IMG/VR virus record: IMGVR_UViG_3300045988_145590
Strand: one strand, 5' to 3'
From: a virus
DNA length: 38,758 nt
Positions 1 through 38,758 of the stretch are shown here, one piece after another. Every line of letters starts with the position of its first letter. The stretch's first letter is position 1. The notes under the pieces are model-generated. The model saw only the letters and a list, made by a program, of their open reading frames with translations. It searched no databases and was not told the origin of the DNA. Made by a program: the position numbers and the translations under genes.

Positions 1-68
1 ATTTGATTACGGAGTCCAAGAAAAATACGTTACAGATAATCCTATGAAAAATGTAGTTCGTACCATTG
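1..68. repeat. terminal overlap, copy 1 (identical to 38691-38758)
   Basis: Direct comparison of the first and last 68 nt shows an exact match that runs to both window edges. Confidence 0.95.
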
Positions 69-856
69 ATTTTGATACTCCAAAAAAAGAAATGAAATAC
101 TGGACATTAGAAGATTTTGATAGATTTTGTAAATCCCCAATAGAACACAATAGTTATTTTCTTCTTATATATTTTCTATATAAAATGGGGTGTAGAAGAG
201 GTGAAGCACTAGCGTTAACATGGGATGATATTGATTTTACAAACAAAACAGTTGATATAAAAAAAACAATGTCATTTAAAGTTAGACCACCTAGATCAAC
301 AACACCAAAAACGAAGAACAGTTATCGCATTATCACTATGCCGGATGATTTAATTGATTTATTGAAGAAGCATTATAATAAGTGCAGCAACTACTATGGA
401 TTTAAAACCAGCAGTTTAGTATTCGGCTACACAAAACCATTAGATCCAGAAAGTATTAGAAGATATTTACGTAATGCGATTAAAACAATAAATACTGATG
501 AAGATGGTAATTTATTAGCAGTAGACAAACAAGTTCCAGATATTAGACTTCATGATTTACGTCATAGTCACGCTTCCTATTTAATCCGCAATATGAATAA
601 AGGAAATTATAATGACTATGACATAGCAAAACGATTAGGAGATACAAGAGAAACGATATTTAACACATATGCACATTGGTTTAAAGAAAAAGATCAAGGA
701 ATTATTGATATGATGAATTCAAATGATAATAGTTCAACAACATTACAAAGTGATAATGAAATTACACAGTTAAGAAAATTAAAACAATTGTATGAACAAG
801 GTCTAATTACAGAAGATATATATATATTAAAACAAAAAGCACTATTAGATTTATAA
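2..856 (+). CDS. int: tyrosine integrase, C-terminal catalytic part (ORF continues from window end across the junction)
   Basis: The frame is open from the window start. Catalytic motifs present: RRGEALAL, HDLRHSHASYL (H-x-x-R) and NTYAHW (catalytic Tyr). The last 32 aa are SHOCT-like. Confidence 0.85.
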   Translation, partial: FDYGVQEKYVTDNPMKNVVRTIDFDTPKKEMKYWTLEDFDRFCKSPIEHNSYFLLIYFLYKMGCRRGEALALTWDDIDFTNKTVDIKKTMSFKVRPPRSTTPKTKNSYRIITMPDDLIDLLKKHYNKCSNYYGFKTSSLVFGYTKPLDPESIRRYLRNAIKTINTDEDGNLLAVDKQVPDIRLHDLRHSHASYLIRNMNKGNYNDYDIAKRLGDTRETIFNTYAHWFKEKDQGIIDMMNSNDNSSTTLQSDNEITQLRKLKQLYEQGLITEDIYILKQKALLDL

Positions 857-860
857 AATA

Positions 861-878
861 CCTCTCAAAATTGAGAGG
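861..878 (+). terminator. hairpin after integrase (CCTCTC / GAGAGG) followed by TTT
   Basis: Inverted repeat CCTCTCAA..TTGAGAGG lies 5 nt after the int stop codon. Confidence 0.5.
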
Positions 879-992
879 TTTGGGAAGATAATTGCAATTC
901 TAAACAAATTTATTAAGTTAATTTTGAAACGATTAATTTAACCAATATAATAATCTAATTCTATATATCTATGAATATAAAATATTTTTTTG

Positions 993-1020
993 TTGACAAA
1001 ATACTATTATTTCATATAAT
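993..1020 (+). promoter_or_regulatory. near-consensus sigma-A promoter with no downstream ORF
   Basis: TTGACA (993-998), 16-nt spacer, TATAAT (1015-1020). Confidence 0.5.
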
Positions 1021-1120
1021 ATAGATAGCTGGCTTTTTGTGTAGAGAGTTTAGTTAGCTGTACTAGTTAGACATGTGTCTATAAGCTTTTTGCACATAGG
1101 TTTGCGTAATTAAATTAGAA

Positions 1121-1143
1121 GAACATAGAACAATTTAATGTTC
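1121..1143 (-). terminator. hairpin downstream of the SIR2-like gene (GAACAT / ATGTTC)
   Basis: 6-bp stem with an 11-nt loop, 28 nt past the minus-strand stop and followed on the minus strand by TTCTAATTT. Confidence 0.4.
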
Positions 1144-1170
1144 GTTATTGAGAAAAGTTCAATTGCTTTC

Positions 1171-2787
1171 TTAGTTTTCTAAGAATTGTTGATTGGACTT
1201 TTCTTTATATTCTTCATAATTTTCTAGAAAATCTAAATATAATACACATCTTTTAAAGTGTGTATCTTTCATTTCGTTTGATATGAAATCATCAAATAAA
1301 TCTATACAAAAATTTCTTAAGTCCTCAGTTGATAATATATCTACGTTTTTTAAAAGAAGCATACATTTTTTATTTACAGAATCATAATCATTTATATGTT
1401 TTTCAATATCTTCATATTTTTCAAAAGATGGATAGTTTATAATTCGTTTCATAAGAGTTTTAGATATTATTTTTTCTTTTGCATCCTTACTCTTTATATA
1501 TTTAAGCAACCTTTCGTCGTTTTGTATTTTTTCTGGTATTTTTTTTGCATATTTGAAAATAGGTAACACTCTTTGATACGAAATAGATGAATAACGATCA
1601 AAGCAAACTTTCTCTGGTTTTAGGTTTTGGTTATCTTTTAAAATATCTTCAAAAATAATACTTTCTGGGAACATTTTATATCCGTTATCTTGTATAAAAT
1701 CTTCTCTATAACCAACTGCGATTGCCAGTGCTTTTGTATTTGATATTTTATCTAAATCCTCTATATTTATCATTAAAGCAGTTTCTTGTCCTTGATCTAC
1801 ACTCTTATCAACAATTTTTTTAACTACCTTACGAGTTTCTCTAATTTTTGATGCAGAAATTCCTGGAGTGATTTTGTTTAATATTTGAAATACTGAATAA
1901 AAATTATCAGTTTGTATTTCTGTGATTGGTATAATTTTACCTTCTGTGGTTGTAATATTATTTCTAATTTCAATTAGATTTCTCTCGTTTTTTTTCCAAG
2001 AAACAAATATTAAATGTTCATGAATATTGTCTAAATCCTTTTGAGTTAAACAGTCTAAAAAATCTTGAACTATTTTTTGGATATTTTCATCTGTAAAAGA
2101 GTAGCCAAGAAAGATGATTGGAGATTCTGAAAAAAGTGTTAACATTTTAGCTATAAAAAGTCTACGAGTTCGTTCGAATGACTTATAATCATTTTCTGTG
2201 ATTATAATTGAGTCAGCATCTGTAACACACCCATGTATTTTGTATATCTCAGCGATGTTATAACTATCAGAAGAAAACATTTCATATTGTCTTTTAAATA
2301 CAGTATAATCATTTTTAAAAACATGTTTTTCTAAAAACTGATCATAATTTGTCGTGATAATAGCAGAAACTTTATTTTTTAGTTTTTGAAATTCTTCTAA
2401 TTCTTTCTTTGCCCAAGGGGAATTATATAATTGCATGTTTTTAAATTTGATGGAAAGATACATTTTATAAGGAGAAACACCAGTTGAAACCCAGTTAGGA
2501 TTAGGATTTTTGATTTTTATTTTTCTTTGAAAAAAAGCTCTATTGAATTCGTTTTCTATAATTGTTCCTAACGCTTTATTTATTTCAAAATCAGTTAAAT
2601 TTTTACGTAATAATTCATCTTTATGTTGTTGATAAAAGTATGGGTCTTGATTTACTTTGTAAAAAGAAGTTTTCAATAAAGTTTCCCAGTCGGGAAATTT
2701 ATATAAATATCTTTTAGAAATACCAGAACCTATAAATAAAACAGGCATTTTTCTATTTTCTACAAGTTTTTCTAATATACTAGACAT
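1171..2787 (-). CDS. SIR2-like (SIR2_2/ThsA/DSR-type) NADase-fold protein with unassigned C-terminal domain, 538 aa
   Basis: Ordered motifs VLFIGSGISKRY, ITTNYDQFLE, IYKIHGCV and IIFLGYSFTDENI. The start was refined to ATG 2787, preceded by GGAGGA with a 9-nt spacing. Confidence 0.8.
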   Translation of the reverse strand: MSSILEKLVENRKMPVLFIGSGISKRYLYKFPDWETLLKTSFYKVNQDPYFYQQHKDELLRKNLTDFEINKALGTIIENEFNRAFFQRKIKIKNPNPNWVSTGVSPYKMYLSIKFKNMQLYNSPWAKKELEEFQKLKNKVSAIITTNYDQFLEKHVFKNDYTVFKRQYEMFSSDSYNIAEIYKIHGCVTDADSIIITENDYKSFERTRRLFIAKMLTLFSESPIIFLGYSFTDENIQKIVQDFLDCLTQKDLDNIHEHLIFVSWKKNERNLIEIRNNITTTEGKIIPITEIQTDNFYSVFQILNKITPGISASKIRETRKVVKKIVDKSVDQGQETALMINIEDLDKISNTKALAIAVGYREDFIQDNGYKMFPESIIFEDILKDNQNLKPEKVCFDRYSSISYQRVLPIFKYAKKIPEKIQNDERLLKYIKSKDAKEKIISKTLMKRIINYPSFEKYEDIEKHINDYDSVNKKCMLLLKNVDILSTEDLRNFCIDLFDDFISNEMKDTHFKRCVLYLDFLENYEEYKEKSNQQFLEN

Positions 2788-3190
2788 TCTATAAATCCTC
2801 CAAGTGTTAATAATATTTAAGTCTAACTTTAAAGTATCACAATACTCTAGATTTAAATAGGTATATATCAAATATTCAACTAATATCAATAAAAAAGTAG
2901 TTATAACATAGGATAAAAATTCTAAAGATTAGAGTTTACTTTTGCGATTACTTCTGTTTTTTAATAGTATAAGTAATAGAATGATTTGATAAATAAGCTT
3001 TAAAAGGTAGTTGTAATACTTTCTTTTATGATTATAAAATAACTTATTTATTAACTCAATATAGTATAAGTAAATAATATCAATTCCTTTTAAAAAATAA
3101 ATCAATATATATGTTTAATGGTATATGCTGTATAATTTAAGTGTAGCAGCTATCATTAAGAAGTGTCATGACATTCAGAAAGGAGAAGTT

Positions 3191-3319
3191 ATGACAGAGG
3201 AAGAATATAAGCAGAAAATCATAATGATGTTAAACGATATTCATTCAATAGAAGAAATCGAAGAAATATACACAGTTGTTATGTGGTATTTTATTAATCA
3301 ATCAAAAAGAGAGCATTAG
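3191..3319 (+). CDS. hypothetical 42-aa protein
   Basis: AAAGGAGAAG RBS lies 2 nt before the ATG. The internal start was chosen within the track ORF 3125-3319. Confidence 0.4.
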   Translation: MTEEEYKQKIIMMLNDIHSIEEIEEIYTVVMWYFINQSKREH

Positions 3320-3333
3320 TCGCTCTCTTTTTT
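3304..3333. terminator. bidirectional rho-independent terminator
   Basis: AAAAAGAGAGC - ATTAGTC - GCTCTCTTTTT. It has an A-run on one side and a T-run on the other, and it overlaps the converging ends of 3191-3319 and 3316-3690. Confidence 0.6.
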
Positions 3334-3690
3334 CATATTTTCTGCTAACGTTAAAAGAAAATTTTCCAGTGCATCTTGCTGATCTTCTGGTGCATTGAGA
3401 TAGGTTTTTAATATAATTCGTCCCTTATCAGAAAGATTATACTGACTTGCTAATTTATCAAGAAGAGTTTCTGGTACTTTTGTGAACATTTCCCCAGTAC
3501 CTTCGGTAAGCCAGAAGTAATCTACATTAAATTCTTTGCAGATTAATTTAGATAATTGACTTGTCAAGTTAAATACCCCATTTTCAATTCTACTTACAGA
3601 AGCCTTAGTGATTCCTAATTTGTTACCGAAAGCTTCTTGACTTAAATTCAAAGTTTTTCTTAGCTCTTTTACTCTATCGCTAATTTCCAT
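3316..3690 (-). CDS. CI-like XRE-family HTH repressor
   Basis: N-terminal HTH LRKTLNLSQEAFGNKLGITKASVSRIENG. The gene is divergent from the early operon and sits next to the integrase region. Confidence 0.85.
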   Translation of the reverse strand: MEISDRVKELRKTLNLSQEAFGNKLGITKASVSRIENGVFNLTSQLSKLICKEFNVDYFWLTEGTGEMFTKVPETLLDKLASQYNLSDKGRIILKTYLNAPEDQQDALENFLLTLAENMKKESD

Positions 3691-3710
3691 AAGTACCTCC
3701 TTCCGTTTAA

Positions 3711-3738
3711 ATTATAACACAAAAGTTACGAAAAGCAA
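3711..3738 (-). promoter_or_regulatory. repressor-gene promoter (TTGCTT - 16 nt - TATAAT with TGT extension)
   Basis: Reverse complement reads TTGCTT..TTGTGTTATAAT, about 20 nt upstream of GGAAGGAGG-ATG. Confidence 0.5.
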
Positions 3739-3795
3739 CAAAATGAGTTGACATAGTTGCGATAAGAATCTATAATGTATACGTAAAGCAACAAA
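3728..3795. promoter_or_regulatory. putative operator set (three GCAAC cores)
   Basis: ACGAAAAGCAACAAA (3728-3742) and ACGTAAAGCAACAAA (3781-3795) are direct repeats. An inverted GTTGC core lies at 3756-3760, inside the spacer of the early promoter. Confidence 0.35.
3748..3776 (+). promoter_or_regulatory. early rightward promoter, perfect consensus
   Basis: TTGACA (3748-3753), 17-nt spacer, TATAAT (3771-3776). Confidence 0.7.
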
Positions 3796-3807
3796 GGAGG
3801 TGTGAAA

Positions 3808-3951
3808 ATGACAGATAACCACAAAGATAACAATGTCGAAAGAGCAGAGCGTATAGCTAAGTTGATTGCAATAATTCAAAACGGTATCAGTGATTATGAT
3901 TTAGGTTATATTCAAGGAAGATTTGAAAATAAGTGTAGAACATCTGCATAG
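3808..3951 (+). CDS. hypothetical 47-aa protein (first gene of early operon)
   Basis: AAAGGAGGTG RBS lies 6 nt before ATG 3808. The ORF is below the ORF-track size cut-off. Confidence 0.5.
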   Translation: MTDNHKDNNVERAERIAKLIAIIQNGISDYDLGYIQGRFENKCRTSA

Positions 3952-3983
3952 ATGAGTGTTTGGAAGAGTAGGAGGTTTAAAAC

Positions 3984-4214
3984 ATGAACATTTTAGAAGC
4001 AATAAAAAAAGCGCAGAAAGATAATCCTGCGAAACCTAAAGAAATAGCTTTACCTCATGACGATAAATGTGTAGATAAAGGGTATCGTCTAAGAATAAAG
4101 CCATTTCCAAATAACTTACAATGTCTTGAGTTTTATGGTGTTGTAAGAAAAATTGATAATTTTCCTTTATCAACCAATGAGATAGTTAGAGATGATTGGA
4201 AATTGATTAACTAA
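3984..4214 (+). CDS. DUF2829-like small protein (candidate Tad2-like)
   Basis: N-terminus ILEAIKKAQKDN and C-terminus PLSTNEIVRDDWKLIN resemble the DUF2829 signature (..EALKALKEGKK.. / ..PW.ASQ.DLLAEDWEIV). GGAGG RBS is present. Confidence 0.45.
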   Translation: MNILEAIKKAQKDNPAKPKEIALPHDDKCVDKGYRLRIKPFPNNLQCLEFYGVVRKIDNFPLSTNEIVRDDWKLIN

Positions 4215-4519
4215 AGCCATTCTCGTACTTCTTTTAGAAAATCGTAAGTTTTCTTTAGCAAAGTATTTTCTTCGGCTTCAATAATTGCATTAATTTCCAA
4301 TGTAATTAAGTATGGATGATTGTCAGCCCAACTATTTTTAACCAATCCATCTTTACTTAACTTTCTAAAAGCATCACATATAAATTCTTCATCTTCATTA
4401 GGGAACATTGATCGTAACTTATTCCAGTCAGAGAAAGTTTTTTGGTGATTTTCACTGTATTCTTTCACCATGTATTTTAGATAAAAATTAGCTAATTGTG
4501 TAAGTTTCATTTGTTTCAC
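4211..4519 (-). CDS. YjcQ-like winged-helix protein (reverse-strand moron)
   Basis: The pattern FRKLSKDGLV..HPYLITLEINAIIEAEEN..KKTYDFLKEVREWL parallels B. subtilis YjcQ. RBS is GGGGAGGGGG. Confidence 0.5.
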   Translation of the reverse strand: MKQMKLTQLANFYLKYMVKEYSENHQKTFSDWNKLRSMFPNEDEEFICDAFRKLSKDGLVKNSWADNHPYLITLEINAIIEAEENTLLKKTYDFLKEVREWL

Positions 4520-4694
4520 CCCCTCCCCACAACTATATTTTACAACTTTTTTGGAAACTTCAAAAGAAAAGGGAAATAAAGATGAATAAGAATTTTTATC
4601 AAAATTATCGGGCGAAGAAAGAAACAGAGTGCCAATATTGCAGAAAAAAAACCATCAACGCAAAGTGATGGCGTAAAGGAGATAAAAAGTAAAT

Positions 4695-4898
4695 ATGAAA
4701 ATATTTTGTGTGATTTTAATTATTGCATTGATCATAAGTATATGGAAATGTTGGGTATTCAAATGTCTTTCTATCGGATTGATGTATTTTGCTTCTACAG
4801 AACATAACTGGAATATTGATGAAAAAGAAGCAAAAAAAATCCTTGAATATTCCATGAAAAGACATATCAAAGATTTTTTTAAAATTAAAGATTCTTAA
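4695..4898 (+). CDS. small membrane protein, 67 aa
   Basis: Hydrophobic N-terminal half (IFCVILIIALIISIW.. and LSIGLMYFA). RBS is AAAGGAG. Confidence 0.5.
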   Translation: MKIFCVILIIALIISIWKCWVFKCLSIGLMYFASTEHNWNIDEKEAKKILEYSMKRHIKDFFKIKDS

Positions 4899-4924
4899 TA
4901 ATTTAGGATTGAAGGAAATGAAAA

Positions 4925-5110
4925 ATGAATGAACTAAAAAAAATTAGAGAGCGATTAGGACTCAATCAAAAAGAAATGGCTGAACACATAGGCGTGTCTG
5001 CGTCTTATTATTACAAAGTAGAAAGCGGAAGCCAAAATCCAAGTTATGAGTTTTTGAAAAAAATAAAAAAGGCATTTCCAAACATAAGCATAGATAAAGT
5101 GTTATTTTAA
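4925..5110 (+). CDS. Cro-like XRE-family HTH protein, 61 aa
   Basis: LKKIRERLGLNQKEMAEHIGVSASYYYKVESG HTH motif. Confidence 0.8.
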   Translation: MNELKKIRERLGLNQKEMAEHIGVSASYYYKVESGSQNPSYEFLKKIKKAFPNISIDKVLF

Positions 5111-5119
5111 AACAAAACA

Positions 5120-5144
5120 CTTGTAAGAGGGCAATTCTTACAAG
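5120..5144 (+). terminator. 9-bp hairpin after the Cro-like gene (no clear U-tract)
   Basis: CTTGTAAGA - GGGCAAT - TCTTACAAG. Confidence 0.3.
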
Positions 5145-5506
5145 CGTCTGTCTTAATTTGTTTACCTAACATTCTATGCAAAATGTGAAATATAAGTTTT
5201 AAGTTTTATCCCTAACTTTCCAGCTAGTAATAAATCAAAAACCTTATATATACATTTGCGCCATATTGCCCATAGCGCTTCTATGTAGAATTCCATCACT
5301 TAAGCAGTTTAAGTTCTGCATGTAGCCTTTAAAAAGCTGATTAAAGGTTGCCCTTTAGTCGATGGAATATGAGTTTATGTTCTCCAACAGTTGCACTCAT
5401 ATGAAAGGAACAGGGCAAAATCAAAAGTTGTGTCAAAAAGACCACTCTCCATTCTGCCCAAAGGCAAGAATATATCAACACAATTTGGAAATCATGAAAA
5501 GTATTT
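5145..5506 (+). ncRNA. candidate structured non-coding RNA or leader (unclassified)
   Basis: No RBS-supported ORF. Stems at 5322-5351 (11 bp including 2 G-U), 5367-5402 (8 bp) and 5413-5459 (8 of 9 bp). The stretch is visibly less AT-rich than its flanks. Confidence 0.3.
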
Positions 5507-5764
5507 TTGGAAAGGAGAAGTAACACGGAAAAACAAAATATAAAAGACTCCACTATAAAAAGTGATATTCATTTCATTGTTTTTTATGCAAATAACCAGA
5601 TTTATCAGGTAGGTATAAATCTATGTTTGCCTTGCCACGATTGGTATAAATTGCTAGAGAGAGAAGATTTTCTTTCTTTAATGAAATATCTTCACAATCA
5701 AGGAATTCTAAAAAGTAACTTAACGATTCTTGAGGATTTAGGTTTAAAGGAAAAACTGGAGTAG
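5507..5764 (+). CDS. doubtful 85-aa ORF (TTG start, no RBS)
   Basis: Supported only by the ORF track. It contains an 8-bp hairpin (5598-5622) and may belong to the non-coding region instead. Confidence 0.25.
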   Translation: MERRSNTEKQNIKDSTIKSDIHFIVFYANNQIYQVGINLCLPCHDWYKLLEREDFLSLMKYLHNQGILKSNLTILEDLGLKEKLE

Positions 5765-5783
5765 TGATAAAGGAGCTAAAAAA

Positions 5784-5918
5784 ATGAATATTGAAGATTT
5801 AATGAAATCAAGTAATCAAGAAAGAAAAAAACCGTTTTTAGACAGACATCCAAAAACAGGCTTATATTTATCAATCATAGGATTATTAGTATCTATTATG
5901 GCTTTATTAATGCAATGA
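5784..5918 (+). CDS. 44-aa tail-anchored membrane peptide
   Basis: AAAGGAG RBS. The C-terminal segment GLYLSIIGLLVSIMALLMQ is hydrophobic. Confidence 0.4.
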   Translation: MNIEDLMKSSNQERKKPFLDRHPKTGLYLSIIGLLVSIMALLMQ

Positions 5919-6213
5919 TTGAAATAATTATTGCTATAACAGATAAGATAACTGGTATTTTACGTTCTATAAACTTTGAAAGATTTATTTTCTTATATCT
6001 TTCATAATTTGCAGTTACGGAAACAGTACCATCTATAGGGAATACCCCTAATTTTGGAGTAGGTAAATGGTTATAATCTACAAGTTCGAATCTAAGTAAG
6101 TTATACAGCTCTGATGATGGAGCTTGCTCTTTAGGATATTTTTTAGATTTATAGATTTTTCTTAATAATCGTTTTTCTGCTTTGGTAAGTGTTATTTTAT
6201 CTACATCAATCAT
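5896..6213 (-). CDS. 105-aa protein with C-terminal TM anchor (reverse-strand moron)
   Basis: The start was refined to ATG 6213 behind AAAGGAGG. C-terminus is IPVILSVIAIIISIIALI. It has its own promoter at 6236-6264. Confidence 0.6.
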   Translation of the reverse strand: MIDVDKITLTKAEKRLLRKIYKSKKYPKEQAPSSELYNLLRFELVDYNHLPTPKLGVFPIDGTVSVTANYERYKKINLSKFIERKIPVILSVIAIIISIIALIKP

Positions 6214-6235
6214 GATCATACCTCCTTTCAGAAAA

Positions 6236-6264
6236 ATTATATCCAATAAACAAGACATTAACAA
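6236..6264 (-). promoter_or_regulatory. promoter of 5896-6213 (TTGTTA - 17 nt - TATAAT)
   Basis: The reverse complement of 6236-6264 gives TTGTTA, a 17-nt spacer and TATAAT. Confidence 0.55.
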
Positions 6265-6335
6265 TATGCAGAAAGGACGTGTATGGAATGGACTTTGAAG
6301 ATTTAACAAAAGAAACTAATATGGGAGGTATTTGA

Positions 6336-6578
6336 ATGAAAAAACAGTTAGGTTTAGAAGTTCTGGATTATCCATTTCTTGGATATAGAGAAATAATGGC
6401 AGTTCTTAAATGTACTGCAACGGTTGCCTATGAAGTTATTGATGATGTCATGAATGGAAAAGATGAAAATGGTTCTCCATTAGTAGATCAGTCAAAAATG
6501 CCACCGTTCAAGTCAAAGAAAATACCTACATCAGTGTTCTGTAAAAAATACGGAATACGAAAAAAACTAAAAAAGTAA
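6336..6578 (+). CDS. putative excisionase-like / DUF3173-like HTH protein, 80 aa
   Basis: YREIMAVLKCTATVAYEVI is helix-turn-helix-like and the tail is basic. GGGAGG RBS is present. Confidence 0.35.
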   Translation: MKKQLGLEVLDYPFLGYREIMAVLKCTATVAYEVIDDVMNGKDENGSPLVDQSKMPPFKSKKIPTSVFCKKYGIRKKLKK

Positions 6579-6586
6579 CATAAAAC

Positions 6587-6700
6587 ATGTTCTCTTTGTT
6601 GCGTGAGCATATTTGTCTAATCTTCTGCTTGCATTTAGATTCTCCTCGTATATAAACACCTTTTACTAAGGCAAGTATGCTCGCTCAACAAGGAGAGCAT
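6587..6700 (+). other. long imperfect stem-loop (25-nt arms, 64-nt loop)
   Basis: Arms at 6587-6611 and 6676-6700 form 21 Watson-Crick pairs, 3 G-U pairs and 1 mismatch. All wobble pairs are valid only on the + strand. Confidence 0.6.
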
Positions 6701-6714
6701 AGAAAGGAAATTGT

Positions 6715-6852
6715 ATGTTAGATATATTTATAAAAGTAGTAATAATTCCATTTGGATTAATACTGTCAGCAGTTTATTTTATAAGTTGTTACAAACGTGG
6801 AGAAAATCCGTTTATAGAAGAAGTTATAGTGGAGGAAGAACATGAAAACTAG
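6715..6852 (+). CDS. 45-aa hydrophobic peptide with acidic tail
   Basis: MLDIFIKVVIIPFGLILSAVYFISCY then KRGENPFIEEVIVEEEHEN. The RBS (GAAAGGA) is weak. It overlaps the next ORF by 11 nt. Confidence 0.4.
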   Translation: MLDIFIKVVIIPFGLILSAVYFISCYKRGENPFIEEVIVEEEHEN

Positions 6853-7123
6853 AAATCAAGATATCGCAATGATGATTTTGGAAAAACTAAATCCAAATAA
6901 CCGCATCAGCATCTATTACAGTTCAGAAGCAGATAGTATTGATGTTTACAGATTTATTAATGATAAAGAATCAGAAGGCAGACATCTTAGCTATCTGGCA
7001 GATGATCATGAAGCATGTACTTTTTATGAAGAGGTTGTTGAATGGATAGATTCAGAAGAGAATGATGTAATAGAGAATATTGACTATCAACAAGAACTCT
7101 TTGCAGAACATGAAGAGTTTTAA
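6842..7123 (+). CDS. acidic hypothetical protein, 93 aa
   Basis: ORF track entry with a GGAGGAAGAA RBS. Confidence 0.6.
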   Translation: MKTRNQDIAMMILEKLNPNNRISIYYSSEADSIDVYRFINDKESEGRHLSYLADDHEACTFYEEVVEWIDSEENDVIENIDYQQELFAEHEEF

Positions 7124-7182
7124 AAACATAGAAAAAAAACCGTTTCCCCAAAAGCGACCAAACTTCGTAGAACGGCTTTTTT

Positions 7183-7244
7183 ATGAAGCTTTTACAAGCT
7201 ATTTATAGTATATCAGATGTAAAAGTGTTTGTAAATAGCTTCAT
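7183..7244. repeat. iteron-like repeats / inverted repeat upstream of rep
   Basis: AAGCTTTTACA (7186-7196) and AAGCTATTTATA (7196-7207) are direct repeats. TGTAAATAGCTTCAT (7230-7244) is the inverted copy. Confidence 0.5.
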
Positions 7245-7306
7245 TTTACAGGGGGATTAAACGTCCTAGTAATGGATATTAACATATCAACGAAATAGAG
7301 GTATAC

Positions 7307-8170
7307 ATGAGAAAAAAGAGAGGATATATAGACTATGACTATGAAGCTGCATTCACAGATCCTATTGATTATTCAAATGAAAGAAATATAGAAAAACTTC
7401 TGCAGCAGGGAAAAGTGAAAAGTGTATATACTACCAAAACCATAAAAGCTGGAAATCAGTTTGAAGTAGAAATATATCCCAGTTTTACTAAAAAAGAAAG
7501 CACTGGGATGAACTTAAAGCCTAGAAGTTCTACAGCACAGAAAAATTTGAATGATAAAAACGCTAGAAAAAAATTAGAGCGTTTAATAAATGCTAACTTT
7601 AGCAATGGAGATTTATGGGTAACGTTAACTTATGATAATGAACATCTTCCAGAATCAATGAAAGACGCATTAAAGAATATTGGAAACTATATGAGAAGAA
7701 TCAATTACAGAAGAGAAAAAATGGGATTATCAAATGCAAAATATATATACATTACAGAATACAATCCAAAGAAAAAGATACGCTGCCATCATCACTTAAT
7801 CATGGATGGAGCGTTAAGTATGGATCTTGTGGAGAAAATGTGGAAATATGGAAAAAGAAACAATGTAAGAAGAACACAGGAAGATGAAGATGGAGGTTTA
7901 ACAGGTTTAGCAAAATATCTTGTGAAAGATCCTGCTGGGAGTAAACGCTGGTGCAGTTCTAAAAATTTGAAAAAACCAGTAGAAAGTAAAAGCTATCATG
8001 CATTCAGAAGCAGGCAGGTTAGAAAAATGGTAGAAAACAGAGAGTGTGTAAAAGAGCTACTAGAAAAAAGATACAAAAATAGAAGTCTGATTAATTTTGA
8101 AATAAAGAAAAATGAGATTAATGGTTACTTCTATGTATATGCAAGAATGACGGAAAGGAGAAATCAATGA
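7307..8170 (+). CDS. HUH rolling-circle replication initiator (pC194/phiX174-superfamily-like Rep)
   Basis: Motif 1 LWVTLTYD, motif 2 RCHHHLIMDG (HUH) and motif 3 GLAKYLVKD (catalytic Tyr), in canonical order. Confidence 0.8.
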   Translation: MRKKRGYIDYDYEAAFTDPIDYSNERNIEKLLQQGKVKSVYTTKTIKAGNQFEVEIYPSFTKKESTGMNLKPRSSTAQKNLNDKNARKKLERLINANFSNGDLWVTLTYDNEHLPESMKDALKNIGNYMRRINYRREKMGLSNAKYIYITEYNPKKKIRCHHHLIMDGALSMDLVEKMWKYGKRNNVRRTQEDEDGGLTGLAKYLVKDPAGSKRWCSSKNLKKPVESKSYHAFRSRQVRKMVENRECVKELLEKRYKNRSLINFEIKKNEINGYFYVYARMTERRNQ

Positions 8171-9054
8171 AAAGAAAAGATTTAGAAGAACACATAGAAG
8201 AATACCTGTTAGAAGAGCAAGAAGACGAAAAAGCAAAAAACACGCTGATACATTACAGACACATCATTAATATGTTCGTTTCTTCGCTTCCAGATGATGA
8301 AATAACAAAAGTGGATTTCATGCGTTTTAAAGAAATAATGCTGGAGAAGTATAAGCCTAAGACCGTCAGTAACTATATAACGATTGTAAACAAATTTATA
8401 AAATACGTAGAAATGTCAATGGATGAAAGCATACAGGATTTCGATTTTAACAGGATGAAGAAATACTACAGTAAACAGACTTTAAAAAACATCAAGATTC
8501 AGCAGGAAGCCAGTTTAAAAGAAGTGCTAGAGCCTATTGATTTAAAACGTATGCTTCGCATGGCTAAAAAGCTGGAGGAATGGGATTTATATTACATTAT
8601 GAAGGCTATCGCTTATACAGGAGTACGAGCAGAAGAGTTAAAAATATTCACAGTAGAAAATCTGGAGTCAAACTATATCAAAGTTAAGAATAAAGGAAAG
8701 ATACGAAACGTAATCGTGCCGCAGGATTTACGAAGGGATTTACTGAAATACTGCAAAAATGCAGGAATTACTACGGGTTATATATTCCCCGGAAAGAAGT
8801 CTGGAACAATGCTACACAGTACGACAATTTACAAGCGATTAAAGAAGTTGGCTGGACAATGCAGAGGTGTAAAGAAGTCAAAAGTACACGCTCATTCATT
8901 TAGACATTTGTTTGCGATTAAATATATGGAAGAATACGGAAATATTAGTGAACTGGCGGATATTCTAGGACACTCCAGCATTGAAACAACACGTATATAC
9001 ACAAGAACCACCGACAAAATGAAGCGAGAGCGCATGGAACGTATGAAATATTAA
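8167..9054 (+). CDS. Xer-like tyrosine recombinase (second recombinase in the genome)
   Basis: AYTGVRAEEL, HAHSFRHLFA and LGHSSIETTRIYT motifs. The start overlaps the rep stop (ATGA at 8167-8170). Confidence 0.9.
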   Translation: MKRKDLEEHIEEYLLEEQEDEKAKNTLIHYRHIINMFVSSLPDDEITKVDFMRFKEIMLEKYKPKTVSNYITIVNKFIKYVEMSMDESIQDFDFNRMKKYYSKQTLKNIKIQQEASLKEVLEPIDLKRMLRMAKKLEEWDLYYIMKAIAYTGVRAEELKIFTVENLESNYIKVKNKGKIRNVIVPQDLRRDLLKYCKNAGITTGYIFPGKKSGTMLHSTTIYKRLKKLAGQCRGVKKSKVHAHSFRHLFAIKYMEEYGNISELADILGHSSIETTRIYTRTTDKMKRERMERMKY

Positions 9055-9064
9055 TTAAAAAATA

Positions 9065-9240
9065 AGTGGTACTCCATCTTCATGGCGAAGTGGAAAAGCA
9101 AAAGAAAGGAAGTGACAAAACACCTCATAACGTAACATATACGCTCATGACTTCATAGCAACTTATATTTTATTTAAAGAAAGGATGTGAATCTCCTCTT
9201 TTCTATATTTCAAGTTGCGCTATGAAGATGGAGCGCCACT
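9065..9240. repeat. 23-nt inverted repeats flanking a 130-bp segment
   Basis: AGTGGTACTCCATCTTCATGGCG (9065-9087) pairs with CGCTATGAAGATGGAGCGCCACT (9218-9240): 20 Watson-Crick pairs, 2 G-U pairs and 1 mismatch. A third half-site, CTTCATAGC, lies at 9151-9159. Confidence 0.6.
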
Positions 9241-9252
9241 GGAAAGGACAAC

Positions 9253-9438
9253 ATGACAGATAAAGAACAAGCTGTTAGGGCTGCATATTGTTTTAATGCA
9301 CTTCAAAGATTTATGACACAGGCAGGAAGCGAAAATGCAATCGTAACGGTAGAATCAAAAGACGGAGAAAAAGAAGATTTATTAATTTTAAAAGAAATAA
9401 AAGCAGCAATCAAATTGTTGCATGAAAGGGGCGAGTAA
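9253..9438 (+). CDS. hypothetical protein, 61 aa
   Basis: ORF track entry with a GGAAAGGA RBS. Confidence 0.6.
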   Translation: MTDKEQAVRAAYCFNALQRFMTQAGSENAIVTVESKDGEKEDLLILKEIKAAIKLLHERGE

Positions 9439-9440
9439 AT

Positions 9441-9869
9441 ATGATGTTTGAAGAAGAATTAAAAAAGGAGAAAAATCCTGCTGTTATTAGGATAGGGAAT
9501 TATTTAAAGAAAAGAGCTGAAACAGATACTTCAGTTAAAAATAATCTGAACAAGGAAAACAAATCTCTAAAAGAATGCTGGGATTATGTTTTGGGAGAGG
9601 TTGCAAAAACGATGTATAGAAATGGTAATTTTGGATGTGCTGCAGGAGATGATGAAGATCTATATGCATTGGCAGTACATTACTATGACGAGGATGATAT
9701 CAAAATTGAACCACTTCCTACAAATATGAAAGTTGAAGCAAAAATGGATGAAGATAAAAAAGAGGAAAAAACTGCAGAAATCGAACCTAAAGAAATACAA
9801 AAAGAAAAAGTAAAAAGAATTTCAAAAAGCAAAAAAGACCCTGTAGATGGACAGATTAGTTTGTTTTGA
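9441..9869 (+). CDS. PcfK-like protein (family that includes AcrIIA9)
   Basis: The pattern IRIGNYLKKRAE..ECWDYVLGEVAK..GCAAGDDEDLYALAVHYYDEDDI plus a Lys/Glu-rich tail is followed directly by a PcfJ-like gene, as in pCF10. Confidence 0.55.
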   Translation: MMFEEELKKEKNPAVIRIGNYLKKRAETDTSVKNNLNKENKSLKECWDYVLGEVAKTMYRNGNFGCAAGDDEDLYALAVHYYDEDDIKIEPLPTNMKVEAKMDEDKKEEKTAEIEPKEIQKEKVKRISKSKKDPVDGQISLF

Positions 9870-9877
9870 GGTGGATT

Positions 9878-11182
9878 ATGAAAGATACGAAATTATTGGA
9901 ACAATTAGGGGATACAAAACTTAAATGGCCCAAAGGACTTAGAAAGTATATATATAATGAAACCCTGTACAAAACAACAAATGAATGTACTACATATTAT
10001 GTTAATACTTTAGAAATTTGGAGAAAACGTTTATTAATGAGAACTTTTGCTTTCTGTGTTCCTAAAGGTGTTGATCGTCCATTCGATATGGGAATACAAG
10101 AAGTTTGCAGAAGATTAGAGGGAGAAAAAGAAGTATTGCTTTGTCAAATTGAAAATAGTTCGATGGGAGGAAGAACAGTATATTTCACAGAAACAGGGAA
10201 GTGGATAACTAGAAAAGAAAGGTCTAGTTATTATGCTTGGTATACTGGTGGTAAAAGTAATTGGTGGTTCTTTGATTATGATATGTTTGATTATAAGGAA
10301 TGGATGAATAAGTTAGAAATGCCATTTTGTGGATATGATTCACCGAATTATGTATATAAGATACCTTTTTTTCAGTATGTTGAACTGTATAAAAAATATC
10401 CAAAAATAGAGCTTTTGGCTAAAGGTGGTATGTGGAAGTTGATTACCGGAGCAAGATATTTAAACTTAAAAGGTAAGTCATTTGAACAAATTTTTAAAAT
10501 ATCTTCTTGCTGGAAAAAACATATCAAAGAGTTGGAAATAAGCGATATATTGCTTATTAGAAAAAATGACATTCATACCATGAATGAATTAAATTATTTT
10601 AAAAAAGCATCTTCGAGAAATCTAAAATACATTAAAAAATATTTTAATAGCAAAACAATAAACTATGTAAATAAGTTCTCGGATAATTTTCCATTCAGCG
10701 AATACAATGACTACTTACGAATGGCAGAAGAAATGGGATGTCAAATGGAAAGGAATAGGGTGTTGTTTCCAAAAGATTTACATGAAGCACATGACCATAT
10801 GCTTAATCACTATCAAGAGGTTAAGGATAAGGAAGTAAATGAAGGAATAGAGAAAACAGCTAAAAAGCTGATGAAATATAAATTTAATTCAGATGGTTTA
10901 TTTATAGTTCCAGCAATGAATAATAAAGAGCTGATTAATGAAAGTAGAGTGCTAGATCATTGCGTTAGAACATATGCAAGTAGAGTTTCAAAAGGGGAGA
11001 CAGGTATTTTATTTATCAGGAAAAAAGAAGAACCAGAAACACCTTTTGTAACTTTAGAACTTAAAGGTAAAAGAGTTGTTCAAGTTAGAGGATATAAAAA
11101 CAATGTACATAATCCCCTTGATCAATCAGTTATAGACTTCGTACACAAATGGGAACAAGAATTTAGATTGGAAGGGTTTTAA
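9878..11182 (+). CDS. PcfJ-like protein
   Basis: C-terminal LDHCVRTYASRVSKGETGILFIRKKEEPETPFVTLELKGKRVVQVRGYKNN is typical of the PcfJ-like domain. ATG 9878 was preferred over the TTG at 9866. Confidence 0.6.
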   Translation: MKDTKLLEQLGDTKLKWPKGLRKYIYNETLYKTTNECTTYYVNTLEIWRKRLLMRTFAFCVPKGVDRPFDMGIQEVCRRLEGEKEVLLCQIENSSMGGRTVYFTETGKWITRKERSSYYAWYTGGKSNWWFFDYDMFDYKEWMNKLEMPFCGYDSPNYVYKIPFFQYVELYKKYPKIELLAKGGMWKLITGARYLNLKGKSFEQIFKISSCWKKHIKELEISDILLIRKNDIHTMNELNYFKKASSRNLKYIKKYFNSKTINYVNKFSDNFPFSEYNDYLRMAEEMGCQMERNRVLFPKDLHEAHDHMLNHYQEVKDKEVNEGIEKTAKKLMKYKFNSDGLFIVPAMNNKELINESRVLDHCVRTYASRVSKGETGILFIRKKEEPETPFVTLELKGKRVVQVRGYKNNVHNPLDQSVIDFVHKWEQEFRLEGF

Positions 11183-11183
11183 A

Positions 11184-11327
11184 ATGAAACGTAAATGTAG
11201 CCTTTGTGGAGAGTACAAAGAAGAAAGTGAATTCAGATACATGAATAAGCAAAGACGTTTCAATGCCTATTGTAAAGAATGTGAGAAGTGGTATCACAGA
11301 CATTATGTTAGAAAGGAAAAAAGGTAA
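11184..11327 (+). CDS. 47-aa zinc-ribbon-like protein
   Basis: CSLC...CKEC cysteine pairs. The ATG lies 2 nt after the PcfJ-like stop. Confidence 0.45.
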   Translation: MKRKCSLCGEYKEESEFRYMNKQRRFNAYCKECEKWYHRHYVRKEKR

Positions 11328-11332
11328 ATCAT

Positions 11333-11917
11333 ATGAAAGTAACAAAGGAAGAAAAAGCGCTGTATAGGTTTTTAAGTATGATAAGCAACATACTTAAAAA
11401 TGACAATGGAGAAGGGATATTGTTTGTAGAAAAAGGATTAGTATATTTTATTACATGGTATATCGCAGGATATGTAGACATAAAGCAAAATGAAAAGCTA
11501 GTTTATGAGTTTATGCAGGATGAGTTATACAGCATTACAAGAACATTAAAGCAGGACTTTGTTTTAGAAAAAATAAATGAAGAAAACTTAAAAGAAAACA
11601 AGAAAGAAGAAAACAGGATGATGAAGGCAAGAATTAAAAATGCTGTAGTAAAAGGAAGATATATGTGCAGGATTGATAGAGAAGAAACGTGTGTTATTTC
11701 AAAAATAAGCAATGAAACAAACAAATTTATAAAAGATAGCTACTTGGGATTAATGAAGAATCTTAAAGAAAGTGATGTATATGAGAATGATCATTTTATA
11801 ACTTTGGAGCATGAGGAACGCATAGAAAAAGAGAATACATTTGTAAAAACAGTTATTGCATTATTCTGTGAAAAGACGAAAGAAACAGAGTTTAACCAAA
11901 ATAAAATGGAGGTGTAG
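11333..11917 (+). CDS. hypothetical protein, 194 aa
   Basis: ORF track entry. No motif recognised. Confidence 0.6.
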   Translation: MKVTKEEKALYRFLSMISNILKNDNGEGILFVEKGLVYFITWYIAGYVDIKQNEKLVYEFMQDELYSITRTLKQDFVLEKINEENLKENKKEENRMMKARIKNAVVKGRYMCRIDREETCVISKISNETNKFIKDSYLGLMKNLKESDVYENDHFITLEHEERIEKENTFVKTVIALFCEKTKETEFNQNKMEV

Positions 11918-11920
11918 TAA

Positions 11921-12136
11921 GTGGAAGGAAATAATTTATTGAAGAAATTAGCAGATGAAAGACTACAGACAATAAGAGTAGCAAGCTATATCTTGTCAGA
12001 ATTGAGTTTATGCCCATATAACGAAGTAGAAGATGGAGAACTGGAAATGTGTAAGAAATGCTGTACAAACAATCCAAACGGAAGTTGCTGGTATACCTAT
12101 CTCATTAAGCAAGGAAAGAAAGGGAATAACGAGTGA
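11921..12136 (+). CDS. Cys-rich hypothetical protein, 71 aa (GTG start)
   Basis: GGAGGTG RBS lies 6 nt before the GTG. Confidence 0.5.
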   Translation: MEGNNLLKKLADERLQTIRVASYILSELSLCPYNEVEDGELEMCKKCCTNNPNGSCWYTYLIKQGKKGNNE

Positions 12137-12258
12137 TGAACGATAAATTAAACTGGTTAATTGAGTATGAAGTATTTAGCAAAAAAATAAGTTTAGTAAT
12201 AACGATCATTGGAATAGTTTTGTTGATTATATTATTTTGGAGGGAAAGAAAGCAATGA
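12136..12258 (+). CDS. 40-aa membrane peptide
   Basis: The ATG overlaps the preceding TGA. Hydrophobic core is LVITIIGIVLLIILFW. Confidence 0.4.
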   Translation: MNDKLNWLIEYEVFSKKISLVITIIGIVLLIILFWRERKQ

Positions 12259-12455
12259 AAGTAATGCTTATATTAAATAACGGAGAATGGGAAGAACTTA
12301 ATAAGGTTTGTGAAATAGATGGATTGAATTATGAGAATAAAATAAACGATATTCCAACAATGAAAAAAGAAATAGAGATATATTGTGATTCATGGAATGA
12401 AAAAAGAGTATTGCCTAAATCACTAATAAAAGAAATAAAAATAACCGAATTATAG
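12255..12455 (+). CDS. hypothetical protein, 66 aa
   Basis: GGAGGG RBS. ATG 12255 was preferred over the TTG at 12237. Confidence 0.55.
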   Translation: MKVMLILNNGEWEELNKVCEIDGLNYENKINDIPTMKKEIEIYCDSWNEKRVLPKSLIKEIKITEL

Positions 12456-12468
12456 GAGGACAACAACA

Positions 12469-12687
12469 GTGAAAATAGAAGTTAGATACTTAAAATCGAA
12501 AACGAACGGAATTACATACACTTATTATGAAGAAGTAGAAGGAATAGATTTTTATGATGATCATATTGAACTCAAGCATAGAATGTTATTAAAAGAAGAT
12601 AAGAAAATGCATATACAAACAGTTACAAAAATACCAAATGAAATAATTTATGATATAAGGATTCAAATGAAAAAAGAGATTAAATAA
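12469..12687 (+). CDS. hypothetical protein, 72 aa (GTG start)
   Basis: GGAGGA RBS lies 8 nt upstream. Confidence 0.55.
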   Translation: MKIEVRYLKSKTNGITYTYYEEVEGIDFYDDHIELKHRMLLKEDKKMHIQTVTKIPNEIIYDIRIQMKKEIK

Positions 12688-12691
12688 AAAT

Positions 12692-12895
12692 CTAATCTCT
12701 TAAAGTAAGTTTCCCATCTTCATATTGACACTTGCAAATATTTAAAGAGCAATGATTTTCTAAACATTGATGACCGCATATATGGCTGGCAAACCTATTG
12801 TGTTCATCATTATGTAAAAATACTTCAATTGTTACATACTTTTTAATTGCTGGGCAATATGTTTTGATGGTGCGGTGTCTATTCACATAAGACAT
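12692..12895 (-). CDS. Cys/His-rich 67-aa protein (reverse-strand moron)
   Basis: It has its own promoter and a GAGGTG RBS. Sequence includes ..HICGHQCLENHCSLNICKCQ.. Confidence 0.6.
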   Translation of the reverse strand: MSYVNRHRTIKTYCPAIKKYVTIEVFLHNDEHNRFASHICGHQCLENHCSLNICKCQYEDGKLTLRD

Positions 12896-12912
12896 ATGAT
12901 CACCTCAAAGAG

Positions 12913-12941
12913 ATTATAAAATAGGCGCAAAAATATGTAAA
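12913..12941 (-). promoter_or_regulatory. promoter of 12692-12895 (TTTACA - 17 nt - TATAAT)
   Basis: Read from the reverse complement of 12913-12941. Confidence 0.6.
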
Positions 12942-13093
12942 TAATGACATAAAAACAGGGTTAAAAATTTCAAAAAGTTTAAAACTGAAAAAAGTAAAGA
13001 AAAGCCTTTATTTATAAGGGATTATAGGGATAAAGTCAATCAATATAATATAGGGTTAAATTGACAGTAGAAATAGAATAAAGAGAGGTAAAA

Positions 13094-13237
13094 ATGGATA
13101 AAAAGAAAGCGATGGAAATTATTTCAAGATGGATTGATGTTAGATCAATAGCTGGTTATGAAATAGTAGGAATAGGGTTTAAAGGAATGAAAGAAATAAG
13201 AATTAGTTTTAAGAAAAAGGATGTGAAAAAGAAATGA
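13094..13237 (+). CDS. hypothetical 47-aa protein
   Basis: GAGAGG RBS. The stop overlaps the next start (ATGA). Confidence 0.45.
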   Translation: MDKKKAMEIISRWIDVRSIAGYEIVGIGFKGMKEIRISFKKKDVKKK

Positions 13238-13470
13238 ACTGGATAAGCAATTACAATGTGCTTTTTGACCGAAAACTTTATGAGAACTGTATGGAATGTA
13301 GAGTACACACCAATTTAAGTTATGGTTTAAGAAGTAATAAAAGCACGAGAGATATAAGGACAGCAGAAGTTATATACATTAATGATGAAGGAAAACTGGA
13401 TGTATTAGCAGGCGCACCAGAAAGATTTAAGTTTATTAAAAAACCTGTAGAAATTAAATGTGATGATTAG
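13234..13470 (+). CDS. hypothetical protein, 78 aa
   Basis: ORF track entry, translationally coupled to the upstream ORF. Confidence 0.55.
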   Translation: MNWISNYNVLFDRKLYENCMECRVHTNLSYGLRSNKSTRDIRTAEVIYINDEGKLDVLAGAPERFKFIKKPVEIKCDD

Positions 13471-13479
13471 GAGAACGTG

Positions 13480-13926
13480 ATGAAAATATTAAAAAATAAA
13501 ACAATAGAAATGACAGAAGAACAGTATGATAGAAATATCGCAAAAATAGAACAGTATTTGCAAAAAAATAAGATTGCAAGAAGAACTCTTTCGAGGTGTA
13601 TAAACTTTGGGAACAACACGATAAGTGACATGTTAACAAGGAGAAGAATGGGATGTATAGAAATTTGGGAGCAGCTAGAAGAAGTTATGGGATGCAAATT
13701 TGAATATACATCCGTTAGAGATAGTGAGAAGGGCGAAAAAAATAAAATAATGCTTCCAGACTATATAGAAAAACAGTTATCATTTACTAAAAATACATTC
13801 ATTTCAAAAAAGGTTGTTAAGAAATATGGAAAAAAAGCAATTATTAACGAATTAAAAAAGCATGGATTTAATGTAATACTGTACAAGACAGAGTTCGACA
13901 ATTATATATTGGAGATAAAAGAATGA
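13480..13926 (+). CDS. hypothetical protein, possible HTH, 148 aa
   Basis: AGGAGA RBS. The segment IARRTLSRCINFGNNTISDMLTRRR is HTH-like. Confidence 0.55.
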   Translation: MKILKNKTIEMTEEQYDRNIAKIEQYLQKNKIARRTLSRCINFGNNTISDMLTRRRMGCIEIWEQLEEVMGCKFEYTSVRDSEKGEKNKIMLPDYIEKQLSFTKNTFISKKVVKKYGKKAIINELKKHGFNVILYKTEFDNYILEIKE

Positions 13927-13947
13927 GAAATAACGGAAAGGATAAAA

Positions 13948-14274
13948 ATGGAAGGAATAGAGATAGTAGAAAAGGTATTGGGAAATAGATCAGCATACGA
14001 AAAAACGGTTTATTTATTAAAATACTATAGAGATTTAAAGCAGGGAAAAAGAATTAATGAAAAATACAGAAGTGTGTTGTCATTGATGGATGAAACAATA
14101 AAAATGATTGAAGATGATGAATGTTTTGGTGTTATAGAGGGGTTATATATTGACGGTTTAACATATGAAGAAGTAGCAGAAAAGTTAAAAATGGATAAAA
14201 GAACAGTATATAGACAACGTAGAAGGCTAATACGGAGAATATCAGTGATTTTATATGGAGATAGGGCTTTATGA
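13948..14274 (+). CDS. late transcriptional activator, sigma-70 region-4-like HTH (ArpU/RinA-type position)
   Basis: GLTYEEVAEKLKMDKRTVYRQRRRLIRRI. It is the last gene before the late operon. Confidence 0.6.
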   Translation: MEGIEIVEKVLGNRSAYEKTVYLLKYYRDLKQGKRINEKYRSVLSLMDETIKMIEDDECFGVIEGLYIDGLTYEEVAEKLKMDKRTVYRQRRRLIRRISVILYGDRAL

Positions 14275-14296
14275 AAGATAAGGCTCTTTTTTTATG

Positions 14297-14351
14297 TGTC
14301 AAAAACGTGTCAAAAAAATGTCAAAAATATGTCAAAAAAGTGTCAAAAATA
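14297..14351. repeat. five tandem 11-bp repeats TGTCAAAAANN
   Basis: Copies start at 14297, 14308, 14319, 14330 and 14341, with an exact 11-bp period. Confidence 0.95.
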
Positions 14352-14412
14352 TGCCCATGAAAAAAATTAAAAGCGAAGTTATGATTTTAGCAGAGAAAAG
14401 GAGGAATTTTAT

Positions 14413-14706
14413 ATGGAAATTCAAGAAACTATTACAGAATTTATAAAACCAGAATTATTAGTGCTTATTCCGGTTTTATTTTTTATTGGTGTTGCAATTG
14501 TAAAAAGCAATACTGAAAACAAGTTTATTCCGTTTATTCTGATGGGAACCGGTATAGCATTAAGTGGCTTGTGGGTGTTTGCAACAAGCGAGATAGCAAC
14601 TTCTAAAGATATTGCATTAGCTATATTTACAGCGATTGTACAGGGAATATTAGTAGCTTCCGGTGCGGTATTAGTGAATGAAACAGCGAAACAGGTGAAA
14701 AAGTAA
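14413..14706 (+). CDS. holin-like membrane protein, 97 aa
   Basis: Three hydrophobic segments and a charged C-terminus. It lies immediately upstream of the endolysin cassette. Confidence 0.65.
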   Translation: MEIQETITEFIKPELLVLIPVLFFIGVAIVKSNTENKFIPFILMGTGIALSGLWVFATSEIATSKDIALAIFTAIVQGILVASGAVLVNETAKQVKK

Positions 14707-15012
14707 ATGGACTATTATGCAATTGTAGGAATGGTTGTGATTGCTTTTATTGCATTGTTTGGCTTTCTTCATTCTTTTAAAAAGAGTATCGAGGATGAAA
14801 AAAAGCCAATGCAGGAATTGAACAACAGCATCATCCGTTTAAATGTGAATTTTGAAAATATGCTAAAAAATGACCAGATACGAGATAATCGGATAAGAAT
14901 TCATGGGAAAGAAATAGATGAATTAGATGATCGTTTAAATGAAGTTGAACATGAGCAGTCAAATCACGAAACAAGAATTTCAAGTCTTGAAAGATGGAGG
15001 GAAAAACAATGA
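14707..15012 (+). CDS. N-terminal TM plus coiled-coil protein (holin-associated / XhlA-like?)
   Basis: TM segment YAIVGMVVIAFIALFGFL, then a coiled coil. It lies between the holin and the lysin. Confidence 0.5.
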   Translation: MDYYAIVGMVVIAFIALFGFLHSFKKSIEDEKKPMQELNNSIIRLNVNFENMLKNDQIRDNRIRIHGKEIDELDDRLNEVEHEQSNHETRISSLERWREKQ

Positions 15013-16049
15013 AGTTATTTGGTATTGATATTTCGGAACATAACGGAAATGTTGACATGAAGAAAATCAAAAACAGCGGAGTTAAATTTGCAATCATCCG
15101 TGCATCATGGGGACATTTTCAAGAAGATAAACAATTAAGAAATAATGTAAAAAAATGCAACGATGTTGGGATGAATTATGGATTGTATCACTATTCATAC
15201 GCACGCAATGATGCAGAAGCAAAACAGGAAGCAGAAAACTTTTTGGCATTAGCTAAACAATTCAGTGGGCGCAGCTATCCACTAGTATTAGATATGGAAG
15301 ATGCTGATGGCTGGAAAAAAGAGCAGGGTGTTTCAATGGAACAGGAAGTGCGCACAATCCGTATATGGAAAGAAATTATTGAAGGTGCAGGGCAATATTT
15401 AATGCTTTACTGCAACAAAGATTGGTGGAATAAATTGCGTGCTATTGATGCAAAACTGATTGATAGCATTGACTTATGGCTGGCGCATTGGGGCATTTCT
15501 GAACCATCTGTGAATTGTGGGATTTGGCAATATTCAAGTGACGGAAAAGTTAACGGATCAAGCGTCAGAACAGACGTTAATTATGCGTATAAAGATTATC
15601 CATCATTAATAAAGGGAAGTTCATCAAAACCATCTGAACCAGCTAAACCTAGCAAGCCATCAAAGCCTAACACCAAGTACAAAGTTGGTGATACAGTCAA
15701 TATTAATGGTATTTATGTATCAAAAGATTCAAAAGAAAAATTGAAGCCAGCAGTTTCAAGTGGAAAAATCACAAAAATTTATGCAGGTTCACACAATCCT
15801 TATTTAATTGGAAATGGTACAGGATTTGTAAACGATGATTGCATTACAGGTAAAAAAGGAAGCACTTCATCAAAAACATTAAAAGTTGGTATGAAAGCTA
15901 AACCAAAAAAAGCAGTATCTTATGACGGTGTCAAACTAGATTCTTTTGTTACAAAAAAATATTTTAAAGTTATTGAGGTTGAAAAAAAACGTGTAGTACT
16001 TGGAGACGGTATAAATACTGCTTTCAATATTGATAATTTGATTTATTAA
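15009..16049 (+). CDS. endolysin: GH25 muramidase plus two SH3-like cell-wall-binding repeats
   Basis: KLFGIDISEHNG.. is a GH25 N-terminus. A PSKPSEPAKPSKPSKP linker is followed by two repeats (KVGDTV.. and KVGMKA..). Start refined to ATG 15009 behind GGAGGG. Confidence 0.9.
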   Translation: MKLFGIDISEHNGNVDMKKIKNSGVKFAIIRASWGHFQEDKQLRNNVKKCNDVGMNYGLYHYSYARNDAEAKQEAENFLALAKQFSGRSYPLVLDMEDADGWKKEQGVSMEQEVRTIRIWKEIIEGAGQYLMLYCNKDWWNKLRAIDAKLIDSIDLWLAHWGISEPSVNCGIWQYSSDGKVNGSSVRTDVNYAYKDYPSLIKGSSSKPSEPAKPSKPSKPNTKYKVGDTVNINGIYVSKDSKEKLKPAVSSGKITKIYAGSHNPYLIGNGTGFVNDDCITGKKGSTSSKTLKVGMKAKPKKAVSYDGVKLDSFVTKKYFKVIEVEKKRVVLGDGINTAFNIDNLIY

Positions 16050-16061
16050 GAAGTGGTTTAA

Positions 16062-16553
16062 ATGTCAAAAAAAGCAGGTCGTAAAAGTGCTTATGAACAA
16101 AAAATAAAACCAAGATTAAGCGAAATAAAAAAATGGCTTGAAAAAGGTGCTACAGAAAAGTCAATTGCGAAGAAATTGGGGATTTCCTATTCAACATTCA
16201 ATAAATACAAAGTTGAAAAAACGGAATTTGCGGAACTTTGTAAAAATAGAGGAAAATGCGTTGATGATATTGAAAATTCAATGTTTGAAGCTGCAATTGG
16301 TGGGAAACAAACTTTAAAAAAAGTTATGAAAGTAAAGCATGTAGAATATGAAAACGGAAAACGTTTAAAAGAATACGAAACGCTTGAACCATATGAAGAA
16401 GAGGTTTATTTTCCACCTAATACAACCGCTGGTATTTATTTATTAAAGCATTGGGGCAAAGACAAAGGCTATACGAATGATCCTGCTACACTTCGTTTAA
16501 AACGTGAAGAATTTGAACATAAGAAAGAAATTGATGAAATGAATAATTGGTAA
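16062..16553 (+). CDS. orphan TerS-like protein (HTH plus AGIYLLKHWG motif)
   Basis: N-terminal HTH KSIAKKLGISYSTFNKYK and C-terminal PNTTAGIYLLKHWGKDKGY resemble pac-type small terminases. No TerL gene follows it. Confidence 0.5.
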   Translation: MSKKAGRKSAYEQKIKPRLSEIKKWLEKGATEKSIAKKLGISYSTFNKYKVEKTEFAELCKNRGKCVDDIENSMFEAAIGGKQTLKKVMKVKHVEYENGKRLKEYETLEPYEEEVYFPPNTTAGIYLLKHWGKDKGYTNDPATLRLKREEFEHKKEIDEMNNW

Positions 16554-16565
16554 GGCGGTGATGCA

Positions 16566-19500
16566 ATGAGAAGTATATGTAACATTGATTTCAAAAATAA
16601 TGTGGCATGGGGTTCATCTGCATCTGCTCAAAGCATTAACGAAATATTATTAAGCATCTATCCTACCGAAAACATGAAGAGTAACCTACGCATTGAAATC
16701 ACGGATACCAAGGGAAAAGTTATAACAGAATCTGTTGAACGTGAGAGAAATGGTTTAATCAATCATACCCTCTCTTCCCTTTATTATTTAACAGCAGGAA
16801 CATTTAAGTTACGCTTGTTGTCAGACGAAGAGAACAGCTCTTATGTCTTGTATAAAACACTTGAAAACCTTACTGATGGTGATGATATTGTATGCAAGTA
16901 TCGTTTTGCTACACAGACATTTGAGGTTTATAAAATCGTGATTGAATCTAGTGCTGGCAGTGATTATGATGATAAACCGCTATGGGATGCAGTTGAAGAA
17001 ATTAGGGTTAAATACTTAACTGTTGATGCGTTTAATGCTGAAAAAGCAACCATCTATAATCTGATTGCTGAAAAAGCAAATATTACAGACTTAACAGCGA
17101 TTAATGCTGAAATTGAAAACTTAAAAGCTAACAAAGCTGATATAGGAGAATTAAATGCAGAGATTGCAAAGGTAAATGAACTGATTGCGAAAAAAGCAAA
17201 TGTTGATGATTTACATGCGATAGAAGCAACAATTGAACAGTTAAATGTTCATATTGCCAACATTGATAAAGCTATTATTGATGTAGCACATATCAGTGAT
17301 TTAGAAGCAATCAATGCTAAAATCGAAAGTATTGAAGCAGGAAACATTAATACAGAAGCATTAGAAGCACATTTTGCACGAATAGACTTGGCTAATATCA
17401 AAGATGGATGTATTACAACCGCAATGATTGGTGAAGGTGTTATAGAATCTGCACAGATTGCTGATGGTTCTATAACAGATGCGAAGATTGTCACATTAAC
17501 AGCTAACAAATTAACAGCTGGGCGTATTGATGCATCTGATATTGAGGTAGTCAATTTGAATTGCGCTAATTTAACAGTTGGAACAATCAACGGACATCAG
17601 ATAACAAATGGTGCTATTGATTGGGATAAGCTAGCAAGTCAAGTTGGTGATACGATAAATAACGCAGACGAAAACGCATCGCAGGCGTTGGATGATGCGT
17701 TGAAAGCATATCAGGAAGCACAGAAAGCAAACAGTGCAGCAGGAACGGCACAAAGCACTGCAAATGGTAAGAATACAGTTATTTATGCATCCGCACAACC
17801 TAGCACATCTGGAAGAAAAACAAATGATGTTTGGTTTGATACTGATGATAGTTATAAGATGTATTACTTCAATGGCACAGCATGGGTAGCTGCTCAATTT
17901 GGAACAAATGCAATCAAGAATGCAAGTATCACAACCGCATTGATTGCAGATGCAGCTATAAACAATGCTAAGATTGCAAATCTTGATGCTGGTAAGATTA
18001 CATCTGGTTATATTTCATCAGATAGAATCCAAGCAGGTAGTATCGTTATAGGTAAACTTGACGATGCAACAAAGAAAACAATTACAGATGCAAATAGCAA
18101 TGCTTCAAAAGCGTTAAGTGATGCAGCTGCTGCAAGTTCAAAAGCTGGAAATGCACAAAGTACAGCAAATAGTGCGTTAAGCAAGGCAAACAATGCGCAA
18201 AGCACTATTGACAATATGGAAGTTGGCGGAAGGAATTTATTACTTAAAACAAAAGAATATATACCAGCTAGCAATACTAATTTGTCAGGAAGCATGGCTA
18301 GCAACGGACAATTTGAAATAGCAAAAGATAAATTTCAAGACTTCACAGTACGATTTTTAAATTCTGTCCCTCAACCAGTTAACGGTAGTGGAAAAGCTGT
18401 ATCTGAACATAGAATAAAAAATTTTAATTACAAAGAAATATATACATTTTCTTTTTGGGCTAAGGGAACTTTAAATGCTTTATGTTGTTTCTTTTACGGA
18501 GCAAAAACTGGATATGTTAAAGCGAGAGTATTAGCTACTAGCACTGGTTATTCTAATGCTACATTCGGAAACGGTAGAGCACCATTAAAAATTGCTACTA
18601 ATTCATGGAAAAAATATTGGGTTACATGGGAATTAGGTAGTAGTGGAGATTTAAGTATTGATAAATTAGCGCTTATTCGTACCGATACCGGTACAAATCA
18701 AGGTAGTCTAATGGTATGTGGCGTTAAACTTGAAAAAGGAAATAAAGCTACAGACTGGACACCAGCGCCAGAAGATGTAGATCAGAAAATTTCTGATACC
18801 GATGCTAGAATTACAGAAGTAGACAGATATATAGCAAACTGGTGTTATAACAACGATAAAACATATATCAACGGTGGAAAGATATATACAGGCACAGTAA
18901 ATGCGTCACAAATAGCAGCTAATGCAATCATAGCCGGCAAGATAGCAGCTAATGCAGTAACAACTGCTAACTTACAAGCTGATTGTGTAAATGCAGATAA
19001 GATAGCTGCTAAAGCAATTAACGCAGAACATATCAATGGTGCAATTATCACAAGTGATAAGATTGTAGCTGGTGCGATCACAGGCGATAAGATAGCAGCC
19101 AGAACGATAGATGCCACAAAGATAGTAGCAAATACGATAACTGCCGCTGAAATCAAAGCAGGAACTATCACAGGAGATAAAATAGCAGCAGGAACGATTG
19201 ATGCATCTAAGATTAAAGCAGGAACGATTACAGCTACACAGATAGCAGCAAATGCAATAACATCTGAAAAGATTACAGCTGATGCAATAACTTCTGCGAA
19301 AATAAAAACGGATGCAATCAAATCAAGAAACTATGTAGCTGGTTCTGTTGGCTCTTTCTTGAATTTAGCAGATGGTACATTTACAAGCAAAAATTTGAAA
19401 TGGACAGCAGATGGAAGTATTACAGCAAGTAATGTAAATCTAACAGGCGCAATAACCGCAACAGGTGGAAAAATTGCAGGATGGAGCATAGGCAATTCAA

Positions 19501-20630
19501 CTATATCTAAACAAAGTGGAGATTTTTATGTTGTATTGAGTTCAAGTTTAACCAGTAATGGAGATGTACTTGTTGTAAGAAAAGGAACATCATCATACAC
19601 ATATCCGTTCTGTGTACGAAACGATGGAACGTTATATGCATCAAATGCAACAATCACAGGAAAAATATCTGGTTCAAGTATTTCAGGTGGAACTATATCT
19701 GGTGCATCTATTACAGGCGGAAGTATTACATCAGGTACATCAATAAATGTTACAACTGATTTAAAAGTAGGTAACAACATTTATTTGAATCAAGGGATAA
19801 ACTCAATAAAACAAATTGTTTTTGCAAGTGGAAATATGATTATGAATACATGGACAAATAGTTATAACTATTTAAGTGTGCGTTCTGATTATAGATGTGC
19901 ACTGGTTTCTGGCAATGCGCAAATAGCGGCGGTTGGAAATACTGGCGAAGTAGAGATAAATGTAAACGGCAATGGCACATGGATAGGTGATAAGTATTCG
20001 GCAGGTGGATGGCTTGGTTTTTACAATTGGGCACACGGCACTCGTAAAGGTTGGTTTGGTCATGATGGAGGAACAAGTTTTAATTGGTGGAATGAATCGA
20101 ATGGAACAAATGGTGTGTTTTTAGATGCTACAGCAAATGGTAATTGGACACATGGTAGATTTTGCCCATCGTTTGGTGGAATGGCGCTAGGTTCATCAAA
20201 CAATAGATGGTATAGGTTATATGCTTCAAATGGAAGTGATACATCATCAGATATTCGATTAAAAACAAACATAAAAAAGTATGATGAACGTTATGAACGA
20301 ATGTATATGGAGTTAAAGCCTGTTACCTATGAGTTAAAAGAAAATCTAGGACAGACACAATGCGGATTGATTGCACAATGGGTATATGATGCAATGATAA
20401 ACAATGGCATCGAAGAAAATGAATTTGGCGCATATAATCATCGTTTGGAAGATGATAGTTATGGTCTAGTATACGAGCAGTTTACATCACTTAATATGCA
20501 CATGATTCAAAAGACTATTAAGCGAGTAGATACACACGATGATGAAATAGCTAGATTAAAAGAAAGAGTTACAGAATTACAATCAAAATTAAATGCCTAT
20601 ATATTAGGAGAAATGGAGATAAGAACATGA
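16566..20630 (+). CDS. tail fibre / receptor-binding protein, 1354 aa, with C-terminal S74 intramolecular-chaperone domain
   Basis: Coiled-coil and 10-residue xAxxIxxxKI repeats, a central globular domain, and SSDIRLKTNIKKY..LKPVTYELK.. (S74-type autoproteolytic chaperone) from about 20247. Confidence 0.85.
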   Translation: MRSICNIDFKNNVAWGSSASAQSINEILLSIYPTENMKSNLRIEITDTKGKVITESVERERNGLINHTLSSLYYLTAGTFKLRLLSDEENSSYVLYKTLENLTDGDDIVCKYRFATQTFEVYKIVIESSAGSDYDDKPLWDAVEEIRVKYLTVDAFNAEKATIYNLIAEKANITDLTAINAEIENLKANKADIGELNAEIAKVNELIAKKANVDDLHAIEATIEQLNVHIANIDKAIIDVAHISDLEAINAKIESIEAGNINTEALEAHFARIDLANIKDGCITTAMIGEGVIESAQIADGSITDAKIVTLTANKLTAGRIDASDIEVVNLNCANLTVGTINGHQITNGAIDWDKLASQVGDTINNADENASQALDDALKAYQEAQKANSAAGTAQSTANGKNTVIYASAQPSTSGRKTNDVWFDTDDSYKMYYFNGTAWVAAQFGTNAIKNASITTALIADAAINNAKIANLDAGKITSGYISSDRIQAGSIVIGKLDDATKKTITDANSNASKALSDAAAASSKAGNAQSTANSALSKANNAQSTIDNMEVGGRNLLLKTKEYIPASNTNLSGSMASNGQFEIAKDKFQDFTVRFLNSVPQPVNGSGKAVSEHRIKNFNYKEIYTFSFWAKGTLNALCCFFYGAKTGYVKARVLATSTGYSNATFGNGRAPLKIATNSWKKYWVTWELGSSGDLSIDKLALIRTDTGTNQGSLMVCGVKLEKGNKATDWTPAPEDVDQKISDTDARITEVDRYIANWCYNNDKTYINGGKIYTGTVNASQIAANAIIAGKIAANAVTTANLQADCVNADKIAAKAINAEHINGAIITSDKIVAGAITGDKIAARTIDATKIVANTITAAEIKAGTITGDKIAAGTIDASKIKAGTITATQIAANAITSEKITADAITSAKIKTDAIKSRNYVAGSVGSFLNLADGTFTSKNLKWTADGSITASNVNLTGAITATGGKIAGWSIGNSTISKQSGDFYVVLSSSLTSNGDVLVVRKGTSSYTYPFCVRNDGTLYASNATITGKISGSSISGGTISGASITGGSITSGTSINVTTDLKVGNNIYLNQGINSIKQIVFASGNMIMNTWTNSYNYLSVRSDYRCALVSGNAQIAAVGNTGEVEINVNGNGTWIGDKYSAGGWLGFYNWAHGTRKGWFGHDGGTSFNWWNESNGTNGVFLDATANGNWTHGRFCPSFGGMALGSSNNRWYRLYASNGSDTSSDIRLKTNIKKYDERYERMYMELKPVTYELKENLGQTQCGLIAQWVYDAMINNGIEENEFGAYNHRLEDDSYGLVYEQFTSLNMHMIQKTIKRVDTHDDEIARLKERVTELQSKLNAYILGEMEIRT

Positions 20631-20887
20631 TTACAAGTGAAAAGAAAAAGCAGATTGTTTTAAAAAATTGTATCAAGGCAGATGATAAACCAGTTAAATA
20701 TCAGGAAATCACAATCAACAGTGAAAACCCAGAAGATATGACATTTACAGATTACTTTGCTAATGATGAAGCAAAAGCAACGTATAAAGAAAATCGTACA
20801 GAAATTAGAAAGCTGGAAGCAGCATTTGAAGATGAAGCTTATACAGAGCAAGAAGCATTGGCGAGTTATAAAACATTGGAGGAATAA
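20627..20887 (+). CDS. hypothetical protein, 86 aa
   Basis: The ATG overlaps the fibre stop codon (ATGA). Confidence 0.55.
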   Translation: MITSEKKKQIVLKNCIKADDKPVKYQEITINSENPEDMTFTDYFANDEAKATYKENRTEIRKLEAAFEDEAYTEQEALASYKTLEE

Positions 20888-20890
20888 AAC

Positions 20891-21244
20891 ATGAAGATTA
20901 CAAACGGAACTATATATGCAGCACAAAGCGCATTGGACAAGTTAAGCAATGCTGATTTACCAATTAAGACAGCATATGCAGTAAAAAAGAATGTAGATGC
21001 AATTAAAAAGCAAATTGCATTTATCAATGACAGAAGAAACGAATTGATTCGCAAATATGGGAAAGAAGATAAGATTGATACAGAAGATAAAGAAGCAGTT
21101 GCAAAATTCGTAAATGATTTTAATGAAGTGCTTGGCATTGAAGAAGAAATTGAAATCAACACAATTGATGTTGAACAATTAGAAGGTGTTAAGCTTTCTG
21201 CATCTGATCTTGATGCGTTGGCATTCATGCTATGTTTACATTAG
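20891..21244 (+). CDS. hypothetical protein, 117 aa
   Basis: GGAGGA RBS. Confidence 0.55.
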   Translation: MKITNGTIYAAQSALDKLSNADLPIKTAYAVKKNVDAIKKQIAFINDRRNELIRKYGKEDKIDTEDKEAVAKFVNDFNEVLGIEEEIEINTIDVEQLEGVKLSASDLDALAFMLCLH

Positions 21245-21903
21245 ATAACTTCTATAAATCAGATGAATGGCGCAATTTGCTGAATGTGTTGAAATCAGAG
21301 CGTGAGCGTGAAGGCGTTCTGTATTGTGAACATTGCGGTAAACCTATTATAAAGAAGTTTGATTGCATTGGTCATCATAAGCACGAACTAACAAACGCAA
21401 ACGTAAATGATTACAACATATCATTGAATCCAGATAACATCATGCTTATTCATCATAAATGTCACAACATTATCCATGAAAGATTTGGGCATGAGCAACC
21501 TAAGAAAGTTTATATTGTTTATGGCGCACCGTGTTCTGGTAAATTATCATGGGTAAAAGAGAATGCAGGCATAGATGATTTGATACTTGATATAGATTCG
21601 ATCTGGGAAATGATAAGCAACAATGATAGATATGTTAAGCGTGACAGATTAAAAGAGAATGTATTTGGCATTCGTGATTGTTTATTAGAACAAATAAAGA
21701 TGCGTAAAGGTAAATGGAAGAATGCATATGTCATTGGTGGTTATCCTATGAAGATGGAAAGAGAACGATTAGAGCAACGTTTGAATGCTGAAAGTATATT
21801 CATATCAGAAGATAAAGAAGTATGTTTAGAACGTGCGAAAGCAAGTAATAGAGTTGGATGGGATAAATACATCAATGAATGGTTTGATAGATATATGCCA
21901 TAG
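21232..21903 (+). CDS. HNH endonuclease fused to a P-loop NTPase/kinase-like domain
   Basis: CEHCGK..IGHHKHEL..LIHHKCHNIIHE (HNH) is followed by YIVYGAPCSGKLSW (Walker A). Confidence 0.8.
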   Translation: MFTLDNFYKSDEWRNLLNVLKSEREREGVLYCEHCGKPIIKKFDCIGHHKHELTNANVNDYNISLNPDNIMLIHHKCHNIIHERFGHEQPKKVYIVYGAPCSGKLSWVKENAGIDDLILDIDSIWEMISNNDRYVKRDRLKENVFGIRDCLLEQIKMRKGKWKNAYVIGGYPMKMERERLEQRLNAESIFISEDKEVCLERAKASNRVGWDKYINEWFDRYMP

Positions 21904-22035
21904 CCCCCCCCATTGATTGTGAAAACAATTCATCAAGGGAACAGCAAAGGGTGGGTACTTTGCAGACAAAACGAAAAATTGAAATTTTTCAAAATAAAAT
22001 TTGAAGTTGTTTAAAATATTTCAAAAGGTGGTGAT
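21904..22035. other. putative cos / packaging-initiation region
   Basis: This is the only intergenic gap between the HNH and terS genes. It contains a C8 tract (21904-21911) and a GC-rich hairpin GCAAAG..CTTTGC (21944-21963) in an AT-rich genome. Confidence 0.35.
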
Positions 22036-22038
22036 TTG

Positions 22039-22344
22039 ATGAAAAGAAAAGAAGAATTGGTAGGCATTTTTAAAGATGTAGATGAAAACACGCTCAATTT
22101 AATTCTTCCTTTAATTGATGAAGTTGTGTTCATTGAAGAAATGATGCGTGAATTAAAAAAGCTTCCTTTCATTCGAGTTCATCCAAAAAACCCATCTAAA
22201 CAAGAAACAACACCAGCAGGAAAGCAATATAAAGAGTTTTCACAGTCATATATGAACGCAATTCGCATATTATGCTCAATTTTAAATAAAGTTGATAGCA
22301 ACGCAGAAAATGAGTTGTTGAAAAAGTTAGCTGATTTTGAATGA
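22039..22344 (+). CDS. terS: terminase small subunit (P27-family-like)
   Basis: A small protein between the HNH gene and TerL, as in HK97-like cos phages. The stop overlaps the terL start. Confidence 0.6.
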   Translation: MKRKEELVGIFKDVDENTLNLILPLIDEVVFIEEMMRELKKLPFIRVHPKNPSKQETTPAGKQYKEFSQSYMNAIRILCSILNKVDSNAENELLKKLADFE

Positions 22345-23996
22345 AAACATATTTAGAGCAGTATTGGGATCTGATAACTTCTGGGCAGGTTATTGTTGGG
22401 CAGTGGTTACGCATGGAAATGCAGAACCTTATAAATGATCTGAATGATGATAGATATATTTATGACACAACAGAAGCGCATAAGCGCATCAGATTCCAAG
22501 AAAGTTTATGCTTGCAAAGCAAAGCGCCTTTCTACATGAAACCTGTTGTATTGATGCCGTGGCAGAAAGCATGGTGGGAAGCTATTTATAGCTTTAAAAT
22601 GGCAGATACGAAGCAAAGGCGATTTATAGAGGGACTTCTTGAGATAGCACGTAAAAACGGAAAATCAACGATGTTTGCAGCTGATGGAAACACTGATCTA
22701 TTTATTGGACAAGGTGGTGTTTCAATTTGCACCGCATCAAATGACGATAGGCAAGCTAAATTTATCTGGTCAGAAATTGGCGGTATGAGGTCGAGGCTTG
22801 ATCCAAAGAAAACCATCACAAGTCAGAATCTGGTTGAAATCAGAAACAATCTGAAAAACATTGACATTATACGTTTGTCAAGCAAAACGCAGAACATGGA
22901 TGGTTTCAACTTTATAAAAGTGTATCTGGATGAATCACATGATATGGCTGATGATGAAATAGCAGAAGCGTGCTGGCGTGCAATGTCAACGCATGATGAA
23001 CCATTGTTCTTAAATTGTAGTACAAACGGTTTTATCGTTGATGGCTACTTAGATAAAAAGCTGGATTATGCTAAAAAAGTGATTCTAGGTGAAATAGATG
23101 ATATTCATTTTCTTCCATTCCTATATGAGCAAGATTCAGAACAGGAAATATGGACAGATGAAGCGAGTTGGGAAAAATCAAATCCATCAATACGTTATGG
23201 CGTTAAAAAGATAGCTAAATTAAGGCGAGATATAGAAGTTGCAAAGGTTGATAAATCATCACGTATGCATTTATTGACAAAAGACTTCAACATCAAACAG
23301 AACAATGCACAGGCATGGTTAACGCTTGAAGATTATGATTATCCAGTAGAAGTATATAGCCTAGAAGATTTTCGAGGTGCTTATTGTTTGGGGGCGGTTG
23401 ACTTATCCGCCACAACCGACTTGTCAAATGCAAAAATATTGCTGATGAAGCAAGATGATAAAACCAAGTATGTCTATTCGCATTATTGGATACCAGAAAG
23501 CAAATTAGAATCAAGTGATGATAAAGCGGCAGGCGCTAAATATTTGGAATGGGCGAAACAAGGAATATTAACTATACATGACGGAAATGAAATTGATGTA
23601 TCACAAATTGCAGATTGGTTTTATCAACTTTATGCGAATTATGAAATTAAGTTATACAAGTGCGGTTATGACCAGCGCTATGCGAAAACATTCCTAGATA
23701 AAATGGATTTTTACAATTTTGAATGTGAAATGATTTATCAAAATAGAAATGTTATGTCTTCACCTATGAAATTGGTTGAAGCTGATTTGAAAGCACGATA
23801 TATCAACTATAACCGTAATGAAATGGATATGTGGTGTTTAGGCAATGCATCTATGGAAATGGACAATCTAGGGAACGTTATGTGCGTTAAGATAGACAAT
23901 CAAAAATCAAGGCGTATTGATGGCGCTGTAACATTGATTATTTTGTACGAAGTGTTTAGACGATATAGAAATGACTTTATGCTGATGGTGAGGTGA
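22341..23996 (+). CDS. terL: terminase large subunit
   Basis: Walker A-like ARKNGKSTMFAA and Walker B-like KVYLDESHD. Its size and position are typical. Confidence 0.9.
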   Translation: MKTYLEQYWDLITSGQVIVGQWLRMEMQNLINDLNDDRYIYDTTEAHKRIRFQESLCLQSKAPFYMKPVVLMPWQKAWWEAIYSFKMADTKQRRFIEGLLEIARKNGKSTMFAADGNTDLFIGQGGVSICTASNDDRQAKFIWSEIGGMRSRLDPKKTITSQNLVEIRNNLKNIDIIRLSSKTQNMDGFNFIKVYLDESHDMADDEIAEACWRAMSTHDEPLFLNCSTNGFIVDGYLDKKLDYAKKVILGEIDDIHFLPFLYEQDSEQEIWTDEASWEKSNPSIRYGVKKIAKLRRDIEVAKVDKSSRMHLLTKDFNIKQNNAQAWLTLEDYDYPVEVYSLEDFRGAYCLGAVDLSATTDLSNAKILLMKQDDKTKYVYSHYWIPESKLESSDDKAAGAKYLEWAKQGILTIHDGNEIDVSQIADWFYQLYANYEIKLYKCGYDQRYAKTFLDKMDFYNFECEMIYQNRNVMSSPMKLVEADLKARYINYNRNEMDMWCLGNASMEMDNLGNVMCVKIDNQKSRRIDGAVTLIILYEVFRRYRNDFMLMVR

Positions 23997-24000
23997 TAAC

Positions 24001-25236
24001 GTGGGAATTTTCGATTTTATAAATAAATTTAAAAACCATGCTAAAGAAAAAAAATACGCATCTATGTTAAATGGGTATATGCCGATATTTTCACAGTTTG
24101 GTCAAGATATTTATGCAAGTGATGTTGTGCAACAGTCTGTATCTTGTATAGTTACGGAATTGAAGAAATTGCAGCCGCAACACATACGTGTTAACAATGG
24201 GGATCCAATGCCAGTTAATAGCAACATTCAAAGACTTCTTAAATATCCAAATCCGTGGATGACGCAAGCAGATTTTATTGAAAAGATATTCTGGCAATTA
24301 TTCTTGAACTACAATTCATTCGTTATACCAACACACGTATTAAAAATTGATAAAGACGGAAATTCATATAAGGACTATACAGGGTTATATCCAGTACAGC
24401 CGAAGCAAGTTGACTTTCTGCAAGATTTAACAGGTGAATTATTTGTTAAATTTTCATTTGCTAACAATTATGAAACAACGTTGAGATACAGCGATGTAAT
24501 TCATTTACGACATAGATATTCAGTCAATGAATTTATGGGCGGAAATGCATTTGGACAGCCAGACAATAAAGCATTGCTAAAAACACTAGATATAAATAAC
24601 ACATTGATAGAAGGTGTTGCGAAAGCATTAAAAGCATCATTTGCAATAAATGGCGTTGTTAAGTACAACACAATTATTGATGATGGAACGATGAAAGAAA
24701 ACATTGAAGATCTTGAAAAAAAATTAAAATCGAATGATGGCGGCTTATTGCCTTTAGATTTAAAAAATGAATATATTCCTATTGTTAAAAATCCAAAAAT
24801 AGTTGATGCAGAAACGCTAAAATTTATTGATTTAAAAATACTGCGTAATTTTGGTGTATCATTGCCGATTTTAAATGGCGATTATACAAAAGCACAGTAT
24901 GAAGCGTTTTATCAAAAGACATTAGAACCACTTATTATAGTAATTTCACAGGCATTTACGAAAACACTTTTTACAGATAGAGAGAAATCGTTTGGAAATG
25001 AAATTAAGTTTTATCCAGATGAATTAATATTCATGGAAACAGGGCAGAAGATAGAGTTATTTGATAAATTGATAGATTCTGCTTCCTGCTGGAAAAATGA
25101 GTTTAGGACAGCGTTTGGAATGCGACCAGATCCAGCGTTTGTTGGACAGCTTGCAATGTCAAGCAATAAGACAAATGCGGAGAACAACAAGAACGGCAAT
25201 AATAACGATGCTGGAGGTGAAGGAAATGAAAAATAA
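24001..25236 (+). CDS. portal protein (HK97 family-like)
   Basis: 411 aa, located directly between TerL and the prohead protease. Confidence 0.85.
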   Translation: MGIFDFINKFKNHAKEKKYASMLNGYMPIFSQFGQDIYASDVVQQSVSCIVTELKKLQPQHIRVNNGDPMPVNSNIQRLLKYPNPWMTQADFIEKIFWQLFLNYNSFVIPTHVLKIDKDGNSYKDYTGLYPVQPKQVDFLQDLTGELFVKFSFANNYETTLRYSDVIHLRHRYSVNEFMGGNAFGQPDNKALLKTLDINNTLIEGVAKALKASFAINGVVKYNTIIDDGTMKENIEDLEKKLKSNDGGLLPLDLKNEYIPIVKNPKIVDAETLKFIDLKILRNFGVSLPILNGDYTKAQYEAFYQKTLEPLIIVISQAFTKTLFTDREKSFGNEIKFYPDELIFMETGQKIELFDKLIDSASCWKNEFRTAFGMRPDPAFVGQLAMSSNKTNAENNKNGNNNDAGGEGNEK

Positions 25237-25423
25237 TGAAGATAATAATATCAAAATTGGGGTGGAATTTGATGAAGAAAAACTACATGAATTAGTAGAT
25301 TCTTTTGAAACGATAGGGCAAATTTTACCTAATATAACGATTGAAAAATTAAGTATTGAAAACCTTAATATTACTATTTATCCTTCTGAATTATTAAACG
25401 GAGGTGATGAAAATGCCGAATAA
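25226..25423 (+). CDS. hypothetical acidic protein, 65 aa
   Basis: GGAGGTGAAGGAA RBS before ATG 25226. The upstream part of the track ORF overlaps the portal gene and was rejected. Confidence 0.45.
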   Translation: MKNNEDNNIKIGVEFDEEKLHELVDSFETIGQILPNITIEKLSIENLNITIYPSELLNGGDENAE

Positions 25424-26075
25424 ATTTGAAAAGCCAAAAATGAGCGATATATGCACAAGGTCATTTAATAAATATTCTGCTAGAGCAGCAGAGGGCGAAG
25501 ATAATTATGGAATTATCGAAGGTGTACCAATTGTATTTGAACAACCAACAGATATTGGCGGTTGGTTTGAAGAAACTATTGCACGTGGTGCTATAAGTGA
25601 AGATGTATTGAAAGATGTTGCACTATTTTATAACCACGATTTAAACACAAAACCACACGCACGCACACGCAATAAGCGTTTATCGTTTTCTATTGAAAAT
25701 GACGGTGTGCATATGCAGGCAAGCGTAAATCTTGAGAGATCGGACTCAAAAGACTTTTACCTAGCTGTTAGGGATGGCGATATTGATGGCATGTCTTTTA
25801 TGTTCAGAGTTGAATCTGATGAATGGACTGGTTTAGATACAGATTATCCAAAGCGAAGAATTACAAAGATTGGTTATGTACAGGAAGTAAGCGGTGTGAA
25901 TTACCCTGCTTATGAAGGTACTTCTATAAATGCTCGTACCAATTTATCACTGGATAGTGATAAACAGGCGCTGGATAGTGCTAGAGCGACATTGCTGGAT
26001 AGCAATGATGAAAAACGACAACTTGAGATTGAAAAACTCAAAAATGCAAATCGTATGAAATTAGGAGGATATTAA
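25413..26075 (+). CDS. prohead protease (HK97 / S78-like)
   Basis: IIEGVPIVFEQP.., LFYNHD (His) and DGMSFMFRV (Ser) motifs. Start refined behind GGAGG. Confidence 0.85.
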   Translation: MPNKFEKPKMSDICTRSFNKYSARAAEGEDNYGIIEGVPIVFEQPTDIGGWFEETIARGAISEDVLKDVALFYNHDLNTKPHARTRNKRLSFSIENDGVHMQASVNLERSDSKDFYLAVRDGDIDGMSFMFRVESDEWTGLDTDYPKRRITKIGYVQEVSGVNYPAYEGTSINARTNLSLDSDKQALDSARATLLDSNDEKRQLEIEKLKNANRMKLGGY

Positions 26076-26077
26076 AA

Positions 26078-27325
26078 ATGAACAAAGAATGGTTTAAAAT
26101 ATTTATCGAACGTAAAAAAGAAGAATTAAAAACATTGCAGGAACGTTCTGATGCAAGTGAAAGCATTGAAGAAGTGCGTTATATTGGAAAACAGATTGAC
26201 GCTGTAAACGAAGAAATTCGTGATGCACAGGCACAGCTTACTGCATTAGAAGAAGCAGAAGAGCAGCGTGGTGCTGGTTCACCATTAAACGGAAATGGCT
26301 TCAATCCTATGCAGATGGTAGGTGGTGCACCAATGAACCAGCAGCGTGGAAATGAAGAACCAACAGCAACAATTGAATACCGCCAAGCATTTAAGAAGTA
26401 TGTACAGACAGGCGAAATGATTCCATCTGAATTGCGTGCAGCTGCAACATCAACAACCGCTGATATTGGTATGATCATTCCAAAAACTATTATGGATGAA
26501 TTCATCAAAGAGGTTTCAAAAGTTTATGGTCATATCTATGCTAAAGTACGTAAATTGAATGTTAAGGGCGGCGTTGAGTTCCCTATTTCAAAATTGACAG
26601 CTAATTTTAAATGGATTACTGAATCTACTGTATCTGAAAAGCAGAAAGCAGGAGATATTAAAGAAAAAGTGTCATTTAGCTATCACATTGGTGAAATCCG
26701 TGTAGCTGAAACATTACTTGCACAGGTAGTTTCATTAGATGTGTTTGAGTCTGAAATCACTCGTATCATGGTAGAAGCTTATGTTAAGGCAATGGATGTT
26801 GCAATTATTTCTGGTACTGGTTCTGGTCAACCTTTAGGTATTACAGTTGATCCACGTGTTACAAACGTTATTGAATTTACAGAAGAAGAGTTTGGTGATT
26901 GGACAGCATGGCGTAAAAAATTATTTGCAGTTATTCCATTGTCAAAACGTGGGCTTGGTGAGTTCTTATTTCCATCATCAACAGTTGAATCTTATTTAAT
27001 GACGATGAAAGATGCTAATAACCGCCCATTATTCAAAGAAGCAACAGATTTGAACATGGGTAATACAGCAGGTTCTTTCTTTGGTAGAACTACTGATTTA
27101 GTTGAACCAGATATCATCAAAGATTTTGCAACAGCTTCAAACGGTGATGTAGTAGGTGTTATGTGGGTTCCATCAGACTATGCAATTAATACACAGTTAG
27201 AATTTGGTATGAAACGTTATTTCGATGACGATACAAACGAATGGATCAACAAAGGATTGACTATCGTTGATGGTAAAATCCTAGATACATCTGGATGCTA
27301 TTTATTAAAAAAAAAGTCAACCTAA
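26078..27325 (+). CDS. major capsid protein (HK97 fold) with N-terminal delta/scaffold domain
   Basis: 415 aa with a coiled-coil N-terminus, immediately after the protease. Confidence 0.9.
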   Translation: MNKEWFKIFIERKKEELKTLQERSDASESIEEVRYIGKQIDAVNEEIRDAQAQLTALEEAEEQRGAGSPLNGNGFNPMQMVGGAPMNQQRGNEEPTATIEYRQAFKKYVQTGEMIPSELRAAATSTTADIGMIIPKTIMDEFIKEVSKVYGHIYAKVRKLNVKGGVEFPISKLTANFKWITESTVSEKQKAGDIKEKVSFSYHIGEIRVAETLLAQVVSLDVFESEITRIMVEAYVKAMDVAIISGTGSGQPLGITVDPRVTNVIEFTEEEFGDWTAWRKKLFAVIPLSKRGLGEFLFPSSTVESYLMTMKDANNRPLFKEATDLNMGNTAGSFFGRTTDLVEPDIIKDFATASNGDVVGVMWVPSDYAINTQLEFGMKRYFDDDTNEWINKGLTIVDGKILDTSGCYLLKKKST

Positions 27326-27393
27326 ATGTCGCAAAAATTGATGAAGCAAGAATTGATGAGTCAGTATTGGGATAAAAATGGAGGTAAATTATT

Positions 27394-27729
27394 ATGGCAA
27401 AAAAAGAAGCAAAAGCATTAGAAGCTAGTGCTGCAGCACTTGGTGCAGAGCCAAGAGCAGCAAAAACATGGACAAAGGGCGAACTTGTTAGTTCTACAGG
27501 AATGAATGCGCTAGAGCAGAAAGCTGAAAATGCGTTGACAACAGCTAACGATGCTAAAACAAAAGCAGAAGCAGCATGTCCAAAAACACAGGCTGCAACA
27601 AAAACAGCACTAGGATTAGTTAAACAATCTGCATTAGTTCCAGAAGCAGCAGGTGCGCAGGTTACGAAAGAAGAATTCAAAGCGTTGCTAGATGCATTAA
27701 AAGCTGCTGGAATCATGGCAAGCGCATAG
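27394..27729 (+). CDS. Ala-rich head-associated protein (decoration / head-fibre-like)
   Basis: Its position after the capsid gene, plus the C-terminal TKEEFKALLDALKAAGIMA motif. Confidence 0.5.
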   Translation: MAKKEAKALEASAAALGAEPRAAKTWTKGELVSSTGMNALEQKAENALTTANDAKTKAEAACPKTQAATKTALGLVKQSALVPEAAGAQVTKEEFKALLDALKAAGIMASA

Positions 27730-27741
27730 AGGTGATAAACA

Positions 27742-28017
27742 ATGGCAGAAGTAAATCTATTAGAAAAAGTTAAAAACTGGATGGGGTTTAGTGGTAACAA
27801 CTACCAAGACGAACGCCTAAAAAGTTACATTGATGAAATAAAGCAATATCTATTAGATGGTGGGGCATCGCAAGAAATTGTTGATGCGCCAACTTCTGCT
27901 GGTGTTATTGCTAGAGGTGTTAGTGATTTATATTATGAAGGTGCATTATCACCATATTTTAAAGAACGTGCAACGCAGATTTGCTTGAAGAAGGTGAATA
28001 AAGATGTACAAACCTAG
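27742..28017 (+). CDS. head-tail connector (gp6-like)
   Basis: LLEKVKNWMGFSGNNYQDERLKSYIDEIKQYL pattern, size and position. Confidence 0.65.
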   Translation: MAEVNLLEKVKNWMGFSGNNYQDERLKSYIDEIKQYLLDGGASQEIVDAPTSAGVIARGVSDLYYEGALSPYFKERATQICLKKVNKDVQT

Positions 28018-28345
28018 TGCGCCTTTCAATGTTTCTATGATGGTATTAGTTCCAACGTTTGAAAATGTAAATGGTGTGCCAAAAAAAACATATTCAAACG
28101 ATGAGATGATGATTCAAGGCAGTTTTAGAACGTTTGGCGGTACTGAAAAAGTTGTAAATGGTGTTTTAACACTAGAAAATACAGCGGTTGTAGAAACATT
28201 TTTCGATCCAACAATTAAAGCAGATTGCAGAATTAAATTGCTTGATTATGGTGAAGTATATGAAATCATGGGCGAGCCAGAAAACATAGAGTTAAGAAAT
28301 CAGTTTCTAAAATTCAAGGTTAAAAAAATAGGCGGTAAACCATAA
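28004..28345 (+). CDS. head closure / head-tail adaptor protein
   Basis: Size, position and C-terminal pattern (CRIKLLDYGEVYEIMG). Confidence 0.6.
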   Translation: MYKPSAPFNVSMMVLVPTFENVNGVPKKTYSNDEMMIQGSFRTFGGTEKVVNGVLTLENTAVVETFFDPTIKADCRIKLLDYGEVYEIMGEPENIELRNQFLKFKVKKIGGKP

Positions 28346-28758
28346 TGGCTAGAAATAAATTAACAATCAGTTTTGATGGGTTTGAGGAAATCATGGAAAA
28401 GCTGGATCGTGCAACAGCCGACACGAAAGAAGTCACAGAAAGAGCATTACAAAAGTCTTATGATGTGGTTACACCTAACATTGAAAAAGCGATTGCACCG
28501 CATCATTTAACAGGTCAGACAGAGCAATCACTTGCTAAAAGTGAAAAAGTTGAATGGGAAGGCACAAAAGCATATATCAAAGTAGGGTTTAACATCAGTA
28601 AAGGCGGTTTAGCATCTATATTTCTGATGTATGGTACGCCTAGAATGCAGCCAGATAAGAAACTGTATAATTCTATTTATGGTTCATCAACAAAGAAAAA
28701 AGTGAAAAAAGTACAAGAAGAAATATTTCAAGAAGAATTAAGGAAGGTGATGGGATGA
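28345..28758 (+). CDS. HK97 gp10-like tail-joining protein
   Basis: Position, and the motif APHHLTGQTEQSL. Confidence 0.6.
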   Translation: MARNKLTISFDGFEEIMEKLDRATADTKEVTERALQKSYDVVTPNIEKAIAPHHLTGQTEQSLAKSEKVEWEGTKAYIKVGFNISKGGLASIFLMYGTPRMQPDKKLYNSIYGSSTKKKVKKVQEEIFQEELRKVMG

Positions 28759-29099
28759 AAACAGAATTGATTAACTTATTGAAAACGTTTGGCTTTCCTG
28801 TTTATCGTCAAGGTTCAATGAACAGTGAAGAAGATTATCCATCATCTTTCTTTACTTTTTGGAATATTGAAACGCCAGAAGATAAGCACTATAACAACGA
28901 AGCAGCACGTGCAGTGTGGGGCTTCTGGGTATATTTATACAGTGACGATCCATCAATTGTAGATGCAAAACTAGAAGAAGCTAGAAAGCTATTAAAAAGC
29001 AATGATTGGATTGTAGAAGGAAAAGGTGAAGATGTAGCCAGTGATGTAGAAACGCACACAGGGCGCATGTTTACATGTTATAAAATTGAAAATTATTAG
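28755..29099 (+). CDS. tail completion protein (putative)
   Basis: Position immediately upstream of the major tail protein. Confidence 0.5.
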   Translation: MKTELINLLKTFGFPVYRQGSMNSEEDYPSSFFTFWNIETPEDKHYNNEAARAVWGFWVYLYSDDPSIVDAKLEEARKLLKSNDWIVEGKGEDVASDVETHTGRMFTCYKIENY

Positions 29100-29109
29100 G
29101 AGGTAAAAC

Positions 29110-29772
29110 ATGAGTAAAGTAGTAGAGTTCAGAGGTGTTGACAATTTAGTCGCTGCCGAAGTAACAAAAGACGATAACGAATTAGAAGGTGGTTATGAAG
29201 TTGGCGAAGTTTTCAGTGTTGCACCAGTAGCTGAAATTTCAAAAACAACAGAAACATCAAGTGAAACAAAATACTATGATAACTTACCAGCATTAGTTAT
29301 CAATTCAGAGGGTTCAGATGAAATTGGTGTTACTTGTGCCATTCCAGATTTAGCAACTTATGCGAAACTGGTTGGAAAAACGATTGATGAATCCACAGGC
29401 GCAATGATTGATGGTGAACGTGATCCAAAATATTTTGCGTTGGGTTATCGTTTCAAAAAGACAGATGGAACGTATCGTTATGTATGGCGCTTGAAAGGTA
29501 TGTTTGCAATTCCAGATGAATCATCACAGACAGAAACAGATGGAACAGATTCAAACAATATGGAATTGACTTATACAGGAATTTCAACAACGCACAAATT
29601 TACAAAAGGTGGAAAACCAGCAAAAGCAGTTGTTGTTGATGATACAGAAACTTCAAAATGTGATGTATCAACATTCTTTGATACTGTAACTGATCCAGAC
29701 ACATTAAAAGCTAAAGAAATGCTAATAGCTAAAATTGATGAAGGAAAAGTTGACGAATCAGTAGTTGGATAA
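29110..29772 (+). CDS. major tail protein (phi13-family-like)
   Basis: N-terminus VVEFRGVDNLVAAEVTKDD, plus size and position. Confidence 0.8.
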   Translation: MSKVVEFRGVDNLVAAEVTKDDNELEGGYEVGEVFSVAPVAEISKTTETSSETKYYDNLPALVINSEGSDEIGVTCAIPDLATYAKLVGKTIDESTGAMIDGERDPKYFALGYRFKKTDGTYRYVWRLKGMFAIPDESSQTETDGTDSNNMELTYTGISTTHKFTKGGKPAKAVVVDDTETSKCDVSTFFDTVTDPDTLKAKEMLIAKIDEGKVDESVVG

Positions 29773-29791
29773 TTGAAAGGGGCATTGTGAT

Positions 29792-30340
29792 ATGAAATTA
29801 AGATTGCACACGCAATCAAGCGTTTATGAAACTGAAATCAATAAAATAACGTTTGGGCAATGTGAAGATATTCTTGATGCAATAGATATTGATAACATGG
29901 AATTTAAAAATAGTGATGAACTTGAAAAGTGTATCAAGTCAACATTAAAAGAACGAATTTCTAAAATTCATCCAGTTATCACTTCTATATTTTGCATTCC
30001 AGATGAAGAATTTGCATCTTTAAAAATAGATGAATTGGTTGAGGTATTAACATTTATCACATCATACGCACTTAATGAATTATCACAATGTGCTTCTAAT
30101 AGTAATGCAAAAAAGGGGGGCAATATTGCTTCCCTTTATCAAATTCTATTTGATTTACAGATAACGCTATGTGATAAGTTTAAAGGCTTAAATCCTTTCA
30201 TTTTAAGGCATGAAACAATGCAAGAGGTATTTTTACTAATGAAAAGGTTAAACAGCGCTCAAACGCAAAGCAATGAGCCTATACAGCGTTTGAATGGTGA
30301 TGTTATACGCAGACCAGCAACAGATGATAGCTGGTTTTAA
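29792..30340 (+). CDS. tail assembly chaperone (G/GT-type region read as one 182-aa ORF)
   Basis: Position between the major tail protein and the tape measure. It contains an A_AAA_AAG slippery heptamer. Confidence 0.7.
   Translation: MKLRLHTQSSVYETEINKITFGQCEDILDAIDIDNMEFKNSDELEKCIKSTLKERISKIHPVITSIFCIPDEEFASLKIDELVEVLTFITSYALNELSQCASNSNAKKGGNIASLYQILFDLQITLCDKFKGLNPFILRHETMQEVFLLMKRLNSAQTQSNEPIQRLNGDVIRRPATDDSWF
30109..30115 (+). promoter_or_regulatory. A_AAA_AAG -1 slippery heptamer followed by a G6 run
   Basis: In-frame codons are GCA AAA AAG GGG GGC. The -1 frame stops at 30151-30153 and the +1 frame stops at 30162-30164. Confidence 0.5.
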
Positions 30341-30357
30341 TAAAGGAGGTGAATATA

Positions 30358-33300
30358 ATGGCGAGAAATGAAGATATTACAACACGGTTTACCGTTGATA
30401 TATCAGACTTAAAAGCGAATATACAGGAAGCCAACAGGCAAATCAAACTTGCAAACAGTGAATTTAAAGCAGCATCTGCTGGCATGGATGATTGGTCTAA
30501 ATCTGCTGATGGTTTATCTGCAAAAATAAAACAGTTGAATACTGTACATGATGCAGAAAATAAAAAGTTAGATTCATTGAAACAACAATATAATCTTGTG
30601 GTTGAACAACAAGGCGAAAACTCAAAAGCTGCACAGGATTTAATGGTCAAAATCAACAACCAACAAGCAGCTGTTTCAAAGACTGAAAAGGCAATCAATC
30701 AGTATAATGCTAGACTTGACGAATTAACCGCATCTAGCAATCAGACTGTTACAGCTTCCCAAAAGCTAACAAATGAGATCAATGACCAAGAAGCAGAATT
30801 AAACCAATTAAAAACAAGATATAAAGATGTGATTCTATCACAGGGCGAAGCATCAGATGAAGCTAAACAATTAGCATCTGAAATTACTAGATTAAGCGAA
30901 GATTTACAGGCTAATAAAATAAAGATGGCTGATGCAGATGATGCGGCTGATAAGCTATCACGTGCGCTAGATAAGACAGAAAAAGAAGCGGAAGATGCAA
31001 GCAAAGGCTTTACGCTGATGGATGGTGTTCTTTCAAACGTATTTGCAAATGGGATTTCTGCTGCAACAGGAAAAGTTACAGAATTTGTTGGCTCATTGTT
31101 TGAATTAGGTGATGCAACAGAAGAATATCGCTCAATGATGGCAAAGGTTGAAGGTTCTGCAAATTCGTTTGGATATTCTGTTGGATTTGCAAAAGATCAA
31201 TATAAAGAGTTCTATTCATACGTAAAAGATGATCAGATGGCAACGAATGCAATCACCAATTTAATGGGTATGAAAGTTTCAACAGAAGCTGTTTCAAACG
31301 CAGCAGATGCATCAATTGCGGTTTGGTCGGCGTATGGTGATTCTATACCAATTGAGGGATTGACAGAAGCGATAAATGAATCTGCAATTGTTGGACAGGT
31401 TACCGCATCATTGGCAGATACTATTAACTGGGCGAAACGTTCCAATGAAGATTGGACAGCTGCAATGGCTGGACATACTGAAGCACAAAAAGCCTTTAAT
31501 AAAGCGATTGCAGAAGGCGAAAACCAAGAAGATGCATATAGTGCAGCGCTTGCCGCATGTTCAAGTACACAGGAAAGAGCCGAACTTATAGCACAAACGT
31601 TAAATAAAACATACGGAAAATCAAAACAAACGTACGATAATTTAGCAGGTTCATTGATAGACGCAAACAAAGCAGAATTGGAACTAAAAGAAACGCAGGC
31701 AGATTTAGCCGAAACTTTAGCGCCATTACAAACTGAATTCACAAGACTTCAAAACAAGGCTTTAAAATCATTATCACCTGTTATTGAGGATGTAACAGAT
31801 GATTTTGAAGGGTTGATTGAAGATATTGACTGGGATGGTGCAGCAGATGTTGTTGGTGATTTATTAGAAACAACGGCGGATGGCTTGCATTTTGTTGTGA
31901 AAAATATTGAACCAATATCCGCTGGCGTAAAAGGTATGGCGGTTGCGTGGGGAACGTACAAGGCTGCACAGTTGGCTTCTAATGGCGTAACAAAAGCAAC
32001 AAATGCCCTTTTAGCAATTACAAAGACGGCAACAACGGCTTCAACGGCTGCAACAGTAGCAAATACAGCAGCAACCAACGCATCAACAGTAGCTACAAAA
32101 GCACTTGCATTAGCGCAAAAAATGACACCGTGGGGATTGGTTGCTGGGCTTATTGGCGGTGTTGTGGTTGGCATTGGATCATATATTGCTTCAACTAAAA
32201 AAGCTAAAGAAGAAACTGATGCAAATACTGTTGCTACAAAAAAATTAGCTGATGAATATAAAAACGTTACAGATGCTTTAAACGATAGCAAAAAAGCACG
32301 AGATGAACACATACAATCTGCTGGCGCTGAAATTGGTTCTGCTGAAATAATGGCGAAAAAACTTGATGAATTATCTAAAAAAGAAAATAAATCAAACGCT
32401 GAAAAGAAGCAGATGCAGTATTATGTTGATCGTTTAAATGAACTTATTCCAGAACTAAACTTGAAATACAATCAAGAAAAAGATGCACTGAATAAATCAA
32501 CAGACGCTATAAATAAGAATATCAAGGCACAGAAAAATCTTGCACTTGCAAAAGCTGCGCAGGAAAACATGAATGAAATTGCCAAAGATATGGCAGAAGT
32601 TGAAATGAAGCTTGCAGATGCAACGGCACAACATGCAAAAAATGAAAAAGCACTAGCCAAAGCGAAACAAGAAACCGCAAAAGCACAGGAAGCATGGACA
32701 AAAGCAGGAAGCCAGATGTATGGGCAAGAGTATCAGGCTTTCATGAAAGCAAATTCTTCACAAATTAAACTCCAAGAAAACTATAACGAATCAAAAAAAG
32801 CGGTAGATGGTTACAAAACAAAATTAAACGGCTTAAATGTTGAGTTTGAAAAAACAGATCAATACGCACAATCTAAGATAAATGCGGCAGAAATAGAAGA
32901 ACAGCTTAATGCAATCATAGCAAAAGCGAAAGCTAAAGGAATCGAAGTACCTAAAGCGGTTTCGCAAGGTATTTCAGAAGGTTCTTATGCAGTGCCTACA
33001 TCAATTGAAGAAATGAAAGCACTTATCACCTACGACGATATGATTGCTAAAGCGAAGAAAAATGGCATTGCAGTACCAAAGTATTTATCAGAAGGTATCA
33101 AAAGTGGAAATATAAAACCATCACAAGCTGTAAAAGATATGAATGCACTCGTGCAGTTTAATGATTTGATACAAAAAACACAGAAAGCAGGATTCGATGT
33201 TCCAGAAACATTAAAAAACAATGTTCTATCTGGTAAAACTAAGCCACAACAGGCAGTGCAGCAGATGAAGAACTTGGTTACATTCAATGATTTGCTATCT

Positions 33301-34083
33301 AAATCAAGTGCAGCAGGGCGTAATGTTCCTTATAACATTCAACAAGCTGTATTAAATGGAAAGATGTCGCCAAAAAATGCAGTGGCAGAAATGAAGAGAT
33401 TGATGATTGCAGAAGCAGATTCTGCAGCATCTGGAATGAACAAAGAAGGTAAAGATGCCAGTGCTTCATTTAATTCGGGTGTTAATGCCAATAAAAGCGG
33501 TGCGAAAACAGCCGGTAAAAATCTAAATACAGAAGCTAAAAAAGGTGCTGGAAGTAAAACCATGTATGATGAGGGGTCAAATGCTGGTTCTGGTTTTATA
33601 TCTGGTATAGGCAAATGGATAAATGCTGCATGGAACGCAGGATGGAACCTTGTTTCAAATGCAATCAGCGGAGGTAAAAAGCGACAAAATTCGCACTCAC
33701 CTTCTCGTGTATGGGATGAAGAAGTAGGTCAGATGTCTGGTGCTGGATATGTTGTTGGTTTACAGAAAAGTGAGAAATCCGTAAATAAAGCAGCTGCACG
33801 CATGGTAGGCGGTGCAATTGACACTGTAAAAGACATGAGCAAAGATTTAACCGTTGGCGATATGTTCAATATGGGCAATCTAAAAGCTGGATTAAATGCA
33901 AATATCGGAAATATACAAAAATCTAGATTATTACGATTATCAAACAATCAGCAAATACCACAGTCAAAACAAATTACATTCAATCAGTATCTATCATCAC
34001 CAAAACCATTATCAAGATTAGATATTTATAGGCAAACAAAAACGCAATTGATAGGGGCAAAGGAGAAGTTAAAAGATGTTTAG
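30358..34083 (+). CDS. tape measure protein
   Basis: About 1240 aa, coiled-coil rich, with a central hydrophobic GLVAGLIGGVVVGIGSYI segment. ATG 30358 lies 6 nt after GGAGGTG. Confidence 0.9.
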   Translation: MARNEDITTRFTVDISDLKANIQEANRQIKLANSEFKAASAGMDDWSKSADGLSAKIKQLNTVHDAENKKLDSLKQQYNLVVEQQGENSKAAQDLMVKINNQQAAVSKTEKAINQYNARLDELTASSNQTVTASQKLTNEINDQEAELNQLKTRYKDVILSQGEASDEAKQLASEITRLSEDLQANKIKMADADDAADKLSRALDKTEKEAEDASKGFTLMDGVLSNVFANGISAATGKVTEFVGSLFELGDATEEYRSMMAKVEGSANSFGYSVGFAKDQYKEFYSYVKDDQMATNAITNLMGMKVSTEAVSNAADASIAVWSAYGDSIPIEGLTEAINESAIVGQVTASLADTINWAKRSNEDWTAAMAGHTEAQKAFNKAIAEGENQEDAYSAALAACSSTQERAELIAQTLNKTYGKSKQTYDNLAGSLIDANKAELELKETQADLAETLAPLQTEFTRLQNKALKSLSPVIEDVTDDFEGLIEDIDWDGAADVVGDLLETTADGLHFVVKNIEPISAGVKGMAVAWGTYKAAQLASNGVTKATNALLAITKTATTASTAATVANTAATNASTVATKALALAQKMTPWGLVAGLIGGVVVGIGSYIASTKKAKEETDANTVATKKLADEYKNVTDALNDSKKARDEHIQSAGAEIGSAEIMAKKLDELSKKENKSNAEKKQMQYYVDRLNELIPELNLKYNQEKDALNKSTDAINKNIKAQKNLALAKAAQENMNEIAKDMAEVEMKLADATAQHAKNEKALAKAKQETAKAQEAWTKAGSQMYGQEYQAFMKANSSQIKLQENYNESKKAVDGYKTKLNGLNVEFEKTDQYAQSKINAAEIEEQLNAIIAKAKAKGIEVPKAVSQGISEGSYAVPTSIEEMKALITYDDMIAKAKKNGIAVPKYLSEGIKSGNIKPSQAVKDMNALVQFNDLIQKTQKAGFDVPETLKNNVLSGKTKPQQAVQQMKNLVTFNDLLSKSSAAGRNVPYNIQQAVLNGKMSPKNAVAEMKRLMIAEADSAASGMNKEGKDASASFNSGVNANKSGAKTAGKNLNTEAKKGAGSKTMYDEGSNAGSGFISGIGKWINAAWNAGWNLVSNAISGGKKRQNSHSPSRVWDEEVGQMSGAGYVVGLQKSEKSVNKAAARMVGGAIDTVKDMSKDLTVGDMFNMGNLKAGLNANIGNIQKSRLLRLSNNQQIPQSKQITFNQYLSSPKPLSRLDIYRQTKTQLIGAKEKLKDV

Positions 34084-34927
34084 TTGTTATTTAGAAAATG
34101 AATATGGGGATAAATTAGAATTAACACGCAATCCCAGTTATACAGGGGTTGAGATTGATGGTTTATCACCAGCACCAGCTACAATTGGCAAAAAAAATTA
34201 TTCACTTTTTGATGGCGCAAAAATAACATCAAGAAAAACAAATGAAAAACCTATCACAATTACGTTTTACATTGAAAAAGACGTGGAGACATCACGAATA
34301 GCGATTTACAAGGTTGTGCAGCCAAGTGAATTGATTCGTTTGTTTTACAAAAACGGAACTAGAAATGTATATATAGATGGCGTTGTAGAAACATGTGATA
34401 TTGATTATTATGCGGTTAAGCAGTTTGTAACAATATCCATACTATGCCCAGATCCATTTTTTAGAGATGCAAACTCACATATTGAGGATATAAGCAAGGT
34501 AGTTAATTTATTTGAGTTTCCTTTTTCGATAGCAGAAGAAGGAACAGAACTAGGAACATATGATAACGCAAAAGAAATATATTTGGAAAATAAAGGTGAT
34601 ATACCAACAGGAATGCAGATAGAAATACATGCGAGCGGTACGGTTAGAAATCCGACCATCAAAAACGTTATAGATCAATCGTTTTTAAAGTTGAATTATA
34701 CGTTGGATAAAGGCGATATTGTATACATTTCCACATATAAGGGGCGTAAAAAAATTGAAGTATTCAAAAATGGGAAGTATGAAAATATCTTTAATACGAT
34801 TGCAGAAGGAAGCACATGGCTTAAATTGGCGGTTGGCACAAGTGTGTATATGTATGATGCGGATGCGGATGATGAAAAATATATGACAGTTAAATTCATA
34901 TATCAGAACCTGTATAGAGGTGTATAA
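34076..34927 (+). CDS. distal tail protein (Dit)
   Basis: Position directly after the tape measure, and its size. Confidence 0.7.
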   Translation: MFSCYLENEYGDKLELTRNPSYTGVEIDGLSPAPATIGKKNYSLFDGAKITSRKTNEKPITITFYIEKDVETSRIAIYKVVQPSELIRLFYKNGTRNVYIDGVVETCDIDYYAVKQFVTISILCPDPFFRDANSHIEDISKVVNLFEFPFSIAEEGTELGTYDNAKEIYLENKGDIPTGMQIEIHASGTVRNPTIKNVIDQSFLKLNYTLDKGDIVYISTYKGRKKIEVFKNGKYENIFNTIAEGSTWLKLAVGTSVYMYDADADDEKYMTVKFIYQNLYRGV

Positions 34928-34928
34928 G

Positions 34929-35972
34929 ATGAAAGAAATATCATTGATTATTTTAAACAAAAAATTTGAAAGAATTGGGGAATTAGAAGATTATTCTTCA
35001 CTGATATGGGCATCACGCTATTATAAATGCGGTGATTTTGAAGTAGTAGTACCAATTGATGAATACCATTTGAATTTACTTCAATCTGGTTATTATGTAA
35101 TGCGTGAAGATGATGATTATGTTGGAATCATCGAAGATCCAGAGTATTTAGACAATGAAGACCAATCACAAATGATGGTAATAAAAGGGCGCTTTTTATC
35201 CTCGATCCTTTCACGCCGCATCATTGCAGTACAAACACAGCTTTATGGCACTGTATCAGCTGGTGTGTTGAATCTAATAAATGATGCAATCATTCATCCA
35301 GTTGTACCAGAACGCAAAATATCTAATTTTATGGTAGTGCCAACAAACTATACAGAGAGGTTAGAAGCACAATATACTGGAAAAAACCTTTTATCAGCAA
35401 TCGAAGGTATATGTGAATCTAACAGTATGGGATTTAAAACAACATTGAAAAATGGAATATTTCAATTTCAATTGTATAAAGGGGTTGACCGTTCATACGG
35501 GCAAGATGTATTGCCGCATGTTGTGTTTTCTGATGAATACGACAATTTGATTTCTAGCAATTACAAAGAAGTCACATCTTCAAAAGCAACTAATGTATTG
35601 GTTGCTGGCGAAGGTCAAGGAATGGAAAGAAAAGTATTGTGGGTAACAAAAGATAATCCAGCCGGTTTAGATAGATACGAAATTTATCAAGACAAAAGAA
35701 ATTTGTCGTCAAATGGTGGCGATATTACAGAAGCTGAATATATTAATCAGATGAAACAAGAAGGAATGGAAAGTATAACGAATGTATTAACTGCATTTGA
35801 AGGAAATGTATTCTTCGATAATATCGTATATAGAAAAGATGTAAATGTAGGCGATATTGTAACGATTGAAAACAAAAAATGGGGAATATACGTAAATACT
35901 AGAATAATAGAAGTAATCGAATCGGTAAATGAAGCTGGTGAATATGAAGTCATTCCGACATTCGGTGTCTAA
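34929..35972 (+). CDS. tail-associated protein (Tal / Gp37-like)
   Basis: N-terminus IILNKKFERIGELEDYSSLIWASRYYKCGDFEVVVP is typical of siphovirus Gp37-like tail proteins. Confidence 0.65.
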   Translation: MKEISLIILNKKFERIGELEDYSSLIWASRYYKCGDFEVVVPIDEYHLNLLQSGYYVMREDDDYVGIIEDPEYLDNEDQSQMMVIKGRFLSSILSRRIIAVQTQLYGTVSAGVLNLINDAIIHPVVPERKISNFMVVPTNYTERLEAQYTGKNLLSAIEGICESNSMGFKTTLKNGIFQFQLYKGVDRSYGQDVLPHVVFSDEYDNLISSNYKEVTSSKATNVLVAGEGQGMERKVLWVTKDNPAGLDRYEIYQDKRNLSSNGGDITEAEYINQMKQEGMESITNVLTAFEGNVFFDNIVYRKDVNVGDIVTIENKKWGIYVNTRIIEVIESVNEAGEYEVIPTFGV

Positions 35973-35984
35973 AGAGGTGATGAC

Positions 35985-36605
35985 ATGGCAATTAATTTTT
36001 ATTTTTTCAATTCAGTAGAAAAAGATAGATTATACAATGCAGAAGATATATCAAATTATTTAAAAGGTATTATTGGGAATGGCATCATGCCATATCCGGC
36101 AGATTGCTTGCAGGTTGTTGCAGGCACAGGAATGCAAGTCATTGTTAAATCCGGTATAGGGTTTATTGATGGTCATAAATTAGAGAATACAGCAGATTAT
36201 CCACTTACGGTATTAGCAGCAGAACCGCTGCTTAATCGAATAGATAGAGTTGTTTTTTATGTTGACCATACCAATCGAAAAATGGGAATAAAGTATAAAG
36301 CAGGTGTTGCAGATGCGGTAGCAAGACCACCAGAACTCGTTCGCAATCAAGATACGATAGAGTATTGCTTAGCAGAGGTAAGTGTTGCAAAACAGGCAAC
36401 ATCTATTGCAACATCCAACATAACAGATACACGTTTAGATAGTTCGCTATGTGGAGTTGTGCAGGGGTTAATCCAGCAAGTGGACACAGGAAAATTATTT
36501 GAACAGCAAAATGCATTGTTTAATAAATTTCTTGAAGAAAAACAAAAAGAATTTGATGAATGGTTCAACGCAATAAAAGAAATGGTAAATATACATCAGA
36601 AATGA
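35985..36605 (+). CDS. putative tail/baseplate protein with fibre-anchor-like N-terminus
   Basis: INFYFFNSVEKDRLYNAEDISNYLKGIIGNGIM resembles the N-termini of Gram-positive phage fibre / host-specificity proteins. Confidence 0.45.
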   Translation: MAINFYFFNSVEKDRLYNAEDISNYLKGIIGNGIMPYPADCLQVVAGTGMQVIVKSGIGFIDGHKLENTADYPLTVLAAEPLLNRIDRVVFYVDHTNRKMGIKYKAGVADAVARPPELVRNQDTIEYCLAEVSVAKQATSIATSNITDTRLDSSLCGVVQGLIQQVDTGKLFEQQNALFNKFLEEKQKEFDEWFNAIKEMVNIHQK

Positions 36606-36632
36606 AGATGAGATTGTGGACAGGAGGAAACT

Positions 36633-37364
36633 ATGAAAGAATTAAAGGTATTTGATTTCAACGGAAAAAATGTAATAGATAGTAGGTTGGTTGCAGAAAT
36701 GATTGTTATGCAGCATAAAGAACTACTTAGAAAAATTAAAGGATATGATGAGATTTTAACCAGCGCAAAATTGCGCTCGTTAGATTTCTTTATTCCAAAT
36801 ACATACATAGATAGCAAGGGAGAAGAAAGGCCATGTTACCTGCTCACAAAACAAGGATGTGAAATGATTGCGAACAAGCTTACAGGAGAAAAAGGAGTAT
36901 TGTTTACCGCTAGGTATGTAGAAGCATTTAACAAAATGGAAGAAGTACTAAATGATCAACTAGCAATCAGCGAATTTAAAAAACAGGAAATAGAAACGAA
37001 GCACATGAATGCAAAAACACGAATGGCTTCTTTATGGTTAAAGATGGCGGACAGAGTACCATTTAACAAAGAGTACACTATGATATGCGAAAGCTACGCA
37101 TCACAGGTATTAGCTGGAGAAAGAGTTTTGCCACTTCCGGAATGCAAAGAAAAATATTATTCTGCTGGAGAAGTAGGAAATATGTTAGGAGTATCCGCAA
37201 ATACAATAGGAAGAATTGCAAATAAAAACAGTCTTAAAACAGAAAACAATGGAAAATATTTTTTTGATAAATCAGCATACTCTAATAAAGAAGTGCAGAC
37301 ATTTAAATATAACCTACATGGAGTAGAAGAACTAAGGAAAATCCTAGAAAAATCAGTAATATAG
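36633..37364 (+). CDS. Rha-family antirepressor-like regulatory protein
   Basis: VFDFNGKNVIDSRLVAEMI..HKELLRKI..CYLLTKQGCEMIANKL (pRha-like N-terminus), plus a C-terminal HTH-like segment GEVGNMLGVSANTIGRI. Confidence 0.7.
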   Translation: MKELKVFDFNGKNVIDSRLVAEMIVMQHKELLRKIKGYDEILTSAKLRSLDFFIPNTYIDSKGEERPCYLLTKQGCEMIANKLTGEKGVLFTARYVEAFNKMEEVLNDQLAISEFKKQEIETKHMNAKTRMASLWLKMADRVPFNKEYTMICESYASQVLAGERVLPLPECKEKYYSAGEVGNMLGVSANTIGRIANKNSLKTENNGKYFFDKSAYSNKEVQTFKYNLHGVEELRKILEKSVI

Positions 37365-37374
37365 ATACATAAAA

Positions 37375-37407
37375 AGAGCGTTCCGCTATGGTACGCTCTA
37401 TTTTTTT
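37375..37407. terminator. bidirectional rho-independent terminator
   Basis: AGAGCGT - 11-nt loop - ACGCTCT, with an A5 run before and a T7 run after. Confidence 0.7.
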
Positions 37408-37628
37408 ATATCTTCTTCATTAAAAATAACAACAGGATTATTATTTTCATCTATGAAAGCAAGTTTTGTATTTGTAAGTATAGCCAATTCAACTAACTCA
37501 TTTAATTTATAAGAAGCATTGTTTATTTTATTGCTTTGTTGTTGTTTGCTTATATTATAGTGCTCGCATAAATCTTTTTGAGTAACACCAGATAACAGTA
37601 GTAGAGCTTTTAATTTATCTTTTAACAT
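37398..37628 (-). CDS. second XRE-family HTH repressor-like protein, 76 aa
   Basis: LSGVTQKDLCEHYNISKQQQSNKINN HTH motif. ATG 37628 lies 9 nt after GGAGG. Confidence 0.75.
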   Translation of the reverse strand: MLKDKLKALLLLSGVTQKDLCEHYNISKQQQSNKINNASYKLNELVELAILTNTKLAFIDENNNPVVIFNEEDIKK

Positions 37629-37648
37629 GCTAATCAACCTCCAAAGAG

Positions 37649-37660
37649 ATTATAACACAA
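37649..37660 (-). promoter_or_regulatory. extended -10 element TTGTGTTATAAT (identical 12-mer to the CI-like gene promoter at 3711-3722)
   Basis: ATTATAACACAA occurs on the + strand at both loci, each just upstream of the repressor RBS. Confidence 0.5.
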
Positions 37661-37712
37661 GTAAACTATAATTGCATACTAATAAACAAATATAATGAAA
37701 AAATATTTAAAA

Positions 37713-37757
37713 ATAATGTACTATATTGTTGACAAGTACATGATAATAATGTACAAT
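37713..37757 (+). promoter_or_regulatory. promoter TTGACA - 17 nt - TACAAT with ATAATGTAC / GTACAT operator-like repeats
   Basis: TTGACA at 37729-37734 and TACAAT at 37752-37757. ATAATGTAC occurs at 37713-37721 and 37746-37754. Inverted GTACAT lies at 37736-37741. Confidence 0.6.
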
Positions 37758-37785
37758 AATAGTGTAAGGAAAGGAGGGTAAGAAA

Positions 37786-37902
37786 GTGATAAAGAAAATA
37801 AAAAAAGCTATTCAAGTAATTACCCTACTTGAACAGCTAATAATTAGAATTATTTCCTTAGTCGGCTGGATTTTAATTCTAATATACGTGTTGAGGGATT
37901 AA
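37786..37902 (+). CDS. 38-aa hydrophobic peptide (GTG start)
   Basis: AAAGGAGGG RBS lies 7 nt before the GTG. Hydrophobic core is IIRIISLVGWILILIYVL. Confidence 0.45.
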   Translation: MIKKIKKAIQVITLLEQLIIRIISLVGWILILIYVLRD

Positions 37903-38038
37903 CCCTCTCCACGTACATATTATACATCACTTTCTTAAAAATACAATGAGGAAACTGATATTTGAAATTTTAAAACTTATTGGATTAATAGCGTTTTTAA
38001 TAGCATTGCTTAAATTGTTTTAGGGAAGGAGAAGAAGT

Positions 38039-38248
38039 ATGAAATTAAGTAGATATGAAGTAGAAAGTAAAGTAAATCAAATCGTAGAAAGTATCGCGGA
38101 AGAAAATGAAGTTGATAAAAATTTTTATGGCGATTGTTATCCACTGGAAGTTATGATGCTTGAAAATAAAATAACACTTCTAACTGATGAAGTGGATCGT
38201 GAAGAATTGTTTGAAGAAATTAAAAAGGTATTTGAAAGTTATATTTAG
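38039..38248 (+). CDS. acidic hypothetical protein, 69 aa
   Basis: GGAAGGAGAAG RBS. The protein is rich in Glu and Asp. Confidence 0.6.
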   Translation: MKLSRYEVESKVNQIVESIAEENEVDKNFYGDCYPLEVMMLENKITLLTDEVDREELFEEIKKVFESYI

Positions 38249-38270
38249 CCATCATTTTTTGATGGCTTTT
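38247..38270 (+). terminator. rho-independent terminator
   Basis: AGCCATCA - TTTTT - TGATGGCT followed by TTTTATT. Confidence 0.75.
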
Positions 38271-38296
38271 ATTGATTGTGTATAGCTTTAATTTTG

Positions 38297-38446
38297 AGAC
38301 GAAAAAAAGACGAAAACTATCAAAAAAAGAGATAAAATATATAAATAATAGAAATAATAATAAATAAAATAATAAAAAAATAGAAAAAAATAAAATCTGG
38401 GTACCGGCACCATGTACGTCTAAAGCCTTTTTAAAGGCTTTTTTTA
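38297..38446. other. putative attP region
   Basis: Extremely A-rich tract with AGACGAAAA repeated at 11-bp spacing (38297 and 38308). A GC-rich island (38397-38420) ends in TAA and is followed by the terminator hairpin AAAGCC..GGCTTT TTTTT (38422-38446), immediately upstream of int. Confidence 0.3.
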
Positions 38447-38462
38447 ATGCTCGTTTTAAAAA

Positions 38463-38758
38463 ATGAAAAATGCTAAACGACTATTTATAGAACAGTTTAA
38501 AGCTAACGGCACTTTATCTGATATTACGTTTAAAGAACTTGTTGAAAAGTACTTGTTATCCTATAAAAGAGGAAAGGAATCAACAAAAAGCCAAAGATAT
38601 AACCAGTAAAGGACTTCAACTTTTTATTCATGATGAAAAAGAATTATTTGAAAAATATATAAAGAAAATCTTTTATGCAATAAAACAAGTATTTGATTAC
38701 GGAGTCCAAGAAAAATACGTTACAGATAATCCTATGAAAAATGTAGTTCGTACCATTG
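38463..38758 (+). pseudogene. int: integrase N-terminal region, interrupted by a +1 frame change (or a sequencing indel) at the A5 run 38585-38589
   Basis: Frame A (ATG 38463) reads MKNAKRLFIEQFKANGTLSDITFKELVEKYLLSYKRGKESTK and stops at 38607-38609. Frame A+1 reads ..AKDITSKGLQLFIHDEKELFEKYIKKIFYAIKQVFDYGVQEKYVTDNP and joins the catalytic part at 2-856. Confidence 0.6.
38691..38758. repeat. terminal overlap, copy 2 (identical to 1-68)
   Basis: Exact 68-nt identity. Confidence 0.95.

What the first reader, a model, noticed from the sequence alone, without database searches (positions are those of the whole stretch)
1171..2787. Stand-alone SIR2-like protein with an unassignable C-terminal domain in the integrase/repressor moron slot: candidate single-gene NADase defence
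Seen:
- A minus-strand 538-aa ORF, with the start refined to ATG 2787 behind GGAGGA.
- Its first ~300 aa carry, in order, VLFIGSGISKRY, ITTNYDQFLE, IYKIHGCV and IIFLGYSFTDENI.

Established: this is the motif series of the SIR2_2 fold used by the NAD-depleting defence effectors ThsA, DSR1/2, SIR2-HerA and SIR2-pAgo. The TTNYD Asn and KIHG His correspond to their catalytic residues.

Inference:
- The last ~240 aa (from about LIFVSWKKNERN) match nothing I can place. There is no Gly-rich SLOG signature, so this is not canonical ThsA.
- No TIR/ThsB, HerA or Argonaute gene is adjacent, and the protein is about half the size of DSR1/2.
- The gene lies between int and the CI-like repressor, is antiparallel to the lytic operons, and is visibly more AT-rich than the structural genes. 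It also has its own terminator. This is the classic signature of a lysogen-expressed defence moron.
- It may therefore be an undescribed single-gene SIR2 architecture whose C-terminal domain acts as the sensor.
Basis: partly seen in the sequence, partly recalled or inferred. Interest (0 to 1): 0.8.

Follow-up and report, generated by a model that had tools for sequence, protein, structure and literature searches.

The report
Phage-borne SIR2 candidate defence gene (PDC-S25)
A temperate phage carries, next to its integrase and repressor genes, a single gene for a probable NAD-destroying enzyme that likely protects the host from other phages; the family is already listed as an untested defence candidate (PADLOC PDC-S25), so this is a new member and not a new kind.

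Summary
A 538-aa minus-strand ORF (2787..1171) starts at an ATG behind GGAGGA. It has a Pfam SIR2_2 domain (E=7e-26). Its Asn147 and His185 align to the BcThsA positions N112 and H152 and are invariant in homologues from many phyla. A predicted structure gives a SIR2 fold for residues 1-305, closest to DSR2, ThsA and KomC. Residues 306-370 are conserved but poorly modelled. Residues 371-538 form an all-helical domain with no match by sequence or fold in Pfam, PDB or BFVD.

The claim of an undescribed architecture fails. The whole protein, and its C-terminal part alone, match PADLOC's single-gene candidate PDC-S25 (E=3.7e-116 and 4.6e-25) and PHROG 2695. More than 670 protein clusters of about 520-545 aa exist in bacteria, one archaeon and phages.

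No partner gene is conserved. The neighbours are integrases, repressor modules, or restriction-modification and BREX genes.

The most likely function is a phage-triggered NAD+ hydrolase that aborts infection, held in check by the faster-evolving C-terminal half. I found no experimental test of the family.

Verdict: a real and well-placed member of a catalogued but unvalidated kind, of moderate interest.

The parts
1171..2787 (-). Coding sequence of the 538-aa SIR2-like protein, stop codon 1173..1171. It is a member of PADLOC PDC-S25 and PHROG 2695.
1873..2787 (-). N-terminal SIR2 (Rossmann-type) domain, residues 1-305. It holds the GxG NAD-binding motif (G20, G22), Asn147 (codon 2349..2347) and His185 (codon 2235..2233).
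   Evidence: Pfam SIR2_2. AlphaFold2 pLDDT is mostly 80-97. Foldseek matches DSR2, ThsA and KomC. The alignment to BcThsA places N147 on N112 and H185 on H152. Both residues are invariant in 67 close and 45 distant homologues.
1678..1872 (-). Conserved connector, residues 306-370. It carries family-invariant residues (R316, T318, A355, A357, G359, Y360, G369, Y370), yet residues 320-367 are modelled with pLDDT below 50.
   Evidence: There is a weak hit to PDB 1rlk (E=0.004-0.02), which I treat as not significant.
1174..1677 (-). All-helical C-terminal domain, residues 371-538, specific to the PDC-S25 family. I propose it as the regulatory or sensor module.
   Evidence: AlphaFold2 pLDDT is about 80-97. 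There is no fold match and no Pfam or PDB sequence match. It matches PDC-S25 profile positions 293-514. In 1.84 billion representative proteins it occurs only in proteins of this architecture. It diverges about twice as fast as the SIR2 domain.
2796..2801 (-). Shine-Dalgarno sequence GGAGGA, 8 nt upstream of ATG 2787.
   Evidence: Read directly from the sequence.
2802..3303 (-). Non-coding leader or promoter region of the gene. Sigma-70-like sites lie at 3059..3031 (10 of 12 positions) and 2871..2844 (9 of 12).
   Evidence: These are consensus matches only, and such sites were no more numerous across the scanned region 800-3800 than in shuffled sequence. ORFs of 58 aa (3105..2929, minus strand), 64 aa (3125..3319, plus) and 40 aa (3276..3398, plus) overlap this region. 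The 64-aa ORF has no Pfam or PADLOC match.
3304..3332 (.). Palindromic, bidirectional terminator-like hairpin at the end of the HTH gene. It would separate the SIR2 gene into a transcription unit of its own.
   Evidence: 11 paired bases with an A-run on one side and a T-run on the other.
1118..1215 (-). Stable branched RNA structure spanning the stop codon. It could be an atypical terminator or an element that stabilises the 3' end.
   Evidence: -30.1 kcal/mol, z=-6.0, and none of 200 shuffles folds as well. The inverted repeat is 1146-1163 with 1192-1209.
860..879 (.). Canonical terminator hairpin between the convergent integrase and SIR2 genes.
   Evidence: -12 kcal/mol, followed by a T-rich tail.
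3316..3690 (-). Context: a 124-aa HTH_3 repressor-like gene. A perfect 12-of-12 divergent promoter-like site lies at 3748-3776 on the plus strand.
1..856 (+). Context: the C-terminal part of a tyrosine integrase gene that spans the circular junction (from about 38465). It is convergent with the SIR2 gene and disrupted in this assembly.

Best explanation
The gene encodes a one-protein, prophage-carried anti-phage effector of the PADLOC PDC-S25 family.

Shown:
- The N-terminal 305 residues form a defence-type SIR2 domain with the NAD-binding GxG motif and the Asn/His pair that align to ThsA N112 and H152.
- The C-terminal 230 residues are family-specific, mostly helical and fast-evolving.
- No partner gene is conserved.
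- The gene sits in the lysogeny module and looks like an independent transcription unit.

Inferred:
- In the lysogen the protein is made constitutively and kept inactive.
- Infection by another phage supplies a trigger that acts through the C-terminal half. The trigger is most likely a phage protein, less likely a small molecule.
- The trigger releases or assembles the SIR2 domains. These hydrolyse NAD+, starve the infected cell and abort the infection.
- The resident phage must avoid triggering the protein during its own lytic cycle.
For: - SIR2_2 HMM at 91.5 bits.
- The nearest solved relatives by sequence and by fold are all antiphage SIR2 NADases: ThsA, KomC and DSR2.
- Asn147 and His185 align to BcThsA N112 and H152. 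They are 100% conserved in 67 close and 45 distant homologues.
- There is no CxxC zinc module of the classical deacylase sirtuins (read from the sequence).
- The protein matches PDC-S25 over its full length, and its C-terminal part matches alone. Relatives from seven distant taxa and two phages match as well.
- Length is uniform at 518-545 aa.
- No partner is conserved. The commonest downstream neighbours are tyrosine integrases (34 of 128) and serine recombinases (15 of 128). The commonest upstream neighbours are HTH_3 proteins (16 of 134) and M78 peptidases (14 of 134). The rest include BREX, restriction-modification and other defence-associated genes.
- The position recurs. The gene lies between repressor and integrase in phages Javan227 and IPP23 and in 10 of 10 metagenomic prophage loci. 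In 24 of 33 IMG/VR contigs the contig ends less than 4 kb downstream of the gene.
- The C-terminal half diverges about twice as fast as the SIR2 domain, as expected for a specificity module.
- GC is 25% against 30-40% elsewhere in the genome. A terminator upstream and one downstream isolate the gene.
Against: - Neither this protein nor, as far as I could find, any PDC-S25 member has experimental data for NADase activity or phage resistance.
- The trigger and the role of the C-terminal domain are pure inference. That domain has no structural analogue, and residues 320-367 are not modelled with confidence.
- SIR2 domains can also transfer ADP-ribose or deacylate proteins.
- The promoter sites are only consensus matches in AT-rich DNA.
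- The host is unknown, and the integrase of this assembly is disrupted, so stable lysogeny by this exact genome is not assured.
Confidence: 0.6

Rival explanations
1. The protein is an orphan effector that responds to a small-molecule signal, working like Thoeris in trans. The conserved connector and helical domain would bind a nucleotide-derived second messenger made by a host-encoded or phage-induced enzyme, and that binding would activate the SIR2 NADase.
For: - The closest sequence relatives of the SIR2 domain are ThsA proteins.
- A handful of C-terminal residues (R316, G359, G369, P409, D519) are conserved across phyla, as a ligand pocket might be.
Against: - There is no SLOG, STALD, CARF, SAVED or other known ligand-binding domain by HMM or by fold.
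- No signal-producing partner such as a TIR protein or cyclase is conserved next to the gene in about 130 loci.
- The C-terminal domain diverges fast.
Confidence: 0.1
2. The SIR2 domain acts as an ADP-ribosyltransferase or deacylase on a specific protein or nucleic-acid target of the phage or host. It would not work by depleting bulk NAD+.
For: - The SIR2 fold supports these chemistries in other lineages (general knowledge, not tested here).
- The Asn/His pair is compatible with both activities.
Against: - The protein lacks the zinc-binding CxxC pairs of deacylase sirtuins (read from the sequence).
- It falls in SIR2_2, and its nearest solved relatives are deposited as NAD+ hydrolases or SIR2-domain NADases (ThsA, KomC) or belong to the DSR2 defence system, described as depleting NAD+.
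Confidence: 0.12
3. The gene serves the phage itself and does not exclude competitors. It could be an addiction or toxin module that stabilises the prophage, or an NAD-linked input to the lysis-lysogeny decision.
For: - The gene lies inside the lysogeny module, next to the repressor and integrase.
Against: - No antitoxin-like partner is conserved.
- The same family occurs outside prophages, beside BREX and restriction-modification genes.
- PADLOC lists the family as a phage defence candidate.
Confidence: 0.08
4. The gene is a decaying, non-functional passenger in a defective prophage.
For: - The neighbouring integrase is disrupted in this assembly.
Against: - The ORF is intact in 25% GC DNA, and every family-invariant residue is present.
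- An identical protein occurs on an independent contig that has an intact integrase.
Confidence: 0.03

Closest known systems
PADLOC 'phage defence candidate' PDC-S25 (profiles PDLC04968 and PDLC04967), equivalent to PHROG 2695
   Same: Both match end to end (E=3.7e-116 and 1.1e-114). The C-terminal domain alone also matches PDC-S25. Length is about 530 aa and the system is a single gene.
   Different: The window protein belongs to a divergent, mostly Lachnospiraceae-type sub-clade. It scores lower (387 bits) than the other members tested (449-841 bits). The family itself has no published function that I could find.
ThsA, the SIR2-SLOG effector of type I Thoeris (PDB 6lhx, 8bto, 8wc0; 7uxt is, from memory, a streptococcal ThsA)
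   Same: It is the closest solved relative of the SIR2 domain by sequence. The TTNYD Asn and K(I/M)HG His align exactly. Size is similar (476-497 aa).
   Different: There is no SLOG/STALD domain, since the ThsA profiles stop near residue 311 and the C-terminus is all-helical. No ThsB/TIR gene is present.
DSR2, defence-associated sirtuin 2 (PDB 8wy8 and related entries)
   Same: It is the best fold match for the SIR2 domain (E=1e-10). Like this protein it is a single-protein sensor-effector with a helical C-terminal region.
   Different: DSR2 is about 1000 aa. The window protein does not reach either PADLOC Dsr profile at E<=1. The full-length superposition adds nothing beyond the SIR2 domain: query-normalised TM-score is 0.37 for both full-length and SIR2-only chains. 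The C-terminal model alone finds no DSR2 chain.
KomC, the SIR2 NADase of the KomABC system (PDB 8zsf, 9v0g)
   Same: The SIR2 domains are related by sequence and by fold.
   Different: KomC is a 264-278 aa SIR2-only subunit that works with partner proteins. This protein has a fused 230-aa C-terminal half and no conserved partner.
Prophage-encoded single-gene abortive systems in the lysogeny module, such as Tha of Staphylococcus aureus prophages (PMC11087260, abstract seen)
   Same: Both are carried by a prophage and presumably act as lysogen-expressed sensor-effectors. Both face the problem of avoiding self-triggering.
   Different: Tha uses a HEPN effector and is unrelated in sequence. The comparison is only by way of working and location, and I tested no property of Tha here.

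Membership tests
Pfam SIR2_2 (PF13289) | HMM score above the gathering threshold | tested here: met
   91.5 bits against a cut-off of 24.5, residues 142-270.
Pfam SIR2_2 (PF13289) | Rossmann-type SIR2 fold with the catalytic Asn and His | tested here: met
   Foldseek gives E=1e-10 to DSR2, with ThsA and KomC following. N147 aligns to BcThsA N112 and H185 to H152. Both are invariant in homologues.
PADLOC PDC-S25 (candidate single-gene system) | Full-length match to the family profile, including the family-specific C-terminal half | tested here: met
   Residues 3-523 match profile positions 13-514 of 517 at E=3.7e-116. The C-terminal 243 aa alone give E=4.6e-25 on profile positions 293-514.
PADLOC PDC-S25 (candidate single-gene system) | Stand-alone gene with no obligatory partner | tested here: met
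   No neighbour family is present in more than about 27% of roughly 130 loci, and the neighbours are recombinases, repressor modules or other defence genes.
PADLOC PDC-S25 (candidate single-gene system) | Demonstrated anti-phage activity | not testable with these tools
   No experimental report was found in the held literature.
ThsA / type I Thoeris | C-terminal SLOG (STALD) ligand-binding domain | tested here: not met
   The ThsA profiles cover only residues 138-311. The C-terminal domain is predicted all-helical. There is no SLOG hit in Pfam or PADLOC.
ThsA / type I Thoeris | Adjacent ThsB (TIR) gene | tested here: not met
   The neighbouring ORFs give no TIR hit in Pfam or PADLOC.
DSR1 / DSR2 | Protein of about 1000 aa or more with the DSR-type C-terminal region, matching the Dsr profiles | tested here: not met
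   The protein is 538 aa. It has no Dsr1 or Dsr2 hit at E<=1. The C-terminal model finds no DSR2 chain.
SIR2-HerA, SIR2-APAZ/pAgo and Lamassu (LmuA-SIR2) | Adjacent HerA ATPase, Argonaute, or LmuB SMC-like partner | tested here: not met
   No such gene was found among the nearby ORFs or the large ORFs scanned. The flanking genes are an integrase and an HTH regulator, and most of the large ORFs scanned match phage structural, replication or lysis families.
Classical sirtuin deacylases (Pfam SIR2, CobB-like) | Zinc-binding module with two CxxC pairs | tested here: not met
   The six cysteines (C187, C246, C395 and three in the helical domain) form no CxxC pair (sequence). Only SIR2_2 is hit, not the classical SIR2 family.

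The most novel reading that the evidence does not exclude
The family-specific C-terminal half is a conserved connector that AlphaFold cannot model plus an orphan all-helical domain. It could be a new type of sensor that directly recognises a conserved phage protein or a metabolite produced by infection. PDC-S25 would then be a minimal one-protein sensor-NADase at half the size of DSR2. Its prophage-borne members would also have to tell the resident phage from invaders.
Probability: 0.35. Interest if true: 0.55.

Novelty: new member of a known kind. Interest (0 to 1): 0.35.

Why it matters
If the prediction holds, this would be a compact SIR2 immune protein carried by phages of gut Bacillota. 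It is abundant in metagenomes, with more than 670 protein clusters, and it sits in the slot where prophages keep weapons against rival phages.

Validating it would turn a database 'candidate' into a real system. It would also give a tractable 538-aa model for asking how a non-SLOG, non-DSR C-terminal domain switches a SIR2 NADase on.

It does not open a new category. SIR2 effectors fused to variable sensor domains are an established theme, and the family is already catalogued.

Tried and rejected
1. ThsA, DSR1/2, SIR2-HerA, pAgo and Lamassu membership. All were rejected because the C-terminal domain or the partner gene is missing.
2. An identity for the C-terminal domain. All of these searches were negative:
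   - Pfam on 24 family members.
   - A PDB profile search.
   - Foldseek against PDB and BFVD with a dedicated model.
   - An exhaustive phmmer search of 1.84 billion representatives, which found only proteins of the same architecture or fragments.
   The weak hit to PDB 1rlk (E=0.004-0.02) falls on the low-confidence connector, so I treat it as not significant.
3. A conserved partner. The 98-aa HTH protein just upstream in four P0004 loci shares only generic HTH similarity with the window's 124-aa HTH. It is not conserved across the family.
4. Literature. Six searches found PDC-S25 only as a PADLOC prediction in an E. coli O157 strain. Supplementary files and subscription journals were not covered.
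5. Identity of the phage. There is no megablast match in 50,697 phage records. The host remains unknown. The closest SIR2 relatives are in Lachnospiraceae and other Clostridia.
6. NCBIfam has no specific model for the family.

Full report
**1. Observation**

The minus strand carries an ORF from 2889 (TTG) to 1171. The ATG at 2787 lies 8 nt after GGAGGA (2801..2796) and gives 538 aa. Homologues are 526-545 aa and align from residue 1-5, so the refined start is right.

The four motifs are present in the order reported, at residues 16-27, 144-153, 181-188 and 224-236. The gene region has 25% GC against 30-40% across the replication and structural genes.

**2. What the protein is**

Pfam finds SIR2_2 at 91.5 bits against a cut-off of 24.5. 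The decisive result comes from two other libraries:
- PADLOC profile PDLC04968, 'PDC-S25', matches residues 3-523 on profile positions 13-514 of 517 at E=3.7e-116. The second PDC-S25 profile gives E=5e-83.
- PHROG 2695, of unknown function, matches the full length at E=1e-114.
- NCBIfam has no model for the family.

The C-terminal 243 aa alone still hit the C-terminal part of both PDC-S25 profiles (E=4.6e-25 and 1e-7) and no other defence family. Membership therefore does not rest on the SIR2 domain alone.

**3. Structure**

An AlphaFold2 model built on 67 homologues has mean pLDDT 82. It divides into three parts:
- Residues 1-305: a confident alpha/beta SIR2 domain.
- Residues 320-367: pLDDT below 50, even though this stretch holds family-invariant residues.
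- Residues 368-538: a confident all-helical domain.

Foldseek against the PDB puts DSR2 first (E=1e-10), followed by ThsA and KomC. Chains that hold only the SIR2 domain give the same query-normalised TM-score (0.37) as full-length DSR2, so the match is confined to the SIR2 domain.

By sequence the nearest solved proteins are ThsA and KomC. Asn147 aligns to BcThsA N112 and His185 to H152.

A separate model of residues 296-538 finds nothing in the PDB (best E=1.4, probability 0.06) or in BFVD (best E=0.04). A profile of the region finds no PDB sequence and no consistent Pfam family.

An exhaustive phmmer search of 1.84 billion representative proteins with residues 301-538 found 36 proteins. All the full-length ones are 529-535 aa with the domain at about 305-530. 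The domain is therefore known only in this architecture.

**4. The family**

A word-indexed search gave 672 clusters at E<=1e-3. The top 120 are 51-72% identical, mostly about 530 aa (two longer, at most 620), come mostly from metagenome and sequencing-run assemblies, and the few that carry names are labelled 'SIR2 family protein' from Lachnospiraceae, Clostridium and [Ruminococcus] gnavus.

In one genome per species, 217 stretches encode relatives. Representatives from the following taxa are all full-length PDC-S25 matches:
- Paenibacillus
- Mycobacteroides
- Veronia
- Bilophila
- Conyzicola
- an Acidimicrobiales MAG
- the archaeon Methanolobus
- phages Javan227 and phBC6A51

Lengths are 518-545 aa throughout.

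In 45 homologues below 40% identity, the NAD-binding and catalytic residues (G20, G22, R26, N147, D149, H185, G186, D200, Y201) are 100% conserved. The C-terminal half keeps only R316, G359, G369, P409 and D519.

Identity to the window protein is 62% in the SIR2 domain against 40% in the helical domain among close relatives, and 33% against 16% among distant ones.

**5. Context**

In the window the gene lies between a tyrosine integrase and a 124-aa HTH_3 protein (3690..3316). The integrase runs on the plus strand to 856 and is convergent with the gene. A perfect divergent promoter-like site follows the HTH gene at 3748-3776.

Transcription signals around the gene:
- A palindromic terminator at 3304-3332 separates the HTH gene from the SIR2 gene.
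- Promoter-like sites lie at 3059..3031 and 2871..2844.
- A very stable structure covers the stop codon.
- A canonical hairpin lies at 879..860.

None of the neighbouring or large ORFs scanned matches a TIR, HerA, Argonaute or SMC family. Most of the large ORFs are phage replication, lysis, packaging, head or tail genes.

The position recurs in relatives:
- Between integrase and repressor in phages Javan227 and IPP23.
- After the lysin in phBC6A51.
- Between the repressor module and the integrase in 10 of 10 metagenomic prophage loci.
- In 24 of 33 IMG/VR contigs with a full-length copy, the contig ends less than 4 kb downstream of the gene. Only 3 are cut off upstream.

Across about 130 loci the first sizeable downstream ORF is a tyrosine integrase in 34, a serine recombinase in 15 and an M78 peptidase in 14. 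The upstream ORF is an HTH_3 protein in 16 and an M78 peptidase in 14. Other upstream neighbours include restriction-modification, BREX and other defence-associated genes. No partner is conserved.

**6. Mechanism**

What is shown is a defence-type SIR2 domain with intact catalytic residues, fused to a family-specific and faster-evolving C-terminal half. It is encoded as a stand-alone unit in prophage lysogeny modules and defence neighbourhoods.

What is inferred, by analogy with ThsA and DSR2, is that the enzyme is held inactive in the lysogen. A trigger from an infecting phage would act through the C-terminal half and switch on NAD+ hydrolysis, which aborts the infection. My confidence is about 0.6.

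The rivals are activation by a small-molecule signal in trans (0.1), ADP-ribosyl transfer or deacylation of a specific target (0.12), a phage-selfish function (0.08) and a dead gene (0.03).

**7. Comparison and novelty**

The protein works like DSR2 or ThsA but belongs to neither family. It lacks the SLOG domain, a ThsB gene, a match to the Dsr profiles and a partner gene.

It is a member of PDC-S25, a named candidate in PADLOC-DB. PDC systems are treated in the literature as unvalidated candidates. I found PDC-S25 mentioned only as a prediction in an E. coli O157:H7 strain, and no functional study.

I therefore rate it a new member of a known, candidate kind. Interest is 0.35. The gene is real, well placed and experimentally attractive, but it would not surprise a specialist.

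Noticed in passing
window 1-68 and 38691-38758: The last 68 nt of the window are identical to the first 68 nt. The window is therefore a circular assembly of a temperate phage genome of about 38.69 kb.
   Followed up: yes
window about 38465-38758 joined to 69-856 (+); compare L093:2586-3839: The tyrosine integrase spans the junction and is disrupted. An independent contig with an identical SIR2 protein is 99.8% identical over window 1-3219 and carries an intact 417-aa integrase. Against that copy, the window lacks the first 38 codons and has an internal deletion and frameshift near 38590-38610. This could be a real defect or an assembly artefact.
   Followed up: partly
window 5114-5344 (-): There is a full-length Rfam match to the FuFi-1 sRNA family (RF02986, 115.6 bits, E=1e-24), just beyond the Cro-like HTH gene 4925-5110. 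Its function is unknown, and it may hint at the host range.
   Followed up: no
window 993-1020 (+), also 924-951 (+): A perfect 12-of-12 sigma-70-like promoter site, with an 11-of-12 site nearby, lies in the 314-nt non-coding gap between the integrase stop codon and the SIR2 stop codon. It points antisense into the 3' end of the SIR2 gene. It could drive an antisense RNA, be part of attP, or be chance in AT-rich DNA.
   Followed up: no
window 1118-1215 (-): An unusually stable branched RNA structure covers the SIR2 stop codon (-30.1 kcal/mol, z=-6.0). I did not test whether it is conserved in homologues.
   Followed up: partly
window 8167-9051 (+), with 7307-8167 and 9866-11179: A second tyrosine recombinase (295 aa) sits in the replication module between a REP_ORF2-G2P replication protein and a PcfJ-like protein. 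The R. gnavus prophages that carry a PDC-S25 homologue share the REP_ORF2-G2P and PcfJ genes.
   Followed up: no
window 14994-16046 and 16566-20627 (+): A GH25 lysin and a 1354-aa protein with a Peptidase_S74 (endosialidase chaperone) domain, typical of tail fibres, lie upstream of the large terminase (22341), not after the tail genes. A Rha-family regulator is at 36633-37361. The gene order is unusual.
   Followed up: no
L004-L007, positions 7559-7855: The four prophage loci that carry the 69%-identical homologue P0004 all have a 98-99 aa HTH gene about 145 nt upstream of the SIR2 gene, although the genes further upstream differ (RNase_T/BRCT, HSDR_N). It shares only generic HTH similarity with the window's HTH and is not family-wide.
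   Followed up: partly
L003 (Streptococcus phage IPP23) 4004-5595: In this pneumococcal phage the homologue is annotated as two CDSs of 1074 and 492 nt. This suggests a split or decaying copy.
   Followed up: no
L047, L049 (Paenibacillus); L076, L083 and others: Distant PDC-S25 members sit inside BREX-like clusters, with PglX-like, PglZ and BrxC-like neighbours, or beside type I restriction-modification genes. This is independent support by genomic association for a defence role.
   Followed up: partly

Follow-up and report, generated by a model that had tools for sequence, protein, structure and literature searches.

A coupled HUH Rep and XerA-like tyrosine recombinase in a tailed temperate phage, with a candidate replication origin and a dif-like candidate recombination site

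The Rep and recombinase genes

The window, that is, the whole 38,758-nucleotide stretch of viral DNA analyzed here, forms a circular contig whose ends overlap by 68 bp, and a separate tyrosine integrase spans its junction. The following features of the window are needed for the analysis.

6587–6700, + strand: SL1, a long imperfect hairpin with 32-nt arms (6587–6618 and 6669–6700) and a 50-nt loop, from single-stranded DNA folding
7263–7295, + strand: Rep-linked conserved motif GTCCTAGTAATGGATATTAACATATCAACGAAA of ~33 nt, a candidate double-strand origin, from conservation and likeness to phiX174
7307–8170, + strand: Rep, an HUH rolling-circle replication initiator of 287 aa, from Pfam, PHROG, motifs and AlphaFold2/Foldseek
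8167–9054, + strand: YR, a XerA/XerD-like stand-alone tyrosine recombinase of 295 aa, from Phage_integrase and structure relatives
9065–9240, + strand: SL2, a long hairpin with 23-nt arms and a 130-nt spacer, upstream of the o9253–PcfK–PcfJ block, from single-stranded DNA folding
9441–11182, + strand: PcfK-like and PcfJ-like genes, the first part of a variable accessory block extending to ~12950, from Pfam
12951–13073, + strand: conserved non-coding island of 123 nt with an A-tract/AAAAAGTTT box, a hairpin and the dif-like core, from alignment
13038–13066, + strand: dif-like core AATCAATATAA / TATAGGG / TTAAATTGACA, 29 bp, a candidate YR recombination site, from linkage and design

The 287-aa ORF, in which a first-pass annotation made from the letters had seen three rolling-circle motifs, does belong to a family of replication initiators. 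In profile searches it scores 40.9 bits against Pfam REP_ORF2-G2P (cut-off 27.8) and matches PHROG 3584, "replication initiation protein", over residues 38–286 at 6.3e-80. The motifs LWVTLTY (T106, Y109), HHHL (H161–H163) and AKYLVKD (Y204, K207) occur in this order, and the residues given in brackets are invariant among 31 homologues of 47%–85% identity. Searching the Rep sequence against solved structures returned no match. For an AlphaFold2 model of Rep (pLDDT 82.3), the best PDB matches found by Foldseek are HUH Rep nucleases, namely SIRV1 ORF119 (probability 1.0) and AAV5 Rep (0.93), at a best E of 2.4e-3 and a query TM-score of ~0.3.

Rep is an early-operon gene whose position is constant across related phages, whereas that of the YR gene varies. 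Its family comprises >500 IMG/VR matches, with further members in phiSM101 and PhiS63. The family is phage-typical, and Rep itself appears to be the ordinary early replication gene of a large phage family in gut Bacillota; a literature search found no paper on this Rep family. In PLSDB, only six matches exceed 36% identity, all of them 34–40-kb non-mobilizable clostridial replicons, and the remaining two are weak and partial (30%, E = 9e-6), in 10–14-kb Staphylococcus plasmids. The episomal phage phiSM101 carries its member of the Rep family in the early lytic operon and a different plasmid Rep together with ParA in the lysogeny region, an arrangement that points to a lytic replication role of Rep.

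Among the early ORFs, searches with Pfam, PHROGs and NCBIfam recognized no helicase, loader, primase, SSB or annealing protein, in agreement with the initial reading, which had recognized no DnaB/DnaC/DnaD-type loader, primase, SSB or RecT/Erf-type gene. The PcfK/PcfJ-like genes that had been noted behind the pair were recovered as well (Pfam, 7e-19 and 3e-35), and the label "Xis-like HTH" given to 6336–6578 found no HMM support. Further along, a sigma/RinA-like gene lies at 13948–14274. Elsewhere in the genome an HNH nuclease gene adjoins the terminase, which suggests packaging from concatemers.

The stop codon of rep and the start codon of YR overlap as ATGA at 8167–8170, and this 4-nt overlap is kept in prophages with YRs 84% and 57% identical. 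The coupled 295-aa product had been read as a tyrosine recombinase with catalytic motifs, and rightly so: it matches Phage_integrase over residues 120–283 (1.3e-19) and Phage_int_SAM_4 at 27.8 bits (cut-off 27), and the catalytic set of R154, K178, H243, R246, H269 and Y278 is invariant in 10 lineages of 44%–84% identity. The invariance of all six residues down to 44% identity argues that YR is an enzyme rather than a binding protein alone. Among solved structures it is closest in sequence to XerA (5hxy, 3e-27, and 4a8e), XerD (1a0p) and XerH (5jjv). Residues 8–291 align full-length to XerA 4a8e. The protein has two domains, a SAM-like core-binding domain and a catalytic domain, with no arm-binding domain. 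Against the named Xer equivalogs of NCBIfam, YR stays below the cut-offs (XerA NF040815, 121.8 bits versus 220; XerC, 76 versus 335; XerD, 66 versus 330). YR is also distinct from the integrase, as had been supposed; related prophages with the same coupled pair integrate by a large serine recombinase instead.

About three quarters of 80 additional Rep loci are without YR; thus, YR is unnecessary for Rep-driven replication. Where both are present, their identities to the window correlate across 12 lineages (r = 0.91), indicating co-inheritance of the pair.

DNA elements around Rep and YR

Directly upstream of rep lies the conserved motif at 7263–7295, an element absent from the first-pass annotation. 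Its core 16-mer, allowing ≤2 mismatches, is found upstream of the rep match in 76 of 79 IMG/VR loci, at a distance of ~25–120 nt and in a few cases further away. It also precedes rep in TPDSL_ph2, in phiSM101 and, in a weaker form, in PhiS63, and it occurs whether or not the locus has a YR gene. In the L031 lineage the motif overlaps the rep start codon, which makes its conservation independent of coding. The motif resembles the phiX174 origin CAACTTGATATTAATAACA, and the phiX174 sequence was confirmed at 4299–4328 in gene A. By analogy with the phiX174 cleavage position, the nick site within the motif would possibly be at TGG/ATATTAACA. In most lineages the motif could form a hairpin; the window's own lineage does not preserve it.

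A second element, the dif-like core, is strictly linked to YR, as the motif is to Rep. A site of this kind, ~4 kb downstream of YR, had not been described in the initial reading. The core consists of 11-bp imperfect inverted arms around a 7-bp asymmetric center, and a search of both strands of the window found a single copy. All 30 YR-positive loci carry it and none of the 48 YR-negative loci does. This linkage covers at least eight lineages of arms; arm sequence varies by lineage and is nearly the same in both copies of one phage. The spacer measures 7 bp in every core copy found, the search patterns themselves having required a 7-nt center. The inner arm ends, ATAA and TTAT/TTAA, are like those of dif in E. 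coli and P. abyssi, and XerA needs no partner protein to recombine its own dif (PMC2958812).

Similarly built sites accompany YR homologues beyond the Rep phages. In Rep-less prophages they occur ≤400 nt from YR homologues at 12.8 times the background density, such sites lying 50–150 nt from the gene. In the Lachnospiraceae locus L190, two sites stand 158 bp apart directly behind the YR gene with reverse-complementary centers, which is the layout of an invertible switch. Within integrated prophages the core is intact, 4 kb outside the Rep/YR pair, so that it is not the attachment site for integration.

The core is embedded in the 123-nt island, which was aligned from 14 copies of 9 lineages and has no second copy in the window. 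Between the window and L020 the island is 86% identical, versus 73% for the rep–YR coding DNA, and the flanks are unrelated. The hairpin of the island is terminator-like, and its 3′ half resembles a −35 box. In every case the core is on the transcribed strand and precedes a ribosome-binding site and start codon by 20–35 nt. A TATAAT-like box is formed by its left arm and center, with a −35-like hexamer 15–18 nt upstream. A scan for consensus promoters and terminators gave no enrichment over shuffles and called no + strand promoter at the core. Across lineages the center of the core is better conserved than the arms. A crossover region would not usually show this pattern, for which a hairpin whose loop is conserved could equally account.

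The two stem-loops had been taken as brackets of the module. As structures they are real, but as brackets they fail, since the SL2 type travels with PcfK and the SL1 type is absent from L020 and L024. Both fold better as single-stranded DNA of the + strand (z = −4.41 for SL1 and −4.69 for SL2) than of the − strand (z = −2.21 and −3.93, respectively). SL1 and SL2 do not repeat one another, and neither is linked to the Rep/YR pair. Three of the four arm mismatches of SL1 are T·G on the + strand, and in four lineages similarly designed hairpins with changed arm sequences precede rep by 606–661 nt. Such a hairpin is missing from others, among them L020 and L024, which of the lineages tested are the two nearest to the window. 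A single-strand origin and an mRNA structure are candidates for SL1. For SL2, a hairpin with a similar stem (CTCCATC..CATG) stands before PcfK or a Dam methylase in L003–L009, ~4 kb from YR; SL2 belongs to the o9253–PcfK–PcfJ block and not to Rep/YR. In an Rfam search of the window only FuFi-1 RNA was matched, and SL1, SL2 and the island correspond to no known RNA family.

Candidate invertible segments were rejected. The spacers of SL1 and SL2 occur in one orientation in the window and 4 near-identical contigs and in 5 loci from the L003–L009 set, with the caveat that assemblies favor the majority form and rare flipping could escape. An invertible segment elsewhere, such as at a tail fiber gene, was dismissed because a search of the window gave no long-range inverted repeats.

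Paired cores and a putative model for the locus

In four lineages (L031, L069, L048 and L103), two direct cores with different centers bracket the PcfK/PcfJ block. Two such cores are also present in L062, L063, L067 and L099, where PcfK/PcfJ were not detected between them, and the window, L020, L024, L003–L009, L030 and L113 have one core only. Pairwise alignments place several homology breakpoints at the cores. L048 is ~99%–100% identical to L062/L063 up to ~10 nt past core 1, after which the sequences are unrelated until identity resumes at the first base of core 2; what precedes core 2 differs, and core 2 itself and the DNA to its right are the same. For the window versus L020 or L022, homology extends 7 nt beyond the right arm of the core and no further. 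In the pairs L031/L034 and L099/L103, the breakpoints are not at core 1. An automated breakpoint-at-core test was not clean, the 100 nt left of the core being conserved in themselves, and the breakpoint claim rests on these explicit pairwise cases.

We favor, with a probability of roughly 0.55, the reading that the block is a resident early-operon replication module of Rep and origin, with a XerA-like YR acting at its own site for multimer resolution or module exchange. The module would belong to temperate siphoviruses of gut Bacillota (Erysipelotrichales, Lachnospiraceae and Clostridia). We infer that Rep, a single-tyrosine HUH initiator, nicks the + strand at the motif upstream of its own gene. 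Rep would then drive rolling-circle replication using the host helicase and polymerase, which would explain why the phage has no loader, primase or SSB of its own. YR would be a separate, optional add-on directly behind rep in the window's lineage, with no need of a partner recombinase. Its homotetramer is predicted to bind the 29-bp core and to exchange strands between two core copies. Given that the window has one core, the partner copies must be on a dimer, a concatemer or a co-resident related genome. On replication products, YR would yield monomer circles in a resolution resembling that of Cre/loxP or Xer/dif; between related phages, it would swap everything on one side of the core. The multimer-resolving role remains the most economical function of YR, with the counterpoints that monomer resolution is not obviously useful for concatemer packaging and that the core could be mainly a promoter or operator.

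The paired cores raise the possibility that exchange of accessory cassettes, rather than resolution, is the function for which YR was selected, cores of the same arms and different centers letting phages swap the accessory block without deletion. The bracketing of PcfK/PcfJ by two direct cores in four lineages and the replacement of the block between otherwise 99%–100% identical phages, with junctions at the cores, are what such exchange predicts. The one-site window would then be a reduced form still able to exchange half-genomes. Against this account, the window and several other lineages have a single site, the breakpoints of L031/L034 and L099/L103 fall away from core 1, and, intergenic DNA being scarce, similar junctions could arise by ordinary recombination at a conserved terminator–promoter element. 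We thus hold this account to be possible but on the unlikely side, and equally tentative is its extension to a natural recombinase-mediated cassette exchange, in which the self-encoded YR and two cores with the same arms and incompatible centers would fence an accessory or anti-defense block. The constant sense-strand position of the core, at a fixed place before start codons, its promoter-like boxes behind a terminator-like hairpin, its location 0.9 kb upstream of the sigma/RinA-like gene in the window and one T·G pair on the + strand in L024, which fits RNA pairing, would suit a core that is a promoter, an operator or a 5′-leader hairpin, with YR or a co-inherited protein mainly regulating the operon towards the late activator gene. 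Such a role is doubtful, since it leaves the invariance of all six catalytic residues without need, the consensus scan called no + strand promoter at the core, the lineage-specific arm mismatches are kept in both copies as expected of two protein half-sites, and the inverted centers of L190 form a recombination layout.

Pairs of Rep and tyrosine recombinase are typical of integrative mobilizable elements, and the pair studied here recurs in phages with different neighbors and different integrases, as a captured replicon of such an element or of a plasmid, or an element nested in the prophage that still moves or is satellite-like, might do. Of the earlier proposal of a captured replicon serving the phage, the replication-region module stands; its origin in an integrative mobilizable element or small plasmid finds no support, given the phage-typical Rep and PLSDB, where the closer matches are the six large non-mobilizable clostridial replicons. 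The suggestion of a nested element that still moves is not supported either. Around the block, direct repeats amount to chance-level 70% matches, G+C is native (33.5% in rep–YR versus 32.9% in the window), the YR gene changes position and most additional Rep loci do without it. In the loci compared, the pair was seen only in early operons of phages and prophages, in the same orientation. With the dif-like site outside the pair and intact in integrated prophages, and with stem-loops that are neither mutual repeats nor pair-linked, we regard a captured or nested mobile element as highly improbable.

If the favored reading is correct, tailed phages replicating by an HUH Rep alone would be common in gut Bacillota, where they are unstudied, and the origin-like motif would provide a direct handle on how a rolling-circle initiator copies a 38-kb dsDNA genome. 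YR and its site appear to form a compact, self-contained system with at least 8 natural arm variants, a possible source of orthogonal recombination tools. Should the cores be crossover points, they would explain the sharp module boundaries and the shuffling of accessory and anti-defense genes. Should cassette exchange prove true, related phages would trade whole blocks at 29-bp cores without the risk of deletion, and site-specific recombination would drive phage mosaicism.

Comparison with known systems

Like the Rep of the window, phiX174 gpA, other REP_ORF2-G2P members and P2 gpA, the precedent in tailed phages, combine HUH and catalytic-tyrosine motifs and act as the sole phage-encoded replication protein. 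The phiX174 origin shares GATATTAA..ACA with the candidate origin, and both are located at the rep gene. Unlike phiX174 and P2, the window represents a 38.7-kb temperate siphovirus, the catalytic motif YLVKD has one tyrosine, and the candidate origin precedes the gene instead of lying within it. Closer relatives are the PHROG 3584 Reps of phiSM101, PhiS63 and TPDSL_ph2 and of Latilactobacillus, Butyrivibrio and Faecalibacterium phages, which are 29%–46% identical and share the early-operon position. Of these, phiSM101 and PhiS63 are Clostridium phages and TPDSL_ph2 is a Terrisporobacter phage. These three share the upstream motif (PhiS63 more weakly) but, unlike the window, have no adjacent recombinase; no TATAGGG-type dif-like site was found in their examined parts, and the organisms named for the YR matches include no clostridial or Terrisporobacter phage record.

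The systems nearest to YR by sequence and solved structures are archaeal XerA/dif, XerS/difSL and XerH/difH, in which a lone recombinase acts on 11-bp imperfect inverted arms ending in ATAA/TTAT. The sites of single-recombinase Xer systems often adjoin the gene, as do those of the YR homologues. In contrast to XerA, XerS and XerH, YR lies far below the equivalog cut-offs, is phage-borne and belongs to an early lytic operon; compared with dif, the phage core has a spacer of 7 bp instead of 6 bp, and a genome carries at most two sites, their centers being different. The Cre/loxP system of P1, which acts on replicated copies, likewise consists of a phage tyrosine recombinase distinct from any integrase and a short palindromic site present once in the genome. 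YR is no close sequence relative of Cre, however; its gene and site are 4 kb apart, and the window phage integrates, the plasmid life of P1 being absent. Finally, although the present sites are direct with different centers, the recombinase is element-borne, the genome is that of a phage and mobility is here a candidate property, the arrangement is reminiscent of the Acinetobacter plasmid dif modules, integron cassettes and engineered cassette exchange with heterospecific lox sites, where short Xer-type sites flank accessory genes and replacement of the block falls exactly at these sites, as observed here.

Genome layout and the Rep family

The phage contig that makes up the window is circular, with 68 identical bases at both ends and a tyrosine integrase gene spanning the join. 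Its genes are arranged as follows.

Gene order in the window
Beginning of the order: integrase, then a SIR2-like gene (minus strand)
3316-3690, minus strand: cI-like repressor
4925-5110: cro-like gene
After the cro-like gene: rightward early operon, holding ORF 7307-8170 (Rep, rolling-circle initiator) and ORF 8167-9054 (YR, tyrosine recombinase)
13948-14274: sigma/RinA-like gene, after the early operon
Thereafter: lysis genes, then packaging, head and tail genes
14413-16049: holin and endolysin, ahead of the HNH gene and terminase
16062-16553: terminase-small-subunit-like HTH protein, likewise ahead of them
16566-20630: fibre-like protein of 1354 aa with 15/30-nt periodic repeats, likewise ahead of them

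The order of the late genes (14413-21903) is unusual, as the HNH gene and terminase come after the lysis and fibre-like genes. Five tandem 11-bp units, TGTCAAAAANN, at 14297-14351 between the sigma/RinA-like gene and the holin gene likely form a late-activator binding array. Just past the cro-like gene, a full-length FuFi-1 RNA (Rfam RF02986; 5114-5344, minus strand; 115.6 bits, gathering score 59.6) lies antisense to the early operon. The junction integrase (38400-38758 plus 1-856, with the 68-bp overlap removed) has a frame without ATG, in which the first possible start, TTG, gives 335 aa; its N-terminal piece (MKNAKRLFIEQF...) sits in a different frame, which reflects a frameshift or else misassembly in an A-rich run. 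In phiSM101 (locus L027), a "plasmid replication protein" and a ParA-like partition gene (27748-29855) occupy the place where other members of the Rep family have an integrase. The window's 572-aa SIR2-domain protein (1171-2889, minus strand), encoded next to the integrase, resembles the PADLOC candidate defence family PDC-S25 (1e-116) and to a lesser degree ThsA, and looks like a prophage-carried defence gene.

The first-pass annotation of ORF 7307-8170 as an HUH rolling-circle Rep was borne out by Pfam REP_ORF2-G2P, above its curated cut-off, and by PHROG 3584 "replication initiation protein" (6e-80). The ATGA overlap of its stop with the YR start is indeed present, and Pfam, PHROGs and NCBIfam likewise recognised no further replication gene among the early ORFs. 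Residues T106, Y109, H161-H163, Y204 and K207 are invariant among 31 homologues of 47-85% identity. The best PDB matches of the AlphaFold2 model (pLDDT 82) are the HUH Rep nucleases SIRV1 ORF119 and AAV5 Rep, with weak scores.

A pattern scan of IMG/VR confirmed 521 Rep relatives among the first 600 candidates. By tblastn the family occurs, annotated as replication initiation protein, in the cultured Clostridium phages phiSM101, PhiS63 and Saumur, and also in Terrisporobacter phage TPDSL_ph2 and in Latilactobacillus, Butyrivibrio and Faecalibacterium phages. Some members are named "rolling circle replication-associated protein" at NCBI, and our literature search found no paper on the family. 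In PLSDB, six replicons of C. perfringens and Paraclostridium, non-mobilizable and 34-40 kb in size, account for all matches above 36% identity; the remaining two matches are weak and partial, in 10-14-kb Staphylococcus plasmids. Rep is an ordinary initiator of a large phage family. As public libraries already annotate this family, a tailed phage with Rep alone is in itself no novelty. The phage phiSM101 is episomal (PMC3442830). Its PHROG 3584 Rep lies in the early lytic operon, with a different plasmid Rep and ParA in the lysogeny region, and this gene arrangement points to a lytic-cycle role of the family.

The motif upstream of rep and the stem-loops

Alignment of the DNA upstream of rep revealed a motif of consensus GTCCTTGTAATrGATAkTAACAAGTCAACGAAA, whose window copy (7263-7295) lies 12 nt ahead of the rep start codon. 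Its core 16-mer, with at most two mismatches, is found upstream of rep in 76 of 79 IMG/VR loci; the motif also precedes rep in TPDSL_ph2 and phiSM101 and, in weaker form, in PhiS63. It is present with or without the recombinase, and overlaps the rep start codon in one lineage. A lone occurrence in one window is not significant by itself; the evidence lies in the same position being kept across loci with Reps of just 40-50% identity. The motif has GATATTAA..ACA in common with the phiX174 origin, whose sequence was confirmed in gene A. A short hairpin, CTTGTwA ... TwACAAG, is possible in most lineages, the outer pairs not being kept in that of the window. We consider 7263-7295 a candidate double-strand origin, at which nicking would occur. 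As far as our limited literature searches reach, this origin-like motif has apparently not been described.

The stem-loops reported to bracket the gene pair, SL1 (6587-6700) and SL2 (9065-9240), are real, folding far better than shuffled sequence and more strongly on the plus strand, but they are not unit boundaries. They are not repeats of each other, and neither was seen in flipped orientation in any contig compared. In four lineages, rep is preceded at 606-661 nt by SL1-type hairpins with altered arm sequences, which are absent from L020 and L024. SL2-type hairpins with the common stem CTCCATC..CATG precede PcfK or a Dam methylase in L003-L009, at a distance of about 4 kb from YR. SL1 sits 5' of the candidate origin, and the strand on which it lies would be the displaced one; this would suit a single-strand origin, which is offered only as a suggestion. 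As for the neighbouring genes, Pfam confirmed the PcfK/PcfJ-like identity of those downstream, and the "Xis-like" label of the HTH ORF at 6336-6578 found no HMM support.

YR and a dif-like core linked to it

YR belongs to the Phage_integrase family, with all six catalytic residues invariant in ten lineages. Among NCBIfam models it scores best with archaeal XerA, though well under the equivalog cut-off, and its nearest solved relatives are XerA, XerD and XerH. As the first-pass annotation held, it is distinct from the integrase, since prophages with the coupled rep/YR pair integrate by a large serine recombinase. The 4-nt overlap is retained in integrated prophages whose YRs are 84% and 57% identical to that of the window.

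Placement of YR in the compared loci
Adjacent to Rep: window, L020, L024, L028, L030, L031, L048, L099, L113, L114, L130, L111
4-5 kb downstream, after PcfK, PcfJ and an o11333 homologue: L003-L009
YR homologues (34-56% identical) with no phrog_3584-type Rep detectable nearby, some in prophage-like contexts: L112, L115-L129, L131-L190

In about three quarters of 80 additional Rep loci, mostly of one abundant lineage, YR is absent within 10 kb. YR is an optional partner of Rep, and its gene position is movable. Rep and YR identities to the window are correlated (r = 0.91, 12 lineages), which fits a pair inherited as a linked unit and not repeatedly captured. Record titles place the hosts in Erysipelotrichales and Coprobacillaceae (Thomasclavelia, Massilimicrobiota, Holdemanella, Absicoccus, Dielma) and in Lachnospiraceae.

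When the window and diverse loci were screened for short DNA words in common, two non-coding elements emerged. One is the origin motif; the other lies within the 338-bp gap 12896-13233 and contains a 29-bp dif-like core (13038-13066), AATCAATATAA / TATAGGG / TTAAATTGACA, with 11-bp imperfect inverted arms around an asymmetric 7-bp centre. Among loci with at least 6 kb downstream of rep, the core design occurs in all 30 YR-positive loci (47 sites in 270 kb) and in none of the 48 YR-negative loci (438 kb scanned); these counts are not independent, as the 30 loci represent about 25 distinct contigs in at least eight arm lineages, yet the split is complete. Furthermore, in 80 bacterial-genome loci with YR homologues, the density of core-like palindromes up to 400 nt from the YR gene is 12.8 times that elsewhere (9 in 62 kb versus 14 in 1,242 kb). 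The arms vary by lineage, for example GGTGCGATAA/TTATCGAACC, GTCGTATAA/TTATACGTC and GTTACGTTTAA/TTAAACGTAA, and are nearly the same in two copies of one phage. To our knowledge, after limited literature searches, a phage Xer-like recombinase so strictly paired with a dif-like core is apparently undescribed.

The core forms the 3' end of a conserved 123-nt island (12951-13073), in which a hairpin and an A-tract/AAAAAGTTT box also lie. The window and L020 share 86% identity in the island and 73% in the Rep-YR coding DNA, with unrelated flanks. A near-consensus minus-strand promoter (12913-12941; TTTACA, 17 nt, TATAAT) faces a small Cys-rich minus-strand ORF (12692-12895), and the gap with the island is thus a divergent control region. 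In a Lachnospiraceae MAG (L190; CAMWTP010000006.1, 10884-11048), two dif-like cores 158 bp apart, with reverse-complementary centres TACAATA and TATTGTA, lie directly 3' of a YR homologue of 34-37% identity, in what looks from the sequence like an invertible-switch layout.

Cores at module boundaries and possible roles of YR

Eight YR-positive loci (L031, L069, L048, L062, L063, L067, L099, L103) carry two direct cores, 3.6-7 kb apart, with different centres such as TATAGGG/TTCTAGG, TGTGTAG/TATGGAG and TTATAGG/TAATAGG. In L031, L069, L048 and L103 the two cores flank an accessory block with PcfK and PcfJ, an arrangement of which limited literature searches gave us apparently no earlier description. 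The genes in accessory blocks of related phages (L004 2022-4053, L007 949-1956, L015 10953-12329, L024 9369-11614) include one for a PAPS-reductase-like protein, Dam or N6/N4 methylase genes, DUF3850, DUF7666 and an SNF2 helicase, content typical of anti-defence or early accessory regions.

Over 4.5 kb, L048 and L063 agree at 99.6% until about 10 nt beyond core 1; an unrelated stretch follows, the 100 nt ahead of core 2 differ, and identity resumes at the first base of the core 2 left arm. L048 and L062 break in the same pattern, and homology of the window with L020 or L022 stops 7 nt past the right arm of the core. The breakpoints between L031 and L034 and between L099 and L103 lie at other positions.

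We favour, at a probability of roughly 0.55, a reading drawn from comparative sequence analysis, in which Rep and its upstream motif would drive the rolling-circle replication of the phage with host enzymes, and YR would be an optional XerA-like recombinase acting at its own core. Counting both strands, the window has a single core, with SL2 occupying the position of core 1. In such a genome the substrates of YR would be copies on dimers, concatemers or co-resident relatives, and YR would either resolve them to monomers or exchange halves of the genome.

That cassette exchange is the selected function of YR seems unlikely to us, even with the two-site lineages and their exact junctions in its favour. 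Somewhat more doubtful is a regulatory role at a promoter or operator, suggested by the fixed position of the core ahead of start codons and by its TATAAT-like and -35-like boxes; the invariant catalytic residues of YR speak against it. The IME-like or nested element envisaged by the first-pass annotation is very improbable, being contradicted on every feature tested. The pair has the same G+C as the window, and a search for direct repeats flanking it found none.

The inner ends of the core, ATAA and TTAT, also occur in the dif sites of E. coli and P. abyssi, and XerA recombines its dif site with no partner protein (PMC2958812). We rate the YR/core pairing as a probable variant among Xer/dif and Cre/loxP-type systems.
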